DNA of 36,624 nucleotides from Thermoplasmata archaeon (GCA_049582265.1 JBAUTP010000288.1:1-36624); one strand, 5' to 3'. Positions 1-36,624 are shown, counted from the stretch's first letter. Notes: generated from the letters alone by a model not told the origin. Made by a program: numbers and translations.

Positions 1-92
1 ACCTTGCCACGAGAAGCAGTGGGGACACCGTGCCCCCGTCGGCCTCCGCGGCGAACGGTGCCGAGGACGCCGACGTAGGTTTCCGAGTCCGG

Positions 93-692
93 CTAACCAA
101 GCCAATTCCAAAAATCATCACGCCAGAAATCGACGTCTTCATGCAGATGCCGAAGGGCCACGGGCTTCAACCCCTCGCGTTCTGCTTCTTGGAGTCGACC
201 CCGCAACTCTTCGATCGTCACCTGCGAGAGTGAGTCAAGGATCCGCTTTAGGTCGTGGCCGATTCCGAGGTCAAGGAGGTGGTCCGGATGGCGGATCACC
301 AAGCGAAAGTGATGACTGCGGGAGAATTCGACGCGGATCACTTGCCAGACCAGGGTTTCACCTCGTTCGCGTTGAAGTCGGAACGCGCATAGGTTGCCAA
401 TGGCCATTCCGACGAAATTCTCGTCGGACAACCCGGGCTTCAGGTGGAGCCCCACTTCGAGTCCGCGATGCGTGCCAGACGCGAGGCGTGGGCGTGGAAA
501 CCTTCTTCGCAGGTCGAATTGGCTCGGAGAAGTCACCCGCCCGCTGAGCAGCTCAAGGGTCGCATGAGGGTCGCGGAGCCCACGAGGGTCCGGCTGATCA
601 ACCACGCACCGCTCTATGAGTTTGCCCCAAGTCGTCTCCTGGGAGATTTTGTCTCTGCCCTGGATGAGGGAAAGACCCTGGACCCCTGGCAC
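93..692 (-). CDS. hypothetical protein (199 aa), no family recognised
   Basis: Longest ORF in the first 700 nt. Its sequence is non-repetitive with mixed charge, whereas the overlapping + strand ORFs are Arg/Gly/Pro-rich antisense-type junk. I can name no diagnostic motif. Confidence 0.4.
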   Translation of the reverse strand: MPGVQGLSLIQGRDKISQETTWGKLIERCVVDQPDPRGLRDPHATLELLSGRVTSPSQFDLRRRFPRPRLASGTHRGLEVGLHLKPGLSDENFVGMAIGNLCAFRLQRERGETLVWQVIRVEFSRSHHFRLVIRHPDHLLDLGIGHDLKRILDSLSQVTIEELRGRLQEAEREGLKPVALRHLHEDVDFWRDDFWNWLG

Positions 693-1278
693 GTTGCATA
701 GAGGTATCGGAGACTACGCCGAGTGTTTAATTCGGGAGGGACCCACGGCCTGCCGGCCCTCATTGCCGAGCGTCTCAACGGACAGTTCACTGAGGTTGAA
801 GGACTGACGCGGTTGTCCGTCCTGCTTTCCAATTCGATGAACGACGAGGCCGTTCCGTCGCATATCGACGTCCTCATCGGGCTATTGGCGAGGGCGCGAG
901 AGTGGTCGTGGTTCTGAGCGGGGGGGTTCGGCCAGTACTGGGGAGTAACCCAATCGTGCCTCGATCCACGCAGGCCCGGACCTCGACACGCTCCGTTGAG
1001 CACCCCCAGCACCAGCCTCTCCGAAGTTGAATTCGTCCTCGACCCAACGCGAATCCGCGCCACGGCACGCGATGTGCCGTGTATGACATCCATGGGGTTC
1101 GAGGGATGCCTGGCGGCGGGAGACTTCGACCGTGATTCGGCCAGGAGTGTCGCGGAACTGCGAGATTCCGAACCGAAAGGACAAGAAAGCCAAGCTAGGA
1201 TCGAGAGAGCGACCGAAGGAGGATCGGACATAGCTCGTTATATTCGCGGCTCCGCGTTCTTGGGCCGAGGCAGCGTCG

Positions 1279-2397
1279 ATGAAGCTGGAAACCATTGCCG
1301 TGCACGCCGGCGGCGAGGTCGACCAATCTACGGGGGCGATAGCACCGCCATTGAATCTTTCAACCACGTTCGAGCACGGCCCCGCGTACGAAACGCTCCA
1401 CGGATTCCGTTACGTTCGGGACGAGAACCCGGTGCAATCTCGCTTGGAGGCAGCGCTCCGGGACCTGGAGGGCGGTGAATCGTCCATCGTCTTCGCGTCC
1501 GGAATGGCGGCAGGAGCCGCAGTCCTCCAGAGTCTCCCCCGTGGATCGCACGTTCTCTTTTGTGACGACATCTACCACACCATGCGCAGTCTGGTGCGGG
1601 ACTTCCTCCCCACCTGGGGAATCGAAGGCACGTTCGCCGATTTGGGCGACCTGGAAAAACTACGGGAGTGCCTCCGCCCCACCACGAAGCTGGTCTGGAC
1701 CGAGACGCCCTCCAACCCCCTCCTGAAGGTCTCGGACATACGAGGATTGTCTCAGCTCGCCCACGAAGCGGATGCCCGCTTGCTGGTCGACAACACCTTC
1801 GCCACTCCCATCCTTCAACGACCCCTATCCCTAGGCGCAGACCTGGTTCTGCATTCGACCACCAAGTACTGTGGGGGGCACAGTGACGTCCAAGGCGGTT
1901 GCATCGTCGCAAAGTCCCAGAAATCCACCGAACCGTTGTTTGAGATCCGTCGAGTTCTGGGTGGGGTAGGATCCCCTTTCAATTCCTGGCTGGTTCTTCG
2001 TGGACTTCGTACCTTGCCTTGTCGCATGGACCGCCATTCGATGAATGCGTCCGCCGTCGCTTCCGCGCTCGCCGACCTCCCTTCCGTCGAGACCGTCTAC
2101 TATCCGGGTCTCCCCTCCCATCCCGGACATGAGGTGGCCCGCCGTCAGATGACGCACTATGGGGGCATGGTATCGTTCTTGGTCCGTGGGGGCCGAAAGG
2201 AAGCAGTACGCGTCGCCTCACGCGTACGGTTGTTCGTGAATGCTACGAGCTTGGGGGGAGTCGAGAGCCTCATCGAGCACCGTGCCTCGAGTGAGGGGAA
2301 GGCATCCACCACGCCACCGAACCTGCTTCGTCTGTCCGTGGGTCTGGAGCACCCAGACGATCTTATCGAGGATCTCCGTCAGGCACTTGGGTCCTAG
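1279..2397 (+). CDS. Cys/Met-metabolism PLP-dependent enzyme (cystathionine gamma-synthase / gamma-lyase family)
   Basis: 372 aa with an ATG start. N-terminus MKLETIAVHAGG, PLP-lysine motif HSTTKYCGGHSDV, and C-terminal SLGGVESLIEH...RLSVGLE. Synthase and lyase cannot be separated by eye. Confidence 0.9.
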   Translation: MKLETIAVHAGGEVDQSTGAIAPPLNLSTTFEHGPAYETLHGFRYVRDENPVQSRLEAALRDLEGGESSIVFASGMAAGAAVLQSLPRGSHVLFCDDIYHTMRSLVRDFLPTWGIEGTFADLGDLEKLRECLRPTTKLVWTETPSNPLLKVSDIRGLSQLAHEADARLLVDNTFATPILQRPLSLGADLVLHSTTKYCGGHSDVQGGCIVAKSQKSTEPLFEIRRVLGGVGSPFNSWLVLRGLRTLPCRMDRHSMNASAVASALADLPSVETVYYPGLPSHPGHEVARRQMTHYGGMVSFLVRGGRKEAVRVASRVRLFVNATSLGGVESLIEHRASSEGKASTTPPNLLRLSVGLEHPDDLIEDLRQALGS

Positions 2398-2413
2398 AAT
2401 CTGTCGATGCTCA

Positions 2414-2418
2414 TTTTT
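2414..2418 (+). terminator. oligo-T (T5) tract downstream of the PLP-enzyme gene
   Basis: The sequence cattttta lies 17 nt after the TAG stop on the coding strand. T5+ runs are rare in this window, and oligo-T is the archaeal termination signal. Confidence 0.4.
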
Positions 2419-2440
2419 ATGGCCGCACATGCCAGGAAAT

Positions 2441-3304
2441 CTAACCGAATCGGTCAAGTCGACCCCGCCCCGGGCTGGCAATGAGGTCCTGCTCGAGGTT
2501 CTTGAGGGGGGATTCCAGCTCCCGGACCTCGGGAGAGTGAGCAAATCCCTCGTCCTCGATAGCATCCTCCGGACCGAATCTGACTCCGTGAAGCTTAGCC
2601 AGTGTGCATTCGAGGTAGTACCGTGCCTGGCCTACCGGGTCGGGCGGATGCCGTCGGCCCTCGGGGGAGTTGATCGCGTGACTCAAGGAGGGAAATTCCT
2701 GACCTTTCGGGTCCCAGGAGACAATGCATGCCGTCGATCCGCCCCCGGTCCAAAGTGTCGCGGGTACGGGAATCCACCCACCCCCGCGATCCACGAGGTT
2801 CGTGGAGGGGCTCAATCGACCGCTGCGGACCGCGGCCCTCCATTCGGCCACAAGGGGGTTGTCGTCCTGACGTCGAGAGTCCCTGAAACTCCTCAACTTC
2901 TCGGCTAGCGAATTCCCCGATAGGATATCGCTGTCCGAGAGGAATGCGTTCCAGAGCTCCTTCGACCATCCATCCCCAGCGCACACCGAACCTGGGCCCG
3001 AGCTCTTCACGATGAGCGCGTCGACCCAGTGGATAACGCATTGCACTCCGCGGCCCGGTGACTGGCCTGGATCCATCACTTGGACTTGTATCCTTGCTGA
3101 ATTGAGATTTGATGTGAACCGGCGATAGTGGGAAGACCACGAGCCAAAGCAACGGCGGAGGGATGGTCCCGACTCCGCGGTCATTACGCCCAATCGTGAC
3201 GAGGTGGCGCGCGGGAAAGCATCACCCGAACGCAGTATTCCCACCCAGCTCATTCGAGCGCCGTGCGCGACGATCGGTACACCGGGCCGCTTCTTCGCGC
3301 CCAT
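2441..3304 (-). CDS. hypothetical protein; real start probably ATG at 3076 (about 211 aa)
   Basis: The first ~76 codons of the track ORF are Arg/Ser-rich. The body (VQCVIHWVDALIVK...GGGWIPVPATLWTGGGSTACIVSWDPKG...) looks globular. No family recognised. It lies co-directionally downstream of the nucleotidyltransferase gene. Confidence 0.4.
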   Translation of the reverse strand: MGAKKRPGVPIVAHGARMSWVGILRSGDAFPRATSSRLGVMTAESGPSLRRCFGSWSSHYRRFTSNLNSARIQVQVMDPGQSPGRGVQCVIHWVDALIVKSSGPGSVCAGDGWSKELWNAFLSDSDILSGNSLAEKLRSFRDSRRQDDNPLVAEWRAAVRSGRLSPSTNLVDRGGGWIPVPATLWTGGGSTACIVSWDPKGQEFPSLSHAINSPEGRRHPPDPVGQARYYLECTLAKLHGVRFGPEDAIEDEGFAHSPEVRELESPLKNLEQDLIASPGRGRLDRFG

Positions 3305-3506
3305 CGCTATCGCCTTATCGACCGTACGCCCCCCTCTTCAGGCTCGCGGTCCCGATCCGGTCCAAGTTCCGTCGCTCTTGGCCGCTCTCCCGGTGATCCT
3401 GATGAGGGCTTGGCCACCGTCCTTGCCCCTCCTAGGGCGGATTAGATGTGCACCACTGAGGGTTGGGCCTTCTCTCCCCCCGAACCCGGGTTCGGCTAGG
3501 ACTGGG

Positions 3507-4253
3507 TCAGGACCAGTCGTCCCGCGTAAGGGCCCGGAGCCGCGGCTCAAGACGATCTAGAAGATCGTCAGCATCCCAGGCCTCTCCGCAGAGGAGATCG
3601 ATCGCACGCCCGAGGGCTCGGAGCAACTCGGCTCGTTCCATTGAGCGTACGAGTGCGTTGCTCGCTGACTGCAATACGTCCGACGGGAGCCGGTCAGGGC
3701 CCCGGCCGTGGGAAGGTTCAAGTCCCCGTCGCAGGCACGCGAGCGACATCGCCTCATCCCGGACTCCCCTAATCCAGTACTCGGCCTGCCACCCCCGGCC
3801 CCTTTCGATTGAGTAGCGGGCCCGGACGGCATGGTGGACCCCCCGCCCGAAGCCATCCTTCGGGGAGCTCGGTCCAGAATGTTCCCTCCGAACCGCAGTC
3901 CCGAACAGAAGTTTGAATTTGGGCCCGTAGTCCGCGACGTACCCCGAAGTAAAGGATAGGTCGACTTGGAGATTGCCGGGCAAGAGAAAAACGCGGTAAA
4001 TCGTCGGGCCCGCCGAGACATCGAAGAGGGTGGCGGCACCGAAGGTGCTCTCAACGTCAGAGGTCCAATCGCTCATGACCGTACCCACGAGAGAGTCCTC
4101 CGCGACTCCGAAGGTTAGGTCAAGGTCGGACCAACGATCCGCGTTTCCCGTCGCGTCAGAGCCGACCGCGGCTCCGGCGATGATGCGTGGGTCGGACCGG
4201 GCCAACTGGAGAAGATAGTCCCGTACGTGCTCTCGATATTCGAGAGTGAACAT
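3507..4253 (-). CDS. Pol-beta-superfamily nucleotidyltransferase domain protein
   Basis: 248 aa with a GS-x(n)-DxD signature (AAVGSDATGNADRWSDLDLTFGV) near the N-terminus, followed by a helical C-terminal domain. It resembles adenylyltransferase/MNT-type enzymes. Confidence 0.7.
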   Translation of the reverse strand: MFTLEYREHVRDYLLQLARSDPRIIAGAAVGSDATGNADRWSDLDLTFGVAEDSLVGTVMSDWTSDVESTFGAATLFDVSAGPTIYRVFLLPGNLQVDLSFTSGYVADYGPKFKLLFGTAVRREHSGPSSPKDGFGRGVHHAVRARYSIERGRGWQAEYWIRGVRDEAMSLACLRRGLEPSHGRGPDRLPSDVLQSASNALVRSMERAELLRALGRAIDLLCGEAWDADDLLDRLEPRLRALTRDDWS

Positions 4254-4340
4254 CGTTCCTAGCGCGAATGCAGTTGAAATCTCGGATTCGAAACAGGGTG
4301 CCTTCTCAAACCCATTCGAAGGGACTCGTGCGGGTCGAGC

Positions 4341-4589
4341 TCATCCTTGGTGGACTTCGTGGATCTCGTCGGCTTCGAGCCCATGAGCTTCTCTGTGGAC
4401 ACGTGCTGCGGCTTCGGGAGAGGGCGCCTCGACGAGACAGAAGATCGTCTCGCTCTTTTCGTCCACCCAATAATTCCGATAACTCACCCCGTGTTTCCCC
4501 TGCACCTTCAGATCCTTCGCATGGGCTTCCGCAACCGCCGCTTCGGTGACACCCTTCACCTTTCGGTGAGTGTCCATGTAGAGGGGCAT
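4341..4589 (-). CDS. DUF4242 (SCO4226-like) small protein
   Basis: 82 aa. The pattern MPLYMDTHRKVKG...HG.SY..YWVDE....FCLVEAPS.EAA..VH.EAHG matches my memory of the DUF4242 family. Confidence 0.7.
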   Translation of the reverse strand: MPLYMDTHRKVKGVTEAAVAEAHAKDLKVQGKHGVSYRNYWVDEKSETIFCLVEAPSPEAAARVHREAHGLEADEIHEVHQG

Positions 4590-4894
4590 AACCGCGGGAA
4601 GAACTGGCCCGACAAGAAGCTTCGCATCGGGTCGATCGATGTCGTCCGTCGCATCGATTCATCGAGGCGCATCCGGGAGTGTAAGATACGGCGGCCTGGC
4701 GAGCACTCGAAGTTCCTTCGCTCCGCCGCGTTTCTCTCGGCGCGCGCGAAATCGGCACGGCCGGGTCGTCGTTCCCATCGCCCGGCCAGGGCCGATGCAC
4801 GCTTGCGGCGCACCAAGGAGCGCGCTGTGCGCCCCCAAGATCCGGTGGTCTTGAGGGCGCCCTTCTCGCGACCCTGATCGCGGGTAGTGGCCGC

Positions 4895-5647
4895 TTAGGA
4901 AAGGGTGAGAGAAAGGCTCTCCTCCGCGATAGTAATCTTCCCGGCAAACTCGCGCGCAGCGAGGGACCGAGATACCTCCCGGTCATCGCCTGGCCAGAAG
5001 TGAGTTAGCATGAGTTGGGTCACTCCCGCTTCGCGGGCGTACCGTCCGGCCTCGGTGGCGGTGAGGAGGAACCGGTCCTGGCCCTCCGGTGGGGCTTGCT
5101 GGTGGGTCGCTTCGCACACAAACAGGTCGGCTCCGTGAGCGAGCTCCGTGATCTTCGGGGAGGGTCCGGTGTCCCCCGTGTAGGCGATCACCACATCGTC
5201 GGCCTCAACGCGAAAACCGAGGTTGGGAACAAAGTGAGGCAATTCGACGATCCGGATTCGGAACGGTTCGAGGTCCACCGACTGGTCGGCGCTTATTGGG
5301 TGGAATTCGCACTCCTGCTTCAGCCGATGAGGCCCCTTCGGTCCATCGAGGCTCCCGACCCGGTCCATGACCTCCGGGAGGGCGTAGACGGGGAGTGGCG
5401 GGAATCGTGGCTGCGGCATCGTGCGTGCCCGAAAGAGACCAAAGAGATCGACGCAGTGGTCCGCGTGGGCGTGCGTAACGAACACGGCGCGGACGTCGGA
5501 GGCCGGACACTGCTCGAGGAGTCTGGGCAGCGAGCCGAAGCCTAGGTCGAGGACGAGGCGTTCGCCGGCAGACTCCAGCAGATAGCAGCTGCATGCTCGT
5601 CCGGCCGCGGGCCAGGCGCCGCTGCTACCGAGTACGGTCAGCTTCAT
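4895..5647 (-). CDS. MBL-fold metallo-hydrolase (RNase Z / PhnP-like subgroup)
   Basis: 250 aa. N-terminal strand MKLTVLGSSG, HxHxDH motif (THAHADHC), and later ligand-bearing GDTGP and LTHF segments. Confidence 0.85.
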   Translation of the reverse strand: MKLTVLGSSGAWPAAGRACSCYLLESAGERLVLDLGFGSLPRLLEQCPASDVRAVFVTHAHADHCVDLFGLFRARTMPQPRFPPLPVYALPEVMDRVGSLDGPKGPHRLKQECEFHPISADQSVDLEPFRIRIVELPHFVPNLGFRVEADDVVIAYTGDTGPSPKITELAHGADLFVCEATHQQAPPEGQDRFLLTATEAGRYAREAGVTQLMLTHFWPGDDREVSRSLAAREFAGKITIAEESLSLTLS

Positions 5648-5935
5648 CGGCGGAGTCCCACGTTCGCTCTCGGACAGCTGGTGATGAGATGAATCTATCC
5701 GGCGGCTTTCCTTGCCCCGATCTCCTCCACTGGTTGCCTCGGTCCCTAGGTTTACTGACGGACCCGGCCCCCTCGCTCACGCCTGAGCTCGTCGCGGTCC
5801 TGTCGTCAACCGCGTATGGACTCCGCCAAGCTCTCAGCGCGCATCGCTCGGCGGTCCCTCGCTCCGTGTTAGGGGTTTCGAGGGAGTAGCCGGGGAGGAC
5901 CGACCCGCTCAATCTCAGGCCCGGCGCACCGCGCG

Positions 5936-6346
5936 ATGAGTTCCCTCCCTTTTATCGAGAGATGCCCATGCAGTTCTGTGATTCTCGGCTACCGGGTATG
6001 GCTTAGAGATGGTCACCGTCCGATCGATATCGATGCGACGCAGGTAGTGGTCGATGCGAGGGCCGGCCGGATAACGTTCCTGAAACCGCTCCGGCCGACG
6101 TCCCACCCAGCGGCCTTCGACATCGCTAACCTTGCCGGGTTTGCAGCGGATGAGGAGCGACACAATTTCAAACTTAGGTTCATGAACGCCAACGGCGCCT
6201 TGATTGTCGTCCCTACGCTCTTGGAAAAGGGTAACGCGCCTCGGGTTGAAGAAAAATTTGTAGTGATCAAGCCCCCGGGAGACCCCATGCCGAGAGCGAT
6301 GATCGCTCGTGATCTTATCGTGGGAAAGTTGACCGATCTGTTTTGA
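5936..6346 (+). CDS. ambiguous ORF (136 aa) in a lower-GC patch next to the tRNA 3' end
   Basis: A competing minus-strand ORF (5915..6409) starts on a GTG inside the tRNA gene. Third-position GC is similar for both frames, and neither matches a family I recognise. The + ORF is listed only because it does not collide with the tRNA. Confidence 0.25.
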   Translation: MSSLPFIERCPCSSVILGYRVWLRDGHRPIDIDATQVVVDARAGRITFLKPLRPTSHPAAFDIANLAGFAADEERHNFKLRFMNANGALIVVPTLLEKGNAPRVEEKFVVIKPPGDPMPRAMIARDLIVGKLTDLF

Positions 6347-6384
6347 GAGAATGTAGGCCCGCTCCGATACCCATTGATGGGAAG

Positions 6385-6459
6385 TGCTCCCGGCGGGATT
6401 CGAACCCACGTTTCGTGGTCGAAGGCCACGGATCCTTGACCGGACTAGACTACGGGAGC
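6385..6459 (-). tRNA. tRNA-Glu (anticodon UUC), CCA not encoded
   Basis: Hand-folded 75-nt cloverleaf. Acceptor GCUCCCG/CGGGAGC; D-arm GUCU/GGAU with loop AGUCCGGUCAA; anticodon stem CGUGG/CCACG with loop CCUUCGA. It has a 4-nt variable loop, T-arm GUGGG-UUCGAAU-CCCGC and discriminator A. The D-loop resembles archaeal tRNA-Glu. Confidence 0.85.
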
Positions 6460-6487
6460 ACGGGGGTCGGTCGGGTGACCCATTCCA

Positions 6488-6497
6488 GAATAATTGC
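6488..6497 (-). promoter_or_regulatory. AT-rich TATA-like box upstream of tRNA-Glu
   Basis: The minus strand reads CAATTATTC, 30-36 nt upstream of the mature tRNA 5' end, in otherwise GC-rich sequence. This position fits an archaeal TATA box with a short leader. Confidence 0.45.
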
Positions 6498-6535
6498 CCT
6501 TCGCTCTCCCCGATACGGGGCCGTGAGCGTGTTCC

Positions 6536-6904
6536 TCACGCGGACTCTTCCGGAATCAGCCAAAGCTCGTTGCCGTCGGGGTCCAGGAATTTGGCGCGCC
6601 ACCCCCAGGGAAATTTCTTGGGTGGCTCAGAAAACTTGACGCCCTGCTTCTTCCACCGTTGATAGACCCGTGGCAGTGCCTCGTTCGTGACGATGAGTAT
6701 TCCCGTGTTTCCGAACTCAGAGGCTTTCGGATGAGGTCCCATTTCGCAGAGGTGGAGAACCGCGCCCCGGCGAGGCTGCCCCACGGTCGTCCAGTGCTCA
6801 TCGTCGTCATCGATCACTTTGAAGCCCAGTGTCTCCGAGTACCATTTGGCGGCTTTCTTTCGGTCTCGCACCACCACCGCCACGGAGTGGACTCGGATGC
6901 TCAT
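6536..6904 (-). CDS. VOC / glyoxalase-bleomycin-resistance family protein
   Basis: 122 aa. N-terminal strand VHSVAVVVRDRKKAAKWYSETLGFKV and C-terminal FLDPDGNELWLIPE are typical of single-module VOC proteins. Confidence 0.85.
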   Translation of the reverse strand: MSIRVHSVAVVVRDRKKAAKWYSETLGFKVIDDDDEHWTTVGQPRRGAVLHLCEMGPHPKASEFGNTGILIVTNEALPRVYQRWKKQGVKFSEPPKKFPWGWRAKFLDPDGNELWLIPEESA

Positions 6905-7052
6905 CGTCGTTACCCTCGCCCCGACGCACGAGGAGTCCCATAGCGCTTGGGGGGTCGAGTGGGTCTACCTTCAAGCCCGGAGCGAATGTCATCCGTCGTT
7001 TCCAGCGTCGCACGTCGTTCGCTGGGGAGGGAGCTATCGTCCCACGTCGAGG

Positions 7053-8357
7053 TCAGCCGACGCGTTCCCAGCGTTCCAGTTTCTGAACCTTTCCGAGGGT
7101 CGAGCCCCGCTGGATCTCTTCCCGAACCCTATTTTCGTGCTCGAGCACATCCAGGGAGCGGTTTGCGATCTCCTGGGCCCGCTCGCGCGGCACGACCACG
7201 AGGCCACTCATGTCCCCAACCATCCAATCGCCGGGTCGAATGCGCTCCCCTCCCACCACTACCTCGACACCGATCTCGCCGTGGCCCTTAGGCTCGCCCG
7301 CGTTCGGAGCGACAAATCGACTGAAGGCCGGGAAGCCGAGAGCGAGGATGGCGTCCAGGTCCCGGATCGCCCCGTCGATGACAACGCCGGCGACGCCCTT
7401 CCCATGGGCGGACCAGCTGGCGAGCTCTCCCCAAACGGCCGTCGTTCCGGCACCCGCGTCGATCACGATCACATCCCCCGGGCCTGCACGATCGATCGCC
7501 TCCACGGGTTTGGCCCAATCCCCGTCACGCGTTACCACGGTCACCGCAGGGCCGACCAGGTGGACGCTCGGGGAGGTAAGGTGGGGGACAAGTCCGTGGA
7601 GCGCCCCTTTTCGTTGCAGGGCATCCGTCACGTTGGGGGCGGAGACCTTGAGGAAGGCCGCCCGGACCTCGTCCCCACGATAGCGCCGGAAGAGCTCGGT
7701 CCTCACCTCCTGGCGAGAATCGATCGCACGGCGAATCTGCTGTGTCGCCTCCTTGATGTTCGGGCTCTTGGTGATAGCGCCTCCCACGATGAGGATCTGA
7801 GCTCCCGCGACGGTGGCAGCAGCGACGGTCTCGGAGGTCAGCCCGCCGGCGACGCCGACCGGGAGCGAGGAGGCTTCGGCGAGCTCCTTCAGGACCGCGA
7901 ACGGCGTCTTCGCTTGCATCTGCATATCGATCCCTACATGCCAGCAAACCGCGGCCGCTCCGAGCTCGGCTGCCCGCCGAGTGCGGGTCACCGGGTCCGC
8001 GACATTCAGAAGGTCGACCACGACCTCGGCACCGTAGAGCTCTCCGCCCCGCACGGCCTCCGCGATGGTGTCGTCGTCGGCCGTGCCCAGTACGGTCACG
8101 AGGTCAGCGCCCGCCTTCGCCGCGATCTCCACCTCGAAGGCGCCGGTGTCCATGATCTTCATGTCCGCGACGACCCGTTGGTTCGGGAACTCCCTCTTCA
8201 GCGTCCGAACGGCGTCGAGACCCTCGCTCTTGATGAGCGGGGTTCCGGCTTCCACCCAGTCGGCCCCCCCCTCGACAGCTTCGTGCGCCGCCGGAAGGGC
8301 ACGCGAAAGATTCTCGAAATCCAACGCGACCTGGAGAACGGGGCGGTCGAGGCGCAT
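7053..8357 (-). CDS. bifunctional 3-hexulose-6-phosphate synthase (OMP-decarboxylase fold) / RraA-like domain protein
   Basis: 434 aa. The N-terminal half has HPS/HUMPS motifs (LQVALD, ADMKIMDTG, GADLVTV, VAGGL, LIVGGAI). The C-terminal half is RraA/MenG-like (GDVIVIDAGAG..AVWGEL, GVVIDGAIRD, FPAFSR). Confidence 0.85.
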   Translation of the reverse strand: MRLDRPVLQVALDFENLSRALPAAHEAVEGGADWVEAGTPLIKSEGLDAVRTLKREFPNQRVVADMKIMDTGAFEVEIAAKAGADLVTVLGTADDDTIAEAVRGGELYGAEVVVDLLNVADPVTRTRRAAELGAAAVCWHVGIDMQMQAKTPFAVLKELAEASSLPVGVAGGLTSETVAAATVAGAQILIVGGAITKSPNIKEATQQIRRAIDSRQEVRTELFRRYRGDEVRAAFLKVSAPNVTDALQRKGALHGLVPHLTSPSVHLVGPAVTVVTRDGDWAKPVEAIDRAGPGDVIVIDAGAGTTAVWGELASWSAHGKGVAGVVIDGAIRDLDAILALGFPAFSRFVAPNAGEPKGHGEIGVEVVVGGERIRPGDWMVGDMSGLVVVPRERAQEIANRSLDVLEHENRVREEIQRGSTLGKVQKLERWERVG

Positions 8358-8379
8358 GTGGCGACCACGAGCTCCTTCG

Positions 8380-8385
8380 TATTAA
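8380..8385. promoter_or_regulatory. single TATTAA box in the 63-nt divergent spacer (possible bidirectional TATA)
   Basis: This is the only AT-rich element between the HPS-fusion start (8357) and the methyltransferase start (8421). It lies 23-28 nt from the former (leaderless geometry) and 36-41 nt from the latter. Confidence 0.3.
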
Positions 8386-8420
8386 CCGTCCCGGGGTGTT
8401 CTCATGGGACGGGGCCGGGA

Positions 8421-9269
8421 ATGCGCCGCGGATCGATCAAGGTCATCCGCGGCGATGCGGCCGAGCTGCCAGGGATCCCCCCGGCATCGGTAGACCTCGT
8501 CGTCACATCCCCACCGTATCCCATGATCCCCCAGTGGGACGAGATGTTCGCTCGGGCCGGGGCTCCGACCTACAACGGCATGCATGACCGATTGGAGGGA
8601 GCGTGGCGGGCCTCCCATCGCGTGCTCGTCCCGGGAGGGATCTTGGCAGTGAACGTGGGCGATGCCGTCCGTCGCGTTGGCGAGCGCTTCCGTCTCTGGC
8701 CGAACCATGCCGAGGTCATGCGGCGTTGCGAATCCGTGGGATTCTCGCCGTTACCCTACATCCTCTGGCAGAAACCCATGAACCGTCCCAACGCGTTCCT
8801 AGGCTCCGGTTTTCTGCCGCCGAACGCCTACGTGACGTTGGATTGCGAATTCATCCTGCTTTTCCGAAAGGGCGAGCTTCGTCGGTTCCCCCCCCATGAT
8901 CCCGGCCGAGTCGCGAGCCGGTATTCCCGGAAGGAGCGCGATACCTGGTTCAGCCAGGTGTGGGAGGGGATCCGAGGGGCGCGTCAGGACGCCGATGGTC
9001 TCCGTACCGCGGCCTTCCCTCCCGAGATACCCCGCCGGCTGGTACGCATGTTCTCCCGGGCCGGTGATACGGTGCTGGACCCGTTCGCCGGCACGGGGAC
9101 TACGTTGTGGGTGGCCAGCGCGCTAGGCCGAAATGCGATCGGGGTTGAGCTTGAGCCTATGACGTTCGCTCGTCTTGAGGAACGGGCGAAGTCTCCCCCG
9201 GCGCTGAAGGAGCCTCGTGGGGCTCCGGCGTCTGGCGGTGCGCGATCTCCTCCTCGACGGCCTGCTTGA
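8421..9269 (+). CDS. beta-class DNA methyltransferase, SPPY motif (predicted N4-cytosine type), no cognate nuclease nearby
   Basis: These are the last 282 codons of the artefactual 816-aa track ORF. Motif IV is DLVVTSPPYP near the N-terminus and motif I is VLDPFAGTGTT near the C-terminus, so the motif order is that of a beta-class enzyme. ATG 8421 is the first start in frame after the divergent spacer. The last ~25 aa may be read-through. Confidence 0.85.
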   Translation: MRRGSIKVIRGDAAELPGIPPASVDLVVTSPPYPMIPQWDEMFARAGAPTYNGMHDRLEGAWRASHRVLVPGGILAVNVGDAVRRVGERFRLWPNHAEVMRRCESVGFSPLPYILWQKPMNRPNAFLGSGFLPPNAYVTLDCEFILLFRKGELRRFPPHDPGRVASRYSRKERDTWFSQVWEGIRGARQDADGLRTAAFPPEIPRRLVRMFSRAGDTVLDPFAGTGTTLWVASALGRNAIGVELEPMTFARLEERAKSPPALKEPRGAPASGGARSPPRRPA

Positions 9270-9774
9270 GGTAGCTCAGAGCGGAATTGTTGAGCCGGTC
9301 GAGGTGGAGTAAAAGGTAGTGCAGGTAGATGCGTTCGGGCCGGTGCGAGGGTCCGGGCGCTCGGTGGGGCCCCGGTCCAGGAAGCTCGTCCGTTTCGTTC
9401 CGTGCGTGCCGGGCGAGGGTCTCGGCATGATGCTCGTGCTCAGTTCCGTGAAGAGTGCGACCGGTGGATCCCGAAAGGGGCGGATAGATCCGACCGACGG
9501 GATCGTACGGCGGCTCGGCTTCCATCGCCGCCGAGCGGCTGAGCGCCTCGGCCCGCTGGAGGCGTTCTTGCACGTAAGGGTGAATCGGTCGGTCCGGATC
9601 CTGTAAGTCGGCGAGGGGAACGCCTGCCACATCCTCTACGATCGCTTTAAAATTCCAGCTGGAACGGCGCCGAACGGGCCCGTCGGCGGTCGGGCCCTGA
9701 GAATCGGCGGCCATCAACGACGCTCGCGGCCGAGGTCTCATAAACGTGCCGTTGGAGCTGAAGAACCTACTCAT
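9157..9774 (-). CDS. hypothetical Pro/His-rich soluble protein, last gene of the VirB4-type operon
   Basis: 205 aa. Its ATG overlaps the ATPase stop by 8 nt (ATGAGTAG). It has no TM segment and contains HGTEHEHHAE and a helical YLHYLLLHLDRLNNSALSYLKQAVEEE segment. No family recognised. Confidence 0.55.
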   Translation of the reverse strand: MSRFFSSNGTFMRPRPRASLMAADSQGPTADGPVRRRSSWNFKAIVEDVAGVPLADLQDPDRPIHPYVQERLQRAEALSRSAAMEAEPPYDPVGRIYPPLSGSTGRTLHGTEHEHHAETLARHARNETDELPGPGPHRAPGPSHRPERIYLHYLLLHLDRLNNSALSYLKQAVEEEIAHRQTPEPHEAPSAPGETSPVPQDERTS

Positions 9775-11443
9775 TCAACGTCGACGCTGGTGGGCTAAGA
9801 ACGCCTCGGAGGAACTCGTACTCGGGCGTCGACGCCACGACCGCGATGGGAAGGTGCCCAGGCCCTAAGCGCAGCAATCCTTCGGCGTACCCCGCCTCTC
9901 GCGGCAGCCGAGCTCGAGGGAGCCAGTCGGCCTCGGCCTCCGTGAGTCGGAAGAACTCGCGGGTGGTCGAGGACACTGCGGTCACGCGAAGAAACGTTGT
10001 GGCGCGTAGATTGCGAGCGAGAGCGCGCCCGCTCTCGGTCGCCAGAACGTCATCCGGATTCTGGCTGAGGAGCAACACTCCGGCATCAAAGTGACGGGCG
10101 AGTCGGACAAGCCGCTCCAGGAACTCGGCAGTCCGGGGGTCTCGAGTGAGGAGGTGCGCTTCGTCAACGATCAGCAGCTTCCGACCCGGGCGAGTGCGGA
10201 GTCGGACGAAGACGAAGTCGAGGCAGAAGGCGAGGTAGAACGGTAGTTGCTGGGAGGGGACGCCGGCGAGGTCGAACGAAAGAGGAGAGCCTGCCGACAT
10301 CAAGGTCGTCGGCCCATTGAGATGTCGGAGCGATCCCGTCCGGAAGACCTCCAGGAGGCCTCGGAGGCGTCCCGCATCCGATGACTCGGGGAGCCCATCG
10401 ATGAGGTCCGAGAACGTGGGTGGTGGGCCGGGCGCATCATACCGACGCCGGAGCACCGAATCGAGCTGGGCGGATTCCTCGTCACGGAGGCTGGGAAAAA
10501 GCGCGGAAACCATGGTGGTCACCCGGCTCGCCTTCTCATCGAGGTCGCCGGCGGTGGTCGAGGGGTCGAGAGGGTTCACCTGAACGAGAGCATTCGCGCG
10601 CATCGGAACGAGCGTTCCCCCCAACGCACGAACGAACCCCCCGAACTCCCCTAACGGGTCGATCACGATCACGTCGAGCTGCGGGCTCATCCAACGACTG
10701 CGCATCGCCCACAGTGCGGCAGCGAACGTCTTTCCCGAACCTGTCGTTCCGAAGAGAGCCCACGAGTAGCTCGCGTGCGACCACCGGTTGAGGAGGACGG
10801 GTGTCGCGTCGTCGAGCAGAAGCCCGACCAGGATGCCCTCGGGATCGGCAACCATTTCGTCCACGAACGGAAAGAACGACGCTACGCCATCCGTGGTGAG
10901 CGTATGCCAGTATCCCGATGGTCGGACCTCCGTTCCACCCAGCGACGGCGCCGCCGAGGCACGACTCGCTTCGTAGAGAGGAAGTCGGGACCGAAACCCT
11001 AGCGATTCGAGACCGCGACGAAGATCGTCGCGTACGCGCTCCGCACGGGCCGGGCTTCGGCCAAGGGCATGCAAACTCACGCCGAACCGCCAGAGCTCCT
11101 GCTCGCGCGCGGCCACATCGCGCGCGATGCTCGCCGTGACGTCCGCCTCTTGGGCGAGTTGCGCCGGCCGACCTCCCACTGAGCCAGATCCGCTCGCCAG
11201 CTCGGCTCGAGCCGTCACCGCGGCTCGATGGAGGATCTCACCCGCTTGAGGGGCCGGGATCGGGTGCAATTGAAATCGGAGCTCGGCGGGCCGAGAGGTG
11301 GGTAATATTCGGCCCAGGAACCCAAAAGGAACTTCGGGAGGAAACTCGCCTAGAAGGAGAGGAGCGTCGTATAGCATTCCGCGTTTCGTCCACAACCGCC
11401 CCTCGGTGGTCGCGGAACCGTTCGGACGGTCGGGGCCGGTCAC
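9767..11443 (-). CDS. VirB4/TrbE/CedB-type conjugation-family ATPase (C-terminal two thirds of a VirB4)
   Basis: Walker A FGTTGSGKT, VIVIDPLGEFGGF..LGG, Walker B KLLIVDEAHLL, and LLLSQNPDDV. An upstream EFPPEVPFGFLGRIL...LRFQLHPIP segment is typical of Gram-positive/archaeal (MPF-FATA) VirB4. The first 92 codons of the track ORF are Arg-rich junk overlapping the 101-aa gene. The start is GTG 11443 (GTGA overlap with the upstream stop) or ATG 11377. Confidence 0.85.
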   Translation of the reverse strand: MTGPDRPNGSATTEGRLWTKRGMLYDAPLLLGEFPPEVPFGFLGRILPTSRPAELRFQLHPIPAPQAGEILHRAAVTARAELASGSGSVGGRPAQLAQEADVTASIARDVAAREQELWRFGVSLHALGRSPARAERVRDDLRRGLESLGFRSRLPLYEASRASAAPSLGGTEVRPSGYWHTLTTDGVASFFPFVDEMVADPEGILVGLLLDDATPVLLNRWSHASYSWALFGTTGSGKTFAAALWAMRSRWMSPQLDVIVIDPLGEFGGFVRALGGTLVPMRANALVQVNPLDPSTTAGDLDEKASRVTTMVSALFPSLRDEESAQLDSVLRRRYDAPGPPPTFSDLIDGLPESSDAGRLRGLLEVFRTGSLRHLNGPTTLMSAGSPLSFDLAGVPSQQLPFYLAFCLDFVFVRLRTRPGRKLLIVDEAHLLTRDPRTAEFLERLVRLARHFDAGVLLLSQNPDDVLATESGRALARNLRATTFLRVTAVSSTTREFFRLTEAEADWLPRARLPREAGYAEGLLRLGPGHLPIAVVASTPEYEFLRGVLSPPASTLNE

Positions 11444-11745
11444 GCCCTCCCACGCCTCCAGCGTGTTAGAAGCAGCGGCGACCACGCCATGCCCGCTGCG
11501 AAAACCCCTAGGACTACTCCGGCTTCCCGATGGCTCAGGATCGTTAGGAGCCCGTAGAGGACCCAGCCGGTAGTTCCTCCGGCGATGGGGAGAACGGGAA
11601 CGGCGACGTGAATGCCCGGGCCGGCGTGCTGTCGGGCCTCGCCCCAGCGTATGAGTTCGATCGCTAGCGTGAGCGCCGCCAGCGCCCCGGTCAGACCGGC
11701 CCAGTACGGTGCCACCCACGATGCCGCGCCGGTCCCCACGGCCAT
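11440..11745 (-). CDS. small 3-TM membrane protein
   Basis: 101 aa with an ATG start and three hydrophobic stretches (AASWVAPYWAGLTGALAALTLAI, HVAVPVLPIAGGTTGWVLYGLLTIL, GVVLGVFAAGMAWSPLLL). Its stop is coupled to the ATPase start. It is far more protein-like than the overlapping frame. Confidence 0.6.
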   Translation of the reverse strand: MAVGTGAASWVAPYWAGLTGALAALTLAIELIRWGEARQHAGPGIHVAVPVLPIAGGTTGWVLYGLLTILSHREAGVVLGVFAAGMAWSPLLLTRWRRGRA

Positions 11746-11806
11746 GATGCCGGCCAGCCGCTGGGTGTTCTCACGGGTCGGAGCAGGGAAAAGCGGAGCC
11801 GCGATC

Positions 11807-12574
11807 TCACCCCCGTCCCAGTCCGAGGCAGCTCAGAGCGTGGTCGAGTGCACGTCCTTCGAGCCGGTCCACCGAGAGGCCTAGCTTTTGGAATTCCAGT
11901 TGCAGCGCCGAGACACGTACATCCAGGCGTTCTATCTCCCGCGCCGTACTTCCTTCGGAAAAGAGGACCCAACGCACACGGCGACGAAACCGGCGATGAC
12001 AAAGTAAGCGTACCATCTCGACATATCCTGCACGCGCCGAGCTGTCAGCTGTGGCATTCGCGTTCAGGACGCGAGGAAGGAACGGTCGCGCCGGAAGCGG
12101 CTCCACCCCCGCGCAAACAAATGCTTCGCCGCCGAGGGACCGCAGAGCGTTTCGATACGTCCCGAACAGATGGCGTCGATCTTCGAGCGGCAGAAAGGTG
12201 GTCGGCGTCCCGCCACTCACGAGCACGGCGGCGCTCCGTCCTTGGGAAAGTTCTACCACGTCGCCGGGTGCCGTTTCGAGGGATAGAGCGGGCGAAGACG
12301 GAGGAATGGGCTTCCGCCTACGCCAGCGCCAACCGACATAATCCGAGAGCCGGCGGTCGATCGGTTTCCCTTCCCAGCGAGGTAGGGTGACCAAGGCCCC
12401 CGCACCCAAACATGGAAGCCACGCCCAGGGGCCGAACCCGAGCGCGAGAAGCCCGCCGGCGACGGCATAACCGAGGAACTTGAGAGCATCCTGACCCGAG
12501 CGAAAGGGGCCGAGTTGAAGCGTGCGTTCGACGGGTTCGGGAAGACCGACCACGAAGGATTCTGCTCCGCTCAT
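11807..12574 (-). CDS. PrgI/VirB3-like membrane hairpin fused to a VirB4 N-terminal-domain-like region
   Basis: 255 aa. The N-terminus (LQLGPFRSGQDALKFLGYAVAGGLLALGFGPWAWLPCLGAGALVTLPRWEGKPIDRRLSDYVGWRWRRRK) follows the PrgI-family pattern. The rest (DVVELSQGRSAAVLVSGGTPTTFLPLEDRRHLFGTYRNALRSLG...) follows the N-terminal pattern of MPF-FATA VirB4 proteins. There is an ATGA overlap with the upstream gene. Confidence 0.65.
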   Translation of the reverse strand: MSGAESFVVGLPEPVERTLQLGPFRSGQDALKFLGYAVAGGLLALGFGPWAWLPCLGAGALVTLPRWEGKPIDRRLSDYVGWRWRRRKPIPPSSPALSLETAPGDVVELSQGRSAAVLVSGGTPTTFLPLEDRRHLFGTYRNALRSLGGEAFVCAGVEPLPARPFLPRVLNANATADSSARAGYVEMVRLLCHRRFRRRVRWVLFSEGSTAREIERLDVRVSALQLEFQKLGLSVDRLEGRALDHALSCLGLGRG

Positions 12575-13722
12575 CGGCCACTCCCGGGACGCGAAGGAGG
12601 GAAGCCGACGGTCTTCGGAGGCGAACCGGGCCCCGCACGATTCGGGCCATGCTTCGAGAGGTGGCTGACGAGGTGATGAGCCCCGCGGCCCAGCAGCTCA
12701 GCTCCGACCAGTGGGACGGTCGCCGGGAAGGAGCTCGCCCCCGCCGCACGACTCACCGAGGAGAGCAAGGACCCCGCGGCGCCGCCGGTCTCACCCGCAC
12801 TACTCCATGGTCGAGCGAGGCCCGTCGCAGCGGGCGAGACGCTGTTGAACCCCCGTTGGATCCCTCCCGATACTACGCCGGCGCTGCCCGGAAGGCCCAG
12901 GTGCCCCAGGTGAGTGCCCGCGGTGCTCAACAGGGCCGGTGAGGCGAGCGCCAGCGCGAGGTATGCGACTAGGATGAGCACGTTCGGAGACGCGACGGCG
13001 AGTTCGAGCGGAATCAGGACGACGCAGGGCCAGACCACCAGCTCGCCGAAGAGCCGCCAGGCCCGACGTGCAAGAGGTGCCAGGGTAGGGATCGGCCAAA
13101 CCAGGGTGAAGGCGGGAAGTAGCACGAGGAGTACGGCAAGGGCCGCATCCCGGAACGCGACGGCGACCGCCAGCAACACGATCTCGAAGAAGAGCGCGAA
13201 CGAAAGAACAAAGGCAATGGCGCCGTTCTGCCAGGAGAAGCCGATCTCGCCGGGTCCCGCCAGGTTCTCCCAGTCCCTCCATGCGCCACCGTCGAAGGCC
13301 GCAACAATGGGAAAGATGGTTCCCCCGAATCCCAAGAGAACGTTTGCGATGGGCACGGTGAAATTGGCGACGACGATCGCGACGAGGACTCGCGGAAAGA
13401 GCCCTTCGGTCGGCGGTCCCCACCGGCCGAGCGAGGACCGTGCCAGAAAGACGACGCCGACGGCGAGAACGACGATGACGATCGCGGGGTCGACCACCGT
13501 AACGAGGAGATACTCGCTGAACTCGGCAGCCACCGTTAGGAAACCGGCGCCGCCCGACCCGTCAAGGGAGAGGACGGGAAAGAGCGCGCTTCCGTTGAGC
13601 TCGGGGACGAGCAGATTGTTGTAGGTCGGCAGCAGGACTGCTGACAAGACGGCGGTGAGCTCACCGAAAAGCCCGAAGAGGACTCCTTGGATGATCTCCT
13701 CGATCAACTGTTCCAAATCCAT
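12571..13722 (-). CDS. polytopic (about 7 TM) VirB6/TrbL/CedA-like membrane protein with Gly/Ser/Ala-rich C-terminal tail
   Basis: Real start is ATG 13722 (MDLEQLIEEIIQGVLFG...), 10 nt after the pilin-like stop and preceded by GAGGA. The 67 upstream codons of the track ORF are junk overlapping the previous gene. About seven long hydrophobic segments are followed by a ~90-aa low-complexity tail. The assignment rests on architecture and context only. Confidence 0.6.
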   Translation of the reverse strand: MDLEQLIEEIIQGVLFGLFGELTAVLSAVLLPTYNNLLVPELNGSALFPVLSLDGSGGAGFLTVAAEFSEYLLVTVVDPAIVIVVLAVGVVFLARSSLGRWGPPTEGLFPRVLVAIVVANFTVPIANVLLGFGGTIFPIVAAFDGGAWRDWENLAGPGEIGFSWQNGAIAFVLSFALFFEIVLLAVAVAFRDAALAVLLVLLPAFTLVWPIPTLAPLARRAWRLFGELVVWPCVVLIPLELAVASPNVLILVAYLALALASPALLSTAGTHLGHLGLPGSAGVVSGGIQRGFNSVSPAATGLARPWSSAGETGGAAGSLLSSVSRAAGASSFPATVPLVGAELLGRGAHHLVSHLSKHGPNRAGPGSPPKTVGFPPSRPGSGR

Positions 13723-13732
13723 CGGAGGGTCC

Positions 13733-14104
13733 TCAGGTCCCGGTGAGGACCCAGTGGGCGAGCCCCCAGGCAAGCCCGGTGAGCGCGGCCGTGAACAGCA
13801 GGCTACCGATGAGCGCGTCCCGGGCGCGGTCCTTGGCCTGTACCTTCTTCGTGATATCGTTCGAGAACCAGCTGAGGGCGACGCGAGCCCATACGAGAGC
13901 GAGGAGCGCGCCCCCCGAGGCACCCACGAGGTCGACGAGACGGTTGAGAGCGGTCGTAAAGTTCGCCTCGGCCGTTTGCGCCGTGGGCCGAACCATCACG
14001 GTCGAGCCGTGAGCCGGTAACGGAAAGGGACCGGACCAGGAAAGAGCGAGAGCCACTACGAGGCCGAGGAGGAGGGAAGTACTCAGGTGCCCAGTATCGC
14101 TCAT
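13733..14104 (-). CDS. VirB2/TrbC/CedA1-type pilin candidate
   Basis: 123 aa. Signal-peptide-like N-terminus (LLLGLVVALALSWSGPFPLPAHG), then two hydrophobic helices (LVDLVGASGGALLALVWARVALSWF and LIGSLLFTAALTGLAWGLAHWVL) separated by a basic loop (KKVQAKDRAR). It is the first gene of the operon. Confidence 0.5.
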   Translation of the reverse strand: MSDTGHLSTSLLLGLVVALALSWSGPFPLPAHGSTVMVRPTAQTAEANFTTALNRLVDLVGASGGALLALVWARVALSWFSNDITKKVQAKDRARDALIGSLLFTAALTGLAWGLAHWVLTGT

Positions 14105-14313
14105 ACGGGTACGCTTCCCGAGGCACGTCCGGTCGCCGGTTCATCGGCGCGTCGAGGCCGCCCTTCCGTCGGGGAGATTCGCCGCGACTCGGTTTCTCTG
14201 ACCGACCGACCTCTTCCGTTGCACCCGCCAACGACCCGCAGCACGGAACCACCCGAATTCCGACTCCGTTGGGGGTATTTTCGCGCTCGTTGCCGAGCGA
14301 ACGGTGAAGGGTG

Positions 14314-14979
14314 CTAGGGGAACGTCGTCATCCAGAAGGCGACATGATCACGAGCGAACGGGCTCAGATCGGCGGTGCGCAGTACGCGGTAACCGGCTTC
14401 CGTAAGTTCCCGCTGCGCCGTTTGAGTGATCGCCCTTGGGGTTCGCGTCTGGGTCACGGAGCGAACCTTCAGCATGAACACGAGACATCCTCGGGGATTG
14501 AGGAAGGTGGTGGCGTTTTCGAGAAGGATCGTCGTTTGGGCTCGCTGCGCGATGTCCTGGTAGAGAAGATCGACGCGGCCCACGTCGGCGGCGTAGCGCT
14601 CGGGGAGCTGAGCGTCGGCGAGGATGGGCAGGACATTGCTCCTCCGATGCGCGAGAACGAGAAGTTGACCGAAGGCCACCGGGCTCTTTTCGACAGCGTA
14701 GACAGTCGCCTTGGGGAAGAGATCGGCGACATGGCTGACAGTCGTTCCATGAGCCGCTCCGAGATACAGCACGGACTCGACAGGGTCGGGCAGCGAGGGA
14801 AACGACGCCTCCCGGACGAGCAGGGCCGCGAGCTTCGACCGCCAAGGGTCCCACGTTCGATACTCCACCCCGTCGACGAGTTTGAGGTCTTCTCCGTATA
14901 CGCGATGGCCGATGTCCGCGTTCCGTGTGTAGACGTTGCGACCGTCCCGAAGGACGTTGGGCCACGTGGTGGGCCGCAC
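14314..14979 (-). CDS. flpA: fibrillarin-like rRNA/tRNA 2'-O-methyltransferase
   Basis: 221 aa. It aligns from memory along its whole length with archaeal fibrillarin: VYGE..VDGVEYR.W.P.RSKLAA, LYLGAAHGTTVSHVAD, VYAVE.SP, N..PILADA..P..Y, VD.LYQDIAQ..Q..IL..N...FL, and SPF..DH. Confidence 0.92.
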   Translation of the reverse strand: MRPTTWPNVLRDGRNVYTRNADIGHRVYGEDLKLVDGVEYRTWDPWRSKLAALLVREASFPSLPDPVESVLYLGAAHGTTVSHVADLFPKATVYAVEKSPVAFGQLLVLAHRRSNVLPILADAQLPERYAADVGRVDLLYQDIAQRAQTTILLENATTFLNPRGCLVFMLKVRSVTQTRTPRAITQTAQRELTEAGYRVLRTADLSPFARDHVAFWMTTFP

Positions 14980-14986
14980 TTCCCAC

Positions 14987-15451
14987 TCACCCTAGAGCGA
15001 CGGCCAGTTCGACCTCAACGGGAGCGTTGAGCGGAAGCGAGGCCACCCCCATCGAGACACGTGCCGGCCGGCCCCGCTCATCGAACAGTTCGACCAGCAG
15101 CTCGGTTGCTCCATTGCCTACATCATGCTGACGAACAAACCCGGTCGAGGAGGCCACGTAGATACCGACCCTGACCACGCGCGAGATACGGTCGATGGAC
15201 CCCAGTGTTGTCTGAAGAGCACTGAGGGCCTGAAGCGTGGCCCGCCGTGCGAGCTCCTTGGCTTGATCGAACGGCACGTCCCGATCGACGAGCCCCGGCG
15301 AGACGACCGACCCAGCATCGGTTACAATCTGTCCGGAGACCCAGGCCCGATCCTTTTCGACGACCACCGGTGCGTACGTCCCGGCGGGTTTTGGCGGAGG
15401 TGGGAGGACCAGGTTCTTCTGCTTCAGGCGAGCGGTCGGAGAGTCGACCAT
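14987..15451 (-). CDS. RidA/YjgF/L-PSP family protein
   Basis: Real start is ATG 15451 (MVDSPTARLKQ..., 154 aa). The 125 upstream codons of the track ORF are junk. Typical motifs are YAPVVV..D.AWVSGQ and ARVSMGVASLPLNAPVEVE. It ends 7 nt before flpA. Confidence 0.85.
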   Translation of the reverse strand: MVDSPTARLKQKNLVLPPPPKPAGTYAPVVVEKDRAWVSGQIVTDAGSVVSPGLVDRDVPFDQAKELARRATLQALSALQTTLGSIDRISRVVRVGIYVASSTGFVRQHDVGNGATELLVELFDERGRPARVSMGVASLPLNAPVEVELAVALG

Positions 15452-15473
15452 GCGCTCGGTAGTCCGTCGGGGG

Positions 15474-15523
15474 TAAAACCTCGCGGTGGAGCCCGTTGGT
15501 CCGTTGGAGCGGACAACGTAAAT
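15474..15523. promoter_or_regulatory. divergent promoter spacer with two AT-rich boxes (TAAAA 15474-15478 for ridA-flpA; TAAAT 15519-15523 for the zinc-ribbon gene)
   Basis: Each box lies about 23-28 nt upstream of its start codon (15451 minus, 15547 plus) in an otherwise GC-rich 95-nt spacer. This is archaeal leaderless-promoter geometry. Confidence 0.4.
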
Positions 15524-15546
15524 CGAACCTCCTCCTTCGGCCGCCG

Positions 15547-15900
15547 ATGACCTCTCTCTTTCGGCGGCTGCGTCGTGACAAGTCCGAAAAGGAGGAGGAA
15601 GAGAAGCCGGCGAAAGGAAAAGCCGTTCCTGAAGCGGCGGACCGCCAGCCTTCCGGCCCCGCAACGTCAGCCTCCAAATCGGTCGGATCCCCGGAGACCA
15701 AAGGCGCGAGTGCGTCGTCCGGCCCCGCAGCTGTGACCGATGTTCCCATGCGGAGCGAACCGCCCCCCGCACTCCCCCGTGGTGTCGATGCGAAGCCGAA
15801 TGCGGCCTCCGCGCCGATGAACACACTGAGGTGCTTCATTTGCGGCACCGAGATGCAGGGCTCGTGGTGCCCCACCTGCCAGATGTCGTGGAAGGACTGA
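15547..15900 (+). CDS. small disordered protein with C-terminal zinc-ribbon (CxxC...CxxC)
   Basis: ATG 15547 (MTSLFRRLRRDKSEKEEEE...). A Lys/Glu-rich then Ala/Ser/Pro-rich linker is followed by a terminal CFICGTEMQGSWCPTCQ motif. Confidence 0.5.
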   Translation: MTSLFRRLRRDKSEKEEEEKPAKGKAVPEAADRQPSGPATSASKSVGSPETKGASASSGPAAVTDVPMRSEPPPALPRGVDAKPNAASAPMNTLRCFICGTEMQGSWCPTCQMSWKD

Positions 15901-15976
15901 CCCCACCCCGGCCCCACGCAGTCTAGCCGTTTTCCTAAATACCCCCCCTCGCTGGCACGGTTCCCGGCCCACCAAC

Positions 15977-17629
15977 GTGACGTCCACACTTCCCCCCCAG
16001 GAGCCATCCGATGGGCTGACGAGCCTAGAGTCCGAGATTGTCCAAACGGTGTTCAACTTTCAGCCGGGGTATGCGGTCTTCCTCGGCCTCCACGATTACG
16101 ACGGTCGACTTCCCGACCTCAGTCCGGCCGCCACCGCCAGCTGGGCCCGGCGAGCCCGCGAACTTCATGGAAAGGTAACTCGAACGGACGAATTCGAGCA
16201 GCCCTCCGACCGTACCTACGACCGAATCCTACTGGGACTCCTCCTCGAAGGTCCCCTCTTTGATATCGAGGAGTCGCACGAGCTGGAGCGCAACCCCATG
16301 TCCTACGTCGGTCAGATCTCCCTGACCCCCTACTTGGTTCGGCACTACTGCCCCGCCCCCCAGAGGGTCGCGTCCATGACCCGGATCCTGGGCGGGATCC
16401 CCCGTCTTATCGAAACGGCGCGGCAACGTCTCATGGATCCGCTCCCCGTGCCGTTCGTTCAATTGGCGTTGACCATCGTTGAAGGCTTCCCCTCCCACTT
16501 TGCCGAGGCCCAGGCGTTCGCCAATCGAGTATCCAATGGCGAAGCCGTGGAGATGTCCCACGCCCGGACCGAGGGAGAGGCGGTCCTAGCCGATTTCGCG
16601 AAGGAGCTCAGGGAAGAATATCTTCCCACGGCGACACCCGATTTTGCGTTGGGGCCGGCCCGTTACCAGAAGCTGCTGTGGGTTCGCGAAGGAATCCGAA
16701 CTCCGGCGGCGGAGATACTGCAGCGGGGATGGGATGACCTGCGTCGGAACCAGGTGAGGCTCGAAAAGCTGGCACTGGAGCGCCAGCCCAAGGTCACCGT
16801 CGTGGAGCTTCTCGACGAATCGTTCCGCCAGCACGCCACCGCTGACGGATTGATCCTTCGGGCGGAGTCGTTCGTCGAGGAGACACGCTCGTTCGTCCGG
16901 AGTCACGACCTGGTTACCATACCCGAGCCCTCCAGGTGTCGCGTTACCGAGACGCCGAGCTACGGGCGGGCCATGTCAACGGCGAGCATGGACCCCCCGG
17001 GCCCCTTCGACGAGCTCAGCGAAGAAGGGATCTTCTACGTGACCCCCGTCGACCCGTCGTGGCCGCCCGAGCGTCAGGAAGAGTGGCTCCGATCGCTCAA
17101 CGATGCGACCCTTAAGATCACCACCATCCACGAGGTGTTTCCCGGTCACTACCTTCAGTTTCTTCATTTCCGTGCGACGAGGTCGAGCCTGGCCAGAAAG
17201 TCGTACCTTTCGGCCGCGTTCACTGAGGGTTGGGCTCACTACTGCGAACAACTGGCGATCGAGCAAGGCCTGGCGAAGGGTGGTTCGAGCGCCGAGGTCG
17301 CCCAGATCCACGACGCCCTCCTGCGGGATTGCCGGCTGATCGCGTCGGTAGGGCTTCACACGCAGGGCTACACGATCGATTGGGCGACCCAGCTTTTCCG
17401 AACGGAAGCGCACTTGGAAGAGTTTCCGGCCCAGCGCGAGGCGATTCGGGGCACGTTCAATCCTGAGTACTTCGTCTACACGCTAGGGAAGCTCGCGATC
17501 CTGGATGTCCGAGGAAAATACCTCCACTCTCGATTCGGTGGCTCGCTGAAGCGATTCCACGACCGGATCTTGGGCTTCGGGTGCCCGCCGGTCGGGTTCC
17601 TCGATGTCTTGCTGTCGGCGCCGAACTAA
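15977..17629 (+). CDS. DUF885 family protein (putative metallopeptidase-like)
   Basis: 550 aa with a GTG start on the track. It has the family-typical LGLHDYDGRLPDLS near the N-terminus and the HEVFPGHYLQ motif. Confidence 0.85.
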   Translation: MTSTLPPQEPSDGLTSLESEIVQTVFNFQPGYAVFLGLHDYDGRLPDLSPAATASWARRARELHGKVTRTDEFEQPSDRTYDRILLGLLLEGPLFDIEESHELERNPMSYVGQISLTPYLVRHYCPAPQRVASMTRILGGIPRLIETARQRLMDPLPVPFVQLALTIVEGFPSHFAEAQAFANRVSNGEAVEMSHARTEGEAVLADFAKELREEYLPTATPDFALGPARYQKLLWVREGIRTPAAEILQRGWDDLRRNQVRLEKLALERQPKVTVVELLDESFRQHATADGLILRAESFVEETRSFVRSHDLVTIPEPSRCRVTETPSYGRAMSTASMDPPGPFDELSEEGIFYVTPVDPSWPPERQEEWLRSLNDATLKITTIHEVFPGHYLQFLHFRATRSSLARKSYLSAAFTEGWAHYCEQLAIEQGLAKGGSSAEVAQIHDALLRDCRLIASVGLHTQGYTIDWATQLFRTEAHLEEFPAQREAIRGTFNPEYFVYTLGKLAILDVRGKYLHSRFGGSLKRFHDRILGFGCPPVGFLDVLLSAPN

Positions 17630-17957
17630 AACTACCGGAATCGCCCGAACGAACCGGGGTCGGAGTTTGCCATCGCCAAGCCGGAACGGGGGTGACTCTT
17701 CGTCGCTCGGAGACCGTCGATAGTGGGTTCAGCTGCTTCAGAACCCACACACCTCTGCGGCGTGGTACCTCGCTAGAACAGACCGAGGTTGATACTCGGG
17801 AGGGGTCGCTTGCGAGTGGGCCCACGAGACCTCGATGGCGAGCAACGTCCCCGCACCGATCTCGACCGCTGTACAGGGTTCTGCGCCACGCGTTCCAGGA
17901 GTGGTCCTTCTTCGCATCTGCCTTGGACTGATCGGGCCGATCAATCTCCTCTCCATC

Positions 17958-18254
17958 ATGGACGCAGCAAATCAAATCCTCTCTAGCTTCACTGCGACGG
18001 CCCTCCCGTTCGCCCCGCGAACGCTGAGCGGTCCGGGGCTCGCCAATGCGGCGGCAACGCACCCGACGGGCGGGTCAGGACTCGTAGCGGCCATCACGAT
18101 ATGTCTCGCCATCGGCCTCCCGCTGGGGGTCACCACACGGGCCGCGTACATCGCGGGAACCGCGCTCAACGCGGCCCTCTCATTACACAATTCGGGCAGC
18201 TTTGGACAGTGCCCGGCGGGACCGGTGTCGGTCCGATGCCGCTCGATATCCTGA
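17958..18254 (+). CDS. possible small membrane protein (98 aa)
   Basis: ATG 17958 (MDAANQILSS...). It has high third-position GC and one clear hydrophobic segment (GLVAAITICLAIGLPLGV). It lies in an otherwise unassigned 900-nt gap. No family recognised. Confidence 0.3.
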   Translation: MDAANQILSSFTATALPFAPRTLSGPGLANAAATHPTGGSGLVAAITICLAIGLPLGVTTRAAYIAGTALNAALSLHNSGSFGQCPAGPVSVRCRSIS

Positions 18255-18529
18255 CTTATCTCGCGCTGCTCGCGGCCGACGCCGAGCGATTCACGTCGCT
18301 CGATGCCTGGTGGGCAGCGCATCGGACTCGAGCTGCACGATCTCGGGTAATAGGACGGGCGAATCCGAGTCGGGCGCATGTCGACGTAGACGTAAGTTCC
18401 CAGCCCCAATCCTAGGCGCGTCTGCGTATCGCCGGATGTCGCGATGGACAGGCAGGGATTCGTTCCTACGATTCGAGCCTTTCGCCATCCGTTTCGGCGT
18501 AACCATCGCGGAGCAGCGTTGTGCGCATC

Positions 18530-20122
18530 TCATTCGGTCGACGAGGCAACGCCCGTCGCGGGAACTGGGGCCGCTGAATCGCTTCGTTCGCCCGACGCGC
18601 TGAACGTGTAATTGCGGAGGAATCCGGCGAGAACCCCGCACAGGGCCGAAAGAACAGCACCGGCTCCAAAGAGCCAATGGAAAGCGGTGAGTGTCGGAAG
18701 TTGGACGGTGAGGGGGCCGGAAGGTCCCGTGACCCCCGTCGCAAAGACCCCGGTAAAGCTCGCGAGAATGCTGGCAACGAGGACCGGCCCGATGCTCGCC
18801 CCTAGGTCCTGGAACATTTCGGCCATTCCGGTCTGGATTCCAGTTTCCCCTCTCCGAGAGGAGAGCACGACCATGTTCGTGATTGCGATGATCATGGACA
18901 CGAGGCCGACAAAGACGGGAATCGGGGTCACGAAAAGGGCAGCGTAGGTCGTACCGAAAACGAGGATCAGAAGGAAGCCGACGGTTGCAAGGGCCGCGCC
19001 GAACATCATGATCGGCTTGGGCCCGAATCGCGCGATAGCCCGCCCGACGAAGGGTGCGGCAACCAGCATCGACATGGTGGTGGGGAGACTCAAGATTCCG
19101 AAGTCGAGCACGGAGCGGCCCAGGCCCACGATGGGGGTCTCCACGAGGATGGTGAGTCCCACGAACCCGAGAAAGATCGCCATTCCGACGAGAAGGGCCC
19201 CGAAGTAGCTGATTGCCAGGTTGCGCTCCTGGAAACGCTCCAAGTGGATGATGGGGTCGACCGCCGTGCGCTCCCGAAGATAGAACAGGATCGAGAAAGC
19301 GACGGACATGGCGAACAGTTCGGGAACTCCGAACGGTACGATTCCGAGCCTTACGGCACTGAGTTGGGCCCAGCCCCAGGACGGACCTTGCGACAGGCCA
19401 AGGAGGACCGTGGCCAGGGCCGCGCCGAGGAAGGTAGCCCCCGGCACATCAAGCACAACATGGAGCCGGTGTCGGGACTCGGGGAGAGCAAGGATCGTCA
19501 TGGCGACGATCACCGCAGCAAACGGAATCACGATGTGATAGGCGTCCTGCCAGCCGTAGGTTTGGATGACCCACGCACCGCCGAAGAGCCCGAGGGCAGC
19601 CCCGATCGCGAACATGGCGGCGATGAGCCCCTGAGCCTGCGCCACCTTGGCGGGCGGAAGCTCCTCCCCGACCAGCGCGAAAGCGAGGGGGAACATCGCG
19701 AGGCCCACGCCCTGGACCCCACGAACGGCGATCAAGAGATAGACAGCGTCAAATCGGGAAAGTCCCAGGACGCTCGCGAGTTGAGGAGTAAACCCGGTGA
19801 TCGCGACCGCGATCGCATAGATCCCGAGCACTACGACCAGCATCCGCTTCTTACCGTAGATATCCCCCAGTTTGGCGAAAAGGGGCGTGGTGGAGACGCC
19901 GACGAGGAGATAGGCCGAGACCACCCATGCGATCGTGGTGTAGGGGACTCCGTCGAAGAAGGCGACCAGCGTCGGCAACGCCGGAACGAGCATGGTCTCC
20001 ACGTAATTGACCATGAGAGCCGCCGCGGCGAGAAGGACCAGAATGACCGCCCCTCGGCGCGCCACCTCTGCCGGCACGTCGGACGAAACGGGCGATTGCA
20101 TAGCGCTGACGCCACCCCCCAT
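18530..20122 (-). CDS. MFS transporter, 14-TMS drug:H+ antiporter (DHA2/EmrB-like) type
   Basis: 530 aa with many hydrophobic segments. It carries the MFS signature region LFAKLGDIYGKKRMLVVVLGIYAIA. The length is consistent with a 14-TMS topology. Confidence 0.9.
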   Translation of the reverse strand: MGGGVSAMQSPVSSDVPAEVARRGAVILVLLAAAALMVNYVETMLVPALPTLVAFFDGVPYTTIAWVVSAYLLVGVSTTPLFAKLGDIYGKKRMLVVVLGIYAIAVAITGFTPQLASVLGLSRFDAVYLLIAVRGVQGVGLAMFPLAFALVGEELPPAKVAQAQGLIAAMFAIGAALGLFGGAWVIQTYGWQDAYHIVIPFAAVIVAMTILALPESRHRLHVVLDVPGATFLGAALATVLLGLSQGPSWGWAQLSAVRLGIVPFGVPELFAMSVAFSILFYLRERTAVDPIIHLERFQERNLAISYFGALLVGMAIFLGFVGLTILVETPIVGLGRSVLDFGILSLPTTMSMLVAAPFVGRAIARFGPKPIMMFGAALATVGFLLILVFGTTYAALFVTPIPVFVGLVSMIIAITNMVVLSSRRGETGIQTGMAEMFQDLGASIGPVLVASILASFTGVFATGVTGPSGPLTVQLPTLTAFHWLFGAGAVLSALCGVLAGFLRNYTFSASGERSDSAAPVPATGVASSTE

Positions 20123-20268
20123 CCATGGAGGAAAGGTGCATCGAGGATTAAGTCGACCGTACGCGGAGGGACCAGAATCCGCCTACAATCACGCGCGTTG
20201 GCTGATTCGTAGGGGTTCATCGAAAAGGTCGGAACAGTCAAGGCCGATGCGTTCTCCAGCCCTGTGGC

Positions 20269-21249
20269 ATGGCCGCGACCGCAGTAACTCCCGAAGTCCT
20301 CGATCTCGATATTCTACGGGAAATGTACCGTGGGGGCGCGATCAGTCTCGCCGGAATTGACCCTCGGCTGAACGTGACGCGCATTGCCCGCCGCCTGAAA
20401 GTGGGACGCGCCCGGGTCGATGCCCGACTCCAGGCATGGAAGAAGAGCGGGTTTCTTCGGCGCTACGAGGTGTGGGTCAATCCCGCGCTCTTCGGCTGGG
20501 AGGGCGCCTTCGTGGCAATCCGCGTCGAAGACCGAAGGGAGAAGTCGAAACTCATGCCCTGTCTCGGTCTCGTCGATGGCATCGTTTCAGGAACGGAATT
20601 CCTCGGGGAATGGATCACGGTGGGCTTGATCGCACCGGATGCAGCCTCGCTTGAGCGCCGGGTCGCCCTCATCCGCGAGTTGCCTGGGGTTCGTGAGGTG
20701 GAGTCTCCTACCCGCTGGCACGTGCCACGGCCGAAGCGGGCGCTGACGTCCCTCGACCTCCGTATCATCCGCTCGCTCCGAGAACGTCCGATGGCCACCT
20801 TGGGGGAGACTGCCCATCGGGCGGGAGTCTCGACCCGGACGATGACTCGCCGATATTCCGAGCTCATCGAGGGATGGGCGGTCTGGTTCGTCCCCTTGTT
20901 CGATTTTCGATCCATCAGCTATCCGGTCGTGACGATCGGTGTAACCGTCCGACCAGGTGTCCGTGCGGCCGGCATCGCTCATTCCATCCGAGCTCGGTTC
21001 CCCCTTACGCTCGATCTTCCCGCGACACAAGCGGCTCCGGACGTTGGGGGCGAAACCCAGGTTTGGATCGTGATCCCGCCTTCGGCGGCCCACTTGGAAG
21101 AGATAGAACAGTTCGTCGAGTCGATCGACGGAGTCGTCAGCGTGGAGGCGAATGTCATGGTTCGCGTCCACAGTTTTCCGGAATGGTTCGATGATCATCT
21201 GCGAACGTTGATGAAGGGCCGATCAGAAACCACACGCGTTGCGAGGTGA
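20269..21249 (+). CDS. tandem Lrp/AsnC-type (winged-helix + RAM-like) transcriptional regulator
   Basis: 326 aa with two HTH-like modules (LDLDILREMYRGG...NVTRIARRLKVGRARVDARL and LDLRIIRSLRERPMATLGETAHRAGVSTRTMTRRY). Each module is followed by a beta-rich effector-type segment. The gene is divergent from the MFS gene. Confidence 0.65.
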   Translation: MAATAVTPEVLDLDILREMYRGGAISLAGIDPRLNVTRIARRLKVGRARVDARLQAWKKSGFLRRYEVWVNPALFGWEGAFVAIRVEDRREKSKLMPCLGLVDGIVSGTEFLGEWITVGLIAPDAASLERRVALIRELPGVREVESPTRWHVPRPKRALTSLDLRIIRSLRERPMATLGETAHRAGVSTRTMTRRYSELIEGWAVWFVPLFDFRSISYPVVTIGVTVRPGVRAAGIAHSIRARFPLTLDLPATQAAPDVGGETQVWIVIPPSAAHLEEIEQFVESIDGVVSVEANVMVRVHSFPEWFDDHLRTLMKGRSETTRVAR

Positions 21250-21680
21250 AGGATGAAATCGCCCTCCTCGTGGGTGAATACGGTTCAGTTTCCTCGATGC
21301 CCGGTGAGCAGGAGAGACTCGAGTTCCCAGCAGTGCGGGCCGGGTTCGGTGAGATCCCTCCGTGAACAGTTCGGCGATGTGACCAGAACGATGCGCGAAG
21401 ACGGAGAGATTCGCCCCCTCCCTCCAGATGCACGTCGAAGTTCGTTCGGGGGTCCCTCGACGTGCACGAAGGATCGGAGCGGTCAGGAATGCTTCCCGGA
21501 CCATACCCCTCTTTTCGGCCGCTCGAAGGAGATCGTTGCTCTCCGGGACTCGGTCGGCCCTGGGAACTCCCCGGCCCTTCGCCCCTCCCGGATGGATGAA
21601 GTGATACACACGCGAGCCATTCAACCGGCCTGTCTCACGGGACGATCCATGAGATTGAACGTCGTTGCTGTGAGGGCACA

Positions 21681-23678
21681 GTGATGAACGAGACTCGTGT
21701 CGCGGAGGCCGGCCCGGTTCCGAGCTCATCCGTCACGAAGGGGAAAACGGAGGCGGAATCCCCGAAGCTCGCGCGAACCGAATCGGTGGGGCTCGACCGC
21801 CCCCTCGTTGGGGAGCGCAATGACATCCAAGTCGTTACCGACCTCTTGGGGGTCATAACGGACCTAAATCCCCGTGCCGAGGAAATCCTGGGGCATTCGA
21901 GGGATCGTATCATCGGGACGCCGTTCGCGAACTACTTTACGGACCCCGGGCGAGCTGAGGAAGGAATTCGAAGGGTGCTCACGGAAGGCCATCTCATCAA
22001 CTACGAGCTCGTCCTACGCCCGCACGAGGGGGAAGCGACGGCGGCCTCGTACACTCTTGACACCCTCGAAGGTCAGGATGGGAAGGCCCGAGGGGTGGTT
22101 GCCCTGGCCCGAGATATCACCTCGCAAAAGCAGACGGAAAAGGAACTTCGGGAATCGCAGACCTACAACCGGGGACTCATCGAAGCCTCGCCCGACGCGC
22201 TCGTGACCGTCGACCTCGGCCTCAGGATTACCGACGTGAATGAGCAAATGGTCCATCTCACGGGTCTCACGCGCCGGCAACTCATCGGAAGCGTATTCTC
22301 CTCGCTCTTCGCGGATCCCCAACGGGCGGAAGAAGGGATTCGTCTCTCGCTCAAGAAAGGGCCGGTTACGAACTACGAAATGCTTCTGTGCAACCGCACC
22401 GGCGAGCGTATCCCCGTGGCTCTCAACACAGGAACACTCTACGACATGTCGGGGAACGTGGCTGGAGTTCTGGCCACGGCACGCGACATCACGGAACAGA
22501 AGAGGATCGAGACTGAGCTTCGAGAATCCCAGAACTACACCCGAGACCTGGTCGAGTCGAACATCGACGCGCTGATGGCGACTGACGTGCTGGGCCGGAT
22601 AACGGACGTCAACCGGCAAATGGAAGAGCTGACGGGCCTCGCCCGCGCTCAGATCATCGGTACGCCCTTCCGGAGATATTTCACGGACCAAAAACAAGCC
22701 GAGGACGCCATTCGTCGGGTGCTTCGTGAGGACCGGGTCACGAACTACGAGCTCACGATGCGAACTCGCGGCGGCGGGCGGATTGAAGTGTCCTGCAACG
22801 CGACCACGTTCCGGGACACGCAGGGGCGGCTCAAGGGGGTCTTCGCGGCGGCCCGGGATGTAACGGAACATCGACGACTCCATGACCAGCTCGAGCAACG
22901 CAATCGGGAACTCGAGGTTCAGAACCGGCGCGCGGAGGAGGCGAACCGGCTCAAGACCGAATTCCTCGCGAGCATGTCCCATGAGCTTCGGACACCGCTC
23001 AACAGTATCATCGGATTCTCCGAGTTCCTGGTCTCGCAAGCAAACAATGGGCTCACCCCGGAGCAGCGAGAGTATTTGGGTGACATCAACGAAAGCGGAG
23101 AGCACCTCCTCCGGCTGATCAACGACATTCTCGACCTCTCGAAGGTTGAGTCCGGCAAGCTCGTACTCGCCCCGGCTCCGTTCTCTCCACGAGAAGCGCT
23201 CCAAGCCGTTTGTTCGGTTGTCCGTCCGATGATCGACGAGAAACACCTTACCCTGAGCACGCACGTCGCCGTGGGGCTTGACATCGTGGTGATCGACGAA
23301 CTGCGATTCAAGCAGATTCTGTTCAATCTGCTTTCCAACGCGGTCAAGTTCACCAACGCGGGTGGGCGAATCCACATCACCATCACGCGAACGCACAACG
23401 ATCGGCTCGTTCTTCGCGTGAACGATACCGGGATCGGTATCGCTCCGGACGACGTCCCTCGCTTGTTCCGCCAATTTGAGCAACTCGAGACGGGTCCCGG
23501 ACGTCGTTTCCAGGGATCCGGCTTGGGGCTCTATCTCACCCGAAAGCTGGTGGACATGCATGGAGGAACCATCGATGTCGAAAGCGAGGTGGGGAAAGGG
23601 ACTACCTTTACCGTCATCCTCCCAGCCCGGGTGGACCAGCGGTCCCCCGTAGGGTCGCCGCCATCGACGGCCCCCTGA
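21681..23678 (+). CDS. soluble sensor histidine kinase with three PAS domains
   Basis: 665 aa. Three PAS repeats are each followed by ARDIT(S/E)QK...ELRESQ linkers. Kinase boxes: H-box SHELRTPLNSI, N-box LLSNAVKFT, G1 DTGIGI, G2 GSGLGL. No TM segment. Confidence 0.9.
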   Translation: MMNETRVAEAGPVPSSSVTKGKTEAESPKLARTESVGLDRPLVGERNDIQVVTDLLGVITDLNPRAEEILGHSRDRIIGTPFANYFTDPGRAEEGIRRVLTEGHLINYELVLRPHEGEATAASYTLDTLEGQDGKARGVVALARDITSQKQTEKELRESQTYNRGLIEASPDALVTVDLGLRITDVNEQMVHLTGLTRRQLIGSVFSSLFADPQRAEEGIRLSLKKGPVTNYEMLLCNRTGERIPVALNTGTLYDMSGNVAGVLATARDITEQKRIETELRESQNYTRDLVESNIDALMATDVLGRITDVNRQMEELTGLARAQIIGTPFRRYFTDQKQAEDAIRRVLREDRVTNYELTMRTRGGGRIEVSCNATTFRDTQGRLKGVFAAARDVTEHRRLHDQLEQRNRELEVQNRRAEEANRLKTEFLASMSHELRTPLNSIIGFSEFLVSQANNGLTPEQREYLGDINESGEHLLRLINDILDLSKVESGKLVLAPAPFSPREALQAVCSVVRPMIDEKHLTLSTHVAVGLDIVVIDELRFKQILFNLLSNAVKFTNAGGRIHITITRTHNDRLVLRVNDTGIGIAPDDVPRLFRQFEQLETGPGRRFQGSGLGLYLTRKLVDMHGGTIDVESEVGKGTTFTVILPARVDQRSPVGSPPSTAP

Positions 23679-24958
23679 TGGATGAGGGGAGGGACCACCG
23701 CGTGCCCCAGCTCTGGGACCGTCCGCTCAAGGCCGTTCTCTTCCTTCTGGTCTTCCTTCACACACCGCGGATCCGCCGCCACGAGGAGTCGGAGTTAGGG
23801 CTCTTGTATGAGATGGCCCCCACGGGTCAGCTGATCCTGGATGCGACCCGTCACATCCTGCTGGCGAATCCTGCCGCGTATCGGATCTTTCAGCGCCCGG
23901 CGGGAGAGCTCAGCGGGCTGCCTCTTTCGGAGCTCATCGCCCACGGTGCCGAGGCGACGCTCGACCAGGCCTTCACCATGGCCAATCGGCATGGCGGCAC
24001 TCCCCCCACCGCCCAGATCGATATCCTGGATGGGACCGGTTCTTCCCTTTCCGTAGAGATCGTGATCGGTCGGTTCCCTGAGCACGCGGGCCCGGGCTAC
24101 GTCGTGGTCCTGCGCGATATTCGGGAGCAGGTCGCCCTCGTAGAGGCGCTGATCGAACGGGGGGCGCAGCTCGCTCGTTCGAACCGGGATCTTCAGGAGT
24201 TCACCTACATCGCTTCCCACGACCTTCAAGAGCCGCTTCGGATGGTGGCCAGCTACACGCAACTGGTCGCTGAGCGCTACCAGGGAAAGCTCGACCCGGC
24301 CGCCGACGAATTTCTCGGGTTCGCGCAGGAAGGCGCGGCGCGGATGCAACGGCTCATCGATGACCTCGTGAACTATTCCCGCATCGATACGCGGGGACAG
24401 CCGTTCGCTCCCCTTTCCATGGACGCCTGCCTGACCGACGCCCTTCGCAATCTCGAGGTGATGATCCACGAGGCGGGCGCGACCATCGAACGGTCACCCC
24501 TTCCCAGCGTTGAGGGAGACCCGGTGCAACTCATGCAGGTCCTTCAGAATCTCATCAGTAATGCTGTCAAGTTCCATGGTACTGACCCCGCGAGGGTCGC
24601 GGTGCGAGGAGAGGACGAAGGTCCTACGGTCCTCTACTCCGTGAGCGATAATGGGATTGGCATCCCCGAAGAGTATCGCGAGAAGATCTTCGTGATCTTC
24701 CAGCGTCTGCATCGACGCGAGGAATACCCGGGGACGGGCGTGGGGCTGGCCGTTTGCAAGAAGATCATCGATCGTCACGGGGGCACCATCTGGGTGGAAA
24801 GTACCGTCGGAAAGGGATCCGTGTTCCGCTTCCGGTTGCCCCATCGGCAACCCGCCCTCCCTCCTCCGACGGACCGCCCGCCGGTCACGCCCATTGAACG
24901 AGAGGCGCAGCAACAGGCCGAGGACCTTATCACGGACCGCCTGAAGGAGCTCGTGTAG
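23678..24958 (+). CDS. PAS sensor histidine kinase (SHDLQEPLR-type H-box)
   Basis: 426 aa. Its ATG overlaps the preceding TGA (TGATG). It has one PAS domain, H-box ASHDLQEPLRMV, N-box LISNAVKFH, DNGIGI and GTGVGLA. Confidence 0.9.
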   Translation: MDEGRDHRVPQLWDRPLKAVLFLLVFLHTPRIRRHEESELGLLYEMAPTGQLILDATRHILLANPAAYRIFQRPAGELSGLPLSELIAHGAEATLDQAFTMANRHGGTPPTAQIDILDGTGSSLSVEIVIGRFPEHAGPGYVVVLRDIREQVALVEALIERGAQLARSNRDLQEFTYIASHDLQEPLRMVASYTQLVAERYQGKLDPAADEFLGFAQEGAARMQRLIDDLVNYSRIDTRGQPFAPLSMDACLTDALRNLEVMIHEAGATIERSPLPSVEGDPVQLMQVLQNLISNAVKFHGTDPARVAVRGEDEGPTVLYSVSDNGIGIPEEYREKIFVIFQRLHRREEYPGTGVGLAVCKKIIDRHGGTIWVESTVGKGSVFRFRLPHRQPALPPPTDRPPVTPIEREAQQQAEDLITDRLKELV

Positions 24959-24971
24959 GGGGATTACGTCG

Positions 24972-25733
24972 ATGGACGTGGATGCGCTCATCGCCGGCGT
25001 TTTCTCGCTGGTGGGCGTGGGGATCTATCTCTTCCTCGGGGTCCGGCTCGCCAATCGGCCGGTCTCCGCGCATTCCCGTTTGCCCGCGGGTCAGTTCGCC
25101 CTATTTTGGATCGGCCTCGCCGTCGTCACGTTGTTGGGGGCTCTCCTGAGCCTGGAAGCGATCTTCGTTGTGCCTTCCGTCGCGCTGGTCATCACCTTTG
25201 TTCACCTCGAGATCCTCGTTCTGTGCGCGGTGCTCTGGGGCCTGCTGGGGTACCTCACCTACCTCTATACGGGTCGTAGCTACCTCGTCGTATGGTCCGT
25301 CTGGTATGGGGCCCTCTATCTGGTCCTGACGTACATCATTACGGCCGCCACCAAGACGGTGACGGTCACGCAAGGCACGGTTACTCTCCAGTACACGAAC
25401 TTGGTCGGAGGACCGGTCTTGGATGTACTCATTGCGCTCCTCCTAGCTCCGGAGTTCCTCGGGGCACTGCTCTACTTCACCCTCGTTTTCCGGTCGCGCG
25501 ATCCCACCATTCGCTACCGGGTCACGCTCGTGAGCTGGAGCCTGATCGCATGGTTCGGTCTTGCCTCGATCAACCTGGCGGGACTCCTGGGCGGTGGCTT
25601 CGCGGCCCAGCTCCTGGACCACTCCCTCGGGGTGATCGCGGCGATCGTGATCCTCCTCGCCTACTATCCACCGCGCTTTGTCCGCGCCCGGCTCAGGGTT
25701 ACGGGGATCGACTCGTCCGTCGTGACACCCTAG
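24972..25733 (+). CDS. stand-alone polytopic (about 7 TM) membrane protein
   Basis: 253 aa, starting 13 nt after the kinase stop. It has six to seven long hydrophobic segments and a short beta-like TKTVTVTQGTVTLQYT insert. There is no catalytic or HTH motif. Confidence 0.7.
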   Translation: MDVDALIAGVFSLVGVGIYLFLGVRLANRPVSAHSRLPAGQFALFWIGLAVVTLLGALLSLEAIFVVPSVALVITFVHLEILVLCAVLWGLLGYLTYLYTGRSYLVVWSVWYGALYLVLTYIITAATKTVTVTQGTVTLQYTNLVGGPVLDVLIALLLAPEFLGALLYFTLVFRSRDPTIRYRVTLVSWSLIAWFGLASINLAGLLGGGFAAQLLDHSLGVIAAIVILLAYYPPRFVRARLRVTGIDSSVVTP

Positions 25734-25796
25734 TCGGCCCTCTCGAATTCGCCGTCCACCGAACTGGCGTCGCGAGACGAGCGTCCGGGGAACGGC

Positions 25797-25802
25797 TATA
25801 AT
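25797..25802 (+). promoter_or_regulatory. TATAAT box upstream of the receiver gene
   Basis: An isolated AT-rich hexamer 29-34 nt upstream of ATG 25831. Confidence 0.35.
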
Positions 25803-25830
25803 CCTTCCACGGTTCGTCCGCTCCTTTGCG

Positions 25831-26277
25831 ATGCGTGCCACCGACTCCTCACCGCCGGTTCGGATCCTCGTGGCCGACGACAATCCCGGAGACGTCCGCC
25901 TCATCCTCGAGGTGCTGCAGGAGAGCAAGATCGCGAACCAGGTCGATGTGGTACGCGACGGCGTCGAGGCGATGGAGCACCTCCGTCAGACCGGGGGCCA
26001 CGCCGGGGCCCAACGACCCGTCTTGGTCCTGTTGGACCTCAGCATGCCACGGAAGGATGGACGTGAGGTATTGGCCGAGATCAAGGACGACGCGGACCTC
26101 CGCCGAATCCCGGTCATCATCATGACGACATCGGCGGCCGACGAGGACGTGATCCTCGCGTATGACAACCATGCCAATTGCTATATTCGTAAGCCGGTCG
26201 ATTTCGAACAGCTCCGCTCGGTCGTCCAGAAGATCGAGAGCTTCTGGTTCACGGTCGTCACGCTACCGAGCCATTAG
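25831..26277 (+). CDS. single-domain response regulator (CheY-like receiver)
   Basis: 148 aa: ILVADDNPGD, phospho-acceptor region LVLLDLSMPRKDG, MTTS, and YIRKP. Confidence 0.9.
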   Translation: MRATDSSPPVRILVADDNPGDVRLILEVLQESKIANQVDVVRDGVEAMEHLRQTGGHAGAQRPVLVLLDLSMPRKDGREVLAEIKDDADLRRIPVIIMTTSAADEDVILAYDNHANCYIRKPVDFEQLRSVVQKIESFWFTVVTLPSH

Positions 26278-26324
26278 CCGGGGATCGTCCTCATCCCATC
26301 TGGGAGGGCGCGGTGCCGGTCGTT

Positions 26325-26744
26325 TCAGCCGGCGAGTCCCAGCCGGTCCACCAAGGCACTGAACTCGGTAAGCTTCACGGGTTTTCGTAGGAACCCTTCC
26401 GCGTGGAAATTGAAGGCCAAAAGGACATCTTCATCGGCGGGGGAGGAAGTGAAGATGACGAGCGGAATCCCGTTAAGCCGAAGGTCGCTACGAACCTCTG
26501 CCAGGACCTGCCGCCCATCCATGCCGGGCAGATTGAGGTCCAGGAGGACGATGTCAGGACGTGGGACCTGGGGGAACTCCCCCTCGCGTCGCATGTATCG
26601 TAGAGCGCCGGCACCGTCCGGAACGACCGCGACATCGATCGGCCAGGGGCCCCCACGGAGCATCTCTTCCAGCAGGCGAGCATCCCCCCGATTGTCCTCA
26701 ACGAGAAGGAGGTGAAGGCGGGTGCGTCCCGTACTCTCCTCCAT
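26325..26744 (-). CDS. single-domain response regulator (CheY-like receiver)
   Basis: Start taken at ATG 26744 (MEESTGRTRLHLLLVEDNRGD...). Also IVLLDLNLPGMDG, IFTSS and FLRKP. The upstream 37 codons of the track ORF are unconvincing. Confidence 0.85.
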   Translation of the reverse strand: MEESTGRTRLHLLLVEDNRGDARLLEEMLRGGPWPIDVAVVPDGAGALRYMRREGEFPQVPRPDIVLLDLNLPGMDGRQVLAEVRSDLRLNGIPLVIFTSSPADEDVLLAFNFHAEGFLRKPVKLTEFSALVDRLGLAG

Positions 26745-26986
26745 GCCGGTTCCGGGAAGCCATAGAGGTGCTCCACTAAACCCCATCGTCTCGAGTGGAA
26801 GGCTGACACACCGAATGGCTCCCTTCCCCCGGACCGGAGGGGATCGTCGAATCAACGCATGCCCTATCGAAGATCGGGAGGGTGAGGAAGGGCTCTCGTG
26901 GTGATGGCGGATGGGGAGCCCGGGACAGGGTCGCGCGTTCCCGCCCGCTAGGGCTTATTCCATGGGCACGGCTAGAGTCACGATCG

Positions 26987-27529
26987 ATGCCGGCCTACGT
27001 CGCCCTCCTTCGAGCGGTCAATCTGGCGGGTTTCGCCCAGGTGCGCATGAGCGACCTGCAGGCCTGCCTTTCCGCCGCACGGTTCGAAAACGTCCGCACA
27101 CTCTTACCATCCGGCAACGTCGTGTTCCGTTCTGACACCGGCAGACCCATCGTCATTGAGCAACAAATCGAGCGGGCGATCGCGGCGTCGTTGGGTCTTC
27201 GCACGGAAGTGTTCGTCCGCACCAAGGCGGAGTGGGGAGGGATCATGGCTCAGAATCCCTTTCCCCGCGAGGCCCTCCGGGACCCGAGCCACCTCACCGT
27301 TCTCGTGCTCAAGGAGGCCCCGCCGGATCGCGCGTGGGCGGAGCTGCAGTCGACGATCACCGGCCGCGAGTTGGTGCGGGGGTTGGGCCGGCACGGCTAT
27401 GTGACGTACCCTGACGGCATCGGCCGTTCGCGCCTCACCCCCAAGCGGCTGGAACGGGCGCTCGGTACGCGAGGGACGACCCGCAACTGGAATACGGTCA
27501 CCAAGCTGGGCTCCCTCGTCGCCCAGTAG
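26987..27529 (+). CDS. DUF1697 family protein
   Basis: ATG 26987 (MPAYVALLRAVNLAG...VRMSDL...F.NVRT.L.SGNVVF) matches the DUF1697 N-terminal pattern; 180 aa. Confidence 0.8.
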   Translation: MPAYVALLRAVNLAGFAQVRMSDLQACLSAARFENVRTLLPSGNVVFRSDTGRPIVIEQQIERAIAASLGLRTEVFVRTKAEWGGIMAQNPFPREALRDPSHLTVLVLKEAPPDRAWAELQSTITGRELVRGLGRHGYVTYPDGIGRSRLTPKRLERALGTRGTTRNWNTVTKLGSLVAQ

Positions 27530-27572
27530 GAGATGCTCGGCGCTCCGCCATTCCGACGTGCGGCGGGGGCGG

Positions 27573-28514
27573 TCACGCGACCCCGGGAAGGGTGAGCTCG
27601 CCCTCGGTCATGGGAGCGAAAAACCCTCCGACACGCACCTGGGTGACCCGCTCCCCCGCGCGCTCGGCCCGGGCAAAGATGCGGCTGGGTCGATGAACTT
27701 CCAACCCCTGCTCGATCTGGACCGTGGATCCCGAAGGAACGAGGTCCCAGCGGACCATCCATGCCGCCGCCGGGCCAGCCGCGGAACCCGTGGCCGGATC
27801 GTCGCCCCCGTAGAACACCATGCGTGCGTGAAGCTGCGCATCGGAATCAACCGTCTCCCGACACACGGCATAGACGAATCGCGCGTCCGAGCCGCGCAAG
27901 TAGCTCTCCATCCGTTCCCAGGAGGGGGACCAGCGTTGGAGTGTCTCCAGCCGGGCGAAAGGCACGATGGCGACCGGGTTTCCCGTCGACACCGTCTGAA
28001 TCGGCGGTTCTATCTCGATCTCATCGGATGTGACTCCGATCGCCTCCGCCACACGGTCTCGGTCGTGTACCCGGCCGAACACGGGGTCGATCTGCGTCAT
28101 TTCTCCGAAGGCTCGGCCGCCTCGTTGGGAGAATCGTACCGGAATGGTGCCGACATTCAGTTCCAGGTTCACCTCGTCACCTGCACCGCGTGCACGTAAC
28201 ACGGCGGCGGTTCCCAGGGTGGGATGGCCCGCGAACGGCATCTCTTCTCCGGTGGTGAAGATACGAGTTCGGATCCCTCGAACACGTTCTACCGCCGCCT
28301 CGCGACGGAAGACAAACGTGGTTTCGGATAAATGGAACTCCCGCGCAATGGCGAGCATTTCCCCTTCGGTGAGTCCGGTGACGTCCGGAAGGACGGCCAA
28401 CGAGTTCCCTTCCAAGGGTCGAGTGGTGAACACATCGACCGTCGCAAAGGCCAATCGACGCGCGGACCTGTAGGTGCTGTCAGGATCCCCGAGTTTCTCC
28501 GGCATCGATGCCAC
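27573..28514 (-). CDS. PhzF-family isomerase-like protein
   Basis: 313 aa from GTG 28514, or ATG 28505. Motifs: F.TVDVFT..P..GN.LAV, E.TF, FAGHPT.G, ARMF and GEDPATGSA-like GDDPATGSAAG. It lies 14 nt downstream of the HxlR gene on the same strand. Confidence 0.9.
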   Translation of the reverse strand: MASMPEKLGDPDSTYRSARRLAFATVDVFTTRPLEGNSLAVLPDVTGLTEGEMLAIAREFHLSETTFVFRREAAVERVRGIRTRIFTTGEEMPFAGHPTLGTAAVLRARGAGDEVNLELNVGTIPVRFSQRGGRAFGEMTQIDPVFGRVHDRDRVAEAIGVTSDEIEIEPPIQTVSTGNPVAIVPFARLETLQRWSPSWERMESYLRGSDARFVYAVCRETVDSDAQLHARMVFYGGDDPATGSAAGPAAAWMVRWDLVPSGSTVQIEQGLEVHRPSRIFARAERAGERVTQVRVGGFFAPMTEGELTLPGVA

Positions 28515-28528
28515 GCGCAGACGAACGT

Positions 28529-29056
28529 TCAGGCGGGCAGAGAGGCCGGCGTTTGCCGCGCGGGCACGGTGGAGTGGGCTCCTCGACCCTGCCTTCGAGC
28601 TCGGGCCAGGCTTGGCCGAGCTGCGGCCGTCATCTCCTTCAGGATCTTTCGAATGTACGCCGCTTCAAACACATCACTCAACGAACGAGCTCTTCGATCC
28701 GCGAAGACCTCTTCCGCGTACCACTTCGATCCAAAATGAACGAGGGCCATCAGGATTGGGAGGGCGTCCTCTCCTTTCTCGGTGAGTCCCCACTTGGTGT
28801 AACTTCGGCCGCGTTCCTCGGCCCGGATGAATCCACCATGCGCCAGCTCCTTGAGACGCATGGCCAGAACTCGCTTGCTCAAACCGGGAGTGATTCGCAG
28901 CATCTCGTTGAAACGCTGGACCCGATAGAGACCAATGTCCCGAAGGATGAGGAGAGCCCATTTGCGGCCGAGGACGTCCAGGCTGGCCTTGACGGGGCAG
29001 CCGGCAAATGAGACCCTCAGTTCGGGCGGAGGGGCGCGGTCCGGTTGTTGAGCCAT
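28529..29056 (-). CDS. HxlR-type winged-helix transcriptional regulator with C-terminal extension
   Basis: 175 aa. CPVKASLDVLGRKWALLILRDI....RFNEM......SKRVLAMRLKELAHGGFI is the canonical HxlR pattern. Confidence 0.88.
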   Translation of the reverse strand: MAQQPDRAPPPELRVSFAGCPVKASLDVLGRKWALLILRDIGLYRVQRFNEMLRITPGLSKRVLAMRLKELAHGGFIRAEERGRSYTKWGLTEKGEDALPILMALVHFGSKWYAEEVFADRRARSLSDVFEAAYIRKILKEMTAAARPSLARARRQGRGAHSTVPARQTPASLPA

Positions 29057-29084
29057 ACAGGTATTCTTTCACTCACCTACCTGT
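29057..29084. promoter_or_regulatory. perfect 7-bp inverted repeat ACAGGTA-N14-TACCTGT abutting the hxlR start codon (candidate operator)
   Basis: Read directly from the sequence. It sits in the hxlR / BNR-gene divergent spacer and overlaps the position expected for a leaderless hxlR promoter. Confidence 0.35.
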
Positions 29085-29269
29085 TCAAATGGTTTAGCTG
29101 TGGTACCCGCTCCAGGGAGCGAACTGAGTTGCGAGCTGAAACGAGGCGCGGGGTGATTCGACGTTCGCCCACCAGGATCGACGCACAAGGGCCCGTCTCG
29201 CACCTGGGACCGGGTGCGAAGGGGTTTTCTCATTCCCAGGATACGTGTACCTTCGTAGGTTAGTGCGTC

Positions 29270-30400
29270 ATGGCAGACAAGAAACTACGCATTCTGGTCG
29301 GTACCCGGAAGGGCGCCTATGTTGTCGAGGGCGATGCTTCGCGCAAGAAGTGGAAGGTCGGAGCGCCCTTCCAACATGGCACCGAGGTCTTCCATATGGT
29401 AGCGGATCCGCGTCATCCCGGTGACCTCTACGCGTGCGTCAATTCCTGGCTGTGGGGACCCGTCCTCTATCGCTCGCGCGACTACGGGAAGAAGTGGTCC
29501 GAGATCGGGACCCCCATGATGGCTTCCACGAAGACGAGGCCGCCACGTTTTGACGGGAACCCCGACACCCCGGCCCCCACCTACGCCGTGGCGAACCTGT
29601 GGCATCTCGAACCCGGGCACGAGAGCGAACCGAAGACGCTCTTCCTGGGGTTGGATCCGTACTCGTTGCATCGAAGCGATGACCTAGGGGATACATGGAC
29701 ACCCGTCCCGGGCTTGAACGACCATCCCACGAAATCGAAGTGGAACCCGGGCAACGGTGGTCCCTGTCTACATACGATCCTCGTTGACCCCTCTCATCCC
29801 CAACGCATTTACGCAGGGATCTCGGCCGCGGGAGTCTTCCGCTCGGATAACGGCGGGGAAACCTGGGCTCTCGCGAACCAGGGGGTCGAGACCCCTTTCC
29901 AGCCCGTCAAGTACCCCGAAGTCGGACAGTGTGTTCATAAGGTCGCCCTCGACCCGACGAAGCCGGACACACTGTACCGTCAGGACCACGGGGGGATCTA
30001 CGTGAGCCACAACGCCGGCGATAAGTGGCAACGGATCGGGAAGTCACTGGACGACGACTTCGGTTTTGTCGTGGCGACGGCGAAAAGCCTTCCGGGACGG
30101 GCGTTCTTTGTGCCCCTCGCGGGTGAGGCCCGACTGACCTTCCGCGGAGGGTTCCAGGTGTATGAGTGGAACGAGTCCACCAAGAAGTGGAGGACGCTCA
30201 TGTCGCCGACCCGATTCCCCGGAGAGTTCGGAACCCATCGGGAAGGCATGGCGTGTGATGCCCTCGACCCCGCCGGTATCTATGTGGGGACGACGACCGG
30301 CCAGTTATTCATGTCCCCGAATGCGGGCAAGACCTGGGACGAGTTACCCTTCCAATTCCCGTCGATACACTCGGTCTCCGTGGCGAACCCCTCTTCGTGA
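29270..30400 (+). CDS. BNR/Asp-box repeat beta-propeller protein (sialidase-fold, function unknown), paralogue A
   Basis: 376 aa with five Asp-box-like motifs (SRDYGKKW, SDDLGDTW, SDNGGETW, SHNAGDKW, SPNAGKTW). No signal peptide. Confidence 0.85.
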   Translation: MADKKLRILVGTRKGAYVVEGDASRKKWKVGAPFQHGTEVFHMVADPRHPGDLYACVNSWLWGPVLYRSRDYGKKWSEIGTPMMASTKTRPPRFDGNPDTPAPTYAVANLWHLEPGHESEPKTLFLGLDPYSLHRSDDLGDTWTPVPGLNDHPTKSKWNPGNGGPCLHTILVDPSHPQRIYAGISAAGVFRSDNGGETWALANQGVETPFQPVKYPEVGQCVHKVALDPTKPDTLYRQDHGGIYVSHNAGDKWQRIGKSLDDDFGFVVATAKSLPGRAFFVPLAGEARLTFRGGFQVYEWNESTKKWRTLMSPTRFPGEFGTHREGMACDALDPAGIYVGTTTGQLFMSPNAGKTWDELPFQFPSIHSVSVANPSS

Positions 30401-31391
30401 GGGCCACCCGACCTCGATCGAAGCCTGAATGACGATCGCGTGACGACCTTCGGAATGAAACTCCGTTTCGAAGGTCGGACGACGTCCCGCGGGCGGGTCG
30501 TTTGACGGTAGAGAAATCGGAGCGAGGAGCCTCGTAGCGACCTCGAACGGCCGTGATGAGCCTGACGTTCAACGGAATTCGTACCGATTCGCCATCGTAG
30601 AACCTACGGAACCCCTCCGCCATCTCCTGCCACGCGCGGTCGCGAGCCGGAGCCGAAAGAGCGTCAATGAGGGGGCGATTGTAGAACGCCCCTGAGGTCC
30701 ACTCCTCTCTCACTTCCTCCGGGGTTCCCTTCCCGACCCAGTCCGGGAACCGGTGTTGGTCCTGGACCATCGTGAAACCCGCGTTCGCGAGCTCGGATTC
30801 GAGCTCGCCCCTCTCGGCGAATCGGAAAGGGGCCGACTGGTTCTTGGGAAGGTCACTCCACCCCAGGTGGCGCACGAGGACCCCGAGGGTGCACCGGAAA
30901 TAGGGTTGGTCAACCGGACCCCACACCATGAGCGTGATGCGGCCCTTCGGACGGAGTACCCGACGAACTTCGTGAAGGGCCCGGGGCAGGTCCTCGAAAT
31001 ACATGGCGCCGAATCGGCTCACCGCCCGGTCGAAGGTTCCCTCCGGGAACGGCAGGTCCTCGGCGTTGGCGCACTGGAACTCAACGTTGGTGAGCCTTGC
31101 CCGACTTGCCCTCTCTCGCGCGACTCCGAGCGCGCCGTCCGACACGTCGATCCCCACAACGTGACCTCCGGGGGAAATCCGAGCGGCGACCTCGAGAGTA
31201 GGATCTCCGGAGCCACACGCAAGGTCAAGCACGTCAAGTCCTGGTTCCATGCCCGCCATTTCCACGAGGACCAGCGTCTCGGCACGGGAGGATGCCGAGA
31301 GGCGATCCGCGTTCGCTCGGAGATTGGAGATACGCGCTTCGCTCGCCCAATCGGGAGGCTCGAACGTGGGGGGTTCGTCAGGGGAACTCAT
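30309..31391 (-). CDS. class I SAM-dependent methyltransferase (3' end uncertain)
   Basis: Motif I VLDLACGSGDPT, then GIDVS, NAEDLPF and a LRPKGRITLMVW post-motif. The domain looks complete by residue ~284 (near 30540). The remaining 76 aa are Arg/Ser-rich and overlap the convergent gene by 92 nt. Confidence 0.85.
   Translation of the reverse strand: MSSPDEPPTFEPPDWASEARISNLRANADRLSASSRAETLVLVEMAGMEPGLDVLDLACGSGDPTLEVAARISPGGHVVGIDVSDGALGVARERASRARLTNVEFQCANAEDLPFPEGTFDRAVSRFGAMYFEDLPRALHEVRRVLRPKGRITLMVWGPVDQPYFRCTLGVLVRHLGWSDLPKNQSAPFRFAERGELESELANAGFTMVQDQHRFPDWVGKGTPEEVREEWTSGAFYNRPLIDALSAPARDRAWQEMAEGFRRFYDGESVRIPLNVRLITAVRGRYEAPRSDFSTVKRPARGTSSDLRNGVSFRRSSRDRHSGFDRGRVALTKRGSPRRPSVSTGIGRVTRPRSCPHSGT
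30444..30477. other. 14-bp stem / 6-nt loop hairpin between convergent genes
   Basis: CGACCTTCGGAATG-aaactc-CGTTTCGAAGGTCG (two G-T wobbles), 44 nt after the paralogue-A stop. It lies inside the suspicious C-terminal tail of the methyltransferase ORF. Confidence 0.4.
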
Positions 31392-31611
31392 CTTCGCGGG
31401 TCCGGGGTCTTCCCCACAGCCCTATGACGGTTCCGGGGCTCGAGATGGGGAACGGAGGTAGGCCGTAGGCGTGACGCACCGTACGACGTCGGCACTGGCT
31501 GCCGCCCGGAGGGGCGGCTTTCGGGGCCTCCGTGCGGGGAGCTGCTTCTAGAGCAAATGGCCCCAACGGGCCGCCGGGTTTCGTTCGGGCGGCGTTTTCC
31601 ATCAACGCAGC

Positions 31612-31617
31612 TATAAT
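31612..31617 (+). promoter_or_regulatory. TATAAT box upstream of BNR paralogue B
   Basis: An isolated AT-rich hexamer 57-62 nt upstream of ATG 31674. Confidence 0.3.
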
Positions 31618-31673
31618 ACGCCGCAACCGCTCGACTCCAAGGCTGTCGAACAGAGTCGGGCACGGCAATCAAC

Positions 31674-32804
31674 ATGGCAAGCAAGAAAGTGCGGATCCTG
31701 GTAGGAACGCGAAAAGGAGGTTACATCCTCGAAGGGGACGTCGCGCGGAAGAAATGGAAGCTTGCGTCTCGGTTTGAATCGGGCTACGAAGTCTTCCATA
31801 TGACCGCCGACCCGCGTCATCCCGGTGACATCTACGCCTGCGTAAATTCGTGGCTCTGGGGTCCGGCTCTCTACCGGTCCCATGACTTCGGGAAGAAGTG
31901 GGACGAGATTGGTACCCCCATGCTCGAAGCGAAAGCGGCCCGGCGGCCTCGATTCGACCCGGAGCACCCCGACGCGCCTCCCCCGGAATATCCCGTGGCG
32001 AACCTCTGGCACCTTGAGCCAGGCCATCCCAGCGAGCCCGATACGCTCTTCCTGGGCATCGACCCCTATTCCTTGCACCGGAGCGACGATCGGGGAGCCA
32101 CTTGGGAGCCGGTCGTAGGTCTCAACGAGCATCCGACGAAGGCGAAGTGGAACGCCGGGAATGGAGGACCGTGCCTGCACACTATCCTCATGGATCCCAC
32201 CCGTCGCAATCGCATCTACGCCGGGATCTCGGCCGCCGGGTTGTTCCGGTCGGACGACGGGGGGAAGAATTGGGCACTGGCGAACCAAGGGGTCGAGACC
32301 CCGTTCAGTCCGGAGAGGTTCCCTGAGGTCGGACAGTGCGTGCACAAGGTCGCTCTCGACACGGCGAAGCCGGACACCCTGTATCGCCAGGATCATGGCG
32401 GCATCTACGTGAGCCGTAACGCTGGGGACCGGTGGGAGCGGATCGGGAAGTCTCTGGACGACGACTTCGGCTTCGTGGTCGCGACGGCCCAGAACCTTCC
32501 GGGTCGGGCCTTCTTCGTACCGGTCCACAGCGAGAACCGTCTCACGTACCGCGGTGGCTTTCAGGTCTATCAGTGGAACGAATCGACCCAGAAATGGAGC
32601 ACACTCATGCCGCCCACCCGATTCCCGGGCGACTTTGGGACGCATCGGGAGGGGATGGCGTGTGATACAATCGCCCCGACCGGTATCTACGTCGGTACCA
32701 CTACCGGTCAGCTCTTCGTCTCGCCCGATGCGGGCAAGACCTGGCAGCAGGCTCCGTTCCAGTTCCCATCGATCCACTCAGTCGCTGTGGCTGGCCCCGG
32801 ATAG
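31674..32804 (+). CDS. BNR/Asp-box repeat beta-propeller protein, paralogue B
   Basis: 376 aa, the same length as paralogue A and colinear with it without gaps. Roughly three quarters of the residues are identical by eye, with the same Asp-box positions. Confidence 0.85.
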   Translation: MASKKVRILVGTRKGGYILEGDVARKKWKLASRFESGYEVFHMTADPRHPGDIYACVNSWLWGPALYRSHDFGKKWDEIGTPMLEAKAARRPRFDPEHPDAPPPEYPVANLWHLEPGHPSEPDTLFLGIDPYSLHRSDDRGATWEPVVGLNEHPTKAKWNAGNGGPCLHTILMDPTRRNRIYAGISAAGLFRSDDGGKNWALANQGVETPFSPERFPEVGQCVHKVALDTAKPDTLYRQDHGGIYVSRNAGDRWERIGKSLDDDFGFVVATAQNLPGRAFFVPVHSENRLTYRGGFQVYQWNESTQKWSTLMPPTRFPGDFGTHREGMACDTIAPTGIYVGTTTGQLFVSPDAGKTWQQAPFQFPSIHSVAVAGPG

Positions 32805-32883
32805 CGACACCGCAGTCGACTCACGGGCGAACCGAGAAGGGGGATGGTTCACGGAGCGGCCCGCTCGAGCCCGGAACCTTAAC

Positions 32884-33915
32884 GTGACGGCCGAGCCTCG
32901 TAGAGACGTGCCCGATGGCTCCCGCCGGCTCGCCGCGATCATGTTCACGGATATGGTCGGGTTCACCTCGATCGCCCAACGGGACGAGGACTCCGCCTTC
33001 CGCCTTCTCGAAGAGCACCGGTCGCTGCTCGGACCGTTGTTCTCGGAACACGGAGGACGCGTGATCAAGACCATGGGTGACGGGTTCCTGGTAGAATTCG
33101 CGAGCGCGCTCGAATCCGTGCGGTGCGCCCAACGGATCCAGGACGTCCTTCGGTCGCGCAACGCGTCCGCGGGGTCTCTCGAGAAGATCCGCCTCAGGAT
33201 CGGGATCCATGTCGGTGATATCATCGACCGAGGGGGCGACATTGTCGGGGACGCGGTCAACGTCGCCTCGCGTCTCGAACCCCTAGCTGACCCCGGAGGC
33301 ATTTGCGTCTCCGAACAGGTCCTCGACCAGATCCACAACAAACTGCCTCTGAACTGGCAACCCGTCGTGGCCCCGTACCTGAAGAACGTCGAGTTCCCTA
33401 GCCGCATCTTCCGTCTCGAGATCTTAGCGGAGGGCGCCAAGAGCTCTCTGCCTCCGAAGGAACCCGGATCCTACGTGCGCGTCGCGGTCCTACCCTTCGC
33501 GAGCATGAGCCCCGACCCCGCCGACGAGTTCTTCGCGGATGGCATGACCGAGGAGATGATCATGCACCTTTCCCGAGGAACGGGGTTGCGGGTCGTGGCG
33601 CGCACCTCCGTGATGCCCTACAAGGGCATTGTGAAGGGGATTCGAGAGATCGGCCGTGAGCTAGCGGTAGGTTCGATCCTCGAGGGAAGCGTCCGTCGCT
33701 CCCAGAACAAGCTACGGATCTCGGTCCAGCTCATCGACGCGGGGACCGAAGAGCACCTTTGGGTCGACCGATTCGACCGTGAGTTGACGGACGTGCTCGC
33801 GATCCAGGAGGAGATCGCACGGTCGGTGTCGAAGGTGCTCCAGGGGAAGCTCGTCACTCGGATCCCTCCCGGGTTTAGGCGTCCCATCTCACGAGGCGCA
33901 CCGGCGCTTCGCTAA
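32884..33915 (+). CDS. class III adenylate/guanylate cyclase with C-terminal TolB-N-like module
   Basis: Canonical motifs AAIMFTDMVGFT, IKTMGDGFLVEF, RIGIHVGD and GDAVNVASRLE. The C-terminal VAVLPFASMSPDP..EFFADGMTEE...ILEGSVRRSQNKLRISVQLID module is seen from memory in bacterial cyclase/TPR proteins. The track ORF start (32554) lies inside the previous gene. GTG 32884 (or 32908) is the first plausible start. Confidence 0.85.
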   Translation: MTAEPRRDVPDGSRRLAAIMFTDMVGFTSIAQRDEDSAFRLLEEHRSLLGPLFSEHGGRVIKTMGDGFLVEFASALESVRCAQRIQDVLRSRNASAGSLEKIRLRIGIHVGDIIDRGGDIVGDAVNVASRLEPLADPGGICVSEQVLDQIHNKLPLNWQPVVAPYLKNVEFPSRIFRLEILAEGAKSSLPPKEPGSYVRVAVLPFASMSPDPADEFFADGMTEEMIMHLSRGTGLRVVARTSVMPYKGIVKGIREIGRELAVGSILEGSVRRSQNKLRISVQLIDAGTEEHLWVDRFDRELTDVLAIQEEIARSVSKVLQGKLVTRIPPGFRRPISRGAPALR

Positions 33916-33960
33916 GGAACGATCCCGCGCCCGGGCTCTCAGCGCGACCGTTAGGGGTCC

Positions 33961-35313
33961 TCAGGTGGACGTTCGCCCGCCTCCCGGGGAGCCGACACGG
34001 AAGAGATGCCGGGTTTCGGCAAAACCGCTGAGCGAAGAAGAGCCCCGGTCCTCCAATCGGAACGCCGACCAGGAAACGAGGTCATGTATCGTGCTCGAGA
34101 TCAGTATCTCACCCGGGCGGGCCACCGTGGCGATCTGGGCGGCCATCCGGACCGTTGTTCCTCCCACGTCGTCCTCCACGAGCTCGTACTCGCCGAGGTG
34201 GAGACCGATGCGGGTTTCGAGCCTGAGCTCCTTCAAGGCCTCCTGGACCCGGCCAGCACACTGGATTGCTCGACTGGGACCGTCGAAGATCGCTCGAAAC
34301 CCCTCTCGGGTTCGCTTCACATCCCGTGCCAGGTAGCTAGCCGTGATCCGACGCGTGAGCTCTTCTGCCTGGGCCTGAAGCGTCTGTCGAGAGACGTCCT
34401 GCTCGCTCGCTTTCCCTGGTCCTCCATCGTCGAGGGTGACGCAGAGGATCGTCGCAAGGGCTCCGCCGAACCGAGGTGGGGATCGGGGTCCGGCCACGAA
34501 CTCTTGGATCGCGGGTATCACCTGGTCCGCGAGGTCCGCAAAGCCGTGGGTCGCTCCCGGCCATTCGAGGAACTTCGCGCCGGGGATCATGGAACACAGA
34601 CTGCGCGCGGCCGACACGTGAGCGACGGGGTCGCTCGTTCGGTTCATCACAAGGGTGGGCACCCGGATCGCGGGCAGCACATCCCTTGTGTCGATCTCGA
34701 GTACCATGCGCTCGAGCGCCGCGATGGCGCTGGGACTTCCCCCGGCGCGAGAGTACCGGAAACACCATTCGAGGAGGTCCGGGTCCGGGTGCGCTCCGAG
34801 TCCATAGCCGGGACCGGTGATGTAGGCAAGGGTCACCCCCTTCTCCGAGATCTCGTCGATGATCCTCAGCTGCTGCTCACGCGTGGGACCCCAAGGGTAG
34901 TCAGGTGCCTGCGTCCACCTGGCCTGGACCCCCCAGAGGAGGAGAGCGCGGGTCCGAGTGGGATACGTCGCGGCAAAGAGGCAGGCCATGGACCCCCCTT
35001 CGGAGAGGCCAAACAGGACCGCCCGCTCACTTTCCGCCGCATCCATGACCGCCCGGATGTCATCCATCCGTTCCTCCAGCGTCGCCGCGTTCGTAGGGCG
35101 GTCGGATAATCCGGTCCCGCGCTTGTCAAACCGGATGAGGCGGAACGAGGAGCCCAGCCGTTCGAAGAATCGCGCCCGGGGCGGCCATTCCCAGTCCAGG
35201 TCGAGATGCGAGACGGTACCGGGAGCCCAGACGAGGTCTAGGGGACCCTTTCCCGTTACCTGGTACGCGACTCGCACATCGCCGCTCTTCGCGTACCTCG
35301 TCTCGGGCCGCAT
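33961..35313 (-). CDS. alpha/beta-hydrolase fused to a degenerate class III cyclase-homology domain
   Basis: 450 aa. The N-terminal half is an alpha/beta hydrolase (RFDKRGTGLSD, nucleophile elbow GLSEGG). The C-terminal half aligns with cyclase domains (RIGLHLGE, EDDVGG, GEILISS), but key motifs are altered (ILCVTLDDGG, KRTREGF, TTVRMAAQI). Confidence 0.85.
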   Translation of the reverse strand: MRPETRYAKSGDVRVAYQVTGKGPLDLVWAPGTVSHLDLDWEWPPRARFFERLGSSFRLIRFDKRGTGLSDRPTNAATLEERMDDIRAVMDAAESERAVLFGLSEGGSMACLFAATYPTRTRALLLWGVQARWTQAPDYPWGPTREQQLRIIDEISEKGVTLAYITGPGYGLGAHPDPDLLEWCFRYSRAGGSPSAIAALERMVLEIDTRDVLPAIRVPTLVMNRTSDPVAHVSAARSLCSMIPGAKFLEWPGATHGFADLADQVIPAIQEFVAGPRSPPRFGGALATILCVTLDDGGPGKASEQDVSRQTLQAQAEELTRRITASYLARDVKRTREGFRAIFDGPSRAIQCAGRVQEALKELRLETRIGLHLGEYELVEDDVGGTTVRMAAQIATVARPGEILISSTIHDLVSWSAFRLEDRGSSSLSGFAETRHLFRVGSPGGGRTST

Positions 35314-35377
35314 TCCTCACCTCCCGTGTGGTAGGCTTCTCAGCCCCCCTGGGCGGACCGGCCGTGGGATAGCCGAA

Positions 35378-35422
35378 GTGGGAGAAAAAAGGGCCGAAGG
35401 GGCCGAGGCGGACTTCTCCCAC
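35378..35422 (-). terminator. nested hairpin plus T6 tract (minus strand)
   Basis: The minus strand reads GTGGGAGAA-GTCCGCCTC-GGCC-CCTTC-GGCC-C-TTTTTT-CTCCCAC. It has a 9-bp outer stem and a 4-bp GC inner stem followed by T6. It lies about 70 nt downstream of the 70-aa ORF stop. Confidence 0.45.
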
Positions 35423-35457
35423 CCCTGGGGAGTCGCGTCGGTGGGGTGTGCGCTTCG

Positions 35458-35670
35458 CTACTTCTTGTCGTCGGACTTCGACTCGGTCCACTCGTGGAGT
35501 GGAGTCCGTCGGATCCCTGCGGCCCGAGCAAGGGCATTCTTGGTCGCTTCCTCGGCCAGGTGGGGCGCGTCGACGACATCCGTCTTAACGTCGCGCCCGA
35601 TGCCACCCATCGCTTTTCGCATGTCGTGCAAGTGCTCTCGGAACCTCGGTCGCTCGCTGTCCTCGGTCAT
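35458..35670 (-). CDS. possible small protein (70 aa)
   Basis: ATG 35670 (MTEDSERPRFREHLHDMRKAMGGIGRDVKTDVVDAPHLAEEATKNALARAAGIRRTPLHEWTESKSDDKK) reads as a balanced, helical-looking sequence. It is followed by the T6 terminator-like element. The upstream 131 codons of the track ORF are junk. Confidence 0.35.
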   Translation of the reverse strand: MTEDSERPRFREHLHDMRKAMGGIGRDVKTDVVDAPHLAEEATKNALARAAGIRRTPLHEWTESKSDDKK

Positions 35671-35940
35671 GGATCCGATGATGGAAGCCGGGGAGCTAGT
35701 GCAAAAACCTTCAGGCGGAGGAGAACCGGACCGGCCGTCGTCCTCGCGGGACGCGGGCCTCCGTACGGAACGCCCGACCCGCGGCCTCCGACCAACCCAG
35801 CCGTGCGGGACCCTCACGGCTCCCTCCAGGGGAGACAACGAAGCGAATGTCCCATCGGCCCGATCGAGGGCCGGCGGGAGGCTGGATCCACGGTGGGCGG
35901 CCGTCGAAGTTATGTTGAGATGTCGGGCGCGGAAGGAGGC

Positions 35941-36315
35941 ATGAACGACCCCGAAATGTGGCTCGTGGAGTACGCTCGGAGAACGAACACGCATCGATTT
36001 GACGAGGTTGCGCCTCTGGTGGACCCCGGCGCGGTCTATTGGTTCAGCGATGGGTCCACCCACGAGGGTATCGCAGCGATCCGGTCGGTCTTTGAGCGAA
36101 ACTGGGCCGCGATACGGAACGAAGTGTACCGGATCGAGGACCCACGCTGGCTCGTTCGCGACGACAAGATCGCCGTCGTGGCCTACCGGTTTCGCTGGGA
36201 GGGGGAAACGGATGCGGGTCGTCGCTCAGGAGAGGGCCGAGGCACCTCCGTCCTGCGTTACCACGCCGGCTCGTGGCGGGTCGTCCATGAGCACTTGAGC
36301 CGACCGGCGCCCTAG
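35941..36315 (+). CDS. SnoaL-like / DUF4440 (NTF2-fold) protein
   Basis: 124 aa from ATG 35941, with an alternative ATG at 35920. The pattern F..L..P.AVYWFSDGS..G..AIR..FE.NW........Y.I.....L...D..AV..Y.F.W.G...G...SG.GRGT.VL......W.VVHEHLS is typical of the fold. Confidence 0.7.
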   Translation: MNDPEMWLVEYARRTNTHRFDEVAPLVDPGAVYWFSDGSTHEGIAAIRSVFERNWAAIRNEVYRIEDPRWLVRDDKIAVVAYRFRWEGETDAGRRSGEGRGTSVLRYHAGSWRVVHEHLSRPAP

Positions 36316-36358
36316 ATTGGCTCTTCGGACCGGTACCGCGGCCTCGACGCGCGGCGCA

Positions 36359-36624
36359 TCACTCGGTCGGTCGGACAGCTTCCGCGGGGGGAAGCCGGGA
36401 CGCCCGTAGCGATGGCTGAGCGATCGCGAGCATGGCAAGGCCGTAGGCCGCGGCGAGGATGATGAGAAGGTTCAGCCAGGGGACCGTGAACGTCGAAGCC
36501 CCGACCGAGGCCGCGGATGGGCCTTGCGTCAGATTCCACACGATGAGGAGTCCCAGCGCGGTACCAATCGCGATGCCGACCAGGGTGACGAACGAGTACT
36601 CGATAAAGAACGCCTTGAGGACCA
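36359..36624 (-). CDS. ABC-transporter permease, FtsX/MacB-type, C-terminal fragment (continues beyond the window)
   Basis: The open frame runs from the window edge: VLKAFFIEYSFVTLVGIAIGTALGLLIVWNL...LNLLIILAAAYGLAMLAIAQPSLRASRLPPAEAVRPTE. This is the typical last two FtsX TM helices with the A..A.RL.P.EA.R.E terminus. Confidence 0.8.
   Translation of the reverse strand, partial: VLKAFFIEYSFVTLVGIAIGTALGLLIVWNLTQGPSAASVGASTFTVPWLNLLIILAAAYGLAMLAIAQPSLRASRLPPAEAVRPTE

Follow-up and report, generated by a model that had tools for sequence, protein, structure and literature searches.

The question raised by this locus is whether six adjacent genes of a Thermoplasmata archaeon, among them those for a pilin, a polytopic membrane protein and a VirB4-family ATPase, encode a machine that passes DNA between cells in the manner of the archaeal Ced and Ted systems. 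The stretch analysed, referred to here as the window, is a whole 36.6-kb contig (36,624 nucleotides).

Gene order, setting and inheritance

The first-pass annotation had described six co-directional minus-strand genes joined by start/stop overlaps into one operon. All six ORFs (g1 to g6, 9157-14104) and every junction that it named were found as described, and together they form one operon-like block in a chromosomal setting, between the core genes flpA and HPS-RraA. The features are as follows:

14105-14313, minus strand: spacer from the flpA stop to the g1 start, the presumed promoter region; relatives mostly have g0 here
13733-14104, minus strand: g1, prepilin, 123 aa
12571-13722, minus strand: g2, polytopic protein of ~7 TM in the VirB6 position, 383 aa
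11807-12574, minus strand: g3, PrgI/VirB3-like N-terminus plus ferredoxin-like domain, 255 aa
11440-11745, minus strand: g4, small 3-TM protein, 101 aa
9767-11443, minus strand: g5, VirB4-family ATPase, 558 aa
9157-9774, minus strand: g6, soluble and mostly disordered protein, 205 aa
about 8418-9269, plus strand: N4/N6 DNA methyltransferase, type II-like, between g6 and the HPS-RraA gene
6384-6459: tRNA-Glu, 2.7 kb away from the cluster

On the minus strand, direct reading of the sequence shows a 10-nt gap (13723-13732) from the g1 stop to the g2 ATG; g2 and g3 meet in an ATGA (12571-12574), g4 and g5 in a GTGA (11440-11443), and g5 and g6 share an 8-nt overlap, ATGAGTAG (9767-9774). A further junction, unmentioned in the first-pass annotation, is the 61-nt gap from the g3 stop (11807) to the g4 ATG (11745); the methyltransferase had also been missed, and it converges on g6 with a 3' overlap of 113 nt. 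The G+C content of the cluster (0.64-0.67) overlaps that of the rest of the window (0.59-0.67), in agreement with the earlier remark that its composition resembles that of the flanks.

Family searches of the rest of the window returned no relaxase, coupling protein, integrase, Rep or Par match, as the annotation had claimed, and no att-like direct repeats, of tRNA-Glu or other sequence, were detected in the window. Carried to the relatives, the check found the ±10 kb around each of them equally free of relaxase, coupling-protein and integrase genes and of att repeats. Plasmid sequences and IMG/VR contained no close relative of the cluster.

The suggestion that synteny be examined between flpA and the HPS gene proved informative. 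The same block occupies this interval in 39 related loci, 37 of which come from species-representative Thermoplasmata MAGs, including Ca. Lutacidiplasmatales; the high-GC archaeal lineage outside the Crenarchaeota that had been proposed as the source is Thermoplasmata. The recurring order is DUF885-ridA-flpA-[g0]-g1..g6-MTase-HPS/RraA, the complete block is present in 29 of the 39, and a methyltransferase convergent with g6 is found in every one of the 39 syntenic loci with that side covered. The genes are intact in every complete locus; a few copies have frameshifts, which long-read sequencing errors in the MAGs probably explain. In pairwise comparisons g5, g2 and g3 diverge in step with the core flanks (Spearman 0.50-0.78), as the core genes do with one another (0.48-0.68). 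These results show that the operon has been inherited vertically with its core flanks across a whole lineage of Thermoplasmata. All genes have dN/dS values of 0.12-0.30, indicating purifying selection, and these values and the 39 other loci confirm that the arrangement is more than chance.

The encoded proteins

The motor protein g5 consists of a ~200-aa N-domain followed by a P-loop domain, with Walker A GTTGSGKT at residues 232-239 and Walker B LLIVDEAH at residues 423-430. Its GTG start at 11443 is backed by orthologue conservation over the first ~25 residues; the public gene call (P0001, 536 aa) is 22 codons shorter. In NCBIfam the highest match is conju_CD1110 (8e-33), followed by VirB4_plasma (3.8e-22), VirB4_CagE (5.5e-17) and TraC (3.2e-14), with CedD (3.8e-8, 32 bits), HerA (0.023) and CedB (0.09, 11 bits) lower; all these scores lie below the equivalog cut-offs, which are 700 bits for CedB and 600 for CedD. 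Pfam matches are AAA_10 and DUF87, and among PDB sequences g5 matches the VirB4 4AG5 (1.8e-11). With the AlphaFold2 model (pLDDT 81) the top Foldseek match is TrwK/VirB4 of R388 (8rtd_O, E=2.6e-19, 553 columns), 4ag5 is also matched (TM 0.76), and HerA proteins score lower. Of 466 homologues, the best 120 are 54-64% identical to g5, except P0002 (83%); where these 120 carry organism names, which many do not, all are Thermoplasmata. By sequence and predicted fold, g5 is a genuine VirB4 ATPase, and its family scores put it closer to the VirB4 of monoderm bacteria than to CedB or CedD. The VirB4 assignment holds, and the description as MPF-FATA-like is in line with these scores. Support is lacking for a split ATPase: g5 has its own N-domain and aligns with TrwK over ~550 columns.

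The other half of that split had been placed in g3, described as a PrgI/VirB3-like hairpin fused to a VirB4 N-domain. The first part of this description stands. The N-terminal motif PVVxLPERxDRRxRLGPFPSxRDALKF is followed by a TM hairpin (alignment A3), and residues 7-92 align by hhalign (P=1.5e-4, probability 52%) with actinobacterial PrgI-family proteins of 200-250 aa encoded directly upstream of VirB4, one of which matches Pfam PrgI (1.4e-5). The AlphaFold2 model (mean pLDDT 80) has helices at 27-47 and 49-63 and then a domain with beta-alpha-beta twice, a cytoplasmic ferredoxin-like domain specific to the lineage. We found no support for g3 as the carrier of a VirB4 N-domain: Foldseek with the C-domain model gave no VirB4, VirB3, VirB8 or other T4SS match, g3 and g5 have no profile similarity, and the g3 profile, searched against 1.84 billion representatives, matched ~250-aa stand-alone proteins (134 clusters) and no long VirB4-sized protein. 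Because the C-domain is ferredoxin-like, with no detectable VirB4 link, the split-VirB4 reading is unsupported. The dN/dS of g3 is 0.27.

The pilin assignment was borne out. An N-terminal signal peptide in g1 is followed by a variable Pro/Ser/Thr/Ala spacer, an invariant NF[T/S] sequon and two hydrophobic helices with a basic loop between them (SNDxTKKVQAKDRARD); in alignment A2 (32 sequences) the N-terminus varies and the ~75-aa C-terminal domain is nearly invariant (dN/dS 0.23). Pfam T4SS_pilin (PF18895) is matched by g1 at E=0.004, below the curated cut-off, and by 4 of the 21 orthologues scanned. An E-plasma 93-aa protein that itself matches T4SS_pilin (2.3e-4) aligns with g1 by hhalign (P=2.1e-12, probability 97.7%). 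Judged from these features, g1 is a signal-peptide, two-helix pilin of the T4SS type.

The polytopic protein g2 has about 7 TM segments, a Trp-rich loop (W..W.NLAG...FSWDNGA) and a conserved RDALLAVLLVLLP helix (alignment A4), and is the most constrained gene of the cluster (dN/dS 0.12, the lowest). It had no match in Pfam, NCBIfam, PHROG, PDB sequences or plasmids. By hhalign it aligns with an E-plasma 330-aa protein adjoining VirB4 (P=8e-8, probability 94.5%) and weakly with actinobacterial TrbL/VirB6-family proteins (P=0.029), at the place where Pfam TrbL matches those proteins. The earlier label, a ~7-TM VirB6/TrbL-like protein, therefore fits its slot and topology with weak homology to TrbL, and we treat g2 as a tentative candidate for a VirB6-like channel or platform.

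The 3-TM protein g4, without a family match in Pfam or NCBIfam, is 101 aa in the window and 104-134 aa in relatives, which have an ORF of this size in a 350-400-nt slot between g3 and g5. Identity is just ~19-34% (alignment A8); the slot directly upstream of the VirB4 gene is kept, the end of g4 being overlapped by g5, and dN/dS is 0.23 (two pairs). The 205-aa g6 remains as unrecognisable as first noted, with no match in Pfam, NCBIfam, PHROGs, PADLOC or PDB, and has the conserved motifs RRRxSWSLKxIVEDVAGRPI, YDPVxxxYPPLVG and PERIYLHYLLLHxDRL (alignment A7, 28 sequences; dN/dS 0.24). Of the 39 syntenic loci, 38 have it, in every case flanked by g5 and the methyltransferase, and the contig of the other one stops at g5. 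It appears to be co-transcribed with the operon; its membership in the machine is uncertain because it is absent from both more distant versions of the cluster, L040 and L046. Most relatives, L001 and L002 among them, have an extra first gene, g0, which encodes a 500-760-aa PKD/Ig surface protein (Pfam PKD, SprB and Ig) and whose stop overlaps the pilin start. It is missing from L017, L036 and the window, which holds no g0 remnant.

Relation to known systems

Ted of the Thermoproteales (TedC pilin, TedA VirB6-like, TedB VirB4-like; Beltran et al. 2023, PMC9905601) is likewise chromosomal, has no relaxase or coupling protein nearby, and combines a signal-peptide VirB2-type two-helix pilin and a polytopic protein in the VirB6 position with a bona fide VirB4-type ATPase rather than a HerA-like CedB. 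The present cluster differs in phylum (Thermoplasmatota), in its extra genes (PrgI/VirB3-like g3, g4 and g6, plus g0 in relatives) and in being contiguous throughout as one overlapping operon. No DNA-repair, ParA or HerA/Rad50 genes accompany it, whereas some Ted loci have VirC1/ParA, Rad50 and HerA genes, and the g1 profile had no HMMER match among PDB chains, where 8DFT (TedC) is expected.

Ced (CedA, A1, A2, B, CedD, CedE), of Sulfolobales, Desulfurococcales and Acidilobales, transfers cellular DNA without a relaxase (PMC9905601, PMC11868833). Both it and the present cluster may be described as domesticated chromosomal T4SS derivatives in which a pilin and a channel are combined with an ATPase of the FtsK/HerA superfamily. 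However, g5 is no orthologue of CedB (11 bits, cut-off 700) or CedD (32 bits, cut-off 600), and a cleaved signal peptide is lacking in the Ced pilin. Archaeal Ced is stated to have no VirB3 homologues (PMC11868833), whereas the g3 N-terminus is PrgI/VirB3-like, and no Ups-like type IV pilus partner is visible here.

A further comparison is with a four-gene cluster of Cuniculiplasma (arCOG05340, arCOG04034 VirB4, arCOG05369 and a Thermoplasmatales-only membrane protein; PMC5155288), which we equate by composition only with locus L046 of E-plasma (Thermoplasmatales). In the literature this cluster is just an annotation line, without analysis or proposed function (PMC5155288). L046 has homologous g1 (P=2e-12) and g2 (P=8e-8), a related VirB4 and the same order of pilin, polytopic protein, ~230-aa protein and ATPase, but its ATPase is 461 aa and 23-36% identical, and its chromosomal site is different. 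Both L040 and L046 have g1-g3 and g5, and neither the methyltransferase nor g6; L046 also lacks g0.

The closest bacterial VirB4 proteins (26-29% identity) are in actinobacterial monoderm (MPF-FATA-like) modules, L041-L045 and L047, which share a TrbL/VirB6-like protein, a T4SS_pilin, a PrgI-family protein of 200-250 aa directly upstream of VirB4, and VirB4 itself. In these modules, but not in the archaeal cluster, genes for an M23 wall hydrolase, a VirD4-type coupling protein and Replic_Relax follow; the pilin and VirB6 genes stand in the opposite order, and the PrgI-like proteins have unrelated C-terminal halves. The Patescibacteria T4SS (PMC12102498) is also a phylogenetically coherent, chromosomal system derived from monoderm conjugation machinery, for the most part without a relaxase, and has VirB4, PrgI/VirB3, VirB6 and PF18895-type pilins. 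It differs in being bacterial, in epibiotic hosts with tiny genomes, and in often keeping coupling-protein and TrsD-type components; the roles proposed for it lie in the epibiotic lifestyle, whereas Lutacidiplasmatales, judged from MAGs, are ~2-Mb heterotrophs.

What the cluster may do

We consider the cluster to be a chromosomally fixed, domesticated minimal T4SS of the monoderm type whose likeliest use, by analogy with Ced and Ted, is the exchange of DNA between cells, and give this reading a probability of about one half. The pilin would be exported by Sec, lose its signal peptide and lie in the membrane as a two-helix protein, probably N-glycosylated at the invariant NFT. In the membrane g2, in the VirB6 position, would form a platform or channel, to which the PrgI/VirB3-like hairpin of g3, perhaps with g4, would anchor a VirB4 hexamer that pulls out pilins to build a conjugative-type pilus and also energises transfer. 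The fast-evolving g0 would serve cell-cell recognition in most relatives; that this presumed contact factor is missing in the window genome counts against the proposal, as do the lack of accompanying DNA-repair, ParA or HerA/Rad50 genes, the weak VirB6 assignment of g2 and the sub-threshold Pfam score of the pilin. Because the window and the ±10 kb around each relative are free of relaxase and coupling-protein genes, the likeliest substrate would be chromosomal DNA that one cell passes to another of its lineage for use in recombination or repair, as in Ced/Ted, and there is precedent for archaeal chromosomal relaxase-less T4SS derivatives moving cellular DNA (PMC9905601, PMC11868833).

The same components could instead form a T4SS-derived pilus that serves adhesion, contact between cells or biofilm formation, or that exports or takes up proteins or other molecules, with no DNA transfer. 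VirB4, pilin and VirB6 suffice for pilus biogenesis, Pfam, NCBIfam and PHROG searches recognised no DNA-processing or DNA-binding component in the operon, the operon begins with the large adhesin-like g0 in most relatives, and the chromosomal relaxase-less T4SS of Patescibacteria is thought to be non-conjugative (PMC12102498). We hold this to be possible, if somewhat doubtful: Ced, the sole experimentally studied archaeal chromosomal T4SS derivative, moves DNA and Ted is proposed to, the syntenic loci have no conserved candidate effector genes next to the cluster, and the window's clade lost g0 while g1-g6 stayed under purifying selection.

It is unlikely that the cluster is the mating-pair-formation half of a system whose coupling protein and relaxase or equivalent lie elsewhere in the chromosome, with the machine acting in trans to mobilise plasmids or integrated elements. 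The rest of the genome, beyond the 36.6 kb searched, could encode a coupling protein, and in Cuniculiplasma a TraG/VirD4-family ATPase (arCOG04816) is found about 400 genes from the related VirB4 cluster (PMC5155288). Yet coupling-protein or relaxase-like sequence occurs within ±10 kb in 0 of 40 archaeal loci, against 5 of the 5 actinobacterial loci extending past the VirB4 gene, and strict vertical inheritance at a fixed position argues that the cluster serves the host and not an element.

A decaying integrated conjugative element, or a methylation-associated defence or restriction module of g5, g6 and the methyltransferase, is very improbable: the nearby tRNA-Glu, the consistently converging type II-like methyltransferase and weak PADLOC matches (g5 to mad8, 7.3e-11; the methyltransferase to mad2, 3e-17) are set against the lack of att repeats and integrase in the window, the conservation of intact genes under purifying selection, which contradicts a remnant, a g5 score against VirB4 families (113.7 bits) far above that for mad8 (40 bits) or HerA, the lack of methyltransferase and g6 in L040 and E-plasma, and the lack of a nuclease signature in g6.

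Returning to DNA exchange as the preferred reading, we suggest that, because the genes of plasmid transfer are absent nearby, this cluster of a soil archaeon of the class may be a third archaeal system for the passage of DNA between cells.

Organization and inheritance of the cluster

The six ORFs of the cluster (g1 to g6) were all found where the first-pass annotation had placed them. They are given here with the neighboring methyltransferase gene and with g0, an extra surface-protein gene that comes first in the cluster of most relatives.

13733-14104, minus strand: g1, ORF for the candidate pilin
12571-13722, minus strand: g2, ORF for a ~7-TM protein
11807-12574, minus strand: g3, ORF for the hairpin protein
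11440-11745, minus strand: g4, ORF for a 3-TM protein
9767-11443, minus strand: g5, ORF for the VirB4 ATPase
9157-9774, minus strand: g6, ORF for a soluble protein
8418-9269, plus strand: type II-like N4/N6 DNA methyltransferase (PADLOC MTase_II, 5.5e-89; Pfam N6_N4_Mtase, 1e-35)
L001:5706-7310, L019:5060-7324 and L040:1995-7283 (loci of relatives): g0, PKD/SprB/Ig

Reading the minus strand bore out every junction described earlier: g1 and g2 lie 10 nt apart, and the overlaps are ATGA at g2/g3, GTGA at g4/g5 and ATGAGTAG at g5/g6. The gene overlaps are of the co-transcription type; 61 nt lie between g3 and g4. Orthologues conserve the N-terminal ~25 residues of g5, which speaks for its GTG start. 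The composition is also like that of the flanks, as had been noted, with a G+C of 0.64-0.67 for the cluster overlapping the 0.59-0.67 found elsewhere in the window.

There are 466 homologues of g5; most of the best 120 are 54-64% identical, and among these 120 every one named by organism belongs to a Thermoplasmata MAG. The same block lies between flpA and the HPS gene in 39 loci, taken from 37 species-representative genomes and from two contigs of great length, one of 670 kb (in GCA_022749815.1, a Lutacidiplasmatales assembly) and one of 450 kb. The order is everywhere DUF885 (-), ridA, flpA, g0 where present, g1-g6, methyltransferase (-) and HPS-RraA, (-) marking genes that run against the cluster. 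The block is complete in 29 of the 39 loci, and the other 10 end at contig edges yet are consistent with it. Several of the MAGs carrying the locus (AcS1-45, AcS5-116 and those with names in SubAcS) come from the study of Ca. Lutacidiplasmatales by Sheridan et al. 2022 (PMC9287336), a paper in which a secretion system, pili and conjugation go unmentioned.

Median pairwise identity among loci
HPS-RraA: 82%
Methyltransferase: 69%
Fibrillarin: 66%
RidA: 65%
DUF885: 63%
g1: 62%
g5: 59%
g6: 57%
g2: 54%
g3: 40%

The pairwise divergence of g5, g2 and g3 follows that of the core flanks (Spearman 0.50-0.78, against 0.48-0.68 for core versus core), and dN/dS (Nei-Gojobori) is 0.12-0.30 for g0-g6, g4 and g6 included. 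Because of this co-divergence and these ratios, we regard the cluster as vertically inherited under purifying selection, and as neither a mobile element nor a fossil. Insertions of ~1 kb are present in the block of four relatives, between g5 and g6 in L010 and L015 and between g6 and the methyltransferase gene in L019 and L021. Upstream, ridA precedes flpA (14314-15826, minus strand), a pairing seen in all 29 related loci that reach that far; the usual archaeal operon partner of the fibrillarin gene is nop5.

In most relatives g0 encodes 500-760 aa (1762 aa in L040, a divergent archaeal copy of the cluster), and its stop overlaps the pilin start. The protein combines PKD/SprB/Ig domains with a signal or anchor sequence; its N-glycosylation sequons number as many as 22, and its evolution is rapid (median identity 27%). 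Its weak winged-helix-like matches to DUF5817_CT and EutK_C probably come from the conserved C-terminal tail, which may be a winged-helix-like cytoplasmic domain. In the window (slot 14105-14313) and in the syntenic loci L017 and L036, g0 is absent and no trace of it was found.

The methyltransferase gene is convergent with g6, their 3' ends overlapping by 113 nt, and adjoins it in all of the 39 syntenic loci where that side is covered; no restriction enzyme is recognisable beside it. Both the methyltransferase gene and g6 are missing from L040 and from the Thermoplasmatales genome E-plasma (L046), and the partner of g6 may be either the methyltransferase or the T4SS-like genes. An 816-aa plus-strand ORF at 6819-9269 was discarded as an artefact of high GC: the methyltransferase occupies only its last ~283 codons, and the first two thirds of it lie antisense to HPS-RraA (7053-8357, minus strand).

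The proteins and their relatives

The VirB4-family ATPase is the sole ubiquitous protein of T4SSs, and g5 is a member of this family, as the first-pass annotation had claimed. Its nearest NCBIfam family is the Firmicutes-type conju_CD1110 (8e-33), followed by VirB4_plasma, VirB4_CagE and TraC (VirB4-type families spanning 8e-33 to 3e-14), with CedD (3.8e-8), HerA (0.023) and CedB (0.09) far behind. As all of its scores stay under the NCBIfam equivalog cut-offs, g5 is a divergent VirB4 member. It matches the solved VirB4 C-domain (PDB 4AG5) at 1.8e-11, and its AlphaFold2 model (pLDDT 81) has TrwK/VirB4 of plasmid R388 as top Foldseek match (E=2.6e-19 over ~550 columns), with a TM of 0.76 to 4ag5 and HerA proteins ranking below. 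Both Walker A and Walker B are unbroken. By these comparisons g5 is closer to monoderm bacterial VirB4 than to CedB or CedD.

Three sets of more distant relatives are referred to below. The divergent copy L040, at another chromosomal site, holds g1, g2, g3, a g5 that is 38% identical and the 1762-aa PKD-rich g0, among neighbors that look housekeeping-like by eye. In E-plasma there is a four-gene core of pilin, polytopic protein, ~230-aa protein and ATPase. Among bacteria, the proteins nearest to g5 (26-29% identity) belong to typical conjugative modules of Mycobacteriales and Frankiales MAGs (L041-L045, L047), ordered TrbL/VirB6-like protein, T4SS_pilin (match 7.7e-12), PrgI-like protein, VirB4, M23 hydrolase, VirD4-type coupling protein and Replic_Relax; their PrgI-family proteins carry long proline-rich C-terminal extensions.

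The architecture of g1 fits the pilin proposed for it (32-sequence alignment). A signal peptide and a variable spacer come first, then an NF[T/S] sequon that is invariant, and last a nearly invariant ~75-residue domain in which a basic loop connects two hydrophobic helices. Its own match to Pfam T4SS_pilin (E=0.004) is under the cut-off of 26.6 bits, and 4 of 21 orthologues scanned match that family, below threshold. The link to T4SS_pilin is transitive, because a 93-aa E-plasma protein is homologous to g1 (hhalign P=2e-12) and itself matches the family at 2.3e-4. The g1 profile has no match among all PDB sequences (HMMER, E<=10), the CedA1 and TedC pilins included, and hhalign against actinobacterial T4SS pilins is not significant, the loop motif being alike only by eye. 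We take g1 for a putative T4SS-type pilin, on weak or transitive homology. The sequon lies at 13955-13963 (residues 48-50), where the conserved domain begins; its Asn is invariant in 32 of 32 orthologues, NL replacing NF in one, which suggests that the pilin N-terminus is glycosylated.

The second protein, g2, had been called VirB6/TrbL-like. Its ~7 TM segments and its VirB6 position agree with this, and it has a homologue in E-plasma, the polytopic protein adjoining VirB4 there (hhalign P=8e-8); the alignment with actinobacterial TrbL/VirB6-family proteins is weak (hhalign P=0.029). No database family was found for it, Pfam TrbL matched none of the 20 orthologues scanned, and neither all PDB sequences (HMMER profile, E<=10) nor 72,556 plasmids (tblastn) gave a match. 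A 316-aa protein of the haloarchaeal plasmid pHTUR03 was rejected as a relative, hhalign finding nothing. The VirB6-like identity of g2 is the weakest element in assigning the cluster to the Ced/Ted class.

For g3, the first-pass annotation had proposed a PrgI/VirB3-like hairpin fused to a VirB4 N-domain, of which the first part is plausible and the second was rejected. The protein starts with a conserved motif, RLGPFPSxRDALKF, followed by a helical hairpin (alignment and AlphaFold2 model), and over residues 7-92 it can be aligned, in register, to PrgI-family proteins of the actinobacterial modules (hhalign P=1.5e-4, probability 52%). The latter are 200-250 aa long and directly upstream of VirB4, and one matches Pfam PrgI at 1.4e-5. 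On its own g3 matches neither Pfam PrgI nor TrwM/VirB3 in the PDB (Foldseek; HMMER profile against all PDB sequences, E<=10), and when 114 orthologues (g0-g4 and g6) were scanned with Pfam, no TrbL, PrgI or VirB3 came up at E<=0.01. We describe the N-terminus as PrgI/VirB3-like on the alignment. A partition of the VirB4 N-domain has a precedent in CedB/CedD (PMC11868833), but profile search, Foldseek and hhalign all speak against it here. Searching 1.84 billion representative proteins with the g3 profile (hmmsearch) gave 134 clusters, none with a long, VirB4-sized protein; word-indexed searches had returned only 5 (single-sequence) and 42 (profile) proteins, which reflects the sensitivity limit of that tool. 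The C-terminal domain of the confident g3 model (pLDDT 80) has a ferredoxin-like fold (beta-alpha-beta x2), for which Foldseek found generic alpha+beta sandwiches and no VirB4, VirB3 or VirB8 among the 50 matches listed. Comparing g3 with g5 by hhalign gave nothing significant, and g5 retains an N-domain of its own (model, Foldseek), so that the idea of a split VirB4 was abandoned.

The remaining two proteins are a poorly conserved 3-TM protein, g4, whose slot is kept, and g6, which is soluble and largely disordered with three conserved motifs and has no match in Pfam, NCBIfam, PHROGs, PADLOC or PDB (HMMER, E<=10). No g6 homologue was found in L040, where the ORF downstream of g5 is antisense to a UMP-kinase-like gene (by eye).

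Mobility genes and comparison with known systems

Pfam scans of essentially all window ORFs identified no relaxase, coupling protein, integrase, Rep or Par; what they identified were metabolic enzymes, transporters, sensor kinases and regulators. A signalling island (21681-26855) contains two PAS histidine kinases (21681-23678 and 23678-24958), a 253-aa ORF and stand-alone receivers at 25831-26277 (plus) and 26325-26855 (minus). Two paralogous BNR/Asp-box repeat genes (sortilin-like beta-propellers; 29270-30400 and 31674-32804, plus) are 71-74% identical in DNA and 2.4 kb apart, and adenylate/guanylate cyclase domain proteins are encoded at 32554-33915 and 33961-35313. When the actinobacterial coupling protein and Replic_Relax were used as tblastn queries, both were found in 5 of 5 actinobacterial loci extending past the VirB4 gene, and neither in the window nor in 40 archaeal loci (±10 kb), in line with the lack of such genes reported at first.

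Within the sequence covered, a conjugative element (plasmid or ICE) was rejected on the missing relaxase, coupling protein, integrase and att-like repeats, the flank-like G+C and the co-divergence at one site in 39 loci; integration at the tRNA-Glu gene was likewise rejected, there being no repeats. The nearest plasmid-borne relatives of g5 are DUF87 proteins of haloarchaeal megaplasmids (24% identity, ~1e-37) and proteins of Firmicutes conjugative plasmids, and scanning IMG/VR with the ATPase profile gave nothing close, only remote partial matches at <=25% identity. On Haloterrigena turkmenica pHTUR03 (156164-175924), the 711-aa DUF87 gene is preceded by genes for 96-aa and 316-aa hypothetical proteins and followed by those for a 1510-aa PH-domain protein and a primase.

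Membership in Ced was also rejected: g5 scores 11.3 bits against CedB (cut-off 700) and 32.5 bits against CedD (cut-off 600), and HMMER matched neither the g1 nor the g2 profile to any PDB sequence, CedA1 being represented there by 8DFU. With CedB and CedD this far under their cut-offs and g1-g3 matching no PDB sequence, the cluster appears unrelated in sequence to the Ced and Ted components. It shares with them the traits of a functional class, being chromosomal, lineage-wide and vertically inherited, with a candidate pilin, a candidate VirB6-like protein, a VirB4-like ATPase and no relaxase nearby; it differs in phylum, in its putative PrgI/VirB3-like subunit and in the lineage-specific g4, g6 and g0.

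The kind of system is already known, a domesticated relaxase-less T4SS derivative, and this version of it is undescribed in the searchable literature. Beltran et al. 2023 (PMC9905601) describe Ced and Ted only in Crenarchaeota, and the archaeal coverage of a 2025 T4SS review consists of plasmid systems only. One sentence on Cuniculiplasma (PMC5155288) mentions a cluster of arCOG05340, arCOG04034 (VirB4), arCOG05369 and a Thermoplasmatales-only membrane protein, with a VirD4 homologue elsewhere in the genome; our literature search found no further paper citing these arCOGs. By its composition this is probably the E-plasma cluster, and the Thermoplasmatales homologue may also occur in cultivated Cuniculiplasma, where the genes would be CSP5_1185-1189 of C. 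divulgatum.

Proposed function and significance

In the mechanism we propose, g1 would be a Sec-exported, signal-peptidase-processed membrane pilin and g2 a VirB6-like platform, while the g3 hairpin, perhaps with g4, would tether the VirB4 hexamer, which in R388 is the role of VirB3. VirB4 would power pilus assembly and transfer, and g0, where present, would provide an extracellular Ig/PKD-rich surface for cell-cell recognition. Since no coupling protein or relaxase is nearby, the machine would most likely carry chromosomal DNA between cells of one lineage, by analogy with Ced and Ted, and we put the probability of this at about one half. That the same proteins build a pilus for contact or adhesion, or for secretion of something other than DNA, is rather unlikely but the strongest of the other readings. 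That the cluster is an MPF module served by a VirD4 encoded far away is distinctly improbable. A remnant or a defence system is highly improbable. The basis of the latter is only the adjacent methyltransferase, which is the PADLOC MTase_II, and generic P-loop matches of g5 in PADLOC (mad8 40 bits, HerA 28 bits); g1-g4 and g6 are unmatched there, and no set of components matching a known defence system came up.

Beyond chromosomal exchange within the lineage, we tentatively suggest that Lutacidiplasmatales (soil, peat) and Thermoplasmatales (wall-less, acidophilic) possess an ancestral chromosomal DNA-exchange machine. It would derive from a monoderm-type conjugation apparatus and would either be independent of Ced and Ted or have diverged from them deeply. 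Dozens of species keep the cluster at the same chromosomal site, and a more distant homologue is present in one Thermoplasmatales genome or more, E-plasma being the example; the g3 C-domain, g4 and g6 are conserved, possible new T4SS parts. The chromosomal relaxase-free conjugation derivatives described in archaea are only Ced and Ted, both of hyperthermophilic Thermoproteota. If our suggestion is true, this would be the first such system outside that phylum. It would also be the first in archaea to include a VirB3/PrgI-like anchor, a subunit earlier said to be missing from archaeal systems. Ferroplasma populations, for which no transfer route has been described, have high recombination and mosaic genomes (PMC2704941); the Thermoplasmatales homologue is a candidate DNA-exchange route for such wall-less acidophiles and, if the reading is correct, could be the route behind the extensive homologous recombination of Ferroplasma-type populations. 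A third system, in mesophilic/acidophilic Thermoplasmatota, would then mean that archaea have widely domesticated T4SSs to exchange cellular DNA.
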